A stretch of DNA of 59,289 nucleotides, filler included, from Squatina squatina (Eukaryota), in the NCBI GenBank assembly GCA_031763465.1. It is 4 parts of 3 records of this genome, joined end to end, with 100 filler letters (N's around TTAATTAATTAA, not from the genome) between each part and the next. Parts side by side here need not be neighbours in the genome. Positions count along the whole stretch, not along the records: positions 1 to 15,162 come from JARFOE010000203.1; 3 more parts are not named here. The stretch is one strand, 5' to 3'. Below the pieces are notes generated by a model, which worked only from the letters and a program-made list of their open reading frames with translations, ran no database searches and was not told where the DNA came from. The position numbers and the translations under genes are program-made. Positions 1-59,289 of this stretch are shown here, piece after piece. How positions within the stretch are numbered: the first letter of the stretch is position 1; each line of letters starts with the position of its first letter.

Positions 1-34
1 CTTTCAGAAGGACTAAATAGCAAGCGCACTGGGA

Positions 35-200
35 CGTGGGAGCCAGAGGAGGCCATTCAGCCCCTCGAGCCTGTTCCGCCATCCGATGAGATCGCAGCCG
101 ATCTGTATCTTAACTCCATTTACCCGCCTTGGTTCCATATCCCTTAATACCCTCGCCTAACAAAACTCTATCGCTCCCGGTTTGGACATTTTTATTGCTT
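35..200 (-). mobile_element. CR1-type LINE 3' end (approximate limits)
   Basis: GGAGGCCATTCAGCCCCTCGAGCCTG...CTCCATTTACCCGCCTT recurs at 21710-21800, where it continues into a CR1 ORF2 C-terminal frame. Confidence 0.7.
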
Positions 201-293
201 TTCTCCCCGCCCCCCCCCCCCCCCCGCGTTTTGCGGGGGNNNNNNNNNNAGCCTGTCTCTTGTGCCTAATGGGACTCGTGTGCTTGTTTTCAG

Positions 294-369
294 TTGGAGA
301 AATACCAGCAGGGAGACTTCGGCTACTGCCCTCGAGTGTACTGTGAGAACCAGCCCATGCTTCCTATTG
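294..369 (+). CDS. CSNK2B: Casein kinase II beta, internal exon ([25 protein letters not shown])
   Basis: tttcag acceptor and G|gtaagt donor; the 76-nt exon translates to the CK2beta zinc-ribbon segment, matching the human sequence as recalled. Confidence 0.96.
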
Positions 370-377
370 GTAAGTAA

Positions 378-535
378 AGAAAGAACTTGCATTTATATAG
401 CGCCTTTCACGCCCTCGGGACGTCCAAGAGCGCTTTATGGACAACTAGGTACTTTTGAAGTGTATTCACTGTTGTAATGTCGGAAAATCGGCCGCCAATT
501 TGCGCACAAAAAGGTCCCACAAGCTGTATTGGGAT
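378..535 (-). mobile_element. Deu-domain SINE (SacSINE1/AmnSINE-like) 3' part
   Basis: Reverse complement of the ...GTGCGCAAATTGGC...ACATTACAACAGTG...AAGGCGCTATATAAATGCAAG tail also present at 21068-21340, 27480-27800 and 44150-44365. Confidence 0.75.
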
Positions 536-635
536 NNNNNNNNNNNNNNNNNNNNNNNNNNNNNNNNNNNNNNNNNNNNNNNNNNNNNNNNNNNNNNNNN
601 NNNNNNNNNNNNNNNNNNNNNNNNNNNNNNNNNNN

Positions 636-1330
636 GAGTGAAGAAATTTCTCCTCATCTCAGTCCTAAATGGCTGACCCCTTATTCTGAGACTGTGTCCC
701 CTGGTTCTAGACTTTCCTAGCCAGGGAAAACATCCTCCCTGTGTCTACCCTGTCGAGCCCTGTAAGAATTTTATACGTTTCAATGAGATCACCTCTCATT
801 CTTCTAAACTCTAGCAAATACAGGCCTAGTCTACTCAATCTGCCCTCATCGGACAAACACCCCATCTCAGGAATCCGTCTGGTGAACCTTCGTTGCACTC
901 CATCTGTGGCAAGTATATCCTCCCTTAGGTAAAACTGTACACAATACTCCAGGTGCGGTCTCACCAAGGCCCTGTATAACTGCAGTAAGACATCTTTATT
1001 CCTGTACTCAGTTATGTGGAGAAGCTGGGATTGTTCTCCTTGGAGCAGAGAAGGTTAAGGTGAGATGTATTAAAATCCTGAATTTTGATAGAGGAATTAA
1101 GGAGAAACCGGCAGAAGGTTGGGTAACTAGAGGTCGCAGATTTAAGGTAATTGGCAAAAGAACTAAAGGGGGGAAAGAGATGAGAATTTTTTCTTTATGT
1201 AGAGAATTGCTGTGATCTGGAATGCACTGCCTGGAAGGTGGTGGAAGCAGATTCAATAGTAAGTTTCAAAAGGGAACCAGATATGAGCTTGAAATGGAAA
1301 CCTTTGCAGAGGTTATGAGCAAAGATCATC
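636..1330. mobile_element. CR1 LINE ORF2 C-terminal fragments (minus 636-1010, plus ~1010-1330)
   Basis: ORF 707..967(-) VRPHLEYCVQF...LEFRRMRGDLIETYKIL is the typical CR1 RT C-terminus. Confidence 0.85.
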
Positions 1331-1413
1331 CACAGGTACGATGATTTAAATCTGCCTGCTCCTCCGACCTTCTTGCATTTTAACTCTCCTTTTTCTTCTC
1401 TCTCCACCCCCAG

Positions 1414-1504
1414 GCTGTACGGTTTCAAGATCCACCCCATGGCCTACCAGCTCCAGCTCCAAGCCGCAAGCAACTTCAAGAGTCCCGTCAAAACGATCCG
1501 TTAA
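1414..1504 (+). CDS. CSNK2B: Casein kinase II beta, last coding exon ([29 protein letters not shown])
   Basis: Polypyrimidine tract + cag acceptor; matches the CK2beta C-terminus; TAA at 1502-1504. The intervening exon is not present (gap). Confidence 0.96.
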
Positions 1505-1949
1505 AAAATTGGCAACGCCTCCGAATGTCCACATACTACAGTGCGTCTGCAGGCACGAGATATGCCACAAGGCTGTAGATGGTGTCTACTTTAACAAAAA
1601 AACTGCTTACTTCCCCCACACCCGCCCCTTAATTTTTCTTTCTTGCCTTCCAAGTTTTCCAGTGTGTCCCATTTACAGAGTCATGAACTGAAGTTGGTGC
1701 CAATGGATTTCTTTCAGTGAAAAAAAATACTTAAATGTTTTGTCACAAAAATTAAAAGAATGTGTGTCAGGTGGAGTAGTTTATTTTCATTTCAAGCCGA
1801 AGCAGAGTCTTTCCGGCCTGCAGTAGCGGACGGTTTTGAGTCACCTCGAGGCTGGTGTCTCGTTTCCCCGAGGCAGTGTTGTCACTGGGATCTCACTTGG
1901 AGTGTTGGCGGCGTGGAGGAAGCTTTCTCGCTGCGTTGACTTTTGACGC

Positions 1950-2250
1950 GGGGGCCTGGCCAAGCTGTCCATCAACAGGTCCAGGCAGCGGGCGATCGAG
2001 GGGGTTGTTTGCCCCGACTGCCTGCCTCTCTTCCGCGGCTACGTTCGCGCCCGGGTGTCCCTGGAGAGGGAGCACGCGGTGTCCGCCGGCACGCTCGCGG
2101 CCTTCCGCGACCGGTGGGCGCCGGGGGGGCTGGAGTGCATCCTCACCGGGGACGATGGGCTTTTAATTTGAGCACCGGGGTTTTGTTTAAATTCCTGTTG
2201 TGTTTAGTTTAATTTGTTTATTGTATGTTGTTATTTAATTGATTTTTCCC
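1950..2250 (+). mobile_element. Tx1-clade non-LTR retrotransposon 3' fragment
   Basis: GLAKLSINRSRQRAIEGVVCPDCLPLFRGYVRARVSLEREHAVSAGTLAAFRDRWAPGGLECIL...LLI* (stop 2169-2171), then a T-rich tail; resembles the Tx1 ORF2 C-terminus. Confidence 0.7.
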
Positions 2251-3066
2251 CAAAAGATCTAGTTGTAGGACTAGCCATCAAAATGCTGTGCAGCCTTTTT
2301 AATGAGAGCTAGCAGGCATTTTAAGTGCCAATCAGATTTTTAACGAGCCTCCGGGCAGCTGTTCCTGGCACTGGATTTAACTCCTTTACCAAGATGGTGT
2401 CGTGTACTAAACATGGGCTAAACCAGCTTTTCAGCTTAAGACTCCATCTTGGCCACCTCAGAGGCTCTTTAGTGCCAAAAGTATTTAGCGAAAATTGCCT
2501 CAGATACATCACATTGGTACAGTGGGAGCTATTCTTGAGGTTGGTGCAAAGACACATTGTTGGAGAAGAATAGGGGAAGCTTTACTGTAAAGCTGGCTGT
2601 GTTCTACCTGTCCCAAATGTACTGATGCTAAAACTGACTGAATGCATTCGGTATTCAATTTCCCAGTGCAAACATTCCTCACAATAAATATTAAACAAAA
2701 TCACCAAAAACACCAACACAAGAATGCAGTATAACTATAAGATTAAAGTACTGCAGGAAACACCTGGATAATTTGTACTAAGTTTCAACAACCTGATTCA
2801 AGCAATAATACATAGGATACAGAGATTGTAAACTCAGCATTCAAATGTTTGTATGTAAGGGGTAGAGTTCCAAGCTAAAGCAATGTCTGTGTAGAATTGT
2901 GCCCAAATAGAGACTGAATGGACAATAACCTGGGCTTTAAAAATGGAGTCCTGTCAAGCAAAATGGNNNNNNNNNNNNNNNNNNNNNNNNNNNNNNNNNN
3001 NNNNNNNNNNNNNNNNNNNNNNNNNNNNNNNNNNNNNNNNNNNNNNNNNNNNNNNNNNNNNNNNNN

Positions 3067-3610
<544 letters not shown>

Positions 3611-4399
3611 TGATGAAAGTAATAAGATTATAGGTTAAGTTTCTGAAATAATGTTAATGAGCTCAAGTATCACATTCTGCAGAATATGTTGAAATTGCTG
3701 TTAGAGAAGCTTATCTAAATAATTAAAATGATGACAGTAAAGTGCACATTTTTATTTGGCTGGCCTAATGGTGTACTCTCCACTATATTTTCACCAGAGA
3801 ATGTGCTGAGCAGTAGCTCTGTACTTTCCCCACAATAAAGGGACAAAATTGGAAGGCTATTCACCTGCACTTGATTGGCTGCAGAGTAATATTGAAAGAC
3901 CAGAGAGCAGGCAGTCTTCAGTGGGGAGGGTGGAACTCTAAATAATTGAAACTAGCAACTACTTTTTTTTTATACTCATATCAAATTATGTGAACATTTT
4001 GTTTCAAATAAATGGATAAAAAGCTAACTTATGGCTCTTTAAATNNNNNNNNNNNNNNNNNNNNNNNNNNNNNNNNNNNNNNNNNNNNNNNNNNNNNNNN
4101 NNNNNNNNNNNNNNNNNNNNNNNNNNNNNNNNNNNNNNNNNNNNGCTAGTTGCTAGATCTCCTGTGCTCTTTCCACCCACCATCTATTCTTTAGGTCCTG
4201 GGTTTTTTGTTAGACCTCAGCTTTCAGTTGTCTGCAGATCTGTTTTCTTTCCCTTGAACTTTGGTGGTGCTTCTAATTCAAGAATGCCTTGCATTCATGG
4301 TTCAATAGCTCCTGGATCTCCTGGTCATTCTCGTCAAACTAGTCTTGATGTTTCCTAATAGAGAAACCAAGGGTCTCTTGGCAGGTGCAGATTATGGTC

Positions 4400-4905
4400 G
4401 ACTTGAGCACTGTGGACACTCCGGCGGCTCTGATTTGTTGAGCATTGTCAGGTTGGTTGGGAGGCGTTGACAGAGTGGGGCTTTCTTCGCAGGGGCTTGG
4501 AGTCCTTCGACATTGATTTTCCTGCAGCAATGTTTCTGATGCCGCTGCCATTTTGGAGCCAGGTTGATGGAGATAATAGAGTGGATTAGGCGGTGGTTGG
4601 TCCAGCAGTCGTCAGCTTGGCATGGGTATCTTGCGGTCCCTCACTCGAACAATGGCGTAGTCTCGCAGGTGCCAATGCCTGGAGCGAGGGTGTTGTCTTG
4701 AGGTCTTGTACTGGTTTCTCTGATGAAATAGGGTGTTAGTTATGACAAGACCATGTTCTAAGCATTTCGTCAGGACGAGGACTCCGTTGGAGTTTGCATT
4801 CCCTACTCCTTCCCTGCCAAATCACGTCTTTCCAGAGGTTTGTGTCCTTCCCAACTCCGGCATTGAAATCGCCAAGGAGAATCAGCTTGTCTCCCTTTGG
4901 GACAC
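4400..4905 (-). mobile_element. RTE LINE AP-endonuclease fragment (degenerate)
   Basis: Minus-strand reading PKGDKLILLGDFNAGVG...NSNGVLVLTKCLEHGLVITNTLF...HPRSRHWHL.DY. Confidence 0.8.
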
Positions 4906-5502
4906 NNNNNNNNNNNNNNNNNNNNNNNNNNNNNNNNNNNNNNNNNNNNNNNNNNNNNNNNNNNNNNNNNNNNNNNNNNNNNNNNNNNNNNNNNNNNNNN
5001 NNNNNCGGAGCAGACCCGAAGTCCTACTCCTGCTCCTATTTTCTATGTTTCTATGTATCTGAACTGCATTTCACAGTAATTAAAGTGCATAATCACACTT
5101 TTCCCCAGCAAGATCCCACAAACAATAATGAAAAAAATAGCCAGTTAACTTAAATATTTGAGTAAAGTAGAGCATTAACCCAGGAAATGGATAACTCCCT
5201 GTGCTGCTTCAAAAAAAAAGCACTACAGACCTTTTAACATCCACTTGCAGACCAGGCTTTGGTTTAACATTTCAGCCATCGAACAGCTAGACCGAAAGTG
5301 CAACACTCGCTCACGACTGCACTGTAATGTCAGCCTGGATTATGGGCTTCAATGTTCCGACTCAGATGAGAATGCCCACTGAGCCAAGCTGACTCGAGCC
5401 AGTTGGAGACCCATAACCACATCAGTCAACACCAAATACTTTTCAATGAACATAAAGAACTTTTTTTTTTTTTAAAAAAAAGACACATCTTAAAATCAGT
5501 TC

Positions 5503-6030
5503 TTAAAAATTCATGTAAATCCTCAGATCTTTCTCCCATGCTTTCTCCTTTGCCTCTCTCCTGCGTTCCTCCCTTCTGCTGACTGTAGCAGCCTTCTGCA
5601 CTCGACTGATTGGATTTTTCGGTCGCATCACTGCTTCGGAATCATTGGCATTAAAGTGGGTGACTTTCGGCTTCAAATCCTTCTGGAATCCTAGGCCCTT
5701 CTGATCTCTCTTCAGTACAGTCTTTACTGGGAACTTCTGCCCCTTGCCATCAGGTCCGAGACCAGTTTCCTTGTTCCAACCTTCCTTCAACATCATGTTG
5801 AAGCCGACGTTACTTTCTGGAATGAAGTAATATGTTGGCGCTGGCTTATCATTCTTATTGAACAAATGTAATGTCGACCTCTCATGCTGTTCGATGCTGT
5901 CTTCCTGGTATTCCACTTCACAAACCTGGCAGAATTTCTTCTGTGGGACCCCCTTCAGCTGTTCATTCTGTTCTTCCCATCGAGTGTGATAGTGTATGTG
6001 GAACGGACGATATACCGGAGACACCTTGCC
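5503..6030 (-). CDS. GPANK1: G-patch domain and ankyrin repeat protein 1 (BAT4), last coding exon; 5' boundary uncertain
   Basis: FCQVCEVEY..HERSTLH Cys/His motif, G-patch SNVGFNMMLKEGWNKETGLGPDGKG...RDQKGLG, and C-terminus REERRREAKEKAWEKDLRIYMNF resembling human GPANK1. Confidence 0.9.
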   Translation of the reverse strand, partial: GKVSPVYRPFHIHYHTRWEEQNEQLKGVPQKKFCQVCEVEYQEDSIEQHERSTLHLFNKNDKPAPTYYFIPESNVGFNMMLKEGWNKETGLGPDGKGQKFPVKTVLKRDQKGLGFQKDLKPKVTHFNANDSEAVMRPKNPISRVQKAATVSRREERRREAKEKAWEKDLRIYMNF

Positions 6031-6765
6031 CTANNNNNNNNNNNNNNNNNNNNNNNNNNNNNNNNNNNNNNNNNNNNNNNNNNNNNNNNNNNNNNNNNNN
6101 NNNNNNNNNNNNNNNNNNNNNNNNNNNNNNNNNGTAGCATTGTTTTCACACATTTTGGGGAAGTGTATGCATTCTTCCACTTCCATAGATATTTAACAGT
6201 TTTGGGAGTTAGTCTGTTTACATCTGGCCCCTTTCCTTTTGAGGCTCAGTATGCCTCAATTGTAATTTCAAGGTGGTTACTTCATCCTTCCCATTGCTTG
6301 AATGTAACGTTCCAACTTTCTGCTTCAGTGGTGTGTAGTTCCTGTTTCCTCCAAGAGGAAACTGCTGAATATCAGCAGCAAAAGAGGCAGTGGTGCCCCC
6401 AGTGACTTTATTCAGTTAGTAGATGCACCATACAGAGTGGGAAGATTAAGCCCTGGTCTCTGCTAAATTAGCTGTTCTCCACCAGGGTAGCCAATGGGTA
6501 CTAACAGTTGGCCTCTATTCCTGGAATAGGGAGGATAAACCTCACAATACCAAACCTATGAACACTAAGTTCATACCTGGAGTGTATGATCTCTTTCTTC
6601 CCCCTCCATTTTTTGTTGTCAATCAGCATATCACATGGTCATGATTTTATCAAGAACATATATACAGATGAAGCAAACAGTTCAGGACAGGACTGCATTT
6701 GAAAAACAAAAAGGAGCCTGCATTCTGTACTGAAAAGGGTTAATTATTTTGATGACTTTGTCCAG

Positions 6766-6866
6766 GCTGTTTCAAAGATCCGAGAATTCATTCTCCAGAA
6801 GATCTACTCTTTCCGGAAACCAATGACAAACTACCAGATTCCTCAGAATGCACTGCTCAAATACAG
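6766..6866 (+). CDS. VPS52: VPS52 (GARP complex) exon AVSKIREFILQKIYSFRKPMTNYQIPQNALLKYR
   Basis: tccag acceptor, AG|gtcaga donor, 101 nt; near-identical to human VPS52 as recalled. Confidence 0.93.
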
Positions 6867-7421
6867 GTCAGAGATCTGCTTGCAGCACTTTGAGTTCTAT
6901 ATTCTCAAAAGGGGTCATNNNNNNNNNNNNNNNNNNNNNNNNNNNNNNNNNNNNNNNNNNNNNNNNNNNNNNNNNNNNNNNNNNNNNNNNNNNNNNNNNN
7001 NNNNNNNNNNNNNNNNNNTAGCTGTAAAGCCATTTGGGACATTTAGTGGTCGTGAAAGGCGCTATATAAATGCAAGTCTTTCTTTTTATTAGATTCTTCT
7101 TGATGTTCGAGAATCCTTCCCTGACTTCGTGCCACCTTCTTTGCCTGGCAGTCATCTTGCTATCTTGTAAAATATGATAATAGAACAGAAGACCTTGCAG
7201 CTAATCGATTTGCTGCTACCACAGTCTGTGCATGATGTCCCCAATCATGGACTCCCCCTTCCAAGATCTTTATACTTCCTTCCTAAACCCATGCGAATTA
7301 AATAGACTTTTTAATATATCCAAAACGCTTGGTCCCCTTTTTCCGACAGGCATTGATCCAATTGCTTTTGAAAAGATATCAGTAGACTCAGAAGTCATTA
7401 CTTTTTCTGGTCACTAGACAG

Positions 7422-7522
7422 ATTTTTCTACCAGTTTCTTCTGGCGAACGAGCGTCATGTAGCAAAGGAAATCCGAGATGAGTACGTTGACACTATGAGT
7501 AAAATCTACTTCTCGTACTTCA
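7422..7522 (+). CDS. VPS52: VPS52 next exon, truncated by gap (FFYQFLLANERHVAKEIRDEYVDTMSKIYFSYF)
   Basis: cag acceptor at 7419-7421; phase continues the previous exon (AG|A = Arg). Confidence 0.93.
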
Positions 7523-8425
7523 NNNNNNNNNNNNNNNNNNNNNNNNNNNNNNNNNNNNNNNNNNNNNNNNNNNNNNNNNNNNNNNNNNNNNNNNNNNNNN
7601 NNNNNNNNNNNNNNNNNNNNNNAGAGTCTGCACAAGGCACAACTAACTAAGTCTGCACATGGGTGTAAATGGCTACTCTGAGCATAAGGGATGCATATTT
7701 AAACAGTCTCTTCAGTTTGGTAATTATTATCGTCTCCGTGTATTTATCCATTCTGGTGAATGCACTTTGGGGAGGATTGGTATTTCAAAGGCAGAGGAGT
7801 AATCGATGATTTATTATAATCCAGTGGAGAATTTGTGTGTTTGAATCTTATCTAAATAGTATAATTATCCTTGGAATTCCATTCCCAGTACATGTTCTGA
7901 TGTATTCACTGCCAAGGACAGTTCCTTAATGTGTAGTTGCATGTGCTGCACACTAACACTGTCTGCACTGTACTGAGTCTTGTTGATGTAACAACCTCTT
8001 GTAGGCAGAGGGCTGGTCTAGAGCAGTGTATGATGCCAATACGTGACCAGTACATGTAGATATTAGGATTGTAAATGCAAGGTGAGTCAGAAGGTAACTT
8101 ACTTTAACTTGAAACTTTCAGGGAGCACTGACTCAGCTGATCCAATACTATCATCGATTCCACAAGGTCCTCGCTCAGCCTCCTTTCAAGAACCTTCCCG
8201 TGCGCTCAGATCTCATCAATATCCACCATCTCATGGTCGAAGTGAAGAAACACAAACCCAACTTCTAACTGCCTGTAAAAGTGTCACTTTCTTTCTCTAT
8301 CTGTCCATGTTGTTTGTACTACACTAGAGCGACGGTGTAAGGGTTAAATGCAAATATAATGACAATGGTGTTCTCTTTGTGCTGCCAATGCAAATGTTCA
8401 TTGGCTACAATGAAGTCGAGAGTGT

Positions 8426-8602
8426 GGAGTCCCGAGAGCATAAAGCGAGAGAGAGTGGAGACCCGAGAGTATAAAGTGAGGGAGGGAGCGGAGACCCGAG
8501 AGTATAAAGTGAGAGAGGGAGCGGAGACCCGAGAGTATAAAGTGAGAGAGGGAGCGGAGACCCGAGAGTATAAAGTGAGAGAGAGCGGAGACCCGAGAGC
8601 AT
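8426..8602 (+). repeat. Minisatellite, ~33-bp unit GAGACCCGAGAGTATAAAGTGAGAGAGGGAGCG, 5+ copies running into a gap
   Basis: Unit starts at 8458, 8491, 8524 and 8557. Confidence 0.95.
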
Positions 8603-8966
8603 NNNNNNNNNNNNNNNNNNNNNNNNNNNNNNNNNNNNNNNNNNNNNNNNNNNNNNNNNNNNNNNNNNNNNNNNNNNNNNNNNNNNNNNNNNNNNNNNNN
8701 NNGGTTAACCACATTGTCGGACAAGGAACGCCAGATTCTAGTTAATCCACAGCGTGTTTGTTCCAGGAGGGTAGAGAAAGCAGAGGCTCGCACTGCGCTT
8801 TCCAGCCCGGACACCCCATAGCCTTGTGCAAAGATGCGCTGATTTTTATTTTTAAATAAAAAAAGAGTGGAAAAGAGAAAAGGCAAAAAGACTATGGGTT
8901 TTTTTTTCATTTTCTTTATTGGCTGGCTGCTCACAGAACGGAGAGACACTTTGCGGCTCCTACCAA

Positions 8967-9063
8967 TCACTCGTCGCCCTTTGCCTGTGCCCGCAGGAAG
9001 CTGGCTTTCCGCTGAGCGACACGGTCCTGCCGCTGTGCCAGGGACAGCTTGGCTCGGTTCCAC
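8967..9063 (-). CDS. RPL5 (uL18)-like, last coding exon ([31 protein letters not shown])
   Basis: cccacag acceptor, TGA at 8969-8967, minus-strand AATAAA at 8920-8915; homologous to RPL5 [26 protein letters not shown]. Confidence 0.9.
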
Positions 9064-9437
9064 CTGTGGGGAACACAACGCGAAGGAGGGAGGGGAGGGT
9101 TCAGTCCCAGAAAATATCCGCATGCAGCCTCCATCAAACTGCGCCAATCAATCAACGCAACAAAAATCCACCTGCGTGGCCGAGGTACCCTTTACCGCCC
9201 CGTGACCACCAGTCCGAAGGACACCGGATGCACACCCACCCTTCCCAATGGTGACCAAACACAGCATTGCTGGATGTTTAAACTCCCGACTTCCCTTGCG
9301 CACATGCCAGACCAATCTGTGTCAGAGCCCACTGGCCCATTGCTTTGCTCAGTGTAAACTCTTCCCGGTCACTCTCCACCATCCCCCCATGCCCCCCGCC
9401 CTCACACACACACACACCACAGAATTCCAGCACTCAC

Positions 9438-9529
9438 CGTTTGGGATGGGCAATCTCCTTCTTGGATTTCTTCTCGTGGGTCGGGTTTGCCCGGATCTCC
9501 CGGTGGGCAGTTTTGTAAATTCCCTCCAC
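9438..9529 (-). CDS. RPL5 (uL18)-like, penultimate exon (VEGIYKTAHREIRANPTHEKKSKKEIAHPKR)
   Basis: ttgcag acceptor, CG|gtgagt donor, 92 nt, splices in frame to 9063; aligns to RPL5 [30 protein letters not shown]. Confidence 0.88.
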
Positions 9530-9914
9530 CTGCAAGGACCCAAACAGCTGTCAGTTCCACACTGCTAGGACGCCGCGGATAAGTGCTGCCCGTCGGGGGA
9601 AGCGAGGGGCTCGCGAGCCACAAGTATCATCCTTGCACCCCACCCTCACCATAGAAAGGACACACAGCGACGTCCCATTCACTCACTCCGACACACCCAT
9701 GAAGTGACACCCCCTCCCCTCCCCGAAACACACTCACTGTGCTTGCAAAGGTCAGATGCTCATCACCAAAGCGGGTTCCTGTCTGTCACTCCTCCTAAAC
9801 ACACCGCTAAGATTCTCAAAGTCAGGCACCAGCCATCCAAAGATTTTAAACGTTATTAAATGGGCAGGAATTGTTGGGGCAGCCCACGACCGCTCCCATC
9901 GGGCGAAGGTCATA

Positions 9915-10240
9915 TGGTGGTCCAGTGGCATTGTGGTGATGTTACAGGATTAGTAACCCAGAGATCTCAAGTTCACATTACATCATGGCAAGTTATGAAT
10001 TCAATAAATCTGATGATTTGTGGGCTGGCGCCAGAAAATTAACCATTAATAATGCTGGATTGTCATAAAATCCAGTGGTTCACTGATTTCCTTCAGCAAA
10101 GGGAACCTACCATACCTACCTCCATCTGGCCAACATGTGCCTTCAGTCTCGCACTGCATGATTAACTCTTAATGCCCTCAGGGTAACTAGGGTGGGCAAT
10201 AAATTCTGCCACTCCAATGTTGCCCAAATCCCAAGACGAA
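9915..10240 (+). mobile_element. Old tRNA-type SINE with GGCAACTAGGGATGGGCAATAAA-type LINE tail (approximate)
   Basis: Tail at 10180-10235 matches the LINE 3' ends at 11150-11230(-) and 55390-55450(+). Confidence 0.55.
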
Positions 10241-11139
10241 GGCACTTCTAATGATTTTCTACTGAAAGTGATTGAACACACATGTCTAAATATTGGCAGG
10301 AATATTTAAATAACACGACCCAGATTTTGCAGTTGTAAGGATGGCAAAATTGTCAGAGTTCGCTGTCATTACCCTGTGAAACTGACAACAACTGCTGGCA
10401 GCCACACATGCGCAGTTAAATTCAGAAATCCAGAAGTTATTGCTGTCAGTGATTCCCTGCTCCTCCACAGGGCACGCTGAAGATCCTGCAGACGGCACAG
10501 AATCAGTGATTTGATGAACTTCCCCTTGTACGCTGCAATATCACTGTTAAAACCCCTGTTAAAACGTTGAGGCTTGTTCAATGAGGCGTATCTGAGTTTT
10601 TAATGGTATACCAAGTCATAAGCACTACTGAACAACCTTTCTGGCCCTGAAAATTGAATTTTATACTTGTGGATGTCAAATTTTTCCATTATAAAAATTC
10701 CATATTTTAATAATTTTTTTTAAAGTTTATATTTCATCTTCTACCTTTATCCCATGTGTATGTCCCAATTTTTATTTCACTCTAAAATAATTAAAAGTGA
10801 AGGAAAATCAGTACACTTTACTTCCTGGTTTGTTGTCTGTGAGAATTCTTCAATTAGATTGACTGTTTCACACACTGTTGACGTCACTGTTGCTGGATAG
10901 CAGAGATCCCCTAGACATGGCGCCAGATTCAAATTAACACCAAGAAGTGTGAAACTGATGCCACAGAAATCGCTAGATCTTTGTTGGAAGCTTTCTCGAG
11001 GTCAGCGGCAAGCGCTGCCACTTTGCCGCTGACCTCAAAATTCGAGCTATAGTTAATGAAAGGTAACATTATACAATCTGACCTTACATCATTTAACCGG
11101 AGTGATACTAGAAATGCAAGTGCAGATTGCTTTTTTTTT

Positions 11140-11970
11140 TTAAAATATTTTTTCTGGGATGTGGGTGTTGCTGGTAAGGCCAGCATTTATTGCCATCCCC
11201 AATTGCCCTCGAGAAGGTGGTGGTGAGCCGCCGCCTTAAAGCGCTGCAGTCCGCGTGGTGTGGGTACTCCTACAGTGCTGCTAGGGAGGGAGCTCCAGGA
11301 GCGACGATGAAGGAACACTGATATACTTCCAAGTCAGGATGGTGTGCAACTTGGAGGGGAACGTGGAGGTGATGGTGCTCCCATGCACCTGCTTGCCTTG
11401 TCTGTCTAGGTGGTAGAGGTTGCGGGTTTGGGAGATGCTACCAAAGAAGACCTGGCGAGTTGCTGCAGTATACCTTGTGGGTGGTACATTCTGTAGCCAC
11501 AGTGCGTCGGTGATGAAGGGAGTGACTGTTGAAGGTGGTGGATGGGGTGCCAATCAAGCGGGCTGCTGTGTCCTGGATGGTGTCGAACTTCTTGAGCTGC
11601 ACTCATCCAGGCAAGTGGAGTGTATTCCATCACACCCCTGACTTGCGCCTTGTAGATGGTGGAAAGGTTTTGGGGAGTCAGGAGATGAGACACACACTCC
11701 ACAGAATACCCAGCCTCTGACCTGCTCTTGGTGCCACGGTATTTATGTGGTTGGTCCAGTTAAGTTTCCGGTCAATAGTGCCCCCCAAGGATGATGGTGG
11801 GGGATTCTGCGATGGCAATGCCGTTAAATATCAATGGGAGGTGGTTAGACTCACTTGACGGAGATGGCCAATGCCTGGTACTTGTGTGGCGCGAATATTA
11901 CTTGCCACTTATCAGCCCAAGCCTGAATGTCGTTCAGGTCTTGTTGCATGCGGGCATGGACTGCTTCATT
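11140..11970 (-). mobile_element. CR1/L2-superclade LINE 3' portion
   Basis: HLLTPQNLSTIYKAQVRGVMEYTPLAWMSAA frame plus 3' tail ending near 11140. Confidence 0.8.
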
Positions 11971-12517
11971 TGCTGTCCAGCATTGTTCTGTTGGCAGAAG
12001 GGGTGGGGCGGGGGTGTAAATTTAAATTTTGAAGCGTGGGATTTTTAAAATAACATTAAGTTATTGCCCTTCAGCTACTGTGAAAGTAGCTAGCCACATT
12101 CTGCTGCTGCAGGACCAAAGGCCTGCAGCAGTGATTTTCCTCTTTCTTGAGGAGTATCCCTGCCAAAATTATGTAAATATGGTTGACCCCGAAAAAATTG
12201 GCCAGTGTCAGAAGTAGAGACACAACCAGAGGACAGGAAGATGTCCCACCCCACCAAAGTTCCGATGGGATCCCTCATTTTCCCTCCTTTAGTGTGATAT
12301 ACTTTTAGCTGGGAACAAATTACCTGACACCACATAGCAAAACATAATTTATGGAGTTATTTTAAAAAAAAGAACAAAATAGTACGGATGCTGGAAATCT
12401 GAAATAAAAACAAAAAANNNNNNNNNNNNNNNNNNNNNNNNNNNNNNNNNNNNNNNNNNNNNNNNNNNNNNNNNNNNNNNNNNNNNNNNNNNNNNNNNNN
12501 NNNNNNNNNNNNNNNNN

Positions 12518-13274
12518 CTCACCCGGGTCCAGGGCAAGAAAAGCAAAGTCTTTGTTTACATCAATGAGCTATGTACGGCGCTCAAAGCCAACTCCCAAAA
12601 AACAAAGCTCGCCCTGGCCAACAGGGAGAGTTCAAAGCAGCTGCTGGCCGGGGCCGAGGGCCAGTCTGACACAGTTGCTAAGGAGCAGGCCGACTGCCCC
12701 GACAGGACTTGTGCACAGTCGGGGGATGTGGCCTCCACATCTGTATCGCAACCCGCTGCCACCGCCGGAAAAAAGCACTCGGGCAGCGGGTCGCGCCGGC
12801 AGATCCGCTATCTGGAGAACCTCTTGAAAGTTTACACCGATGAAATCAAGCGGCTTCAGGAGAGGGAGCTGGACTTGAATGAGTTGGAAGATGAGGATTC
12901 CTCTTACATCCAGGAGCACCGGCTCAAGAAGAAGATGGTGAAGATCTTCGAGAAGCTGTGCGAGCTGAAAAGCTGCTCGAGCCTGACTGGCCGTGTCATC
13001 GAGCAGCGCATCTCCTTCACGGGCACACGCTACCCCGAGATCAATCGCAAGATCGAGAAGTTCATCAACAAGCCTGATCACTTCCCCGACTACCAGGACA
13101 TCAGGAATATCATGCACAAAGTCAGCACCAGGCACACCTTGGGGCTCAGCCAAAGACAGATTCAGAGCATGGCGCAGGACGTGTTCCGGGAGGTGGGCAA
13201 TCGTCTGCAGGAGAGGCGCCACCTCGACCTGGTTTACAACTTTGGCAGCCACCTCACTGACGATTATAAGCCAG
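12518..13274 (+). CDS. DAXX: Death domain-associated protein, large exon (helical-bundle end + histone-binding domain); 5' end in gap
   Basis: Open frame from 12518: KVFVYINELCTALKA...GSRRQIRYLE...CSSLTGRVIEQRI...LQERRHLDLVYNFGSHLTDDYKP, G|gtgggt donor. Confidence 0.96.
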
Positions 13275-14888
13275 GTGGGTAGGCGTTGATAACAGGCATG
13301 AGGTTCTGGCGGGGCAAGGGGAGAAGACGGNNNNNNNNNNNNNNNNNNNNNNNNNNNNNNNNNNNNNNNNNNNNNNNNNNNNNNNNNNNNNNNNNNNNNN
13401 NNNNNNNNNNNNNNNNNNNNNNNNNNNNNNGACCCCTCAGCTGGGGGAAATAGGTCCTTCCTTATTTTGTACATCTCAATCCAGTCTCCCCTTGTCCTCC
13501 TCTGTTCCAAAGAGGCCAATCCCAGCCTATCCAGTCATTGACGGGCTCTGTGCAGTAAAACCGATTTCTGGATGTCCAAAACTGTAAGCCTCTGCACGGG
13601 ACTGAGATCGCAGCCAAGACCATAATCGGCGCACGTTTCCCACAGCCTCGAAGGCAGCAGGGGGAAATATTGGATTAGTGGATTAAAATAAAACTCCCCG
13701 CACCTTGGGCAGAGTGTTCTCTACTCTGGGAACCGCTGCGTGCTACTTTCTGCCTGCTAGTCATCGCCGAGCCCTGAGAACTGTGCTGTAGGTTACAAAA
13801 TACGTGGCAAGGGAGTGACTGGTTATTGAGGCTGAATCCAAGTTTGGGAATACTCTGCTGATCTTGGTCTTAGAACCTACGCATTCCAACCTACCTGGCT
13901 GCCTAAGCTAGTTCTGCTTCTGTTACAGTCGTGAGTAGTGAATGGCAATGTCCTGATGATCTGTTGTACAGTGTTGACCAGTGAACAGCAACTGGCAACA
14001 ACTTGTATTGTGCAGGCCTTTTATGTCCTGCTATTTGGTCCCTTTCCATTGGGTCGACACTGCATCTGCCAGAGAGAGCTGGTCATTGGAAATGCATCGA
14101 ATCTGTACCAACAAGGATCTAACTTGCTGCACACTTGGTTCTGTTGCCTGAGGTTTTGATTGTCCCTGCTCTCCAGGATGCTCTCCTCACAGTTCCCCCA
14201 TTGTTGTGGTGCACTCTGCTCCAGCTGGTGAAGTGCTGTTTAAAAACTAGCAGGGCTTGGGAGAGGAGCAGGCGAGCGGAAGTGTTTATGCAATCCTGGG
14301 CGATGGTGGTCTTTCCCTCTCGTCACTGATTCTAGGATGTGACTGCACAGTCTGTTCCTTGCTGACTTACCGTCTCGTGGGTGAACCTAGACCAGTCACT
14401 GAGCGAACAGTTCGGGCTGTGTAATGCTCCCTGATATTGTGGACAAGGCCTGTTGTCAGCTGTGTAACGCGCTTTGGACTGGAGAGGTGAGGAGAGGGTT
14501 GCAGTGTTCTCTCCAGGTAAATGCTTTCCCATGTACCTTTGGAATGTGCAGTGTGTGGGGATTTTGGTCCTTACTGATGTACAGTGTTGGTTGTGTCTGT
14601 GCAGCTCAACAACCTCCTGCACCTGATCATCAGCTGGCTCGGCCAGTATTGTTTATTTATTTGTCCTGGATTTATTGAAGATCTCTTTGTGGCTACAAGG
14701 AAAGAACTTGCATTTCTATGGAATATTGGCCCATCTCTTGCTGTCTCAGTACTTCACATACAGTGACATAAATACAAGTCCTTTCCTTTAGTGGAGAGGA
14801 GTGAAAGGGCCTTGACGTTTAGTAAAAGTGTGCACCTTGTTTCATGAGCTTGTTTCTTGACCTCTTGTGCTTTGTGTGTGTGTTTCAG

Positions 14889-14948
14889 GTGAATGTGGCA
14901 ACTCAGTGTGACCCAGAAGAAATCATTGTCCTGTCGGACTCTGACTGA
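14889..14948 (+). CDS. DAXX: DAXX last exon with SUMO-interacting motif (VNVATQCDPEEIIVLSDSD*)
   Basis: tttcag acceptor; IIVLSDSD is the conserved DAXX C-terminal SIM; TGA at 14946-14948. Confidence 0.95.
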   Translation: MNVATQCDPEEIIVLSDSD

Positions 14949-15051
14949 AGCACAGTGGGACGTCCACTCACTGGACCCGCTTCGACCGCAGGGAGTACTG
15001 TAAATGGTCAAGGAAACGGGGAAAGCTCGCACTGGTGTTCCGTGCTGCCTG

Positions 15052-15059
<8 letters not shown>

Positions 15060-15095
<36 letters not shown>
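15060..15095 (+). repeat. (CT)n microsatellite in DAXX 3' region
   Basis: Seen directly. Confidence 0.95.
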
Positions 15096-15099
<4 letters not shown>

Positions 15100-15162
15100 T
15101 TTAAGCATTGCGAGACGAAAGTTGCAGGCAAATTTTTTTTTTGTTATTTCAAGTTGAGTTTT

Positions 15163-15262
15163 NNNNNNNNNNNNNNNNNNNNNNNNNNNNNNNNNNNNNN
15201 NNNNNNTTAATTAATTAANNNNNNNNNNNNNNNNNNNNNNNNNNNNNNNNNNNNNNNNNNNN
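15163..15262. other. Artificial scaffold linker (44 N, TTAATTAATTAA, 44 N)
   Basis: Stop codons in all six frames; an identical structure occurs three times. Confidence 0.97.
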
Positions 15263-16076
15263 ATAAAATGGTGCCTATTCTGACTCCTGCCGCTAGCGCT
15301 GGATTCTCTGAGGTGAGGCCCGTGTCAACGCTGAAAAAAACAGGCGTTGTCACCGCCGGATTTAGTGCACAGTGAGACTGTGCAATTCTGGAGGGGCGGC
15401 CATTTTGTGCGGTGTGCGCACTGATGACATCACAGCACTGCATTTAGACTAACGCCAGTGCCTCGAGCATTATGGGCTTTGTGCCCGTTTAGCACTGGCA
15501 CAAACAGCACCCGAATTTTGACCCGCGTTTTAGTGCTAAATGTGGCCTAATGCCAGTTTCGCGCCCATTTGTCGCTGGAAGTTTTACCACGAATTGGCCG
15601 CCCAAAAAGTTTCCAGTTTTGAGTCCGTCTGAGTAGATTGTTTAACACACAAAGGCAGCCTTAATCAATTCAGGGCATAAATATGAGGCTAGTACTATGT
15701 TCAGGGGCTGCAGTCACGAGAGAGTCCTTGGTTTGGTGACCGAGTGAGGCACCCAGGTCGAGGTAAGCCTGACCAGCACTTCGAGCCTGGGGAAGCATAA
15801 AAGGTGTTTAACTTTATGTATATTGTGCTGAATTGTGTTTAATTAGGTAGAATCGTTGTATGTGTGTCAGATAAACAAATAAAAGTGCTTACAGTTAATC
15901 CAACATTGTGTGTAGGTGTCTGTAATTCCCAGAGTCATTAACCTTGTAACCTAGGGTAAAGGCACGCTCCTTTTTTTAAACCTACACAAACCAACTGTTT
16001 TCTGTGCCTGCATGTGGACCTCATTCCCGTATGGAATTCTGGGGGGGAACAAGGCTCACTTGGCAGTGCTCCTTAC

Positions 16077-16275
16077 CTTTGAGGGGCCCGGCACTGAGCA
16101 CGGTACAGGCCGGCAGGACAGTGGCGCCCCGGAACGCTCGCTCCAGGTTGTTGTGCTGTTTGGCCAGCTGCTCCAGGGTCTCCTCCAGCCGGATCCGCTG
16201 CTCCCGCTCGTGCTGGAGTGCTTTCTGCCACTTCTTGCTGTGAGTCTGGGCCAGTAGCAAGAAATCGCGGCAAGC
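16077..16275 (-). CDS. OSBP: Oxysterol-binding protein exon (ACRDFLLLAQTHSKKWQKALQHEREQRIRLEETLEQLAKQHNNLERAFRGATVLP...)
   Basis: tctag acceptor, G|gtaagg donor, 199 nt; matches the OSBP coiled coil. PATL1 nearby favours OSBP over OSBP2. Confidence 0.88.
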
Positions 16276-16596
16276 CTAGACCCAGAAAGAGAGAGAGAGA
16301 NNNNNNNNNNNNNNNNNNNNNNNNNNNNNNNNNNNNNNNNNNNNNNNNNNNNNNNNNNNNNNNNNNNNNNNNNNNNNNNNNNNNNNNNNNNNNNNNNNNN
16401 CTCGGCTGCCCCCGACCTTTTGCATCTCGGGCGGGCGGGGAGGGAGGGAGGGAGCGCGAGTGGGTGTGTGTCGGGGGCTCAGTACCACACCGGGTGTGAG
16501 TTCAAGCTCACTCAGCACAGGCCGGGGACGGAGCCTCGGCCTGTTTTGCTGATGCTGGGTGACTCCCCTTCCCCCGACGCGACCGGACATTCCTAC

Positions 16597-16777
16597 CTGA
16601 TAGTAGTAATCGTCTAGGTAGGGGTCCGCGCTCTGCAGCTGCATCATTTGGATCTTGCTGACCCACTCCTTCTCCCGCTGGGTCATCAGGTTGCTGTAGG
16701 GGTCCTTCTTCATCTGCTCGTGATAGCTGCCCCTGCTGTGCCTGTCTCCTCCAGACCCATTCTGCCCTCGGTGCTGG
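16597..16777 (-). CDS. PATL1: PAT1 homolog 1 exon ([60 protein letters not shown])
   Basis: ctctcag acceptor, CAG|gtagga donor; conserved PAT1 mid-domain motif. Confidence 0.9.
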
Positions 16778-17097
16778 CTGAGAGTGGCAAAGAGAGAAAC
16801 CGACTAAGGGCCAGACACACGGGGGCGAGAGCGCGCCACAGAGCGAGGGGGCGAGTGCGCGACACAAAGTGAGAGAAACACCAATCAATGCTTTTTGAAT
16901 CTTTTCGGGACATCTGGCTCCAGACTGTCTCCGCAGCGTTTGGTTAACGGAGTACATTTTCTGCAGTTGATCCGTGCCCCGTCCCGCTGCTCTCACCNNN
17001 NNNNNNNNNNNNNNNNNNNNNNNNNNNNNNNNNNNNNNNNNNNNNNNNNNNNNNNNNNNNNNNNNNNNNNNNNNNNNNNNNNNNNNNNNNNNNNNNN

Positions 17098-17180
17098 AGA
17101 ATCGAGGGGAGCAGGGACTGTGGATAGTGGAGAATCGAGGGGAGCAGGGACTGTGGATAGTGGAGAATCGAGGGAAGCAG
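17098..17180 (+). repeat. Minisatellite, 33-bp unit AGAATCGAGGGGAGCAGGGACTGTGGATAGTGG, ~2.5 copies at contig edge
   Basis: Unit starts at 17098, 17131 and 17164. Confidence 0.9.
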
Positions 17181-17866
17181 TGTCTGGATGGTGGCGAATC
17201 AAATGGAGCCGTGGTGTTGAGTTTGGTTTTGTTGCGGGCATTGGGGTCAGGTGGTGGAGTCGGCTGGTGAGTGGGGGAGGAGAGTTGGTAGAGCAGAATT
17301 GGTTCAGTCGGGGAGTTTTATTTTATCTTGCGCCTGTAACATAGTAACATGTCCCAAGGCATTTAGCGATTATCAAAGAACATTTGACATCAAATCCTAT
17401 GAGGAGATATTGGGACAGGTGTGCAGAGGCTTGGTTCAAGAAGTAACTTTGAGGTGCTGGCGGGGAGGTCTCAGTGGTGAATTCCAGAGCCTAGGGTGCA
17501 GGCTGCTTCAGGCATTGCCACCAATGGTGGAACAGTGAAAATTGGTGATTTGAAGCAGACTGAATTGGAGGAGTGGAGAGATTTCAGATGGGTGAGGGGC
17601 TGGAGTGGGTTAGAGAGGTAGCGAGTGGGAGCTGTTGTGTCATTGGGAGCCTGTGGAGGTCCCCGTGTCGGGCTTTCCTGGGTAGGTGGGCCCTGGCAGT
17701 AAGTTCCCTCCGTACCCAGTGAGACCAGCGCTGGGATTGATGGTGTCACTGTTTCCCTCGGGCACAGTGCCCTCGGGAAGCTGGCGTCGCGGACACACCC
17801 CGCTTTCACCCCCAGCCCTCCCTGTCCTGCCATCGCGGTGACCTCGAGTCTTGGTCTCCTCCGCAG

Positions 17867-18093
17867 AAAACGGCGAGGCCCCGGCAAGTCGGCAGGACCT
17901 GCGCACGTGCGGCGAGGCGCTGGGGGAGCTGGTGGGCTGGGCGCATCGCCACTGCCAGGGCTGCCTCCACCCGCCCAGCCTGAGGTACCTGCCGCTCGGC
18001 GGCACTGCGCCGGCTGTCTGGGCCTGCCAGGCCGGCCACACCTACCGCTGGCGCGTGGCGGGACGCAGCCCGAGGCGGAGGGGGCGGTGCCGG
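17867..18093 (+). CDS. GC-rich exon encoding a ZNF692/ZNF653-like N-terminal Cys/His domain; probably an upstream exon of ZFP91
   Basis: ccgcag acceptor; LGELVGWAHRHCQGCLHPPSL...AVWACQAGHTYRW resembles ZNF692 (LSHAHSRECSLVPGL...VWECSAGHTFSW) as recalled; truncated by a gap. Confidence 0.65.
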
Positions 18094-18389
18094 NNNNNNN
18101 NNNNNNNNNNNNNNNNNNNNNNNNNNNNNNNNNNNNNNNNNNNNNNNNNNNNNNNNNNNNNNNNNNNNNNNNNNNNNNNNNNNNNNNNNNNNNTTATGCG
18201 ATTAATTCATCCATCTTATTGCAAATGCTCTACGCATTAAGACACAAAGCCTTTAGGCTTGTCCCCTTAGCATTATTTTATTTTGTGGCCCTGTTTGTTT
18301 TTCACCCTTGATTTCTCTGCCTTCCACATTTGCTTTTCCCCTTTCTGTCTTTTGTTTCTATCCTTGTATCCCCTTCCTCTGACTCCCTG

Positions 18390-19050
18390 CATAGCTTCCC
18401 ATCCCCCTGCCATTTTAGTTTAAACCCTCCCCAACAGCACTAGCAAACACTCCCCCAAGGACATTGGTCCTGGTCCTGCCCAGGTGCAGCCCGTCCAGCT
18501 TGTACTGGTCCCACCTCCCCCAGAACCGGTTCCAATGCCCCAGGAATTTGAATCCCTCTCCTTTGCACCATTCCTTTAGCCACGTATTCATCTGATATAT
18601 CCTGGGATACCAGGGGGTGGGGGACTTCAGTTATGTGGAGAGACCAGCAAAGCTGGAATTGTTCTCCTTGGAGCAGAGAAGGTTGAGAGGTGATTTTAAT
18701 AAAGGTGTTCAAAATAATGAAGGGATTTGGTGCCGCAAACGAGGGAGCTGTTTCCTCTGGTGGGTCGGTAGCCAAAGTAATTAAATGACAAAAGAACTAG
18801 AGGTGAAATAAGGAGAAATGTCTTCATAGAGGGTTGTTGAGATCGAGAACACAGTACCAGTAAAAGAAAGGTCAAATCAGATTCCGTAAGAACTTTCAGA
18901 GAGGTAATTGAACATCTAATTGAAGAGGATTAACTTGCAGGGTTATGGGGAAAAACTGGCACTAGATAGGACCGCTCTTTTGAAGAGCCAGCACTGACAC
19001 AATGGCCTCCTGTGCTGTAAGGTTCTATGATTCCATGTTCTATGATTCTA
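18390..19050. mobile_element. CR1 LINE fragments (ORF1 minus ~18390-18606; ORF2 end and tail plus ~18607-19050)
   Basis: Similar to the CR1 pieces at 23494-24085 and 41960-43146; TTCTATGA-repeat tail at 19023-19053. Confidence 0.75.
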
Positions 19051-19117
19051 TGATGTGTTGTTTGCAGCGCTGTAATATATAACTGACTGACGCTTCATCT
19101 CTTCAATCTTGCGACAG

Positions 19118-19168
19118 GAGGCCACGGAGATCAAAAGAAGACAGAGGCCCTCGTCTACCTAAAAAGCG
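19118..19168 (+). CDS. ZFP91: ZFP91 exon (RPRRSKEDRGPRLPKKR)
   Basis: acag acceptor, CG|gtaagt donor; homologous to human RRRKDDKSPRLPKRR and splices in frame to the next exon. Confidence 0.82.
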
Positions 19169-19397
19169 GTAAGTATCTTGCCTGTGTTACTGTATAACCT
19201 GGGGGGCAGTGACCGGTGTATAACCGGGAGGATGCTTTGCCGTTGGTTAACTCTGCTTCCATCGCAGGACTGGTCGAGACTTTCCGCAAATGGGATCATC
19301 CCGGTTACAGTTGGCAAGCGGGAGGGTCGGTCTGCTTGTATTACGATGCTAGGTGTAAGTGAACGTCCTGGTCTAACTTGCCCCTCCTCTCCCTCAG

Positions 19398-19476
19398 GAA
19401 GAAGCCTCCTATCCAATACGTGCGCTGTGAGATGGAGGGGTGTGGAACGATCCTCGCCAATCCAAGGTACCTGCAG
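19398..19476 (+). CDS. ZFP91: ZFP91 exon, start of zinc finger 1 (KKPPIQYVRCEMEGCGTILANPRYLQ)
   Basis: ctcag acceptor, CAG|gtcagt donor, 79 nt; near-identical to human ZFP91. Confidence 0.93.
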
Positions 19477-19786
19477 GTCAGTGCAAACTTGATCCGTTTG
19501 GCACACTTTATTTAAAACATTTCAAATGCAGAAGGTTGGAACAGAGGGTTAGATCACGCAGTATCCCTCTGACCAAGAATAGTGTGTTCGACTGTAGTGT
19601 CATTCCGATCTGATTAAGGGAATCAAGGGATATGGGAAGACTGCGGGCAACTGAGGCAGAAGTTGACCTCATTAAATGGGATCGAGNNNNNNNNNNNNNN
19701 NNNNNNNNNNNNNNNNNNNNNNNNNNNNNNNNNNNNNNNNNNNNNNNNNNNNNNNNNNNNNNNNNNNNNNNNNNNNNNNNNNNNNN

Positions 19787-20150
19787 CCTTCAATCCCATC
19801 AATTTCCCTAACACCATTTCCCTACTAATACTGATTTCCTTCAGTTCCTCCCTCTCACTAGGCTCTAGGTTCCCTAACATTTCTGGCAGGTTATTAGTGT
19901 CTTCCTTTGTGAAGACAGAACAAAAGTATGTGTTCAATTGGTCTGCCATTTCTTTGTTCCTCATTATTAACTCCCCTGTTTCTGACTGTTAACGGTCTGG
20001 CTCTAATTTTTAGACTATGCCCCCTAGTCTTAGGATCCCTATCTGTTCCCCTTCATATCTTGAAAACTTTGATCAGATCACACCTTAACTCTCTAAATTC
20101 TAGGGAATACATCCCTAATTTGTGTAACTCCTTCCTCGTAACATCTCTTG
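19787..20150 (-). mobile_element. CR1 LINE ORF2 fragments
   Basis: NKEMADQLNTYFCSVFTKED...VLGKLMGLK and LGMYSLEFRELRCDLIKVFKI. Confidence 0.85.
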
Positions 20151-20159
20151 AAGTCCAGA

Positions 20160-20480
20160 TAGTATCTCTCTCTCTCATGTGATCTCTCTTTTTCTCCCTT
20201 CCACTCATATCCAGCTCATGTTCCATTACTCTCATTCTGTCTCACATATGTCTATCTATCTACCTGTGAGTGTGTCTCTCCCTTTCTTGTATTCCACTTC
20301 CCTCTTTTGTATTTGTGTCTGTCCGTCTGTCTGTATCTCTTATACCTCTCTGTGTATCTATCTATCTTTCTTTCTTTCTTTCCTCATTCCCTTCTTTCTT
20401 TCTTTCTTTTTCTACTTTCTTTCTTTTTCTACTTTCTTTCTTTCCTTCCTTCTTTCCTTCTCTCTCTCTCACTTTTTTTA
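20160..20480 (+). repeat. Pyrimidine-rich low-complexity/(TTTC)n tract (another at 21340-21430)
   Basis: Seen directly. Confidence 0.9.
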
Positions 20481-21067
20481 GTAATTAGAAACTGCATTAT
20501 TTCCAGACTCAATACCTTATATGTACAAACTCAATTATCTGTTTTTGCCTTCATTGTACTAAGAAAGAAAAAAGAATCCTCTATCTTGCACTTAGTTATA
20601 TCATAGACAGATGAATGTGCACTAATTCAATTGCAGCCGCTATTCCAATATATGAACAGCAGCTGCTGCTCCCATTTTTGATCTAGTACTATTTAAGGCA
20701 AAATAAAATAAAGATCAAATAGTTAGTGTCCAACAAGGCAGCTATATCAAGTCCAGCAGAATTTTTAATAATTGTGGAGAAATAATTATCCTATTTTCAG
20801 TTTACATCATAAATCAACTTTAACTTTGATTCTTGCCAAAAAGCTCTTTAACATTTTTTCACTTGAAAATCTGCCACAAGTACATTCAATGGAATAAATT
20901 GTGACCAGCCGTGTAATGTAATAAATATTATCCTTTGTGATGTGACCACAAATCTCTCATGACTTTGNNNNNNNNNNNNNNNNNNNNNNNNNNNNNNNNN
21001 NNNNNNNNNNNNNNNNNNNNNNNNNNNNNNNNNNNNNNNNNNNNNNNNNNNNNNNNNNNNNNNNNNN

Positions 21068-21340
21068 CTGTCGGAGATACCTTCTTTCGGATGAGACGTT
21101 AAACCGAGGTAAGAAAAGCAGAGGAGTTCTCCCCAGTTTCCTGGACAATATTTATCCCTCAACCAGCAGCACTAAAATAGATGGTCTTGTCATTGTTGTT
21201 TGTGGGACCTTGCTATGCACAAATTGGCTGCCGCGTTTCCTACATTACAACAGTGACAACACTTCAAAAAGTGCTTCATTGGCTGTGAAGCTCTTTGGGA
21301 CATCCTGAGGTTGTGAAAGTCGCTATAGAAATGCAGGTCC
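21068..21340 (+). mobile_element. Deu-domain SINE
   Basis: TTTGTGGGACCTTGCTATGCACAAATTGGCTGCCGCGTTTCCTACATTACAACAGTGAC...GCTATAGAAATGCA then (TTTC)n tail. Confidence 0.8.
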
Positions 21341-21699
21341 GTCTTTCTTTTTTTCTTTCTTTCATTCTTTCTTTCTTTTCTTTCTTTCTTTCATTCTTTC
21401 TTTCATTTTTTCATTCTTTCTTTCTTTCTCCCTTCACCCATGGGTGTTGGAGCCATTCGGAACAATTTACTAACTCACACTGTTGACACTTCAGCCACCA
21501 GGAGAGCATATTATGAATTCAGAGGCGTATTACTGTGATTTTCCATCCATTGACATTAAGCTCTGCGCTGGTAACACAAGTAGATATGATCGCTGGGGTG
21601 TACATTGTGTCCTTGGCACAAGTAGGGGTAACTGACAGAGATTCTCACCAGCTTTGTGAACATCCTGGAACATTGTAAGCGTACCGCCCATATCAACAT

Positions 21700-22090
21700 T
21701 AGGAACAGGAGGAGGCCATTCAGCCCCTCAAGCCCATTTTGCCTTTCAATTTGATCACGACTGATGTGTGCCTCAACTCCATTTACCCGCCTTTGCTCCG
21801 TATCCCTCGATACCCTGACCCAACAAAATTCTAGCGATCTCAGTCCTGAAAGTGCCAATTGGCACAACATCAACAGCTTTTTGGGGGAGAGAGTTCCAGA
21901 TTTCCACTGCCCTTTGTGTGAGGAAGTGCTTCCCGACATCACCCCTGAACGGCCTGGCTCTAATTTTAAGGTTCTGCCCCATTGTTCTGGACTCCCCCCA
22001 CCAGAGGAAATAGTTTCTCTCTCTCCACCCGATCGAATCCTTCAATCATCTGAAACACCTCGATTAGATCACCCCTTAATCTTCTACACT
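21700..22090 (-). mobile_element. CR1 LINE 3' end
   Basis: RARPFRGDVGKHFLTQRAVEIWNSLPQKAV frame plus CR1-type 3' UTR. Confidence 0.85.
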
Positions 22091-22543
22091 GGAGGGAGTG
22101 CAACCTGCCCTCGTAATTTTAGCTTGTGTGAGCTGCCAGTGAGCCAGGGTCCTCCACCAGGACACACTCAGAAAATTACCCTCAATGCAGGNNNNNNNNN
22201 NNNNNNNNNNNNNNNNNNNNNNNNNNNNNNNNNNNNNNNNNNNNNNNNNNNNNNNNNNNNNNNNNNNNNNNNNNNNNNNNNNNNNNNNNNNCCCATTGGG
22301 GATGATTCAGGCCCGGATGTCCTACAGACGCAGCGCTGTGGGGCTGGGCGGCTGGGTCTCGTGGCCCTGTGGCTGGGCCTCTGACGTCACAATGGACGGT
22401 GATGCTCGCTCGGCTGCTGCTGGAAACCATTAAACGGCCAATAGGATTTAAAGCTGGAGCGAGGCCGGTTAAAGGGGAGGGACAGAAAAATCGGCCAAAA
22501 TTGTCCATACAATGAGAGCCGTGATGTGTATAAACTGAAATAT

Positions 22544-22629
22544 TCACAGTGTCACGCTCAGTCTGGGTCTGGATACCTGCAGCGCCCTCAGGTGTCTCTC
22601 TGTCTGAACTGAACGAATTCCCCCACAGC
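22544..22629 (-). pseudogene. Degenerate terminal exon of an NLR LRR region
   Basis: Acceptor reads tttcac instead of tttcag. LWGNSFSSDRE shifts frame in a GA run relative to HLRALQVSRPRLSVTL*. Confidence 0.6.
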
Positions 22630-22777
22630 GTGAAACAGATTAAAGATTAAACAGGAAATAAACAGATTGAAGAACAGTGTAAATAACAGGCAGCCTGGGG
22701 TTAATATTACAATAATAATTACAGACAGATATTCCCCATTAAAGTGACTGAATCCCTTTGATATTGCAAGCACTCAC

Positions 22778-22945
22778 CAGATCCGCTCCAGACTCCTGCA
22801 GGTCAGTATGAGCTCGCAGAGAGCGGGGACAGATTGGTCTGTGAAGGAATTTGATTCCAAGCTCAGACCCGTCAGTGACTGGATTCGACCAAGAATGGAG
22901 GGGAGAACCTCGGCACCAAATTCTGTGAGACCGACATCGTCCAGC
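22778..22945 (-). CDS. NLR ribonuclease-inhibitor-type LRR exon (LDDVGLTEFGAEVLPSIL...LSLESNSFTDQSVPALCELILTCRSLERIW)
   Basis: ccccag acceptor, TG|gtgagt donor, 168 nt, phase 2/2 as typical of NLR LRR exons. Confidence 0.88.
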
Positions 22946-23194
22946 CTGGGGATCAGAGAGACAAATAACAGGAATCAGAGTTAATTAATAAGAATATTAC
23001 TAATTACTGATACTACTAATAATGTACAGTGTTTTTTAATAACACTTACTGATACTCATAATAATGTGTTTATTCTACTAATAATGCACAATGTTTATCA
23101 GTAACACTTATTGAAGTGTTTATTAATAGCACTAATAATAGTGTTCAGTGTTACACATTCAATTATAAACACAATCTCACAGACTGGTACTTAC

Positions 23195-23368
23195 CGCAGT
23201 TCCTGTATTTTACAATCGCCTTCACCCAGAGCCATCAACAGCGGTACCACTCCTGAATCTCTCAGTTTAGGATTCCTGCTAAGTTCCAGAATTGTCAGTG
23301 ACCGGTTTGTACTGAGAGCGGAGACAAGATCCTCAGCACAAAAATCTATGATACTGACATCAGCCAGC
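23195..23368 (-). CDS. NLR LRR exon (LADVSIIDFCAEDLVSALSTNRSLTILELSRNPKLRDSGVVPLLMALGEGDCKIQELR)
   Basis: ctccag acceptor, CG|gtaagt donor, 174 nt. Confidence 0.9.
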
Positions 23369-23493
23369 CTGGAGATCAGCAACAAAGATGAAAANNNNNN
23401 NNNNNNNNNNNNNNNNNNNNNNNNNNNNNNNNNNNNNNNNNNNNNNNNNNNNNNNNNNNNNNNNNNNNNNNNNNNNNNNNNNNNNNNNNNNNN

Positions 23494-24085
23494 NCATCTT
23501 TCCATTCCTATCTTTCCTGTACAACCTATATCTAGGAATATTTAATACCCAATCCTGCACCTTTTTTGTACCAGATCTCTGTTATTGCCACAACATCATA
23601 TTCCCATGTAGCTATTTGCGCCTGCAGGTCACCAACCTTGTTTACTATGCTTTGTGCGTTCATATTCATACACTATAAACCTATCCTGTGCTCTCAATTA
23701 GTCTAACCCCACCTAATACCTTACTATTTCTTGCTTTAGTGCTATGCATCTCTCCCAATCCTTTGTACTCTTTGTTTCTCTTTTCTAATTCTACATCCTG
23801 GTGCCCATATCCCTGCCAAGAGGCTTTGTTGAGATGTAGGTCCCAGCTCCCCCAGAACTGGCCCCAATGCCCGAGGAATCTGAAGCCCTCCCTCCTGCAC
23901 CATCTTTCCAGCCACGTATTCATTTACTCTATCCTCCTATTTCTATACTTACTCATGTGGGCACTAGGAGTAATCCAGAGATTACTACCTTTGGAGTCCT
24001 GCTTTTTAATCTCCTTCCTAGCTCCCTAACATCTGCCTGCAGGACCTCATCTCTCTTTCTACCTATGTCGTTGGTACCAAAATGG
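23494..24085 (-). mobile_element. CR1 LINE ORF1 esterase-like end / ORF2 start
   Basis: HFGTNDIGRKRDEVLQAD...KVVISGLL, NTWLERWCRREGFRFLGHW and QDWVLNIPRYRLYRKDR. Confidence 0.88.
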
Positions 24086-24185
24086 NNNNNNNNNNNNNNN
24101 NNNNNNNNNNNNNNNNNNNNNNNNNNNNNNNNNNNNNNNNNNNNNNNNNNNNNNNNNNNNNNNNNNNNNNNNNNNNNNNNNNNNN

Positions 24186-24291
24186 TACTGCCCCTCCGAC
24201 AGTGCGGCGCTCCTTCAGTACTGCCCCTCTGATAGTGCGGCGCTCCCTCAGTACTGCCCCTCTGACAGTGCAGCACTCCCTCAGTACTGCC
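24186..24291 (+). repeat. Minisatellite, 33-bp unit TACTGCCCCTCCGACAGTGCRGCRCTCCCTCAG, 3+ copies
   Basis: Unit starts at 24186, 24219, 24252 and 24285. Confidence 0.93.
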
Positions 24292-24447
24292 ATGAAGTAT
24301 CTGATTGTGTGTTCAAGTCTCTGGTTGGGACTTGATGCTCCAAGCTTCCGACATGTGTTATAATCAACAGTTTTTGTTCTTCATGATCGATCGTGTTTGC
24401 CCAATGAACTCAACTAATATAATGGAGTTTCTAAACATTTGTCCCAG

Positions 24448-26187
24448 ATATTCAGGGGAAACATCGTGAATCACTTCGTGCCGAGAATGAGAGGCTGCTG
24501 GTGAGTGGTATCCAGGGAATGATGATCCAGACATTCTTGCTGTCTGAGTGCTACACCGAGCTGATCATCATCGCCAACGTTCGTGAACGGAGGATTCTCG
24601 AGCACGAGTTATGGGCTCGGGGCAGAGACCATGAGGAGTGGCAAAAGAAACTGGTGAGGGACGAGCTGGAGAAAATCCGCATTCACCAACTGTTCAAAGA
24701 TTCCTTCGGTAAGAGCAGCGTGGCTGGCACCACGGTGGTGAGCGGAGTGGCGGGCATTGGGAAAACCACAATGGTGCAAAAGATCGTCCACGATTGGGCA
24801 GCCGGGCAAATGTATGGCCAGTTTAACTTTGTGTTTCACTTCAAGTTCCGAGACCTGAATGCTATTTGTGGCAGGACAAGTGTGAAAGCATTGATCCTGG
24901 ATCACTACGCTTACTTTGAAGGAGTGATCCAGCATCTGTGGGAGGATCCTCTGGGCATACTCTTCATCTTCGATGGGTTGGATGAGTTCAAGCACACCAT
25001 CAATTTTGATGAAAGTGAGGGAAACAGTGAGGTGGAGCGAGCCTGTTTCGATCCGGAATGTCACTGTGAACTTGCAGACATTGTGCGCGTCTGGTACAGC
25101 AGAGGGTGTTAAAGGGCTGCTCGGTGCTGATCACAAGCCGGCCTCATGCTCTTGGCTCATTGGAAAGGGCGGATGTCAACCTGTGGGCTGAAATCTTGGG
25201 CTTCTTTGCTGAGGAAAGGAGAGAATATTTCAACAAGTTCTATGAAAGTGTTGATGTTGCAGCAGCTGTGTTCAGACAGGTGGAACAGAATGAGATCCTG
25301 TACACCATGTGTTATAACCCTTCCTACTGCTGGATCCTCTGCTCATCACTGGCTCCCATCTTCTCAAGCCTGGAACAGAATCAGCAACTGCCTAGAACCA
25401 TCACTCAGCTCTTCTCCAATTACATTTACAACATTTTAAACAACCACGCCCGCGAGGTGGAGAATCCCCGCCATGTCTTACTCAACGCTGGCAAGATGGC
25501 TCTTGAGGGAGTCTCCAGGAGAACCATTGTCTTCGATCAGAATCATTTACAGCGGCACAAGCTCCAACCCTCCAAGTTCGTCTCGGGGTTCATGATGGAA
25601 ATCCTGGAGAAAGACTACTCCGCGACCAGCGTGGTATATACCTTCTGTCACCTCACTGTACAGGAGTATTTGGCTGCTCTCTCACCCTATTTGAAGACAG
25701 TTCCGGAAAACCTGACGAAGCTGCTGGAGAAAGCTGAGAGCCAGGACGATGGGCGATTTGACATATTTCTCCGTTTTATGGCCGGTCTCTCCGCTCCGAA
25801 CACGTCTCAGCAGCTGGTGAAGTTCCTGGGCGATTTCCAATGTGAAGCCACTTGCCAAGTAAAGCTTTGGCTGACGCAAAAAGTGAAAGACCAGCTCTCA
25901 AACACACAGAGCAAGGAAGACAGGAGGAAGCTGATGAACACCTTGCACTGTGTGTTTGAATCTCAGGATAACCTGACACGCTTCACAGGAGGTTGCAGAC
26001 TCAATGTTAAGCTGGGCCACAGCAGCGAACCAGAGGCAATAAGACTGAATCCAGTAGATTGCTTTGTACTGGCAGCTGTTCTGGGACCGTGTGACACCAT
26101 ACAAGAGCTGGATCTTAATTATTGCTACATACAAGCTGAAGGGATTCAGCGGCTCGCTCCCATACTGCACAGGTGTAAAATACTCAG
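24448..26187 (+). pseudogene. NLR (NLRC3/NLRP-like) NACHT exon with a 1-nt frameshift at ~25089
   Basis: cccag acceptor, AG|gtagga donor; Walker A GVAGIGKT, Walker B LFIFDGLDE, sensor LITSRP, YTFCHLTVQEYLAA, first LRR; the frame changes between ORFs 24501..25112 and 25106..26191. Confidence 0.88.
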
Positions 26188-26806
26188 GTAGGACTCCTGT
26201 AGCCTGTAGTGGGGGTGAAATTGGACATGTGCGCGGTCGTGTGTCGTATATGCCCACCGTTATCGGACATACCCGAGATTCAGTTCCACTGAAGTAAATG
26301 ACACTGAATACTGCCAATTTCTCCAAATTCTACTCAAATTTACAGATATGTTGGACAAATTGACAAATCGACCGTTCACTGAAATTATTCGCTGTTGTCT
26401 TGTTTGAACAGAATTTGAGTATTTTTAAAGCATGTGACTTAGTGCAGATATTGAGTGGTGCTGGAGAGGGTTATTTTGCCTTGCTCACTATTTCAGTGGA
26501 TCACACATTTTTACACCAATCCGGGCACTGCCAGGTGCAGCAGAGCGACAACTAAAACAGATCATTCATTTGATCAAGCGCAATAGAAGGCCACAAGTGA
26601 GAGGCGGGCTGGAATAGTTGGGAATTGAAACAAACTGTTGTGAGAGCTGATGCATCCGGACAAGAAAATTTCCCATCTGGATTTTTTGCGTCAACCGAGA
26701 GTTGCANNNNNNNNNNNNNNNNNNNNNNNNNNNNNNNNNNNNNNNNNNNNNNNNNNNNNNNNNNNNNNNNNNNNNNNNNNNNNNNNNNNNNNNNNNNNNN
26801 NNNNNN

Positions 26807-26943
26807 CTGACACATTGTCCTTCTTCTCAAACCTCTTGCCGCAAATGTCGCAGGAGAACTGGTATCCAGACTCGGCATCATGTTTCTTCATGTGCCAATT
26901 CAACGAGGCTTTCTGTCTGCAGGTAAATCCACAGATCTCACAC
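26807..26943 (-). CDS. ZFP91: ZFP91 exon with the last zinc fingers (CEICGFTCRQKASLNWHMKKHDAESGYQFSCDICGKRFEKKDNVS), truncated by gap
   Basis: Long pyrimidine tract + tccag acceptor; matches human LNWHMKKHDADSFYQFSCNICGKKFEKKDSV. Confidence 0.9.
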
Positions 26944-27479
26944 CTGGAGAGAGGGGGAGGGGGAGAGTGAGAGAGGGAGAGAAGGCGAGAGAGGGAGAGA
27001 AGGCGAGAGAGAGGGAGAGAAGGCGAGAGGGGGCGAAAGAGGGTGAGGGCAAGAGAGAGAGTGGAAGAGTGATCAAAATCTGATAGAATTTCACATTGGA
27101 TTTGAGAGTGAAATACTTAAGTCCAAAACTAGAGTCTCAAACTTCAATAAAATCAATTATATAAGTAGCTGTTGGTTAAGATTGATTGGGAAATTAGGTT
27201 AAAAGATATGACGGTCGATAAGGAGTATCAAACATTTAAAGAAATATTCCAAAATTCTCAACGAATATGCATTCCATTGAGAAATAAAAACTCTACGAGA
27301 AAAGTGGTCCACTCATGGTTAACTAAAGAGGTTAAGGATAGTATTTAATTAAAAGAGGCTTATAATGTTGCGAAGAATAGAAGTAGGCACGAAGATTGGG
27401 AGAGCTTTAGAAACCAGCAAAAGATGATCAAAAAATTGATAAAAAGGGAGAACATTTCACCTTTCATGGCCACTGGATG

Positions 27480-27805
27480 TCTCAAAGCGCTTTACAGTTT
27501 GGAGTGTAGTGACTGTTGTAATGTGGGAAACGCGGCAGCCAATTTTCAGACAGCAACTCCCACAAACAGCAATGTGATAATGACCAGATAATCTGTTTTA
27601 GTGATGTTAATTGAGGGATAAATATTGGCCTGGACACTGGGGATAACTCCCCTGCTCTTCTTCGAAATAGTGCTATGGGATCTTTTATGTCCACCTGAGA
27701 AGCGCAGGTTTAACATCTCATCCGAGTGTCGGCACATCCAACAGTGCTGCATTTCCTCAGCAGTGCACTGGAGCATCGGCCTAGATTTTTGTGCTCAAGA
27801 CTTTG
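27480..27805 (-). mobile_element. Deu-domain SINE
   Basis: Reverse complement of the family at 21068-21340 and 44150-44365. Confidence 0.8.
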
Positions 27806-28082
27806 GAAGAGGTGAGAATGCTACCAACTCATCCACAGCTGACACTTACTTGAAGTGGCACCAGCACCTTCAACTGGCTCTGCGCTTTGCCTTAGCTTCC
27901 CAGAAATATCTAGCCACTTTCCTCTCCTCCCGCTCCTTCCAAGGTCTTGTCATCTTCTGCAGTCTCTTTGTTTGAGGGCCAGTCCTGTGACTGGATTTAC
28001 CTGGGACATTCTGAAAGCGTATGAAGTGTCTGTTTCCCTGGTGGTGTCAATTCGTCACACCACGAACACTACATATAGCATC

Positions 28083-28182
28083 NNNNNNNNNNNNNNNNNN
28101 NNNNNNNNNNNNNNNNNNNNNNNNNNTTAATTAATTAANNNNNNNNNNNNNNNNNNNNNNNNNNNNNNNNNNNNNNNNNNNN
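28083..28182. other. Artificial scaffold linker (44 N, TTAATTAATTAA, 44 N)
   Basis: Identical to the other linkers. Confidence 0.97.
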
Positions 28183-28896
28183 AGAGATGCCAAAATGGAC
28201 AAGAGCCAAATCCATGAAATCGTGCTGGTGGGGGGATCTACCCGAATCCCAAAGATCCAGAAGCTTCTGCAGGATCTATTTAATGGGAAGGAGCTGAATA
28301 AGAGCATCAATCCTGATGAGGCAGTGGCTTATGGGGCAGCTGTACAAGCAGCCATTCTGAATGGAGATACCTCGGAAACAGTGCAGGACCTGCTCCTTCT
28401 GGATGTGACACCCCTATCACTGGGCATCGAGACAGCTGGGGGAGTGATGACAATCCTGATCAAGAGGAACACAACTATCCCCACCAAGCAGACCCAAATC
28501 TTCACCACCTACTCAGACAACCAGCCCGGGGTCTTGGTCCAGGTGTTTGAGGGTGAGCGAGGCATGACCAAAGACAACAACCTGCTGGGCAAGTTTGAGC
28601 TGACAGGAATCCCACCAGCACCTCGGGGTGTCCCTCAGATAGAGGTCACCTTTGACATTGACGCCAACGGAATCATGAATGTTTCTGCTGTGGATAAAAG
28701 TACCGGAAAGGAGAATAAAATCACCATCACCAATGACAAGGGACGTCTGAGCAAGGAGGACATTGACAACATGGTGAATGAGGCAGAGCGTTACAAAGCA
28801 GATGATGAAGCACAGCAACAGCGGATAACTGCCAAGAACACCCTTGAATCCTATGCCTACAGCATGAAATCCACGATGGAAGATGACAACACAAAG
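28183..28896 (+). CDS. Cytosolic HSP70 (HSPA family), 5'-truncated exon: ATPase-domain end and substrate-binding domain
   Basis: [15 protein letters not shown] signature, [18 protein letters not shown] linker; homology ends at ...DDNTK|gtagga. Confidence 0.96.
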
Positions 28897-29834
28897 GTAG
28901 GAACGAACACTCATATCATATAGCAAATTTCTGAGGAAATAGGTGGACAGACTATTAAAGACTGGAGCGTGTAGGCATCAGAACAAAAGAGTAGTTGCAA
29001 GGTGCTGTGCAAGTTATGCATTTTGAGCTGACTGTAGATCATGTGTGTTTATATAAATTCTCATGAATTGTGGGATTCTTAGAAAGAAAAATAATACTTT
29101 TTTTTGCAGGGCTTCGGGGAAAGGGTGGGGGAGTGGGACTAGCTGAGGTGCTCTTGCAGAGAGCCGGCACAGGCTCGATGGGCCGAATGGCCTTCTTCCA
29201 TGCTGTAACCATTCTGTGATTCTATGATTTAGCACAAGTGAATCTGCCCGCTTGAACAAACAATGATGTAAAGCACTCAGCTCTGCACAGTCCACCACAT
29301 CACGGGAAGTGTTGTCTTGACCACAGTAGGCAGTCGAAGAGCAGAAACCCAAGCCAGGGTACAGGAGGATTAATGCAGTGAAATGGCACGGAGCACTTGC
29401 ATCCCTCTACTGATCTGAGATGCTTAAACAAAAGGAGTTCCCCAAGGGACTTGTGACTGTAATTATTAAATGTATAAAGTGCTTAATGAAACTGTTTCCA
29501 ATATATCATTTTGAACCAAATATGGAACCAAAGGATGTAAGTGTTGACCCTTCAGTAAAATTAAAATAACGTTTTACAAAAATGTTTCTGTCATAACAGT
29601 GCTGGCCACCATCAGGCACCAGGATGGAGCTCAGTCAACCCTCTATGGCTCTTCTTGCCAATTTTGAGCTCTCCCTCCTCTGCAGCAGACACAGAATCCT
29701 TGCTCGGATACAGTTCCATGGGGACTGCTTGCCTTCTGCTGACCTGTCGAAGTGGTCAGTGCCAGCAGGGTTTATAAACATAGGGTCATCACAGCCCACC
29801 TTTAGTCTGTCTCACCTAATGGGGACATGCGTAA

Positions 29835-29988
29835 TACACAAAGACACACACACACAGACACAACCACACGCACACATCCTCACATACATGCACATATACA
29901 ATCATACGCACACACATTCACACATATAATCACACACAATCCCGCGTGCATACATACATAGACACAATCACTCACACATATACACACA
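29835..29988 (+). repeat. Degenerate (CA)n tract (another at 52507-52650)
   Basis: Seen directly. Confidence 0.9.
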
Positions 29989-30810
29989 NNNNNNNNNNNN
30001 NNNNNNNNNNNNNNNNNNNNNNNNNNNNNNNNNNNNNNNNNNNNNNNNNNNNNNNNNNNNNNNNNNNNNNNNNNNNNNNNNNNNNNNNTTTCAGATTGAA
30101 CTACATCCCTTTCAAACTTAATGAAGAATTCTATCATATTATGGTCACTCTTCCCTAAGAGCCCCTGAAGGAGCTGACTCTGGTTGGATTCAGTTCTGCC
30201 CTTTCACCGATTCCCCTCCCTCTCCTTCCCTCAAGGTGCTCACTCTGTAAAACTGAACCCAACCAGAGTCAGTACATTTAGGAGAGGAGGTTAGAAGATT
30301 GTAGGGACAAAGAACCTTTGCTAACTGAGGGAATCCAAACTTCTATTGTATAAGAGGGTGATCATTACCAATCAACTGCTGATCTACTGTAACTTCTTTA
30401 TTCAGCTATAAAGTTATGGGCAAAAGATTCAGGCTTTATACAGGACCCAAATTCAGATAAAATGTTGCGGTACAAATAGAATCCTCTTATTGAAGGAGTG
30501 TGGGAAAAAGAAAATGGAAACAAGACTGAAATAAGAAAATATTTTCAATTGTTAAGATATTCTTCACCTGAATCTTCATTTGGTCATAGCCCATGTGAGT
30601 TTTGGAAACACTTTGGTTCCTTGGGTAAAATCTGAGTCAATGTCTATGACAACAAATATGACAGTCCAATGCACAACCTAAAGATATATTTATTTAACCC
30701 TTGCTATTTATCAATATGATATGAAACTTACTGTCTATTTTTGGGATCTAATCCTCAAAATCCAACTATGAGCTCTAACCCCCAACTATCACCACAGCGA
30801 ATCCAAAACT

Positions 30811-31200
30811 TTCACTGTCCATCAACAAAACTAATTTCCTCACTGTCCATCAGTAAGACCAATCTCCTTAGTGTCCATCAGTAAGCTCAAGTTCCTCACT
30901 GTCCATTAATAAGACCAATCTCCTCAATGTCCATCAGTAAGCTCAAGTTCCTCACTTTCATCAACAAGACCAAGTTCCTCACTGTCCATTAATAAGACCA
31001 ATCTCCTCAATGTCCATCAGTAAGCTCAAGTTCCTCACTTCCAGCAATAAGACCAATCTCCTCACAGTCCTTCAACAACGCCAATCTCTTCACTGTCCAT
31101 TAACAAGACCAATATCCTTACTGTACATCAAGCAGACCAATCTCCTCTTCATCCATCACCAAGCTCAACTCCTCACTATCCATTAGGAAACCTCAGTATC
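30811..31200 (+). repeat. Minisatellite, ~28-bp unit CACTGTCCATCARTAAGACCAATCTCCT, ~14 copies, in the HSP70 intron
   Basis: TGTCCAT recurs every 27-28 nt with two alternating variants. Confidence 0.9.
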
Positions 31201-31360
31201 CTTCAACAAGACCTGCCAACACTGCCATCACTCAATAAGAGCTTACACCTGTCCTTCCATCAGTGAGATCCAAACCTCAGTGTCCATGATTGAGAATTAA
31301 CTCCACTACATCAGCCACTTAATGGATTTGAGCTTTTTATGTTCCATTTTATCTTTCCAG

Positions 31361-31609
31361 GGTAAAATGAGTGAAGATGACAAACAGAAAGTCTTGAACA
31401 AGGTGAAGGAGACGCTGGATTGGCTAGATAAGAACCAAATGGCTGAAAAGGATGAGTTTGAGTTTCATCAAAAAGAGTTGGAGAAGGTGTGTAACCCTGT
31501 CATCACCAAGCTGTACCAGAGTGGCGCTGCCCCTGGCCCAGGGGGATTCCCTCAAGGAACAGGAAATGCCCCAGGATCTGCTGGACCAACCATAGAGGAA
31601 GTGGACTAA
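31361..31609 (+). CDS. HSP70 last exon ([12 protein letters not shown]...GPTIEEVD*)
   Basis: tttccag acceptor, phase 0; continues exactly after ...NTK and ends in the cytosolic EEVD motif. Confidence 0.95.
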
Positions 31610-32138
31610 ACCCTGGAGAAAGAAAATTGGACAAAAAACGATACTCCGCCTGAGATGATTCAACTAAAAAAAGCATATTACTTTCTTCAAACTCAGTTAG
31701 TCTCTACAATTCAGATTTATTTTTTAACTATAAAGTAAAGANNNNNNNNNNNNNNNNNNNNNNNNNNNNNNNNNNNNNNNNNNNNNNNNNNNNNNNNNNN
31801 NNNNNNNNNNNNNNNNNNNNNNNNNNNNNNNNNNNNNNNNNGGGGTGTGAGCTCAGCTTCCCCTACCCCAGTCTGCTGCTGCTGCTGCAGCCTGTTGTGT
31901 GCCATCTTGGCCTGCAAAAGAAAGGAAGCTGTGTGAGAGCCATTCCAATTATATATGTGGAAGATATGCCTGCCCTGGTTCATAGCTGTGAATGTAGGCA
32001 AGGTGTGAAATGAGGCTATGACTGTGATTAGGCACAGATGATTGGTGCTTGCATGTTGGATTGAGTGCTGCTTTGCAGACTGTGAACAGGCAGAGCCTCA
32101 GAGGCTGGTATGTAAGAGTAATTTAAAAATGTACTCAC

Positions 32139-32334
32139 TTTGACCACCTGACTGAGGTCATTGAACTTCTTCCTGCACTGTGTTGGTGTGTGTTGGACTA
32201 TGTCAGCTCCTGAGACCTCCTGTGCCACAGCTGCCCACAGGGCCCTGAACAGCTGTGGCACTGGCCTTCTTCCCGAGGGCGGGAACAGTTGACCCTCCTT
32301 GCCTCAACTGTCTCCAGGGCCAGGTCGCTGAAGC
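32139..32334 (-). mobile_element. Degenerate Myb/SANT-like exon of a Harbinger-type DNA transposon
   Basis: FSDLALETVEARR...LWAAVAQEVSG...TPTQCRKKFNDL...VK|gtgagt, frameshifted; GAATTTTGACCCC terminal-like motif at 32581-32593. Confidence 0.7.
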
Positions 32335-35300
32335 NNNNNNNNNNAGAGAGAGCAAGTGATGCTAGAAACGACTTCAACTTTAAGGAGTGCAATGCAGTGG
32401 AACCTCATGATCAGTTAATGAAGGTCAGGTGAAATTGGTTGCAGCTCTGGTAATCTCATCCCCACTGAGGTCATTAGTGCCTCCGACAGCGCCTTACTCT
32501 TTTTTTTAAAGTGCCCAATGTCGCACAATTTTTCAGGCCATCGCACCGGGCGCTAAAACATCAACAAGTAGCGTGCTAGGGAATTTTGACCCCTCAGTGT
32601 TTGGTTGCCCAACACAAGTTCTTAATCTTGGCCAGGAGTCGGTCACTGATTTACAATCAGATTTTGTGGTGAGCTTGTCCTTGCCAAACAGTGGAGGATT
32701 TTACCTTCTTTGCTTCTTGCATCTTTTGGGCCTCTGAATGATGTTCTATGCAAGAATCGGTCACTTCGATGCATGTAATAGCTTCAGCTGTGAGATGGTT
32801 ACTTTACCTTGGATGTAAGTATATCGGTTTTCCTACTGCAAGCCATTAGTAACAGAAACAGTTGGGTTTTCATACCAGCATGGAATTCCTCAGGATCCTG
32901 AGAGTAACTGACTGCATGGAAGTTGAAACACAAGCTCCTCCTCAGAATATGATCCTATCCTGCAATTGGAGATTTATGTTCCGTAAACAAAACACCACAT
33001 ATGTGTTTGGTCATTTTTCCAGGCTCCTCTCACAACACCTTCATTCTGTCCTGATTGTTACTTCTCGCATGCTTTGAAATGGAGGACAATTTTCAAGACT
33101 GAGTTCTGGGAGAAGTACTCTCTTCCTTGAGTCGATTGATATGTTCCAATATAATGAGGTAAGGTGGTTCATCTAAAATTAATATATTTTTATTCTTGTT
33201 GAGGGCGACAGTGGGCACAGACAGAAACCTTGACTGATGGCTCCACTGCTTCATGCCCAGAACTCCTGNNNNNNNNNNNNNNNNNNNNNNNNNNNNNNNN
33301 NNNNNNNNNNNNNNNNNNNNNNNNNNNNNNNNNNNNNNNNNNNNNNNNNNNNNNNNNNNNNNNNNNNNTTTAAAGGGACACCTTTGTGAAGGTTTTGTTT
33401 GGCAAACCTGTTTTTTCATTTGATTGGCAAATACAGTGGCAGGGATATTGTAACACCAGCTTGTGATGAAAATGATACACGAGAAAGAAAGGACTGTGGC
33501 CCTTGTAGTGACATTGTAAACACTTTATTGAATGCTTTTATGACCTTGCACCCCACAGCTACCAGAGGGACACCTCTTCCATGATCTTCCTTTTCCAACC
33601 AAAATAATGGTTTGCCAAACTCGTTATCACGAAGACAGGAGCCCCTCTAATACAAAATGAAAGCCTCAGAGATTGGAAGAGTGGTGAAGCAATAATTTGT
33701 GTGCATATGTACAGTCGGCAGTAGAGGAATGGAGTGTATCTAGAGCAGAACTGCTAAATAATGCACTAGAACAATTTTATTGCATCCTCCTGGAGATGAG
33801 CAGCAGGGCTTAGACAATGAACAGATGGATGTTGAACTAAAGTAGAAAGAAAAAGACTGAAACTTAATCAACATGTTCCTGGGGGAGGAAATCTGATCTG
33901 GGGGGGTATTATTGTGAGCCAGCTGATGGATAAGTCATTACAGTTCACTTATTAATGATCAGAATCAGACTGAAATGTGTTTTAAAAAATTTAAGTGTTT
34001 TATGGTTTGCTAAATCTATTGCTTCATTAAATAACATTTCTTCAGGAAATTATTAAGTGTTCAGACTGACAGCAAAACAGTTGAGCATATCGATTTAAAC
34101 AGCATACTGCAGAAATATAATTCTTCAAAACAAGCAGGTCCTTTTAGAACGATTCAATGCAGGGGTGGGGGAGATGGTCATCTGTAATTNNNNNNNNNNG
34201 TGAGGGTTATTCCATTAATGAATAGTATTTTTCAAGGAGGAGTTCTGGTCTATTGGCCCATTGATCTCAGGACCCTGCAGTGCTGAGTGAGCTCTTGCTG
34301 CAGAAGTGTCTACTGTCCAGTAGAAGTGTTCTGATATGATTAACTTAAGATGGCATAACTCCAAGACAAGGTGCACTTGGCAAATCTGTAACTTTAGTTG
34401 ATAATTTAAAAGAAAAATAGCAGCTACTTGCAGTTGCCACCTTAAGTGGCTGACATTTCCTGGTGTGGGAAGAGTGATGATCTGTGCCATAGAGGGTCTC
34501 TGATGGAATTGCTGGTAATGCCAGCTGATTAGCTTCATTCTGATGTTCTGGCTTGACAAAAGCTTTCCCAAGAGCGTGTAGGGAGGATATTAAATGTTAG
34601 ATAACTCTGGATAAGTAACAGCCCATTTCTTTTTCACTAGCCACAAAAGCCCTGTTCCATTTCAAGGCTGCAGAAACCAGAACCATTGGTTACAGTAAAC
34701 AAGAGTCTTTCAATATAATAAAAATCAATTCTCTAATACCATTGTATAATTTGAGGTATTCTAGGGAAAGCCTGCATGAGAAGCTTCCTGTGTGGAAACA
34801 CAGTGGAGTGAGCAATTTATGAAAGTTGGCAGTGTTGCATTCTTGCTGTCACTGATGTGTTGTAAGTATGCCTTTTTTGATCCAGTGAAATATTGTTATT
34901 TGGAGGTCTTGCAAAGCTCAGAGGAATATGATAACTCATCTTATTCATCTAGGATTGTGGTATAGAAGTATATTTTTCAATTCCATTTCCTTAAAAAATT
35001 CAATAGCTAGTTTACCAACTTTCCATTTATACTATGATTGAGTTTACTAAACAGCCTCTTGTGCCAAACTATATTAAATGTTTGGCTTTACTCAGACCCA
35101 CCAGGAAAATCTCCCCAGGATGGTTAATTGTGCCGTACTGTATGAGCTAAAATACTGTTGAATGCCTAATGTTGGAATCCAAATCGTTTTGAGTGAGGAG
35201 ACTACTTCTTCTTGGACACTGCTGCAATTACTTATTGATTATTTCTAACACTTCCAGCAATCGTGATTTGAGAAATGCAAAGAGAACTGCATTAGCATAA

Positions 35301-36219
35301 GAATGGGTGCCGCTGGGACAAAATACTATTCTTGAGACATTGCTCTGATTGACATGATATAAACCAAGCCAGCAAGGTTATAAATTCTTAAGCATGTGCA
35401 CATAGTGAACTGAAGCTAAGACCATTGGGTACATTTGCATTATTTTGTATTAAATTTCATGGTACTTCAAGACTGTTGATGCTGATATTAACCATGCATG
35501 AGTCTTCTTTAGGATTCTTTTGAAATGGTAACTTACTTTGTGAACAAATTACTTAGAAAAGATACAGCACAGAAGAGGGCCATTCGGCCAGTCGTGTCCA
35601 TGCCATACTTGATCATTCACACTTCTGAATCATGCTGTGATGTCTTGTTGAGATGTACCCATACTCAATCAGCTAGAGATTGAAAATGTTTACATGTCAT
35701 ATTCTTGTATTATAAAATCACTCATTAAACCGGCAAACAAAATTTGTCTTGGCTGTTTGAGAAGGATGCAGTATTCAACTGTCTTGATCATTACTAACAT
35801 TTTTATTGTGATGCGCCAGTAATAAGCCAGTTGGCGGCTGCAGGCCAGATCTCCCAATTAGCTTCACTATTAAATTTAAGATGTGGTTGCATATGGCTGA
35901 TCTTTTAGCTGTTCCATTACCTGAGATCAGTAAAGCTCTCATCAATTCTGCTGCAAGTTAGTGGGTGGTGAAGAGTCTTGGTAAACTGCAGTGCATCTGT
36001 GGCTCAGCTGTCCTAAACTATGTGATGTAGCAAAGTTGAGTGCATGTTTTATTATGGGAATAGGTATGATGCTTACCTCACATTTCTTGCTGAACATCAG
36101 AAGCCACCGTTCCAAGTGTCTGAGAGGAGTAGCTATATGTGACTGGTTTTATTAAAGGAATCGGTAAGTTTAGAGGTGACTCAATGTTGACGAGTACTTG
36201 TTTGCTGTTACAGTTTATC

Positions 36220-36527
36220 TATGATTTCGACTTCAAAGTAGGGGGCATGATTAAGTAGTTTGCAGGTGATACAAAAGTTGGCTGTTTGGTTGATAGTGAG
36301 GACGAAAGTTGTCGACTGCAGGAAGACATCCATGGACTAGTCAGGTGGGCAGAAAAGTGGCAAATGGAATTCAGTCCAGTGAAGTGTGAGGTAATGCATT
36401 TGGGGAGGGCTAACCAGGTAAGGGAATACACAATAAATGGTAGGATACTGATAAATGTAGAAGAATAGAGGGACATTGAAGTAAATGTCCACAGATCCCT
36501 GAAAGTAGCAAGACAGGTAGACAAGGT
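36220..36527 (+). mobile_element. CR1 LINE RT fragment
   Basis: LQEDIHGLVRWAEKWQMEFSPVKCEVMHLGR with upstream in-frame stop. Confidence 0.88.
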
Positions 36528-39500
36528 NNNNNNNNNNNNNNNNNNNNNNNNNNNNNNNNNNNNNNNNNNNNNNNNNNNNNNNNNNNNNNNNNNNNNNNNN
36601 NNNNNNNNNNNNNNNNNNNNNNNNNNNAATAGTGACACAAGCACTTCTACTTCAATGAACTTTAGAGCAACTGGAGAAAAGAAAAAATTGCAGGAATGTG
36701 GGGAAAGAGCAGGGAAGTGGGACTAACTGGACTGCTCTTCGAAAGAGCCAGCCAGCAGAGACTCGATGGGCCTTCTTCTGTGCTGTACTATTCTATGATT
36801 CTAAGTGGCCCTTTCAAAGTGGCCTCTTCAGGCATCTCACTGAAACCCAGCCAAATAAGATGACTCCGCAAGCACAATGAATTTGTTAATACATTTCCTC
36901 ATATCCTGTCTGGCCACTCCCCAGAGTTGCTGCTGCGACTCTCCCAACATGACTGGCATGGGAATCAAACCCCGAGGGTTTTCAGCAACTGTTTTTGAAA
37001 TATCTGCTATAAGGCACCTATGTAACCAACTAGGAATGCTAACCTCAAAAACTCAGTCATAAAAATTGTGCAAACATGATACTTCCTGCCTCAGAACTCT
37101 GCTTGGAGAAAGGGAATTCAAAGGAACTGCAGCACGCAAAATTAAATCAGTGTTGTGCTCTACCAGATCCTAAGCTGCAATTAAAATAAACCTGTCCACC
37201 TTTAAAGTTGAATCTGGTGGCCCAACCCAGATATAATTTCTTATTTTTGTACTTCCTTTTCAGGAAAAGGATCAGGAACTCGAGGGTATTTTCCCCCACA
37301 AAGAATTTTTAAAAAGTGTGAGAAAACTGAAACTACGCAAGCATCCAGTGTTATAGTCCCCAAAGCAGGATCTCATGGCTATTCCGAGTCCACCCATCCT
37401 GTGTTCTTGTGCAGGAAACTGCATACACGTACCAGGTTTAGCGGTGCTAAGAAGCAGACAGGAAAAGTTACTTTTTTTGCATATCACTACTTTGCACTTT
37501 TAGCAAAACTGTATATATGGTCGCTCCAAAGATTACAGATTTGACTTGCTTCTCCTCCNNNNNNNNNNNNNNNNNNNNNNNNNNNNNNNNNNNNNNNNNN
37601 NNNNNNNNNNNNNNNNNNNNNNNNNNNNNNNNNNNNNNNNNNNNNNNNNNNNNNNNNNCATAGGTAGTAGGTTGTTATTAATGGCAGCGTTTCTACATGA
37701 ATCTCTCTTTAAAAAAAAAAGTTCACAACCATTCCGTGAGGCTCTAGCAAAAGCAACACATATTTGGATGTACTGCTAGGACAATCCAATCAAATACGAA
37801 ACAAAAAAGATGATACTGTCCTTAGACAAGACCTTGATTAGGTCTCGTCTAGAATACTGTGTCTTGCTTTGGTCCACTTAAAGTGGTGGGTGAATGAGAT
37901 ACTGGAAAAAGTTCAGAGGAGTGCCACTGCATGGATAACTAGATTGAAGGCCCTTAGGTAATAAATTTTGCAGCTATCTGAACTTCATTATTTTCACTTA
38001 TCCCTTCTTCTCTTCCTGTTGATCGCTGCAACCACCAACAGGTGGGGAGGAGCAGCACGTCAAGAATCAAATTGGTGGGGAGCGCCAGCAACACTGGGTC
38101 TCAGATGAGCTTTAAATTGCTCTTCTCTTATTTTCTTTTCCTTCTGAGAATTTTCAGATTTGATAAATGGCCAACACACCACCAAGCTTCTTTTATATTG
38201 TTGCTATTTTAATTAGGATTCCAGGAGCCTGGCATCCATGAGCCAGCTCCTGGCTTTTAAACCACTAAATCCAGCATCTTTATCTTGGCAGAAGTCAAGC
38301 TTTTTTGTGGTTAGGAGTCTGTCACTGGGATGAGGAAGCTGGATTTTGCAGTGTAAACAGGAGATGACTCACGTCTTCAAGAGTCCAAAATAATGGCGCT
38401 AGTATAAAAGCAGATTAGATTACGGTGAAAATCCCATGCATTGGGTTAATGAGTTTCAGTAAAAATCTGTTCAGGGTGTCAGTCAGTCTCAGTATCAATA
38501 CTTCATTGAAATGTGGAGTGAGGGCATGGGCATGGAGCGTCGCATTTGAAATCTTCCTGATGTGAATGTTTGTTTGAACTCTGAATGAACTGATTGGAGT
38601 GGAGAGATGTGTGACCCCGACAGAGCTGGAAACTGTGGCTGTAATAAGCTCTTCAGAAGGTATTTCGCAATGCCTAGCAAGTGAATGTTCTGAAGTGAAA
38701 ATCAGCCCTTATGCAGGCCATACTTCAAATGTACCCAGAGTGCCAGAACCTGCTGCACAGTGCACGGCAGGTAGTACAGATGCATTGCAGAACAGGACTT
38801 TGATCCACTGTCACTGAAGGAAAGTTTTTGAGGCGGTGTTTATTTTCTGCTGTCTGATACAAAGGTCAGGCTGCTGTGAGCCAGGAGCTGAAACTCCCCG
38901 CTTCCTTTTCGAGTAGTTTAAATCTAATGTGGCGATCCAAGCTACTCCCTTTGTTTGTGTTGTGAAGCAGAGCTCGGTTTACAGCGTATCAACATTTGAA
39001 ATTGAAAGCACTTTACTGGCAGCTACACGCATTATTCTATCTGCAGATATGGTTGTCTCCATCAGTATTATGTTACTAACTGATGTATACAAAGAGACTT
39101 TCTTTACTTCAGAAGACAATCAAAAAATTGTACAAGGTTGTTCCTCCAGACCAGAGTGAAGCTTCTGATTTTCTAGTAACTCAATCAGGTCTCTCATTTA
39201 ACCTGAACAAAAATTGAAATTGAATCAAAGAAATTACAGCGCAGAAGGAGGCCGGTTGACCATCATGCCTGTGTCAGTGCTAATTCTTTAACTGGAGTTA
39301 TCTACTCTAATCTCATTTTCCTGCTTGTTTCCCTTATCCCAGTTTGCTTCTAAGCGCTGCTNNNNNNNNNNNNNNNNNNNNNNNNNNNNNNNNNNNNNNN
39401 NNNNNNNNNNNNNNNNNNNNNNNNNNNNNNNNNNNNNNNNNNNNNNNNNNNNNNNNNNNNNTCTCATATTCTTTCATGCAGTACTCAACAGACACCACTG

Positions 39501-39727
39501 CTTCCTCGATATCATTTTCCTGGCATCAACTCGAGGGATGGTTGGATTCCCAGTGCTAAGGGCGAGAGAGACAGACAGGGACCTCTATTGGGCCAGTATG
39601 GATGGCATACCTTAGTATCTTCACTGAAAAAGAAAACCAAATTGAGCCAACAGGCTCATTGGGGGTTAAGCATTGGTGCTTAACCCAGTAAGGCACAGTG
39701 TCCTTGTTAGGGAGGTTTCAAGGATAA

Positions 39728-39970
<243 letters not shown>

Positions 39971-40064
39971 TGACTCGGCATGTTTAACGTGATGTTAGTT
40001 TGGAGAAGGTGGAATGGATGGTAAAATGGGTTTGGACACTGGCCTGACCCTTCATCTCTGGGCC

Positions 40065-40207
40065 CGCATTATTACCTCTGGTGTCCCCCAAGATTCTACC
40101 CTTGGCCCCCTCCTATTTCTCATCTACACGTTACCCATTGGCGACATCATTCAAAAACACAGCGTCAGTTTCCACATGTACGCTGATGACACCCACCTCT
40201 TCCTCAC
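40065..40207 (+). mobile_element. L2-clade LINE RT fragment
   Basis: TSGVPQDSTLGPLLFLIYTLPIGDIIQKHSVSFHMYADDT. Confidence 0.88.
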
Positions 40208-41984
40208 NNNNNNNNNNNNNNNNNNNNNNNNNNNNNNNNNNNNNNNNNNNNNNNNNNNNNNNNNNNNNNNNNNNNNNNNNNNNNNNNNNNNNNNNNNNNN
40301 NNNNNNNCTTTTATAACATGAGAGAGGGCCCTCAGAAGCAAAGCGGTTTAGAACCCCTGGCCTCTTGCAGCAGTGTCCAGATTAATGGTTTATTCCTGGC
40401 AACTCCAGGACAATCCTGAAAGGTTGAAATCCTAGCTGCAGGCCAACAATGGATGTGAACAATCAGGTCTGCCTGTGATGCCCTCCTTGGTAGCGCAAGA
40501 CTCAATAGGAGGAATGTAATTTTTACTCCAGAAAAACCTTGGTAGTTGAGCTAAGATGGGGCTTTATGGGTTTTTTTCAGGTTTCACTCATGAGTTATAC
40601 CAGTGTGTATGCTGCAGCTCTCTGTCTAGAGTGAGGATGTAACTTTTAATAGAGAAACCAAGATGAAGGATCCAAGTTCCCAAAGCTCAGGACACTGCCA
40701 AAGTTTAACAGAGTAAAAGAGAAGGTGGGGTAAATCAGAAAGTACTGATTAGGTGACAGCAAGCTTGAGTTTTTGAACCAAAGATCGTAGAAAGACTTGG
40801 AACATCAGATTTTATAATGCATGCTGGGATGCTTGATAACCTTTGGAGCTGATGACCAGTCTATTAAAAAAGGAAATCTTCATGTTTTGCTTTTTTGCTG
40901 CTCCTGTAGGGGTGGTGCATAAATAGGAAGCCTGCGGTCTTTATTTTTGTTACAAATATTTAGGTGACTACATTTTTAGGGTGGCATCAAGATGTCTTTT
41001 GCATTTGTTCTTCACTGCTGCAATGAGTGAAAGCCTTTGTACAGGCAGAAAAAGATCAAATTCAGTGCAATTTGAATTCTGCTTTCTGTCTAGCCAATAG
41101 ATTCTGTTGAATCTCTGATATTATCTGGATCTGGGGTTTCTGCACCGGCTGCTTCCTTCCTGTGTCAAGAGGTAGTTAGATGGTTTATTTCAATTTCTAC
41201 CGAAGCTGTAACATCCTCGTACTGTGTGTGTATAAAGAAATATATATATATATATATATATAATATGCAGTACATTATGCAGTCCATCCTAGCAGTCTAA
41301 ATGGCAAAATTATGGAAAAGGAGGCAAAAAGGTTCAATCTCCGCAAGATTTTCTCAATTAATCGACGCAAAAAATGCCAACCTGAAATCTGCAACTTGGA
41401 CCTATCAGACTGTGTTCAGGTACTTGTGTGTCTGTTTGTAAGTACTGTATATTGCTGCTGGCTAGATTATAGGTAAAGGTATTAGAAAAAAATGTTTTGT
41501 GTTTGTCTCTCAAGTAATGTCCCTTTTAAGCAGCAGTTTCTACCAAAATTGTATATTTTGGGTTATGGTTTAAACATGTGAAAACAACCATGTTACAGGG
41601 ACAGTGATGCTTGTTCTAGGAGTTTTTGTACTGGTCACACTGTGTGGTGGTAGGCATACTAGTTGTATTGTGCTTAGTGAAGTAGTTGGAGTGCTGTACA
41701 TAGGACATTGTCAGAAGTCACACAAAATTGCATGCTCTGAATTAGCTTTCGGCTTTCAGTGGCAGCTGACTCTGAAGCTTCAATGTTAAAATAAGCTGCA
41801 TTGTCGCTGCTGGAACTTGTCGGGGCTCCATGATGCACTACAGTTGCTGTTCAGTGTTGTAATGAAAAACACCACTGCACATAGTCTCTAGTTTTTAGTT
41901 AATTGCAGGTGAGTTCAGAGAAAAGGGAATCTGTGATGCTTGATCGATTTTGGAGAGGGAACTAAACCACCCAATTGGCATACA

Positions 41985-43146
41985 GAATATGGTATATCGG
42001 TATCAACGACATAGGTAGAAAGAGGGATGCATTCCTGCAGCAGAAAGAGATTAAAAAGCAGGACATCAAAGGTAGTAATCTCTGGATTACTCCTGGTGCC
42101 ACTAGCTGGTGAGTATCGAAATAGGAGGATAGAGTAGATGAATATTGCTGACGAAGGGTCATCGATCTGAAACGTTAACTCTTTTTCTCTCCACAGATGC
42201 TGCCTGACCTGCTGAGTATTTCCAGCATTTTCTGTTTCTATATTAGATCAGATGAATGCATGGCTGGAAAGATGGTGCAGTAGGGAGGGTTTTAGATTCC
42301 TAGGACATTGGGACCAGTTCTGGAAGAGGTGGTACCTGTATAGGCCGGATGGGTTACACCTCAACAGAGCTGGGACCAGTTTCTTCGTGGGAGGGGGCGG
42401 GTTGCTAGTGCTGTTGGGGAGAGTTTAAACTAATTTGGCAGGGAATGGACACCAGGATGTAGCATTAGAAAGGAGAAACGAGGTGTCCAAAGGATTGGGA
42501 GTAACAGATAGCACTGGAATAAGAAATAGTATGATATTAGGTGGGGTCAGACTAAGAGAGAATACAAGAAGGTCTAAGTTGGGTTTACAGTGCATGTGTA
42601 TGAATGCACAAAGTGTGGTAAATCAGGTTGGTGAGCTGCAGGCGCAAATAGACAAATGGGAATATGATTTTTTTTTAGCAATAACGGAGATCTAGCTCAA
42701 AAAAGGGCAGAATTGGGCACTAAATATTCCTGGATATAAGGTAGGGATGGAAAGAAAGGTGGTGGGGTGGCAGTAATGATTAAGGAGAATATTACAATAC
42801 TGGAGAGAGAGGATGTCCTGGAGGGGTCAAGGACAGAACCTATTTGGTTAGAATTGAAAAACAACAGAGGTGCCATTACACTACTAGGTGTATTTTATAG
42901 GCCGCCAACTAGTGGGAAGGATATAAAGGAGCAAATTTGCAGGGAAATTATGGAGAGGTTCAAGAACTATAGAGTAGTGATAATGGGGGACTTCAGCTAC
43001 CCTAATATAGACTGAGTAATAGTGTAAAGGGCAGAGAGGGTGAAGAATTTCTGAAGTGTGTTCAGGATAACTTTCTTGATCAGTATGTTTCCAGCCTGAT
43101 GAGGAAGAAAGCATTGCTGGATCTTGTTCTGTGGAATGAGATGGGT
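41985..43146 (+). mobile_element. CR1 LINE ORF1 end / ORF2 endonuclease, degenerate, with a nested insertion
   Basis: LQCMCMNAQSVVNQVGEL, IWLELKNNRGAITLLGVFYRPP and VVIMGDFSYPNID. Confidence 0.9.
42144..42243 (+). mobile_element. Penelope-like element terminal fragment nested in CR1, with a hammerhead-like motif
   Basis: Matches 55020-55130(-); flanked by imperfect duplication TAGAGTAGATGAAT (42130-42143) / TAGATCAGATGAAT (42244-42257). Confidence 0.75.
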
Positions 43147-43733
43147 NNNNNNNNNNNNNNNNNNNNNNNNNNNNNNNNNNNNNNNNNNNNNNNNNNNNNN
43201 NNNNNNNNNNNNNNNNNNNNNNNNNNNNNNNNNNNNNNNNNNNNNNGAAACAGAGTTAACGTTTCAGGTTGATGACCTTTCGTACCAAATTTGTAATTTG
43301 TTCAAGATGCTTCCCAAATAAATAGCTGAGTCCTGGGTGTTCCTTGGGTGTCTGACTATGCCCTATAGTTAGTTTAGTCTCCTGTGACGTGTCCGCTGTG
43401 TATCCAGGGCAAGATATTTGACTGTCGGAGTATCATTTTGCCTTACATGGTCGTGGTTCTTCACAATTAATGTTTATAACTCGTCTTATCTCTGGGTTGT
43501 TTCTGCAACAAAAAGCATTTTTTGTGTGGCCTGGTCATTTTCCTGACTCTCAATCCTCTACCAGAAGGTCTATAGTCTGGCTCCTACTAGGAGTTATACT
43601 CCTGCCATCATAGCTCTTGGGTCATAGGAGTATGCAAGCCTTCCCATTACTTCAGGGTGCAGTCCCTAGGGAAGGAGTCCTTGAGTGGACCATCAAGAAT
43701 CTATGATTTATAGTTTCTATTTTGCTTTTGCAG

Positions 43734-43815
43734 GTGTTTCTGGTGAGAAAGATCAAAGCACCTGATTCAGGTCAGCTCTATGCCATGAAGGTCCTGAAGA
43801 AAGCAACACTGAAAG
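43734..43815 (+). CDS. p90 RSK (RPS6KA1/2/3/6 family) N-terminal kinase exon (VFLVRKIKAPDSGQLYAMKVLKKATLK)
   Basis: ttgcag acceptor, G|gtagga donor, 82 nt; the paralog cannot be resolved from one exon. Confidence 0.92.
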
Positions 43816-44006
43816 GTAGGATCCTGATCAACACACAACAGAGACAGTGTTCATAGAGGATGCAATGATCAGCAGAAGGGCTTATGAAGGATGGAGGGGG
43901 CAGTGGAAGAACAGTATTAATGGGCAATATATTGTGTCCTGAATGCTGAATATAATGGGGCTGAAATTGTGATCCCCCAGGTGGTTACGATATTCCCACG
44001 CACCCG

Positions 44007-44106
44007 NNNNNNNNNNNNNNNNNNNNNNNNNNNNNNNNNNNNNNNNNNNNTTAATTAATTAANNNNNNNNNNNNNNNNNNNNNNNNNNNNNNNNNNNNNN
44101 NNNNNN
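44007..44106. other. Artificial scaffold linker (44 N, TTAATTAATTAA, 44 N)
   Basis: Identical to the other linkers. Confidence 0.97.
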
Positions 44107-44149
44107 CTGTGGGTTTGAGCCCCACTCCAGGGCGGGATGAGAAGTTAAA

Positions 44150-44365
44150 CCATGCAGCTGCCCTCTCAGGTTGAATGTAAAAGATCCCACGGCCACTATT
44201 TTGAAAAGTAGCAGGAGGGAGTTCTCCCCGGTGTTCTGGGGCCAATACGTAACCCTCAACCAACATCACTGAAACAGATGATCTGGCCACGATCACATTG
44301 CTGTTTGTGGGAGCTTGCTGTGCGCAAATTGGCTGCTGCGTTTCCCACATTACAATACTTCAAAA
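44150..44365 (+). mobile_element. Deu-domain SINE, interrupted by RTE
   Basis: GCTGTTTGTGGGAGCTTGCTGTGCGCAAATTGGCTGCTGCGTTTCCCACATTACAA. Confidence 0.8.
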
Positions 44366-47300
44366 AGTCTGCCTTAGGCAGTCCCTTGGGTTCGAGGATG
44401 GCTTGCTTCCACTCTGGAGAGACTCGAAACGGTCGGCGCCTTTGCGGATGCTTCTCCTCCATTGCGGGCGATCTCGGGCCAAGGATTCCCATGAGTTGGT
44501 GGGGATGTTGCATTTTTTCAATGAGGCTTTGAGGATGTCCATATAGCACTTCCTCTGTCCTCCTCGGAGACGTTTGCCATGATGGAGTTCGGAATATAGT
44601 GCTTGTTTCGGGAGTCTTCAATCAGGCATGCGGACAATGTGACTCACCCATCGCAGTTGGTTGCGCATGCCCAGTGCCTCGATGCTGGGGATGTTGGCCT
44701 GAGAGAGGACGCTGATGTTGGTGCATTTATCCTGCCAGCTGATTTGCAGAATTTTGTAGAGGCAGCGTCGGTGGTATTTCTCTAGTGCTTTGAGGTGTCT
44801 GCTGTACAGTGGCCATGTTTCCGATGCGTACAGGAGGACAGGTTTCACTGCTGCCCTGTATTCCATGAGCTTGGTGCCGGGTCTGAGGTCTTTGTCTTCA
44901 AACACTCTCTTCCTCAGGCACTCGAAGGCTGTGCTGGCGACAATGTTGTATTTTGTCGTCTAAATCTGCCCTTGTTGAGAGCAGGCTCCCAAGGTATGGA
45001 AAGTGTTCCACGTTGTCCAGGNNNNNNNNNNNNNNNNNNNNNNNNNNNNNNNNNNNNNNNNNNNNNNNNNNNNNNNNNNNNNNNNNNNNNNNNNNNNNNN
45101 NNNNNNNNNNNNNNNNNNNNNAGATCCGCAAACACGACCGCAGGTGGGATTTGATGGGATGCTCATGTTTCTGCGCGCTCCTTCCGCTGCCTGCGCTTGG
45201 CCTCGACGTGCTCCCGTCAGAGAAACTCGAAGCAGTTGGCGCCTTCACGGATGCTTCTCCTCCATTGCGGGCGGCCTTGGGCCAAGGAGTCAGTGGGGAT
45301 GTTGCACTTTTTCAATGAGGCTTTGAGGACGTCCTTGTAGCGTTTCTCGGAGGCGTTTGCCATGACGGAGTTCGGAATATAGTGCTTGTTTCGGGAGTCT
45401 TGAATTAGGCATGCGGACGATGTGACCCGACCATTGCAGACGGTTGAGCGTGACCAGTGCCTCGATACTGGGGATGTTAGCCTGAGAGAGGATGCTGACA
45501 TGAGTGCATTTATCCTGCTAGTTGACTTGCAGGATTTTGCAGAGGCAGCGTTGGTGGTATTTCTCCAGTGCTTTGAGGTGTCTGCTGTACAGTGACCATA
45601 TCTCTGATGCGTACAGGAGGGCGGGTATCACTGTTGCCCTGCAGACCATGAGCTTGGTGCCGGGTCTGAGTTCTTTGTCTTCAAACACTCTATTCCTCAG
45701 GCACCCGAAGGCTGTGCTGCCACAATGGAGGCGGTGTTGGATTTTGTCATCTATGTCTACCCTTGCTGAGAGGAAGCTCCCGAGGTATGGGAAGTGTTCC
45801 ACGTTGTTCAGGGGCTTGCCATGGATCTTGATATTTGGGGTTGGTGTAGGACCTTTGTCTTGCAAATGTTCAGTGTGAGGCCCATTCTCTCATATGCCTC
45901 AGTGAATAAGTCAATGATGGATTGGAGCTCAGCCTCCGAGTATGCGCACACACAGGCGCAGCTCGATGACAGAGGTTGGGGTGATCTTGGATTTGGATTG
46001 GAGACGACGGATGTTGAAGAGTTTCCCACTCGTCCTGTAGATTANNNNNNNNNNNNNNNNNNNNNNNNNNNNNNNNNNNNNNNNNNNNNNNNNNNNNNNN
46101 NNNNNNNNNNNNNNNNNNNNNNNNNNNNNNNNNNNNNNNNNNNNTGACCCACCCATCGCAGTTGGTTGAGCGTGACCAGTGCCTCGATGCTGGGGATGTT
46201 GGCCTGAGAGAGGATGCTGACGTTGGTGCATTTATCCTGCCAGTTGATTTGCAGGATTTTGCAGAGGCAGCGTTGACGGTATTTCTCCAGTGCTTTGAGG
46301 TGCCTGCTATGCAGTGACCATGTCTCCAATGCATACAGGAGGGTGGGGATCACTGCTGCCCTGTAGACCATGAGCTTGGTGCCGGGTCTGAGGTCTTTGT
46401 CTTCAAACACTCTTTTCCTCAAGTGGCTGAAGGCTGTGCTGGTACACTGGAGGCGGTGTTGGATTTAGTCGTCTATGTCTGCCCTTGATGGGAGGAGGCT
46501 CCCAAGGTATGGGAAGTGTTCCACGTTGTCCAGGGGCTTGCCATGGATCTTGTTATTTCGGGGTTGGTGGTGTGCAGCTGGGGCAGGCTGGTGTAGGACC
46601 TTTGTCTTGTGGATGTTCAGTGCGAGGCCCATTCCTCATATGCCTCAGTGAATAAATCGACGATGGATTGGAGTTCCACCTCCGAGTGTGCACACATGCA
46701 GAGGTTGGGGTGATCTTGGATTTGGGCTAGAGGCGGCGGAGGTTGAAGAGTTTCCCACTCTTCCTGTAGATTAGCTCAACTCCAGCCGGGAGCTTCATGG
46801 AGATGGGATGGAATGTTGCAGCGAGGTTGCAGTTTCAGGCTTGACACTGAACATAAATGAGGTGGCAATTATGGAAAGCGAGATATATGACATCTGTATG
46901 GCATTTTGCCTTATTTAAATACACCACCGGAAATTAGGTTGGAAAATTGCACAGATGCTAAAGTGCATCTGTAACAGAGCCCATTTCCTGTCCCCACCAG
47001 AGCAAATAATGACCAAATTTGCACGGTATTCTTAGGAAAATTCTGGCTAATGATTCTTTCACCTTAACCACTGGTCTGAGGTCATGAAGCTTCTTTGGGC
47101 ACTGGAGCCAAGTCCTGGAGGTGACACTGCTGGCAGTGACAGCCTTGGTAATGTGGTCCCACATCGTTCTTTCTGGAGAGCCCCCTGACCCCTGCGGGTA
47201 GAGGACCTCTCTTGCAGTGTTGATCCCCTGCACAAAGCTGGAAGCTGCTTGCGAGACCCTGGGTGCCACTTCCCTGGCTTGCTGAGCCATTTGTGTGAGT

Positions 47301-48088
47301 ACTGAAGCATTTTACCATTTTTTTAATGTGCAGAAGGCTGTTCAGCTTTACGAGCTGAAGATNNNNNNNNNNNNNNNNNNNNNNNNNNNNNNNNNNNNNN
47401 NNNNNNNNNNNNNNNNNNNNNNNNNNNNNNNNNNNNNNNNNNNNNNNNNNNNNNNNNNNNNNTTATCTATATCTGCTCTCACTGAGAGGAGGTTCCCAAG
47501 GTATGGAAAGTGATGCACGTTGTCCAAGGGCTTGCCGTGGATCTTGATAGTCAGGGGCCAGTGTTGTACGGCGGGAGCAGGCTGGTAAGGGCCCTTTTGT
47601 CTTTCGTATGTTTAGCGTAAGGCCCATTCTCCCATACGCCTCAGTGAATTAATTGACTATGGTTTGGAGCTCGGCCTCAGTGTGCACACAAGCAAGTGTC
47701 ATCTGCGTACTGCAGCTCGATGATCGAGATTGGTTTGGACTTGGGTCTGGACTGGAGGCGACGGAGGTTGAATAGTTTCCTGCTCGTCCTGCTGATTAGC
47801 CCCACTCCAGCGGGGAGCTTCATGGAGATGGGGTGGAATGTTGCGGTGAGGAAGATGGAGAAAAGTGTTGGTGCGAAGACGCAGCTTTGCTTGACCCCAG
47901 TTTGCACTTGAATTGTGTCTGTGGTGAATCCATTGGTGAGGATCACGGTTTGCATGTCATCGTGGAGCTTGAGGAGGATTGTGCCGAATTTTTGCGGGCA
48001 GCCAAATTTGATGATAACCCTTCAGAATCCCTTCTGGTTGACCGAGTCGAAGGTCTTTGAGGTCAAAGAAGGCCGTGTACAGAGGTTG
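44365..48088 (-). mobile_element. Four contigs, each a degenerate RTE LINE RT/3' fragment
   Basis: Repeated FEDKDLRPGTKLMVYRA...LLYASETW...LEKYHQRCL; GVKQSCVFAPTLF...LQYADD at 47677-47955. Confidence 0.92.
47063..47300 (-). mobile_element. Second degenerate Myb/SANT-like (Harbinger-type) exon
   Basis: REVLYPQG...MWDHITKAVTASSVTSRTWLQCPKKLHDL..VVK|gtgaaa; same end position as the 32139 copy. Confidence 0.65.
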
Positions 48089-50925
48089 NNNNNNNNNNNN
48101 NNNNNNNNNNNNNNNNNNNNNNNNNNNNNNNNNNNNNNNNNNNNNNNNNNNNNNNNNNNNNNNNNNNNNNNNNNNNNNNNNNNNNNNNTGTTCTTTTTAT
48201 AATATGGAGATCAGAACTGTTCACAGTACTCCAAGTGTGGTCTAGCCAAGGTTAAATACTAGTTTAACATAACATCTCTGCTTTTCAACTCTATCCTTCT
48301 AGAAATGAACCCCGGTGCTTTATTTGCTTTTATTTATGGCCTTATTAACCTGCGTCGCTACTTTCAATTACAATATCTCCCAATTTCAGTACCACCGTCC
48401 TGTTGAAGCTCAACGAAACTGTGCCCTGGGAGGAGAAATAAGATAAAAAGCGCAAACTATGTTGATGGAAACAATTAGTCCATTAAAAACACACAAAAAA
48501 GATCATAAAAAGCCTAATAGTTATTTAATTTTAACAGGAACAAGGATTTTCCTTATTAGCATGGAAGAAATTAGCACATTTCACAAAGGGATCTTGATGG
48601 AGAATTCATGTTCACTATTTTACTCAAACAAAATTCTCTCCAAGTGTCTAGACCAGGTGTTGTAGAAATGTTCAGCTTCTACCACAAGTTATGCAAGATA
48701 CATTGGGCTTCTTTTTTCTGATGTCATTTTTTGTTACAAAAAAGCATGTGATATAGAATTATTGACTAAGGAGAGTGGAATCTGAAAAATGACTGTTTGC
48801 ATTGCTTCTTTGGAGGTTTTGCTAAATTTATGGTGGGATCGTTGGACTACACCCACAGAAATCCAGGGCCAATGTCCCTTCAAAATATCATTTTCAGAAA
48901 TAAGAATGGATATATGAACTGAAAGGGATATAGTAGGACAACAAGGTCCTTATTATACACCTTACGGATTAGACTGTGATGTACCTGCAGTTAATTCGGA
49001 AAGTCAGACATTCATCCATCATAAAACATGTTGCATATTCATACAGGTTTGTATGACCTGGAGGTGTGAGTTATACATTGATTTTTGTTGTCTCGCTGTT
49101 TGATGTTAAAGATGTACGCGTAACTTTTCACCAATGCGACCTATACACAGGTATGTTTTTGCTAGCAGTACATCGAATCTAAAATGAATCAAGTGCTGCC
49201 AAACATTCATTCCTAACCTGCTTTCACTCTAAGGTACATCCACTGCTGTTTCTGCTCAGTGTCTGGCCTCTCGGTTTGCCTGGTACTAGAAGATCCAACT
49301 ACATGCCCCGGTGTCAGACCTTCTTTGTCTGCCTTCCTTCTGAAAGTTAGGACAGGAGGTCAAGAAGAGTGCACCGATATTTCCAGAGGGTCCTAGAAAC
49401 AAAAATGTTGGAAAGCCACTGTCTAACAGTTGCTGAAAAAAATGTGTTATGACTTTCTAACACTAGAATGTTTTTTAAAACTATGATTTATCAATCATAA
49501 CAGTGTTGTAGGTCAACATTGATCTCGTCACTTCTCTACAATTATTTTAAGCCCTTTTTCCTTGGTGAAAGCTTGTCTTTGCAGCATTGAACGATTACTG
49601 TGCACTTACAGTATTAAAAAAAGTGTTGTGAGTGCTTTGAAAATTACTGGAAGTGTCACTTTTGAGCAAACTGCTTGAACCACCTGGTATTATCAGTCAC
49701 GTTGTTAACATGGATCAGTCAAGATGTGAAATCCACAAAGATGAAAAAGGCGATATTTATGACTGACTCAGGATCCAGCCTCTCTCTTCCTGGCCTGATT
49801 CTGGTCTCAGCCAACCTGCCCGGCTACTGATCTCAACTTCCTGTCTCTTGCTATGTTCTGCACACTCTAAGTGCCTCCCTGTTCTCTCTCAGTTTCAGCA
49901 TGGGCTTCCACACTGTCCCAGACTCCACACCTCTGCATCACTTCTGGGCTCTCCTCTAATTATACCAAGTTTGTTCAAAAAGATATGAAAGTTCCTCATA
50001 TCTATTGGGGTTGATGGCTGTGTCAAACGAAATCAGAAGAAATTTATTGAAAACACTTTAACCAGTACACTAAAAATAGCTCACAGAGGACAGGAAACCT
50101 ATTAGTGTGAATGATATCATAGATATACGTTAGTTACTGCACTAGCATCAGAGAGAATGCATAGTGTACAAGTGGTAGTAGCATTCTCTTTGGATCATTC
50201 TTGCATTTTCTAAATGATAAACAATTGCAAAGTCATCACCCAGTTATATTGCTAATTGGCATTAGTGCCTGAAATGAATCACAAATTTGCATTTGAACAT
50301 GATTAATGAGAAAGCAACCTTGCAATGAATGAAAAGCTAACATGCGATCCTTATAATTAAACAATGGCAAAATACAATAAACAGCTGTTCTGGGAATTTT
50401 AAAGCATGCTGAGAATATAAATCACCATTACTTGCATTAATGGCATAGCTGCTGATATTTTACACCAGCCAGACATTAAAACTACCACTTTATGGGATGC
50501 CGACAGAGAGTTAAATGAGGGAAAGTAATTATTGCCATTTACTTGTTAGTACAGAAGTGTTTACACCATTAAGTGCTGTCAAGTAGAAACACAGTGTTGA
50601 AACATTAATCATAAATATTATAAAAATCAGTAAATTGCTGATCTTTGCAGTGTTTCCAATGCTTTTGGCTCATTTTTGGTAGACCAGCAGAGCCTTGTAT
50701 ATTTGTGCAATATATAACCAATGGGAACCTATAGGAAAATGAGACCAATATCTGAACAATTGCATTTGGCTTTCCAAATATACCTCAGTCAGGAATAACA
50801 CAAGCCTGGTGATATTCTGGGGCCCNNNNNNNNNNNNNNNNNNNNNNNNNNNNNNNNNNNNNNNNNNNNNNNNNNNNNNNNNNNNNNNNNNNNNNNNNNN
50901 NNNNNNNNNNNNNNNNNNNNNNNNN

Positions 50926-51459
50926 AGCCAACGGCACACGGCAGCCGGACCGAGGCCATGGAGCTGGCAGAGCTGACGGCATACGGCAGCCCGATCAAGG
51001 CTAAATTCAGGGGTGACATCATGTGAAATCATTTTATGGGGTCTGGTGACAAACCCTCAGGCGATTGATGGCCATCGGGCAATGGCCCTGCAACCGTTGG
51101 AATGTAAATCTCAGTCCCCGATATTCAACGCCTACAACAAGATGGCGGCCGGAGCCATCAGAAAAGTGGAACGCTAACTTTTGTAGGCTTTGTTTTTGGG
51201 AGGACTCTTTACGCGCAAAGTTTGGGGAATTTTGAAACAGGGTGCCAACGAGGTGCCGCGCGCACGGATGTAATCATTGGAGGCACTAACTCGTCTCGCC
51301 TGGCCCCGAAGGCGCAAAAGTTTAACGCCTAAAGTTTACCCCTGGCGAATTTCGCGGGAGGCGCAAAACGGCAATTTCACGCCTAAAGAGTTTTTAGTGC
51401 CCCGTTAACGCCTTAAGTAGGCATTATCTGAATTTCGATCCATGCCGAATTTCACCCCC
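50926..51459. mobile_element. GC-rich putative DNA-transposon end with CCGAATTTCACCCCC terminus
   Basis: The terminus is the reverse complement of GGGGGTGAAATT at 26211 and similar to GGGGCTGAAATT at 43957; CpG-rich against AT-rich flanks. Confidence 0.5.
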
Positions 51460-54400
51460 TTGAATGTTATTACATTTTAAGATGGGTACCATAGTCTTTG
51501 CACTCTGGACCATCCTTTCAAATTGACATGAGCAAGTGATCTTCATCCCAATTGTTCACAGGATAAAGTTCTATAAAAATAAATGAAAATAAAAGACATG
51601 AGACTTCAGTCACTTGTCTCCCCTGCTACAGCAAAGAGATGCAAAGGAGAAATGTTGACAAATGGGAAAAGAGAGGAGGAAAGAAAAGAAACCAATAAAA
51701 GCCTTCACTACCATTTTATATGGTATAGCATTAATGCATTTTATCAAATTAATTTGAGAGGCAAATGCATTTTGGCAAATTGTTTTACAGGATTAACTAT
51801 GCACAAACAGGATAAATTGCAAAATGCGAGTTACATCTTTAAATACAAACAAGCAGATCCATTTTATTATAGGTTGTCATCACTCATATTTCTGACATTT
51901 AATCATTACTAATTACACACTCAGCCAAGCTGAATTATGACATTTCATTGCAATTTATTTCCATAAGCTTCAATTTTTCTTTTGAATAGATCTGCCAAAT
52001 GAATTATAGAACAGTCACAAAAATGACTGGTACATCTCGATTTATTTTCATATACGAGAATGGATTCTCGCAGTGGATTGCTGTGGTAATAATGATTGTG
52101 CTGAACAAGCACTGCACAGTTGAGTCACAATTATAAAAGTCTTTACAGTAAATTACTGAGTGAAGATAAAGTCCAGCACTGTTAGCAACATGTCAGCTTG
52201 TTTCTGTTTTTATTGCAAGATAAATGACTCTTTTAATGTTCTGCAGTCAGCCTAATAATGAAATCATGGCCTACATAAAGGCAGAGCTACAACANNNNNN
52301 NNNNNNNNNNNNNNNNNNNNNNNNNNNNNNNNNNNNNNNNNNNNNNNNNNNNNNNNNNNNNNNNNNNNNNNNNNNNNNNNNNNNNNNNNNNNNNACATTA
52401 TACTGCATCTGCCATGCATTTGCCCACTCACTCAACCTGTCCAAATCACACTGGAGTTTCTCTGCATCCTCAGCACACACGCCCACCCAGCTTTGTGTCA
52501 CCCAGGCACACACACAGACAAACACACACACACAAAGACACACAACTCACACACAGACGCGCACACACTCACAGACAGACACACACACACTCACAGACAT
52601 GCACACACACACACACTCACAGACACAAACACAGACACACACACACAGACAAGAGGAGCTAGTTAGATTATTTATGGTCCAGGCAAGTCCAAACTATTCT
52701 TTGAATTGAAATTCCAACAGATAAAAGACTCTTCTTGCTTCTTTAACCAGTACAACTGGAAAATATTTTGGCAATATTATTAAATCCCTAATGTTAGCCT
52801 CTGTAGAGATCTGCAAATTATTTGATTTCAATGTGCATGGTGTTCTGGGCAGCTTACTCTAGCAACATGTAAAATCCAAAGTCCTGTGACAGAAGGATTG
52901 AATCAATTATCTACTCTGTAGGTTTGTATTAATTCAAATTGCATACCTCTGAACCCCCTAGGATTAGGTTACGTGTGAATACAGAAGTAATTAGAGTTCA
53001 GCGTCGTTGGGTGAATTGGATCCAGAAATCAGATTTTTCAGCTTTTTGACATCTGAATCTGAACTTTGCATTCCTTCATGTTCTGATCATTTTCTCAATG
53101 CTTTGGAGCTATGAAGTCTGAATCTGAACTTGCCTGAACTAACCAGTATGTATCTTCCAGTCTTTGAATCAAGCCAAACAGGCATAAGCATTGATCTAAC
53201 CTGAACTGGATTTGGTTGTGTTGCTCTTTGCTCATTTGGCACATGCACACAGCTGCTTTTTTTTTGTAATATTGCTTTCAAAGATTTTGAAGTTGTTTAA
53301 AAAGTCTTAAAAAAGATGTACAGTGAATAATTCAGAAGACTAATTGGAATTCATATGAATTTTTATTGTATTAAGTAATATTAATCCAGCATGGAAACTG
53401 ATAGCATGGCGAGATAATTATTCATACAAGGCATGCTGGAATGTCCATAGAGTTTCATTAACCAGTCAATTCTGATGTATGGGTTGTTACAGCTGGGGCT
53501 TTCTTCAATGACTTTCCACATGTAAACAGCTTGATGCCAGTTTCTGTAAGCAAGCCACATCTCCCATGAGCTGAAATCTGCATCACATATTCTTTATCCC
53601 AGAGTTAGTATAATGCCGGGTCCAACAATTAACTCTGATCACACTAAGGTGTACACAAGATTCCCACTTCATCTCCTGTCAGTTCAGCAGATGGAAAATA
53701 TCAGACCATTTTTACAGGTTAAATTGATCAAATTTATTCACGATTAAAAAATGATTCACAGAAGCAAAGAACATAGGAAACATATTGAATCATGTATTGA
53801 AACTTGTGTATTGTGTATTGAAACTTGTATTAGTGAGCTGAAAATGGAACGTCGCAGAAAGGTTTGCATGGATGGGATATAATATGGCCATTTGTGGTTA
53901 TCTGTTGCTGGAAGGCTCAATATTAACCCTAAATACTTTAATATAGGAACAATGACACACATAGCACTTTTAACATAATTCAATGACCCAAGATGCTTCA
54001 CACAGGAGTGAGACCGACCGAGTGGGTAGATGATTTAAGAGAGTGAGCTGAAGGCATGGTGAAAAAAGATTGATTTTGAGGAGGTGTTTCTTTATTTTAA
54101 AAAGGCAAGGGGAGAAGTAACAATGTGATGGAATTTAGTGAGCATGTTCAAGATGGCTGAAAGCTGTACCCCCAAGGAAAATGGGAAGTGTTGGGGGGGA
54201 GGGGGCGAGGCGAGCATAAGGAGTTAATGCACAAGGGCCCAGTGTACTGTAGGGCACCGGCTGAGACATAGGGTTGGAGAAGTTTGATGATATCACAATT
54301 AAGCAAAAATTGATCAGGGATAGACAATTTTACTTTTTATTGGAATTCTCACAATGATCCTGCAAGTAATACCTATCTAGCTAGTAAATGCTGCCTGAAC

Positions 54401-54717
54401 TGAAAAACAACCCAAATCCTTCTATAAACTATTCAAGTCATTAAAATCCATTTTAATAAACAGAGTTACAATTGTTACTATTCTTTTCCCAAAGAATATT
54501 TTCTCATATTTTTCTCCCCAGTCACAATCATTGGGTCCTATTATATTGGCGTCTTCTCAATCTATTTTGCCTGTATCCTCCATTAACTGTGCCATTTGTT
54601 GGGCCACAGACAATGATTAGTAACTGTCTTTGGAGTCCTAAATGAGTTTGCAGGGCACTCAGGCAATCTGATCAATTGTCCCCTCTCTTCCCTAACCTCA
54701 CGGTACGTTAGAGTGTG

Positions 54718-54825
54718 AGCTGTGGCTCAGTGGGTAGCACCCCACACCCGCCCCCCCTCCCCCACCCCCGAGTCAGAAGGTTGTGGGTTCAGGTCCCACT
54801 CTAGAGACTTGAGCACAAAAATCTA
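54718..54825 (+). mobile_element. tRNA-derived SINE 5' head
   Basis: A-box-like GTGGCTCAGTGGGTAG and B-box-like GGTTCAGGTCCC followed by SINE body; no cloverleaf. Confidence 0.7.
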
Positions 54826-54999
54826 NNNNNNNNNNNNNNNNNNNNNNNNNNNNNNNNNNNNNNNNNNNNNNNNNNNNNNNNNNNNNNNNNNNNNNNNNNN
54901 NNNNNNNNNNNNNNNNNNNNNNNNNATAATTACCTTTGCTGTATTCGCCAACTGCCTGTAAACGCTTATCCATCCAACACTCTTCTGCTTCAAATATAC

Positions 55000-55845
55000 A
55001 AAAGCAAAATACTACGGATGCTGGAAATCGGAAATAAAAACAGGAAATGCTGGAAATACTCAGCAGGTCAGGCAGCATCCGTGGAGAGAGGAACAGATTT
55101 AATGTTTCAGATCGATGACCCTTTGTCAGAACTGGAAAAAGTTAGAGATGTAGTTAGATGTTTTTTAAGCAAGTGCAGGGGCAGGAAATGGTGGCAGGGG
55201 GAGGAAAGAACAAAGGGAAGGTCTATGATAGGGTGGAAGGCAGAAGTGATTAAGGGACAAAAGGGATGATGGGACAGAGCAAAAGGAGGTGGTAATGGGA
55301 CAAGTTAAGAAACAAAGGATGAGTTTAGCTAAGGTGTAAATGCAAGGACTGCAGCGGTTCAAGAAGGCGGCTCATCAGTACCTTCTCAAGGGCAACTAGA
55401 GATGGGCAATAAATGCTGGCCTCGCCAGTGACGCCCACATCCCAGGAACGAAGAAAAAAAATGGTAGAATCATCACAGCTGCTATGGGAAAGAGAGAGAG
55501 AAAAAAACACATAGAAAAAAAAAACAGGGGCCAGGGTTACAGTCTTAAACTGTTGAATTCAATGTTGAGTCCAGNNNNNNNNNNGTGCAAGACAAAAGTA
55601 GATGGTAATCAGCATAAGAAACAAGAGATGTGTCTGGATGGGATGTAGATTGAGAATCAACAACTGCTGTGGGGAAAAAACCCCAGAAATTAACTAAAAA
55701 AGAAAAGGAGCCGAGGTTATGGTTTGAAATTGTTGAACTCAATGTTGAGTCCAGAAGGCTGTAAAGTGCCCAAACAAAGAATGAGGTGCTGTTCCTCGAG
55801 CTTACGTTGAGCTTCATTGGAACAGTGTAAGAGATCGAGGACAGT
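55000..55845 (-). mobile_element. Penelope-like element 3' part (GIY-YIG endonuclease C-terminus + terminal region), with a LINE tail inserted at ~55340-55460
   Basis: Minus reading LLHCSNEAQRKLEEQHLILCLGTLQPSGLNIEFNNF at ~55725-55832; terminal region shared with 42144-42243, 43247-43282 and 12370-12417. Confidence 0.78.
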
Positions 55846-56767
55846 GATACTCTTCTGGTTCCACCTGCTGCCTCCAGCTAATCAATTTTCAATTGGTGGC
55901 TGTGGGCCATCAGGCGCTGGAAGTTCTCTACCACAATTCTGTGGATCAACATATGGATTCAACTGCAGGGCTGAATCAGAGGTGTAAATTTCTCATGTTT
56001 CCCTCTCTCGCTGTGGGGAAGTGCCTGACCTCTGCTCAGTGATTCCTTATGTTGGCATGAAACCATTTGGGGATTCATTGGCATTGAGCCAAGTCCTTTC
56101 ACTCTATGGGATAGTGTGTTAGAGCTCCAGTGTGTTGCATCCCGAGGATCTTTCTGTCAGGCTTGTACGGTATTTAAATTGAGGGTTTAAAAATAAAAAG
56201 CATGGGCCTCACACTCCTGGTTATTATCACATTGAAAAGTACCAGCCTCTGTTTCATGTGGTAACAAACCATATATTAAAAAGCAGACACATCTTCTCAG
56301 GTGCTCTCATCTGTGGTATGAAGTTAAAATGTTCTCACATTTAGAAGGGAGTTCCTGTTTTCATTCCTTTTAAATTTACTACAGACATCTTGGTAATGCT
56401 GTGCATATTCAGACCACCCTTAGAAATAAGNNNNNNNNNNNNNNNNNNNNNNNNNNNNNNNNNNNNNNNNNNNNNNNNNNNNNNNNNNNNNNNNNNNNNN
56501 NNNNNNNNNNNNNNNNNNNNNNNNNNNNNNTTAAGAAAGAAAACCAGAGTTAACAAACTGAGAAGTTTAAACAAAAACAATACGAGTCGGAACTTGTTCC
56601 GAATCCTGTGCAAATTCTTCAAGCCCCTTAATGTTTGGAGGGAGCAACTAGCAAAAGGCAGACACTTTTAATAGTTGAGGAAGAGTGATAATAGACTTGG
56701 CTCCACAAATATGAGCGTGGGAAGTCTGAAAAAACTTGGACTGGTTCTCTCGGCGACATCTCTGGAA

Positions 56768-56817
56768 CCAATAAGCTTCCTGTATCCACCCTCTGTTCCA
56801 TATAATTAGGGGTTTAA
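56768..56817 (+). promoter_or_regulatory. DLX3 proximal promoter candidates: CCAAT (56768-56772) and TATAATTAGG (56801-56810)
   Basis: Motifs seen ~160-200 nt upstream of the ATG; function inferred. Confidence 0.45.
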
Positions 56818-56970
56818 CCACGCCGGGCTTGTTGGGCTACATCAGTTTGCTTTGAGTTGCAGTTGCTGTAAGGATCGCGTCTCCCCGGCGCAGAGTGATG
56901 TGTGCATAGTTTGAGCTTTGCATTTTTAAGATTAAATCGTCTATTTTTAATATATATCTAGTTTGGAACA

Positions 56971-57219
56971 ATGAGTGGAACCTATGAGAAAAAGCTGCCC
57001 AGTCTTCTGACGGACATGCAGGGCTCTATGGGATGTCACCCTGCGAAAGATTCTCCAACTCTGCCAGAGTCTACGGCCACAGATATTGGTTACTATAACC
57101 CACAGTCCTGCCATCCTCAGCACGATTATTATCCGACTTCAGCCTATTCTCAGCCGGTGAACCACTATCCGTACCATCAGTTTAACCTGAACAACATTCC
57201 CGGGCCTGGCTCCTACTCT
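56971..57219 (+). CDS. DLX3: Distal-less homeobox 3, exon 1 (recognisable part)
   Basis: [15 protein letters not shown]...[23 protein letters not shown]...HQFNLN..G.GSYS aligns to the DLX3 N-terminus; homology stops at the minisatellite. Confidence 0.88.
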
Positions 57220-57903
57220 TTATCCTGGTCCCGGCTCCTTCACTCTCTCTATCCCGGGCCTGGCTCCTTCTCTCTATCCTGGGCCCCAGCTCCTCCTCTC
57301 TCTCTCTCAGGCCTGGCTCCATCTCTCTCTCTTTCCCATGCCCGGCTCCTTCTCTCTCTCTATCCCGGGCCTGGCTCCTTCTCTCTATCCTGGGCACAGC
57401 TCCTTCTCTCTCTCAGACCCAGCTCCTTCTCTCTCTCTATCCCAGGACCAGCTCCTTCTCTCTATCCCAGGCCCGGCTCCCTCTCTCTATCCCGGGCCTG
57501 GCTCCTTCACTCCCTCTATCCTGGGCCCGCCTCCTTCTTTTTATCCCGGGCCCGGCTCCTTCTCTCTATCCAGGGAGCGGCTTCTTCTCTCTTCCTGGGC
57601 CCGGCTCCTACTCTCTGTCCATCCCGGGCACAGCTCCGTTTCTCTCTCTCTCCCGGGTCCGGTTCCTTCTCTCTATCCCGGGCCCAGCTCCTTCTCTCTA
57701 GCCTGGGCCCGGCTCCTTCTGTCTCTCTATACCGGGCCCAGCTCTTTCCTTCTCTCTATCCTGGTCCCGGCTCCTTCTCTCTCTCTATCCAGGGCCCAGC
57801 TCTTTCTTTCTCTCTATCCTGGGCCTGGCTCCTTCTCTCTATCACAGGCCCGGCTCCTTCACTCTCTCTATCCCGGGCCCGGCTCCTTCTCCCTATCCCG
57901 GGC
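57198..57903 (+). repeat. Minisatellite, ~22-28-bp unit CTCTCTATCCCGGGCCYGGCTCCTT, running into a 217-N gap
   Basis: Seen directly; the first unit overlaps DLX3 codons IPGPGSYS. Confidence 0.95.
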
Positions 57904-58905
57904 NNNNNNNNNNNNNNNNNNNNNNNNNNNNNNNNNNNNNNNNNNNNNNNNNNNNNNNNNNNNNNNNNNNNNNNNNNNNNNNNNNNNNNNNNNNNNNNNN
58001 NNNNNNNNNNNNNNNNNNNNNNNNNNNNNNNNNNNNNNNNNNNNNNNNNNNNNNNNNNNNNNNNNNNNNNNNNNNNNNNNNNNNNNNNNNNNNNNNNNNN
58101 NNNNNNNNNNNNNNNNNNNNATCCCTTCTCTCTGTATTATCACTTAAAAAGAGAGGGAAAACGGAACATTTAAATGGTACGGTAGCAGCAGAGCCCATCC
58201 TTTAAAAAGTATAGCAGCAAAACAAACTCGTGGAAAATTCTGGAAAAGGGGCTTCAAAGTCACTGCAGAGGGGGGAGCGACGGAGCCCGAGGAATTCATT
58301 CTCTTTAATTTAAACTTTATCAAATATTAGCAATGTTAAATAAATAGTTAAATAAGTCAATTAAAAAAAATCAGAGTAGCTAATTACTAATAAATTTGAA
58401 ATCAAGCTAAATCAATCTACTAAATACAACCTAGACCTCAAGTGATTCTATTAGTTCTGCTAACAATCAATAAATAAATAAACATTAGCCTGTGTATGAA
58501 TGACACGGAACAGGAAACCTGAAAAGAGATTTTACTATTCAAATAAGATGATAAAACTCTGGTTTATATCTTGTAATAATAACTATCAATAATAACTAGC
58601 ACTTTCTTCCCCCTTTTTGTACTTTGTACCATTAAACAAAACATTGAATGAACTAATGGGATGAATTAGGCCCAGAGTTTTGAGATAGTATGTTTCCTTT
58701 TACATTATTCTGCCGTGTTGCATTCCTGAAGGAATGTAACAATAAAGATTATCACTCTGTATTCCATTTGCATTCACAGCGTGAACTGGGATTCTTGTCG
58801 TCAGGAAGGAACTCTTCGCCTAGTCTGAACTCTTTAATTGTTTTTTTTAATGTGAAATCTCGACAATTCAGAGAGTCGGTGTTTAATTGTTTGTGATGTG
58901 CTTAA

Positions 58906-59199
<294 letters not shown>

Positions 59200-59289
59200 T
59201 GACTTAAGCTCCACACCCGTTTATTACTGGGACAGGCCTCGGGTTTTTTTTCCCCTACATTGGCTCAAAAGCAGACACACCAGCAACCT

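Follow-up and report, generated by a model that had tools for sequence, protein, structure and literature searches.

RPL5-like, whose last two coding exons lie in a Squatina squatina sequence of 59,289 nucleotides (the window), is a real and ancient paralog of RPL5 and likely an ohnolog. We consider it probable that RPL5-like is a spliced second uL18 gene arranged head-to-head with DAXX in the MHC, that it is a copy from an early-vertebrate whole-genome duplication (WGD), and that it supplies a working alternative uL18 beside RPL5. It has likely been kept in sharks, bichirs, lungfish and salamanders and lost in mammals. Already known are the '-like' annotations at NCBI and uncommented rows in published MHC gene tables (sawfish and reedfish); no account of the gene as an ancient paralog appears in the papers searched.

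The 3′ end of RPL5-like and its probable transcription in relatives

The window is made up of short contigs chained by 100-N gaps and is not one continuous sequence. Artificial linkers at 15163–15262, 28083–28182 and 44007–44106 are all identical (44 N, a 12-base all-frame stop spacer and 44 N). The RPL5-like locus sits on the first scaffold (1–15162), with what look like independent scaffolds beyond the linkers; because the linker at 15163–15262 ends this scaffold, genes past 15262 are not callable as linked to it, and because the scaffold itself consists of short contigs across 100-N gaps, distances between genes in the window are not measurable. The contig order may have been reference-guided and is not independent evidence of synteny. 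The RPL5-like features are as follows:

9438–9529, minus strand: penultimate coding exon, 92 nt, AG acceptor and GT donor; residues 236–266 of the 297-amino-acid shark orthologues, with a one-codon insertion
9064–9437, minus strand: last intron, 374 nt, GT..AG, phase 2
8967–9063, minus strand: coding part of the last exon, 97 nt including the TGA stop
8899–8966, minus strand: 3′ UTR, with AATAAA at 8920–8915
8850–8845, minus strand: second AATAAA, downstream of the first
9530–12417, minus strand: portion of the intron that precedes the penultimate exon, followed by an assembly gap

The two spliceable exons with canonical sites, stop codon and AATAAA that a sequence-only reading had described are thus all present on the minus strand. 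Joined, the exons are in frame and give 62 codons plus a stop, corresponding to the C-terminal 62 residues of a uL18 protein. Both score far above chance against PF14204 (Ribosomal_L18_c; 36 bits for the penultimate and 33.8 bits for the last exon, against a curated cut-off of 23), and solved uL18 chains in PDB align with the last exon at E values down to 4e-10. Four read-through ORFs with canonical-type C-termini (P0005, P0008, P0009 and P0026) break at the same two places, so that the intron positions of RPL5-like are those of canonical RPL5, as had been claimed. Retrocopy origin is ruled out by the kept intron; the gene has parental introns at parental positions, together with splicing, as befits a DNA-mediated duplicate. 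The last intron of human RPL5 hosts an H/ACA snoRNA. Rfam found no snoRNA family in the last intron of RPL5-like even at E ≤ 10 (two chance hits fell within 9040–9460, neither to a snoRNA), in line with the earlier failure to recognise SNORA66 there. No Rfam family reached its gathering score anywhere in the window, and four hits at E 4.5–9.2 were dismissed as chance.

By tblastn with eight uL18 proteins the window holds only residues 236–297 of RPL5-like; residues 1–235 had no match in it, and the pattern of the preceding exon was likewise absent from it. The earlier exons would fall in the gap after 12417. Orthologues such as P0002 are full length and include the N-terminal domain PF17144. 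The description of the gene as intact is therefore established for relatives only, given that the upstream exons of S. squatina lie outside the window.

Transcription was assessed in four of six listed runs, which come from two related organisms and two studies and are presumed to be RNA, none of the six being on record as such. Contigs from all four covered both exons at high depth and left the intron essentially bare; in run X5 the last intron is missing from one contig to the base, the 374 nt left out having CT..AC ends. Loose contig ends at 9530 run into the preceding RPL5 exon, one contig with 757 further bases. One X6 contig stops at 8899 within a stretch of T; as the window has its own T run at 8899, this may not be a true poly(A) end. 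Several differences and gaps in the 3′ UTR mark the runs as coming from relatives and not from S. squatina. Of the three coding single-base differences listed between window and runs two are silent, and the residues P and K of the related runs are replaced by S and H in the window. Provided that the runs are indeed RNA, the RPL5-like orthologue is spliced in these relatives.

Among elephant shark GenBank entries with AFK/AFM accessions at least 16 are RPL5-like and at least six canonical RPL5, spread across the accession range. An elephant shark cDNA set from six tissues is described in PMC3466250 (in part); testis contributed 586 of its 6,778 coding clones, and ovary was not among the tissues. 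Should the AFK/AFM entries stem from this set, the share of testis (less than one-tenth of coding clones) argues weakly that RPL5-like is not testis-only. The germline-type specialisation that had been suggested found no backing: no evidence of germline restriction emerged, and the elephant shark cDNA records point weakly to somatic expression.

Distribution and phylogeny of RPL5-like proteins

An ORF search with the last exon, of which 46 of 54 candidates were listed, gave the uL18-like proteins of Heterodontus, Heptranchias and Carcharodon as its best matches, and lower in the same list came their counterparts from Cetorhinus, Scyliorhinus, Mustelus and Hemiscyllium; named shark uL18-like proteins made up the top three matches and six of the first 13. 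The piece encoded in the window is identical at 45–55 of 62 residues to ten cartilaginous-fish RPL5-like proteins and at 36–41 of 62 to five canonical shark RPL5 proteins. This, together with the separate clades described below, bears out the claim of a paralog distinct from canonical RPL5.

Both copies were retrieved from elephant shark (Callorhinchus), catshark (Scyliorhinus), smooth-hound (Mustelus), whale shark (Rhincodon) and Senegal bichir (Polypterus). These five genera include cartilaginous and bony lineages, as would be expected of an ohnolog pair, and in these species RPL5-like is not the only RPL5 in the genome. Within a species the two proteins are 76–82% identical. Further RPL5-like proteins came from reedfish, coelacanth, lungfish, three caecilians and three salamanders. 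Of these, coelacanth, lungfish, caecilians and salamanders had no canonical RPL5 among the matches listed.

A profile search with 12 RPL5-like proteins added no further lineages with RPL5-like among the best 120 of 5,899 matches. Arginine at position 197 (R197) occurs in 53 of 259 proteins screened. The named carriers belong to cartilaginous fish, bichirs, coelacanth, lungfish, caecilians and salamanders, with two exceptions, an anomalous panda record and a teleost protein whose KKKR tract is intact; five of the 53 are unplaced proteins at 70–75% identity. Caecilian P0179 has S at this position, and 13 proteins have no aligned residue. The panda record, P0173 (XP_034507515.1), is labelled giant panda '60S ribosomal protein L5-B-like, partial', comes from a 618-base contig and clusters with axolotl RPL5-like; it is likely to be contamination or mislabelling and not a mammalian member. 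No amniote, frog, gar, sturgeon or teleost RPL5-like protein was seen among the 259, which suggests repeated loss in these groups, the absence being weak evidence because the protein clusters were only partly listed. Nor was there a ray or skate RPL5-like protein among the listed matches of three protein searches, in which canonical copies of six batoids appeared. The sawfish gene table lists an RPL5-like gene all the same.

Trees were built from 44, 44 and 36 hand-picked rows, with truncated isoforms, read-through ORFs and redundant rows excluded. In the two 44-row trees cartilaginous RPL5-like proteins form a clade (support 100/96 and 98/96) and cartilaginous canonical RPL5 a separate one (100/99); RPL5-like thus stands apart in the trees from the canonical protein of the same lineage. 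Coelacanth, lungfish, bichir, salamander and caecilian RPL5-like proteins form a bony-vertebrate clade in a 44-row tree (95/93). The union of the cartilaginous and bony clades is present in both best 44-row trees, with support of only 90/20 and 54/72, and is lost in the 36-row tree, from which the invertebrates, coelacanth and one lamprey were omitted and in which shark RPL5-like branches beside lamprey. In AU tests an amphibian-only origin was rejected (p 0.001). Placement of the lampreys outside both copies was marginally rejected (p 0.0375), as one of six tests and not after correction. A cartilaginous-only duplication (p 0.087 and 0.217), a bichir-only duplication (p 0.35) and a grouping of lamprey with RPL5-like (p 0.33) were all compatible with the data. 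With deep nodes this weakly supported, protein trees alone do not date the duplication.

Lamprey RPL5 (P0257, P0258 and P0046) has in common with shark RPL5-like an insertion near 261 and P263, and E245 is common to lamprey RPL5 and elephant shark RPL5-like; at position 197 lamprey RPL5 has K, as does canonical RPL5. The polypterid RPL5-like proteins P0207 and P0208 (bichir and reedfish) sit on a very long branch of 0.45–0.5 changes per site and are near-identical between the two species, which suggests that rapid early change gave way to constraint.

Teleost rpl5a/rpl5b and Xenopus rpl5-A/-B, which are products of later lineage-specific doublings, also place two intron-bearing RPL5 genes in one genome. 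Unlike RPL5-like, these pairs group with canonical RPL5 and keep K197 and KKKR; a duplicate of the teleost or Xenopus type is ruled out by their place in the trees.

Position in the MHC and origin of the copy

The other genes of the first scaffold agree with the claim that the locus lies among MHC genes:

1414–1504, plus strand: CSNK2B last exon, residues 187–215 of casein kinase II beta, E 5.7e-14
5503–6030, minus strand: G-patch exon (PF01585, E 4.7e-13), read as the last exon of GPANK1
6625–8268, plus strand: VPS52 exons on three short contigs; PF04129 (Vps52_CC), E 1.4e-13 for 6703–6918
12518–14948, plus strand: DAXX, with a large internal exon at 12518–13279; PF03344 and PF20920
About 14889–14948, plus strand: presumed DAXX last exon, recognised from its C-terminal motif

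With the gene order in support we take the G-patch exon to be GPANK1; the remaining VPS52 exons, which have no Pfam match, are presumably such, and the DAXX last exon is assigned by its C-terminal motif. The order is CSNK2B (+), GPANK1 (−), VPS52 (+), RPL5-like (−) and DAXX (+), with DAXX divergent from (head-to-head with) RPL5-like. The proposed linkage to DAXX and VPS52 was therefore found on the scaffold of RPL5-like itself, and the DAXX adjacency recurs in sawfish and reedfish.

The separate scaffolds of the window carry other genes. An HSP70 family gene (PF00012) at 28183–31609 has its C-terminal part in a separate exon; as it lies on a different scaffold, its identity as an MHC HSP70 is not established. 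At 22143–25130 a series of short exons spaced like leucine-rich repeats, together with a longer frame that resembles a NACHT region, presumably belongs to an NLR gene, and an exon with a HYPK/NAC-type UBA domain (PF19026) at 39728–39970 is probably from a NACA-family gene. Two homeobox exons (PF00046) at 56962–59199, with a degenerate tandem repeat in the intron, we take to be a DLX-type gene. The exons at 16024–19460 and 26808–27116, with C2H2 and weak PAT1 Pfam matches, we read as OSBP, PATL1 and ZFP91, all of them presumably human 11q12 genes. On reedfish chromosome 1 human 11q13 genes directly follow the MHC (PMC10751288, supplement, in part); the OSBP/PATL1/ZFP91 scaffold could, but need not, derive from the chromosome that carries RPL5-like.

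The same arrangement is visible in chromosome-level gene tables (PMC10751288 and its supplement, in part). On sawfish chromosome 34 a '60S ribosomal protein L5-like' gene (minus) comes directly before daxx (plus), the annotated ends being 559267 and 559475 and so 208 bases apart; on reedfish chromosome 1 a gene of the same name is head-to-head with daxx across 19.5 kb. Near them on these MHC chromosomes are wdr46, kifc1 and phf1, with class I, class II and brd2 about 1–2 Mb away. In white shark, catshark and lungfish this slot is taken by an unnamed gene of like orientation, at a distance from DAXX of 2.3, 7.2 and 7.4 kb respectively, and the rows available for white shark and catshark repeat the gene order and strands of the window. 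By strand, slot and chromosome length these unnamed neighbours are candidate RPL5-like genes. The records that hold white shark and catshark RPL5-like measure 115.85 and 163.47 Mb, just exceeding the last listed genes of the MHC chromosomes. The axolotl RPL5-like record has 848,590,089 bases (848.59 Mb), and axolotl chromosome 13, which bears the MHC, is given as 848.6 Mb (PMC12619710, in part). The catshark sheet is titled chromosome 37, and Table S1 puts the same MHC genes on chromosome 13 (PMC10751288, supplement).

RPL5-like thus lies beside daxx in a known paralogon, the MHC, in sawfish and reedfish, as far as the available tables go. A DAXX slot common to a ray and a ray-finned fish points to one origin before the jawed vertebrates split, and the position of the gene would place the copy before the divergence of sharks and bony fish. 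PHF1 and BRD2 are on the same chromosomes as RPL5-like. BRD2 and BRDT are on different shark chromosomes; catshark BRDT is on chromosome 4 and catshark canonical RPL5 on a 244.3-Mb record. We take human RPL5 to lie near BRDT and MTF2, presumed paralogs of BRD2 and PHF1 respectively. The regions on chromosomes 1 and 6 are described as MHC paralogons that separated at the first round (PMC10751288, in part). The cause of the duplication would then be a WGD that parted the MHC from the BRDT-bearing paralogon, more probably in the first round. In the earlier proposal of an MHC-linked ohnolog, the linkage stands, beside DAXX in several lineages; the WGD origin is likely, by inference, with a deep split that is weakly supported.

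Other origins account less well for these observations. An old small-scale duplication, by which a segmental or transposed intron-bearing copy came to lie beside DAXX before the jawed-vertebrate radiation and independently of WGD, is in our view quite unlikely. It would draw on the inability of the trees to date the split, on the presumed nature of the canonical copy's place in an MHC paralogon, and on the human chromosome 11 genes that the region holds (C11orf98 beside DAXX), so that material has been exchanged; it fits poorly with PHF1 and BRD2 being co-chromosomal with RPL5-like and their paralogs MTF2 and BRDT presumably near human RPL5. That parts of chromosomes 1 and 6 are treated as paralogons of the MHC (PMC10751288, in part) also speaks against it. 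Still less probable is a decaying remnant in S. squatina, either the last two exons only or a gene with broken upstream exons. The upstream exons are indeed absent from the window, and S and H replace P and K of the related runs, but the frame is open with canonical splice sites and poly(A) signal intact, two of the three coding differences are silent, and relatives have full-length orthologues; DAXX, VPS52 and GPANK1 are equally fragmentary, and the missing RPL5-like exons therefore reflect the assembly. That shark, bichir and lobe-finned RPL5-like are separate lineage-specific duplicates, merely alike, is barely credible: the AU tests that accommodate a cartilaginous-only or bichir-only origin, and the 36-row tree in which RPL5-like is not one clade, would allow it, yet sawfish and reedfish have the gene in the same head-to-head slot beside DAXX, so that one site would have to have received an insertion twice; the AU test also rejects an amphibian-only origin, and R197 is held in common.

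Divergence, function and significance

RPL5-like evolves about 2–3 times faster than RPL5 (tree distances of 0.41 versus 0.17, 0.88 versus 0.27 and 0.61 versus 0.34). The divergence is concentrated in residues 111–140 and 191–265, where vertebrates and invertebrates likewise differ most; residues 236–265 are the most variable stretch of uL18, with invertebrates 63% identical to the canonical majority there. Substitutions shared among RPL5-like proteins include K197R and Q at 210. R197 is found in 16 of 16 RPL5-like rows and in none of 20 canonical rows, and K263, the third lysine of KKKR, in none of the 16 and all of the 20. K263 is also missing in both lampreys and in three of six invertebrate rows, and an insertion occurs at the same place in lampreys and sharks; bony RPL5-like proteins have no insertion. 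The intact KKKR tract may therefore be the derived state. The C-terminal departure reported from the sequence alone is real with respect to canonical vertebrate RPL5 (one-residue insertion and loss of KKKR), but, since lampreys and invertebrates are alike in this, the broken tract is no sign of specialisation and was ruled out as a mark of it.

Residues 1–30 are kept at 89–97% in RPL5-like. In human uL18 these residues bind Mdm2 and the import chaperone Syo1 (PMC10442235, in part). From this conservation we infer that the protein would bind 5S rRNA and uL5 and enter the 5S RNP and the 60S subunit alongside canonical RPL5, and that the contact with MDM2 and the import chaperone would be kept, so that RPL5-like could join the MDM2 checkpoint. 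It was probably retained because expression and dosage are divided between it and RPL5, perhaps with the aid of a promoter region in common with DAXX; subsequent loss in amniotes, frogs and most ray-finned fish would account for its absence there among the matches listed.

The same ancient gene might instead be specialised, as a tissue- or germline-restricted uL18 forming distinct 5S RNPs or ribosomes in the style of RPL3L or RPL10L. We hold this to be unlikely, if the most serious of the alternatives. It would explain why a gene that evolves so much faster than RPL5 has nevertheless been retained for more than 400 million years, and it could take the shared substitutions at 197 and 210 as its signature; DNA-mediated ribosomal protein duplicates are rarely kept in mammals, and those that are kept have distinct roles (PMC4219774, in part). 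The elephant shark accession counts, if they derive from the PMC3466250 set, speak weakly against testis-only expression, and the C-terminal changes are common to lampreys and invertebrates. A bolder version is a speculation that we think doubtful: RPL5-like would form a second, tissue-switched class of 5S RNPs and ribosomes as a first-round ohnolog of about 500 million years, a bidirectional promoter with DAXX would co-express an MDM2 inhibitor and an MDM2 partner, and lamprey RPL5 would be the orthologue of RPL5-like and not of human RPL5.

As a working alternative uL18, RPL5-like would stand close to RPL5/uL18 itself (human 1p22; Xenopus and zebrafish uL18 in PDB 7OYC and 7OYA), with the same two Pfam domains in full-length orthologues, a like length of about 297 amino acids, the same last two intron positions and the N-terminal Mdm2/Syo1 stretch. 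It differs in having its own MHC locus beside DAXX and in evolving faster; it carries R197 and lacks KKKR, is longer by one residue in cartilaginous fish, and gave no snoRNA match in its last intron. The group to which the window exons belong is that of the NCBI models called 'large ribosomal subunit protein uL18-like' or '60S ribosomal protein L5-like', which are labelled automatically and span sharks, chimaera, bichirs, coelacanth, lungfish, caecilians and salamanders (for example NP_001279541.1, XP_060707178.1, XP_028657646.1 and XP_069491316.1). In the literature searched, which left subscription journals and some supplements outside its scope, we found no treatment of these models as one ancient paralog group or of their MHC position. 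RPL5 is not mentioned in the main texts of PMC10751288, PMC12619710 and PMC12863176, nor in the supplements examined of the latter two.

RPL3L and RPL22L1 are likewise old, intron-bearing, DNA-mediated duplicates of core ribosomal protein genes that have long been kept (PMC4219774, in part); both persist in mammals and have tissue-specific or antagonistic roles, whereas RPL5-like had no amniote representative among the 259 proteins screened. The hidden RPL5-like copy also matters for phylogenomics: RPL5 is a common marker and RPL5-like can be labelled simply '60S ribosomal protein L5' (as in Microcaecilia), which makes for a hidden-paralogy trap. RPL5 is regarded as a single-copy, dosage-sensitive gene of vertebrates. 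Old ribosomal protein gene duplicates made from DNA are rare in mammals (PMC4219774, in part). A second uL18 kept from chimaeras to salamanders means an extra gene in the ancestral extended MHC class II block and one by which the MHC paralogons could be dated; in tractable animals (axolotl, newt and catshark) it would let ribosome heterogeneity and the 5S RNP-MDM2-p53 checkpoint be studied in a natural setting.

What the first reader, a model, noticed from the sequence alone, without database searches (positions are those of the whole stretch)
28183..31609. Cytosolic HSP70 with an intron at a non-HSPA8 position
Seen: 714 nt of uninterrupted coding sequence, then a phase-0 GT-AG intron at ...DDNTK|GKMSE..., then an uninterrupted last exon to EEVD. 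Known: HSPA8 has introns near YGA|AVQ, IQ|VYEGE, DKG|RLS and KNQ|TAE, all absent here, and inducible HSPA1A/HSPA2/HSPA6 coding regions are intronless. Inference: a distinct HSP70 lineage that gained an intron in an intronless-type gene, which is rare in vertebrates and could affect expression under heat-shock splicing inhibition. A gap lies in the intron, but donor and acceptor independently mark the same codon boundary.
Basis: partly seen in the sequence, partly recalled or inferred. Interest (0 to 1): 0.7.

Follow-up and report, generated by a model that had tools for sequence, protein, structure and literature searches.

The report
Shark HSP70 paralog with new intron
Sharks and a chimaera carry an extra, old copy of the HSP70 chaperone gene, and in this shark its second half lacks the introns of the housekeeping HSP70 gene but is split by one intron at a different place, likely gained after the gene arose as an intronless copy, which makes it a modest gene-history finding rather than a new mechanism.

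Summary
There is a phase-0 GT-AG intron after HSPA8 codon 559, and the four HSPA8 introns (374, 441, 508, 585) are absent. A relative's contig joins exactly these exons, and two relatives' DNA keeps the intron's 3' part.

The gene belongs to a distinct paralog annotated only as 'HSC71-like' in 11 sharks and Callorhinchus (clade support 100/99). It is separate from shark HSPA8 and from the MHC-type hsp70. Full-length trees favour the single-coding-exon branch (with HSPA2 913/1000, or with HSPA2 plus hsp70 773/1000, depending on taxa). The ATPase domain alone favours HSPA8 (811/1000), and AU tests reject neither placement. HSPA2 orthology is therefore unsettled.

Best reading: an early retro-derived HSP70 that gained an intron at an AAG|G site (0.55). 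The 5' half, the promoter and the intron's age across chondrichthyans could not be seen. The heat-shock splicing idea has no support here. Interest 0.35.

The parts
28183..28896 (+). Coding stretch, HSPA8 codons 322-559 (end of ATPase domain, linker, substrate-binding domain, start of lid); cut at its 5' end by the contig start; no intron at HSPA8 sites 374, 441, 508
   Evidence: (PF00012, E 3.5e-98)
28897..28902 (+). 5' splice site GTAGGA after exon end AAG (phase 0, codon 559|560)
   Evidence: joint
28897..31360 (+). Spliceosomal GT-AG intron, 2364 known bases plus a 100-N spacer
29103..29230 (.). High-copy interspersed repeat (SINE-like is my inference) in the intron
   Evidence: summed contig depth up to 1.7 million in DNA runs
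29836..29986 (.). CA-rich microsatellite that ends the first contig
29989..30088 (.). 100-N spacer between two contigs, true length unknown
30089..30270 (.). Second high-copy repeat at the start of the second contig
   Evidence: depth about 1e5 in 4 of 4 runs
30812..31185 (.). 28-bp minisatellite, 13.4 copies, in the intron
31297..31360 (+). Branch-point-like motifs (31297, 31319), pyrimidine tract and AG acceptor
   Evidence: contigs of X2, X7 and X23 cross it
31361..31609 (+). Last coding exon, HSPA8 codons 560-646, ends EEVD-stop; no intron at HSPA8 site 585
31610..31741 (+). 3' untranslated region, cut by the contig end; the spliced contig runs 146 nt further
   Evidence: table 8

Best explanation
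This is the 3' half of an intact cytosolic HSP70 gene of a shark-and-chimaera paralog group, split by one spliced intron after codon 559 that was likely inserted into a gene which likely arose as an intronless retrocopy of the housekeeping HSP70 mRNA. Shown: the intron, its removal in a relative's contig, the absence of four HSPA8 introns, purifying selection, and a separate clade as old as the shark-chimaera split. Inferred: (1) the gene branched off with the single-coding-exon HSP70s (HSPA2, HSPA1/hsp70), possibly as the chondrichthyan counterpart of HSPA2; (2) the intron entered at an AAG|G proto-splice site, at a date not fixed here; (3) the protein works as an ordinary ATP-driven chaperone that binds TPR co-chaperones through EEVD (established family knowledge); (4) the gene is probably not the main heat-inducible copy, so an intron would cost it little.
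For: Exact joint with GT..AG ends in X16. Intron 3' part plus exon continuous in DNA contigs of X2 and X7 (31090-31736; 36 and 41 differences). 22 of 31 listed coding differences to X16 are synonymous, against 0.22 expected, and 5 of 7 in the last exon of X2. Orthologs in 12 species; the window nests among them (99); clade 100/99. Lineage+HSPA2 in 913 of 1000 bootstrap trees with 43 rows. Lineage+HSPA2+hsp70 in 773 of 1000 with 37 rows. Lineage+HSPA8 only 34 and 89 of 1000. Human HSPA2, HSPA1A/B/L and HSPA6 have one coding exon and are attributed to retrotransposition of HSPA8 (PMC2266713, passages and Table S1). Three fish-type hsp70 loci on 3.8-7.6 kb contigs are single open frames (L017, L023, L032). 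No break at residues 545-575 in 317 aligned HSP70 proteins, while breaks recur near known HSPA8 sites. The junction context is AAG|G, with 3 letters fitting either side.
Against: Placement is unstable. The ATPase domain alone gives lineage+HSPA8 in 811 of 1000 trees and lineage+HSPA2 in 1 of 1000. AU tests reject neither lineage+HSPA8 (p 0.235) nor lineage+hsp70 (p 0.141). Lineage+HSPA2 fell from 913 to 200 of 1000 when the taxon set changed. HSPA2 was represented by frogs only. Codons 1-321 are unseen, so HSPA8 introns 69, 137 and 188 may be present. No intron map of any other chondrichthyan, cyclostome or invertebrate chordate gene could be fetched, so gain versus ancient retention is untested there. 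X16's kind is not on record; RNA is inferred from its 80 Mb contig total. PMC1309616 mentions three zebrafish hsp70-like copies with 1-3 introns at their 3' end, positions not given in the passage read.
Confidence: 0.55

Rival explanations
1. DNA-level duplicate of HSPA8 (an ohnolog or segmental copy) that lost its 3' introns by recombination with a cDNA, may keep HSPA8's 5' introns, and gained the 559 intron separately.
For: ATPase-domain tree groups it with HSPA8 in 811 of 1000. AU p 0.235. HSPA8 ATPase-domain chains score highest (765 bits against 734 for HSPA2 and 727 for HSPA1A, over slightly different lengths). 3'-biased intron loss is a known pattern (recalled).
Against: Full-length trees give 34 and 89 of 1000 and the substrate-binding domain 2 of 1000. 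Likeness to slow-evolving HSPA8 can be shared ancestry. The reading needs four losses plus one gain.
Confidence: 0.25
2. The 559|560 intron is ancestral in chordate HSP70 and was kept only in this lineage.
For: The lineage is one of four deep vertebrate branches in an unresolved node. One odd Heterodontus model of an HSPA8-like gene becomes nearly identical to its relative only from residue 561 on (P0049).
Against: No such site in human HSPA8 (Table S1) or at the aligned region of HSPA5 and HSPA9 (Figure S3 text). 79 of 80 metagenome HSP70 loci are continuous across 550-570 and the other ends before it, a weak control because most look like transcripts. No break there in 317 proteins.
Confidence: 0.1
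3. A heat-inducible hsp70 whose new intron throttles its output when heat shock blocks splicing.
For: Several residues are shared with hsp70/HSPA1. AU does not reject lineage+hsp70 (p 0.141).
Against: Lineage+hsp70 in only 6 and 46 of 1000 trees. Sharks and rays have their own hsp70-clade genes on other contigs (Heptranchias 21.1 against 45.0 Mb; Rhincodon 25.1 against 44.6 Mb).
Confidence: 0.07
4. Assembly artefact: two unrelated contigs, or a pseudogene with an insertion, joined by a spacer.
For: The window is a chain of small contigs. A neighbour in the same block (NACAD-like) is on another chromosome than the ortholog in Chiloscyllium punctatum (146.3 against 84.5 Mb). No listed contig bridges the gap.
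Against: Both halves best match the same protein without a gap. Splice signals on each contig mark one codon boundary. The spliced form exists. Selection is purifying.
Confidence: 0.03

Closest known systems
Chondrichthyan 'heat shock cognate 71 kDa protein-like', 642-643 aa (e.g. XP_067863022.1 Heptranchias, XP_067867062.1 Heterodontus, XP_020382438.2 Rhincodon, XP_007893079.1 Callorhinchus)
   Same: Orthologs: 87-94% identical over the 320 visible residues in the 8 compared, one clade.
   Different: Database models with a generic name; their exon structures could not be viewed, so the intron may already sit in those models. No paper on them was found in 10 searches.
HSPA8/HSC70 (incl. shark and ray HSPA8-like, fish hspa8b, hagfish hsc70)
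   Same: Cytosolic HSP70 ending in EEVD; 82-84% identical over the visible part; closest in the ATPase domain.
   Different: Introns 374, 441, 508 and 585 absent; new site 559; outside the HSPA8 clade (96/93; 93/82), which holds its own shark and ray members.
HSPA2 (HSP70-2)
   Same: Most frequent sister group in the 43-row tree (913/1000) and in the substrate-binding domain (949/1000). Shares residues such as T82, T113, E333, D516, Y547, M586 (also seen by eye in human HSPA2, 5fpn).
   Different: HSPA2 has one coding exon and a 5' UTR intron. The grouping drops to 200/1000 with other taxa. PMC2266713 placed HSPA2's origin in tetrapods. Synteny untested.
HSPA1/fish hsp70 (MHC-type, stress-inducible by recalled knowledge)
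   Same: No HSPA8 introns in the coding region; part of the same branch in the 37-row tree (773/1000).
   Different: 75-79% identical; a separate 100-supported clade with its own shark and ray members, on other contigs.
Intron gain in originally intronless vertebrate genes (domesticated genes, retrogenes; PMC3257199 abstract)
   Same: New intron in a gene whose likely ancestor had none.
   Different: No coding sequence is lost, so this is insertion rather than intronization of exon sequence; it concerns an old chaperone paralog in cartilaginous fish, not placental mammals.

Membership tests
Cytosolic HSP70 (human group VI) | HSP70 domain with conserved linker and substrate-binding region | tested here: met
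   PF00012 329.8 bits; gap-free alignment to full-length orthologs
Cytosolic HSP70 (human group VI) | C-terminal EEVD | tested here: met
Cytosolic HSP70 (human group VI) | ATP-dependent chaperone activity | not testable with these tools
   inferred from family and purifying selection
U2-type spliceosomal intron | GT donor, pyrimidine tract, AG acceptor, frame restored on removal | tested here: met
U2-type spliceosomal intron | Spliced form exists | tested here: met
   contig of X16 in a related organism, run kind not on record; not shown in the window's own organism
HSPA8/HSC70 | Introns at 374-1, 441-3, 508-1, 585-3 | tested here: not met
   0 of 4 present
HSPA8/HSC70 | Introns at 69-1, 137-3, 188-3 | not testable with these tools
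   5' half not in the window; no genome held
HSPA8/HSC70 | Nested in the vertebrate HSPA8 clade | tested here: not met
   outside it; a sister position is not rejected (AU p 0.235)
HSPA2 | Single coding exon | tested here: not met
   coding intron at 559|560
HSPA2 | One clade with tetrapod HSPA2 | tested here: inconclusive
   913, 810, 949, 1 and 200 of 1000 by data set; frog HSPA2 only
HSPA2 | Conserved neighbours of the human 14q23 locus | not testable with these tools
   window neighbours are not reliable; no genome held
HSPA2 | Germline-enriched, not heat-induced expression (recalled) | not testable with these tools
   only contigs of unlabelled runs were available
HSPA1/fish hsp70 | Nested in the hsp70 clade | tested here: not met
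   sister position 6 and 46 of 1000, AU p 0.141
HSPA1/fish hsp70 | Heat-shock elements and induction | not testable with these tools
   promoter not in the window

The most novel reading that the evidence does not exclude
This is the cartilaginous-fish ortholog of HSPA2, or a fourth jawed-vertebrate cytosolic HSP70 lineage lost in bony vertebrates. Either pushes the split of the intronless HSP70s back to the gnathostome ancestor, against the published tetrapod origin of HSPA2. It gained a coding intron, is kept by sharks and chimaeras, and was apparently lost in rays and skates.
Probability: 0.45. Interest if true: 0.5.

Novelty: new variant of a known kind. Interest (0 to 1): 0.35.

Why it matters
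Intron gain inside vertebrate coding sequence is reported as rare (PMC3257199 abstract). In human cytosolic HSP70s only HSPA8 has coding introns (PMC2266713). A datable gain in a shark paralog would give a phylogenetic marker, and a natural test of the idea that heat induction selects against introns in HSP70 genes. It would also revise the history of HSPA2. It offers no new biochemistry or regulatory mechanism, and the protein is already in databases under a misleading HSC71-like name.

Tried and rejected
No genome is held for the window, so the 5' half and promoter were out of reach.

Runs: no RNA holder was listed. In X19, X20 and X23 no listed contig joined the exons, and most of the first exon had no cover in the four runs.

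Synteny from the window: exons of a NAC-alpha-domain gene (NACAD-like) and an RSK kinase lie in the same block. I first read the former as HYPK from the Pfam name and corrected this. The NACAD-like gene is on another chromosome than the ortholog in C. punctatum, so I dropped the synteny argument.

Other scans: Rfam gave 2 weak hits below gathering score. The metagenome scan gave no shark locus. The alternative C-terminus of the Pristiophorus X1 model is not in the window. The bacterial promoter scan was irrelevant.

Papers: 10 searches found none on this lineage. PMC8423806 has no 'intron' or 'shark' in its main text, and PMC10751288 has no 'HSP'. A 2002 shark HSP70 phylogeny paper, recalled only, is not held and may cover this paralog.

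Earlier scan notes: 8 shown by sequence, all unrelated; none by words or place. No fold or complex job was sent.

Full report
The window. It is a chain of 47 pieces of at most 3.7 kb. They are separated mostly by 100-N spacers, by a few 10-N gaps and one 217-N gap, and by three 44N-linker-44N spacers. No whole genome is held. The nearest proteins are from sharks, best Pristiophorus japonicus, so the source is a shark; that is an inference from similarity. The HSP70 piece starts exactly at a contig start (28183), and its intron holds one 100-N spacer.

Observation. 28183-28896 reads 238 codons without a stop and is followed by GTAGGA. A pyrimidine tract with AG ends at 31360, and 31361-31609 reads 82 codons to EEVD-stop. 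The two translations align gap-free to residues 324-643 of the Pristiophorus protein, 300 of 320 identical. The junction is HSPA8 codon 559|560, phase 0. Table S1 of PMC2266713 (supplement part 3 of 4 read) gives the HSPA8 sites 69-1, 137-3, 188-3, 374-1, 441-3, 508-1 and 585-3. The four inside the visible part are uninterrupted here. The same table shows one coding exon for HSPA2, HSPA1A, HSPA1B, HSPA1L and HSPA6.

Splicing and conservation. I laid 8 of the 24 listed runs. In 1 of 4 runs (X16, another organism, kind not on record) a 1985-nt contig covers both exons and skips exactly the intron with GT..AG ends. It has 32 differences in the first piece and 20 in the second, and extends 746 nt upstream. 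I take it as RNA because its contigs total 80 Mb, like the RNA-guess runs and unlike the 2-4.5 Gb DNA runs; a processed copy in DNA is not excluded. In 2 of 4 runs (X2, X7), contigs run from 31090 through the acceptor to 31736, so relatives carry the intron's 3' part. X23 has an unspliced 279-nt contig over the acceptor. No listed contig bridges the spacer. Of 31 coding differences listed for X16 (the table shows 40 of 85 rows), 22 are synonymous against an expectation of 0.22; in the last exon of X2, 5 of 7 are. The intron holds two high-copy repeats, a CA tract and a 28-bp minisatellite, and no Rfam family at gathering score.

Family. The last exon found 462 proteins, 120 listed. The top 8 rows are chondrichthyan 'HSC71-like' proteins at 78-96% identity and 138-169 bits, and the first non-chondrichthyan hit has 110 bits. 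Cluster look-up gave 12 proteins from 11 sharks and Callorhinchus milii. No ray or skate ortholog was among the 120 rows or, although ray HSPA8 and hsp70 were found. That is a hint of loss, limited by the word index. In a 77-row tree the window nests among the orthologs (99), nearest Pristiophorus. The lineage has 100/99 support and lies outside both the HSPA8 clade and the hsp70/HSPA1 clade, each of which has its own chondrichthyan members (43 of the 77 rows; 37 rows, 29 of them from the 77). It is on other contigs than the hsp70-clade genes in Heptranchias and Rhincodon.

Placement is not settled. With 43 rows: lineage+HSPA2 913, +HSPA8 34, +hsp70 6 of 1000. With 37 rows and more outgroups: lineage+HSPA2+hsp70 773, +HSPA2 200, +HSPA8 89 of 1000. 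With 33 rows under a simpler model: without tails +HSPA2 810; substrate-binding domain +HSPA2 949; ATPase domain +HSPA8 811 and +HSPA2 1. AU tests reject neither +HSPA8 (p 0.235) nor +hsp70 (p 0.141). At lineage-fixed sites, 11 states are shared only with frog HSPA2, 10 only with HSPA8, 5 only with hsp70 and 42 with no group. Human HSPA2 shows several of the HSPA2-shared states (read by eye) but could not be added to the trees.

Gain or retention. Against an old intron: no such site in HSPA8, nor at the aligned region of HSPA5 and HSPA9. Three fish-type hsp70 loci on multi-kb contigs are single frames. 79 of 80 metagenome loci are continuous across 550-570 (weak, most look like transcripts). 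No break falls at 545-575 in 317 aligned proteins, while breaks recur near known HSPA8 sites. For caution: one Heterodontus model becomes nearly identical to an HSPA8-like protein only from residue 561; a 2005 zebrafish survey mentions hsp70-like copies with 3' introns (PMC1309616, passages); and no cyclostome or invertebrate chordate gene structure was seen. The intron's age is bounded only by relatives about 94% alike in DNA, not by the protein lineage.

How it most likely works. An early retrocopy of HSC70 mRNA, the origin PMC2266713 proposes for the human single-exon genes (passages), gave a branch from which this paralog split before sharks and chimaeras diverged. An intron was later inserted at AAG|G and then collected repeats. 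The spliced mRNA encodes a normal 643-residue cytosolic chaperone. The intron, splicing, selection and clade are shown; the retro-origin, gain and role are inferred (0.55). Rivals: an HSPA8 duplicate with 3' intron loss (0.25), an ancestral intron (0.10), a heat-inducible gene throttled by its intron (0.07), an artefact (0.03).

Synteny failed as evidence. The block holds NACAD-like and RSK exons, but in C. punctatum the NACAD-like gene is on a 146.3 Mb contig and the ortholog on one of at most 84.5 Mb.

Novelty. The proteins are in public annotation, and the intron may be in those gene models, which I could not view. Ten searches of the open-access library found no description. What I saw of each paper: PMC8423806, abstract and passages; PMC2266713, passages and one supplement part; PMC1309616, passages; PMC3257199, abstract; PMC10751288, a term search only. 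Subscription papers, including a recalled 2002 study of shark HSP70 paralogs (not held), and unread supplements may bear on this. That HSPA2 is germline-enriched and not heat-induced, and that hsp70/HSPA1 is inducible, is recalled. Verdict: a real feature, a new variant of a known kind, interest 0.35.

Noticed in passing
window 1-59289: 47 small pieces joined by N spacers; three spacers carry a 12-base linker that has stop codons in all frames (15207, 28127, 44051). Adjacency in the window is not proof of linkage.
   Followed up: yes
window 5506-13279: Exons with G-patch, Vps52 and Daxx domains in one block; GPANK1, VPS52 and DAXX are MHC-region genes in human (recalled), so this block may come from the shark MHC chromosome.
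   Followed up: partly
window 24435-26188 (+) and 23191-23541 (-): FISNA-NACHT NLR gene whose NACHT domain is split between two reading frames near 25070-25110: a frameshifted copy or an assembly error. An LRR-like piece (read by eye) lies on the neighbouring contig.
   Followed up: partly
window 39774-39895 and 43734-43816: Single exons of a NACAD-like gene (98% to a Pristiophorus protein) and of an RSK kinase closest to RPS6KA1 among solved structures.
   Followed up: yes
window 31481-31496; protein P0144: The Pristiophorus isoform X1 model leaves the last exon at a point where the window has a GT donor-like site and ends without EEVD: a possible alternative C-terminus, or a model artefact.
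   Followed up: partly
No ray, skate or Scyliorhinus ortholog of this lineage among the listed hits, while rays have many near-identical 640-aa hsp70-clade copies (14 members in one cluster).
   Followed up: partly
P0003-P0005, P0123-P0130, residue 264 (HSPA8 numbering): Most shark orthologs have His where all other groups have an invariant Arg in the ATPase domain; this is near the co-chaperone-binding surface (recalled).
   Followed up: no
P0049 (Heterodontus 'allergen MAG29-like'): 156-aa model whose last 82 residues match an HSPA8-like shark protein from residue 561, next to the codon of this intron; a truncated retrocopy or an exon boundary.
   Followed up: partly
window 16405-16803 (-), 26808-27116 (-), 56962-57300 (+): Exons resembling PATL1 and ZFP91 (names recalled; Pfam gave no hit and C2H2 fingers) and a Distal-less homeobox N-terminus (PF12413).
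   Followed up: partly
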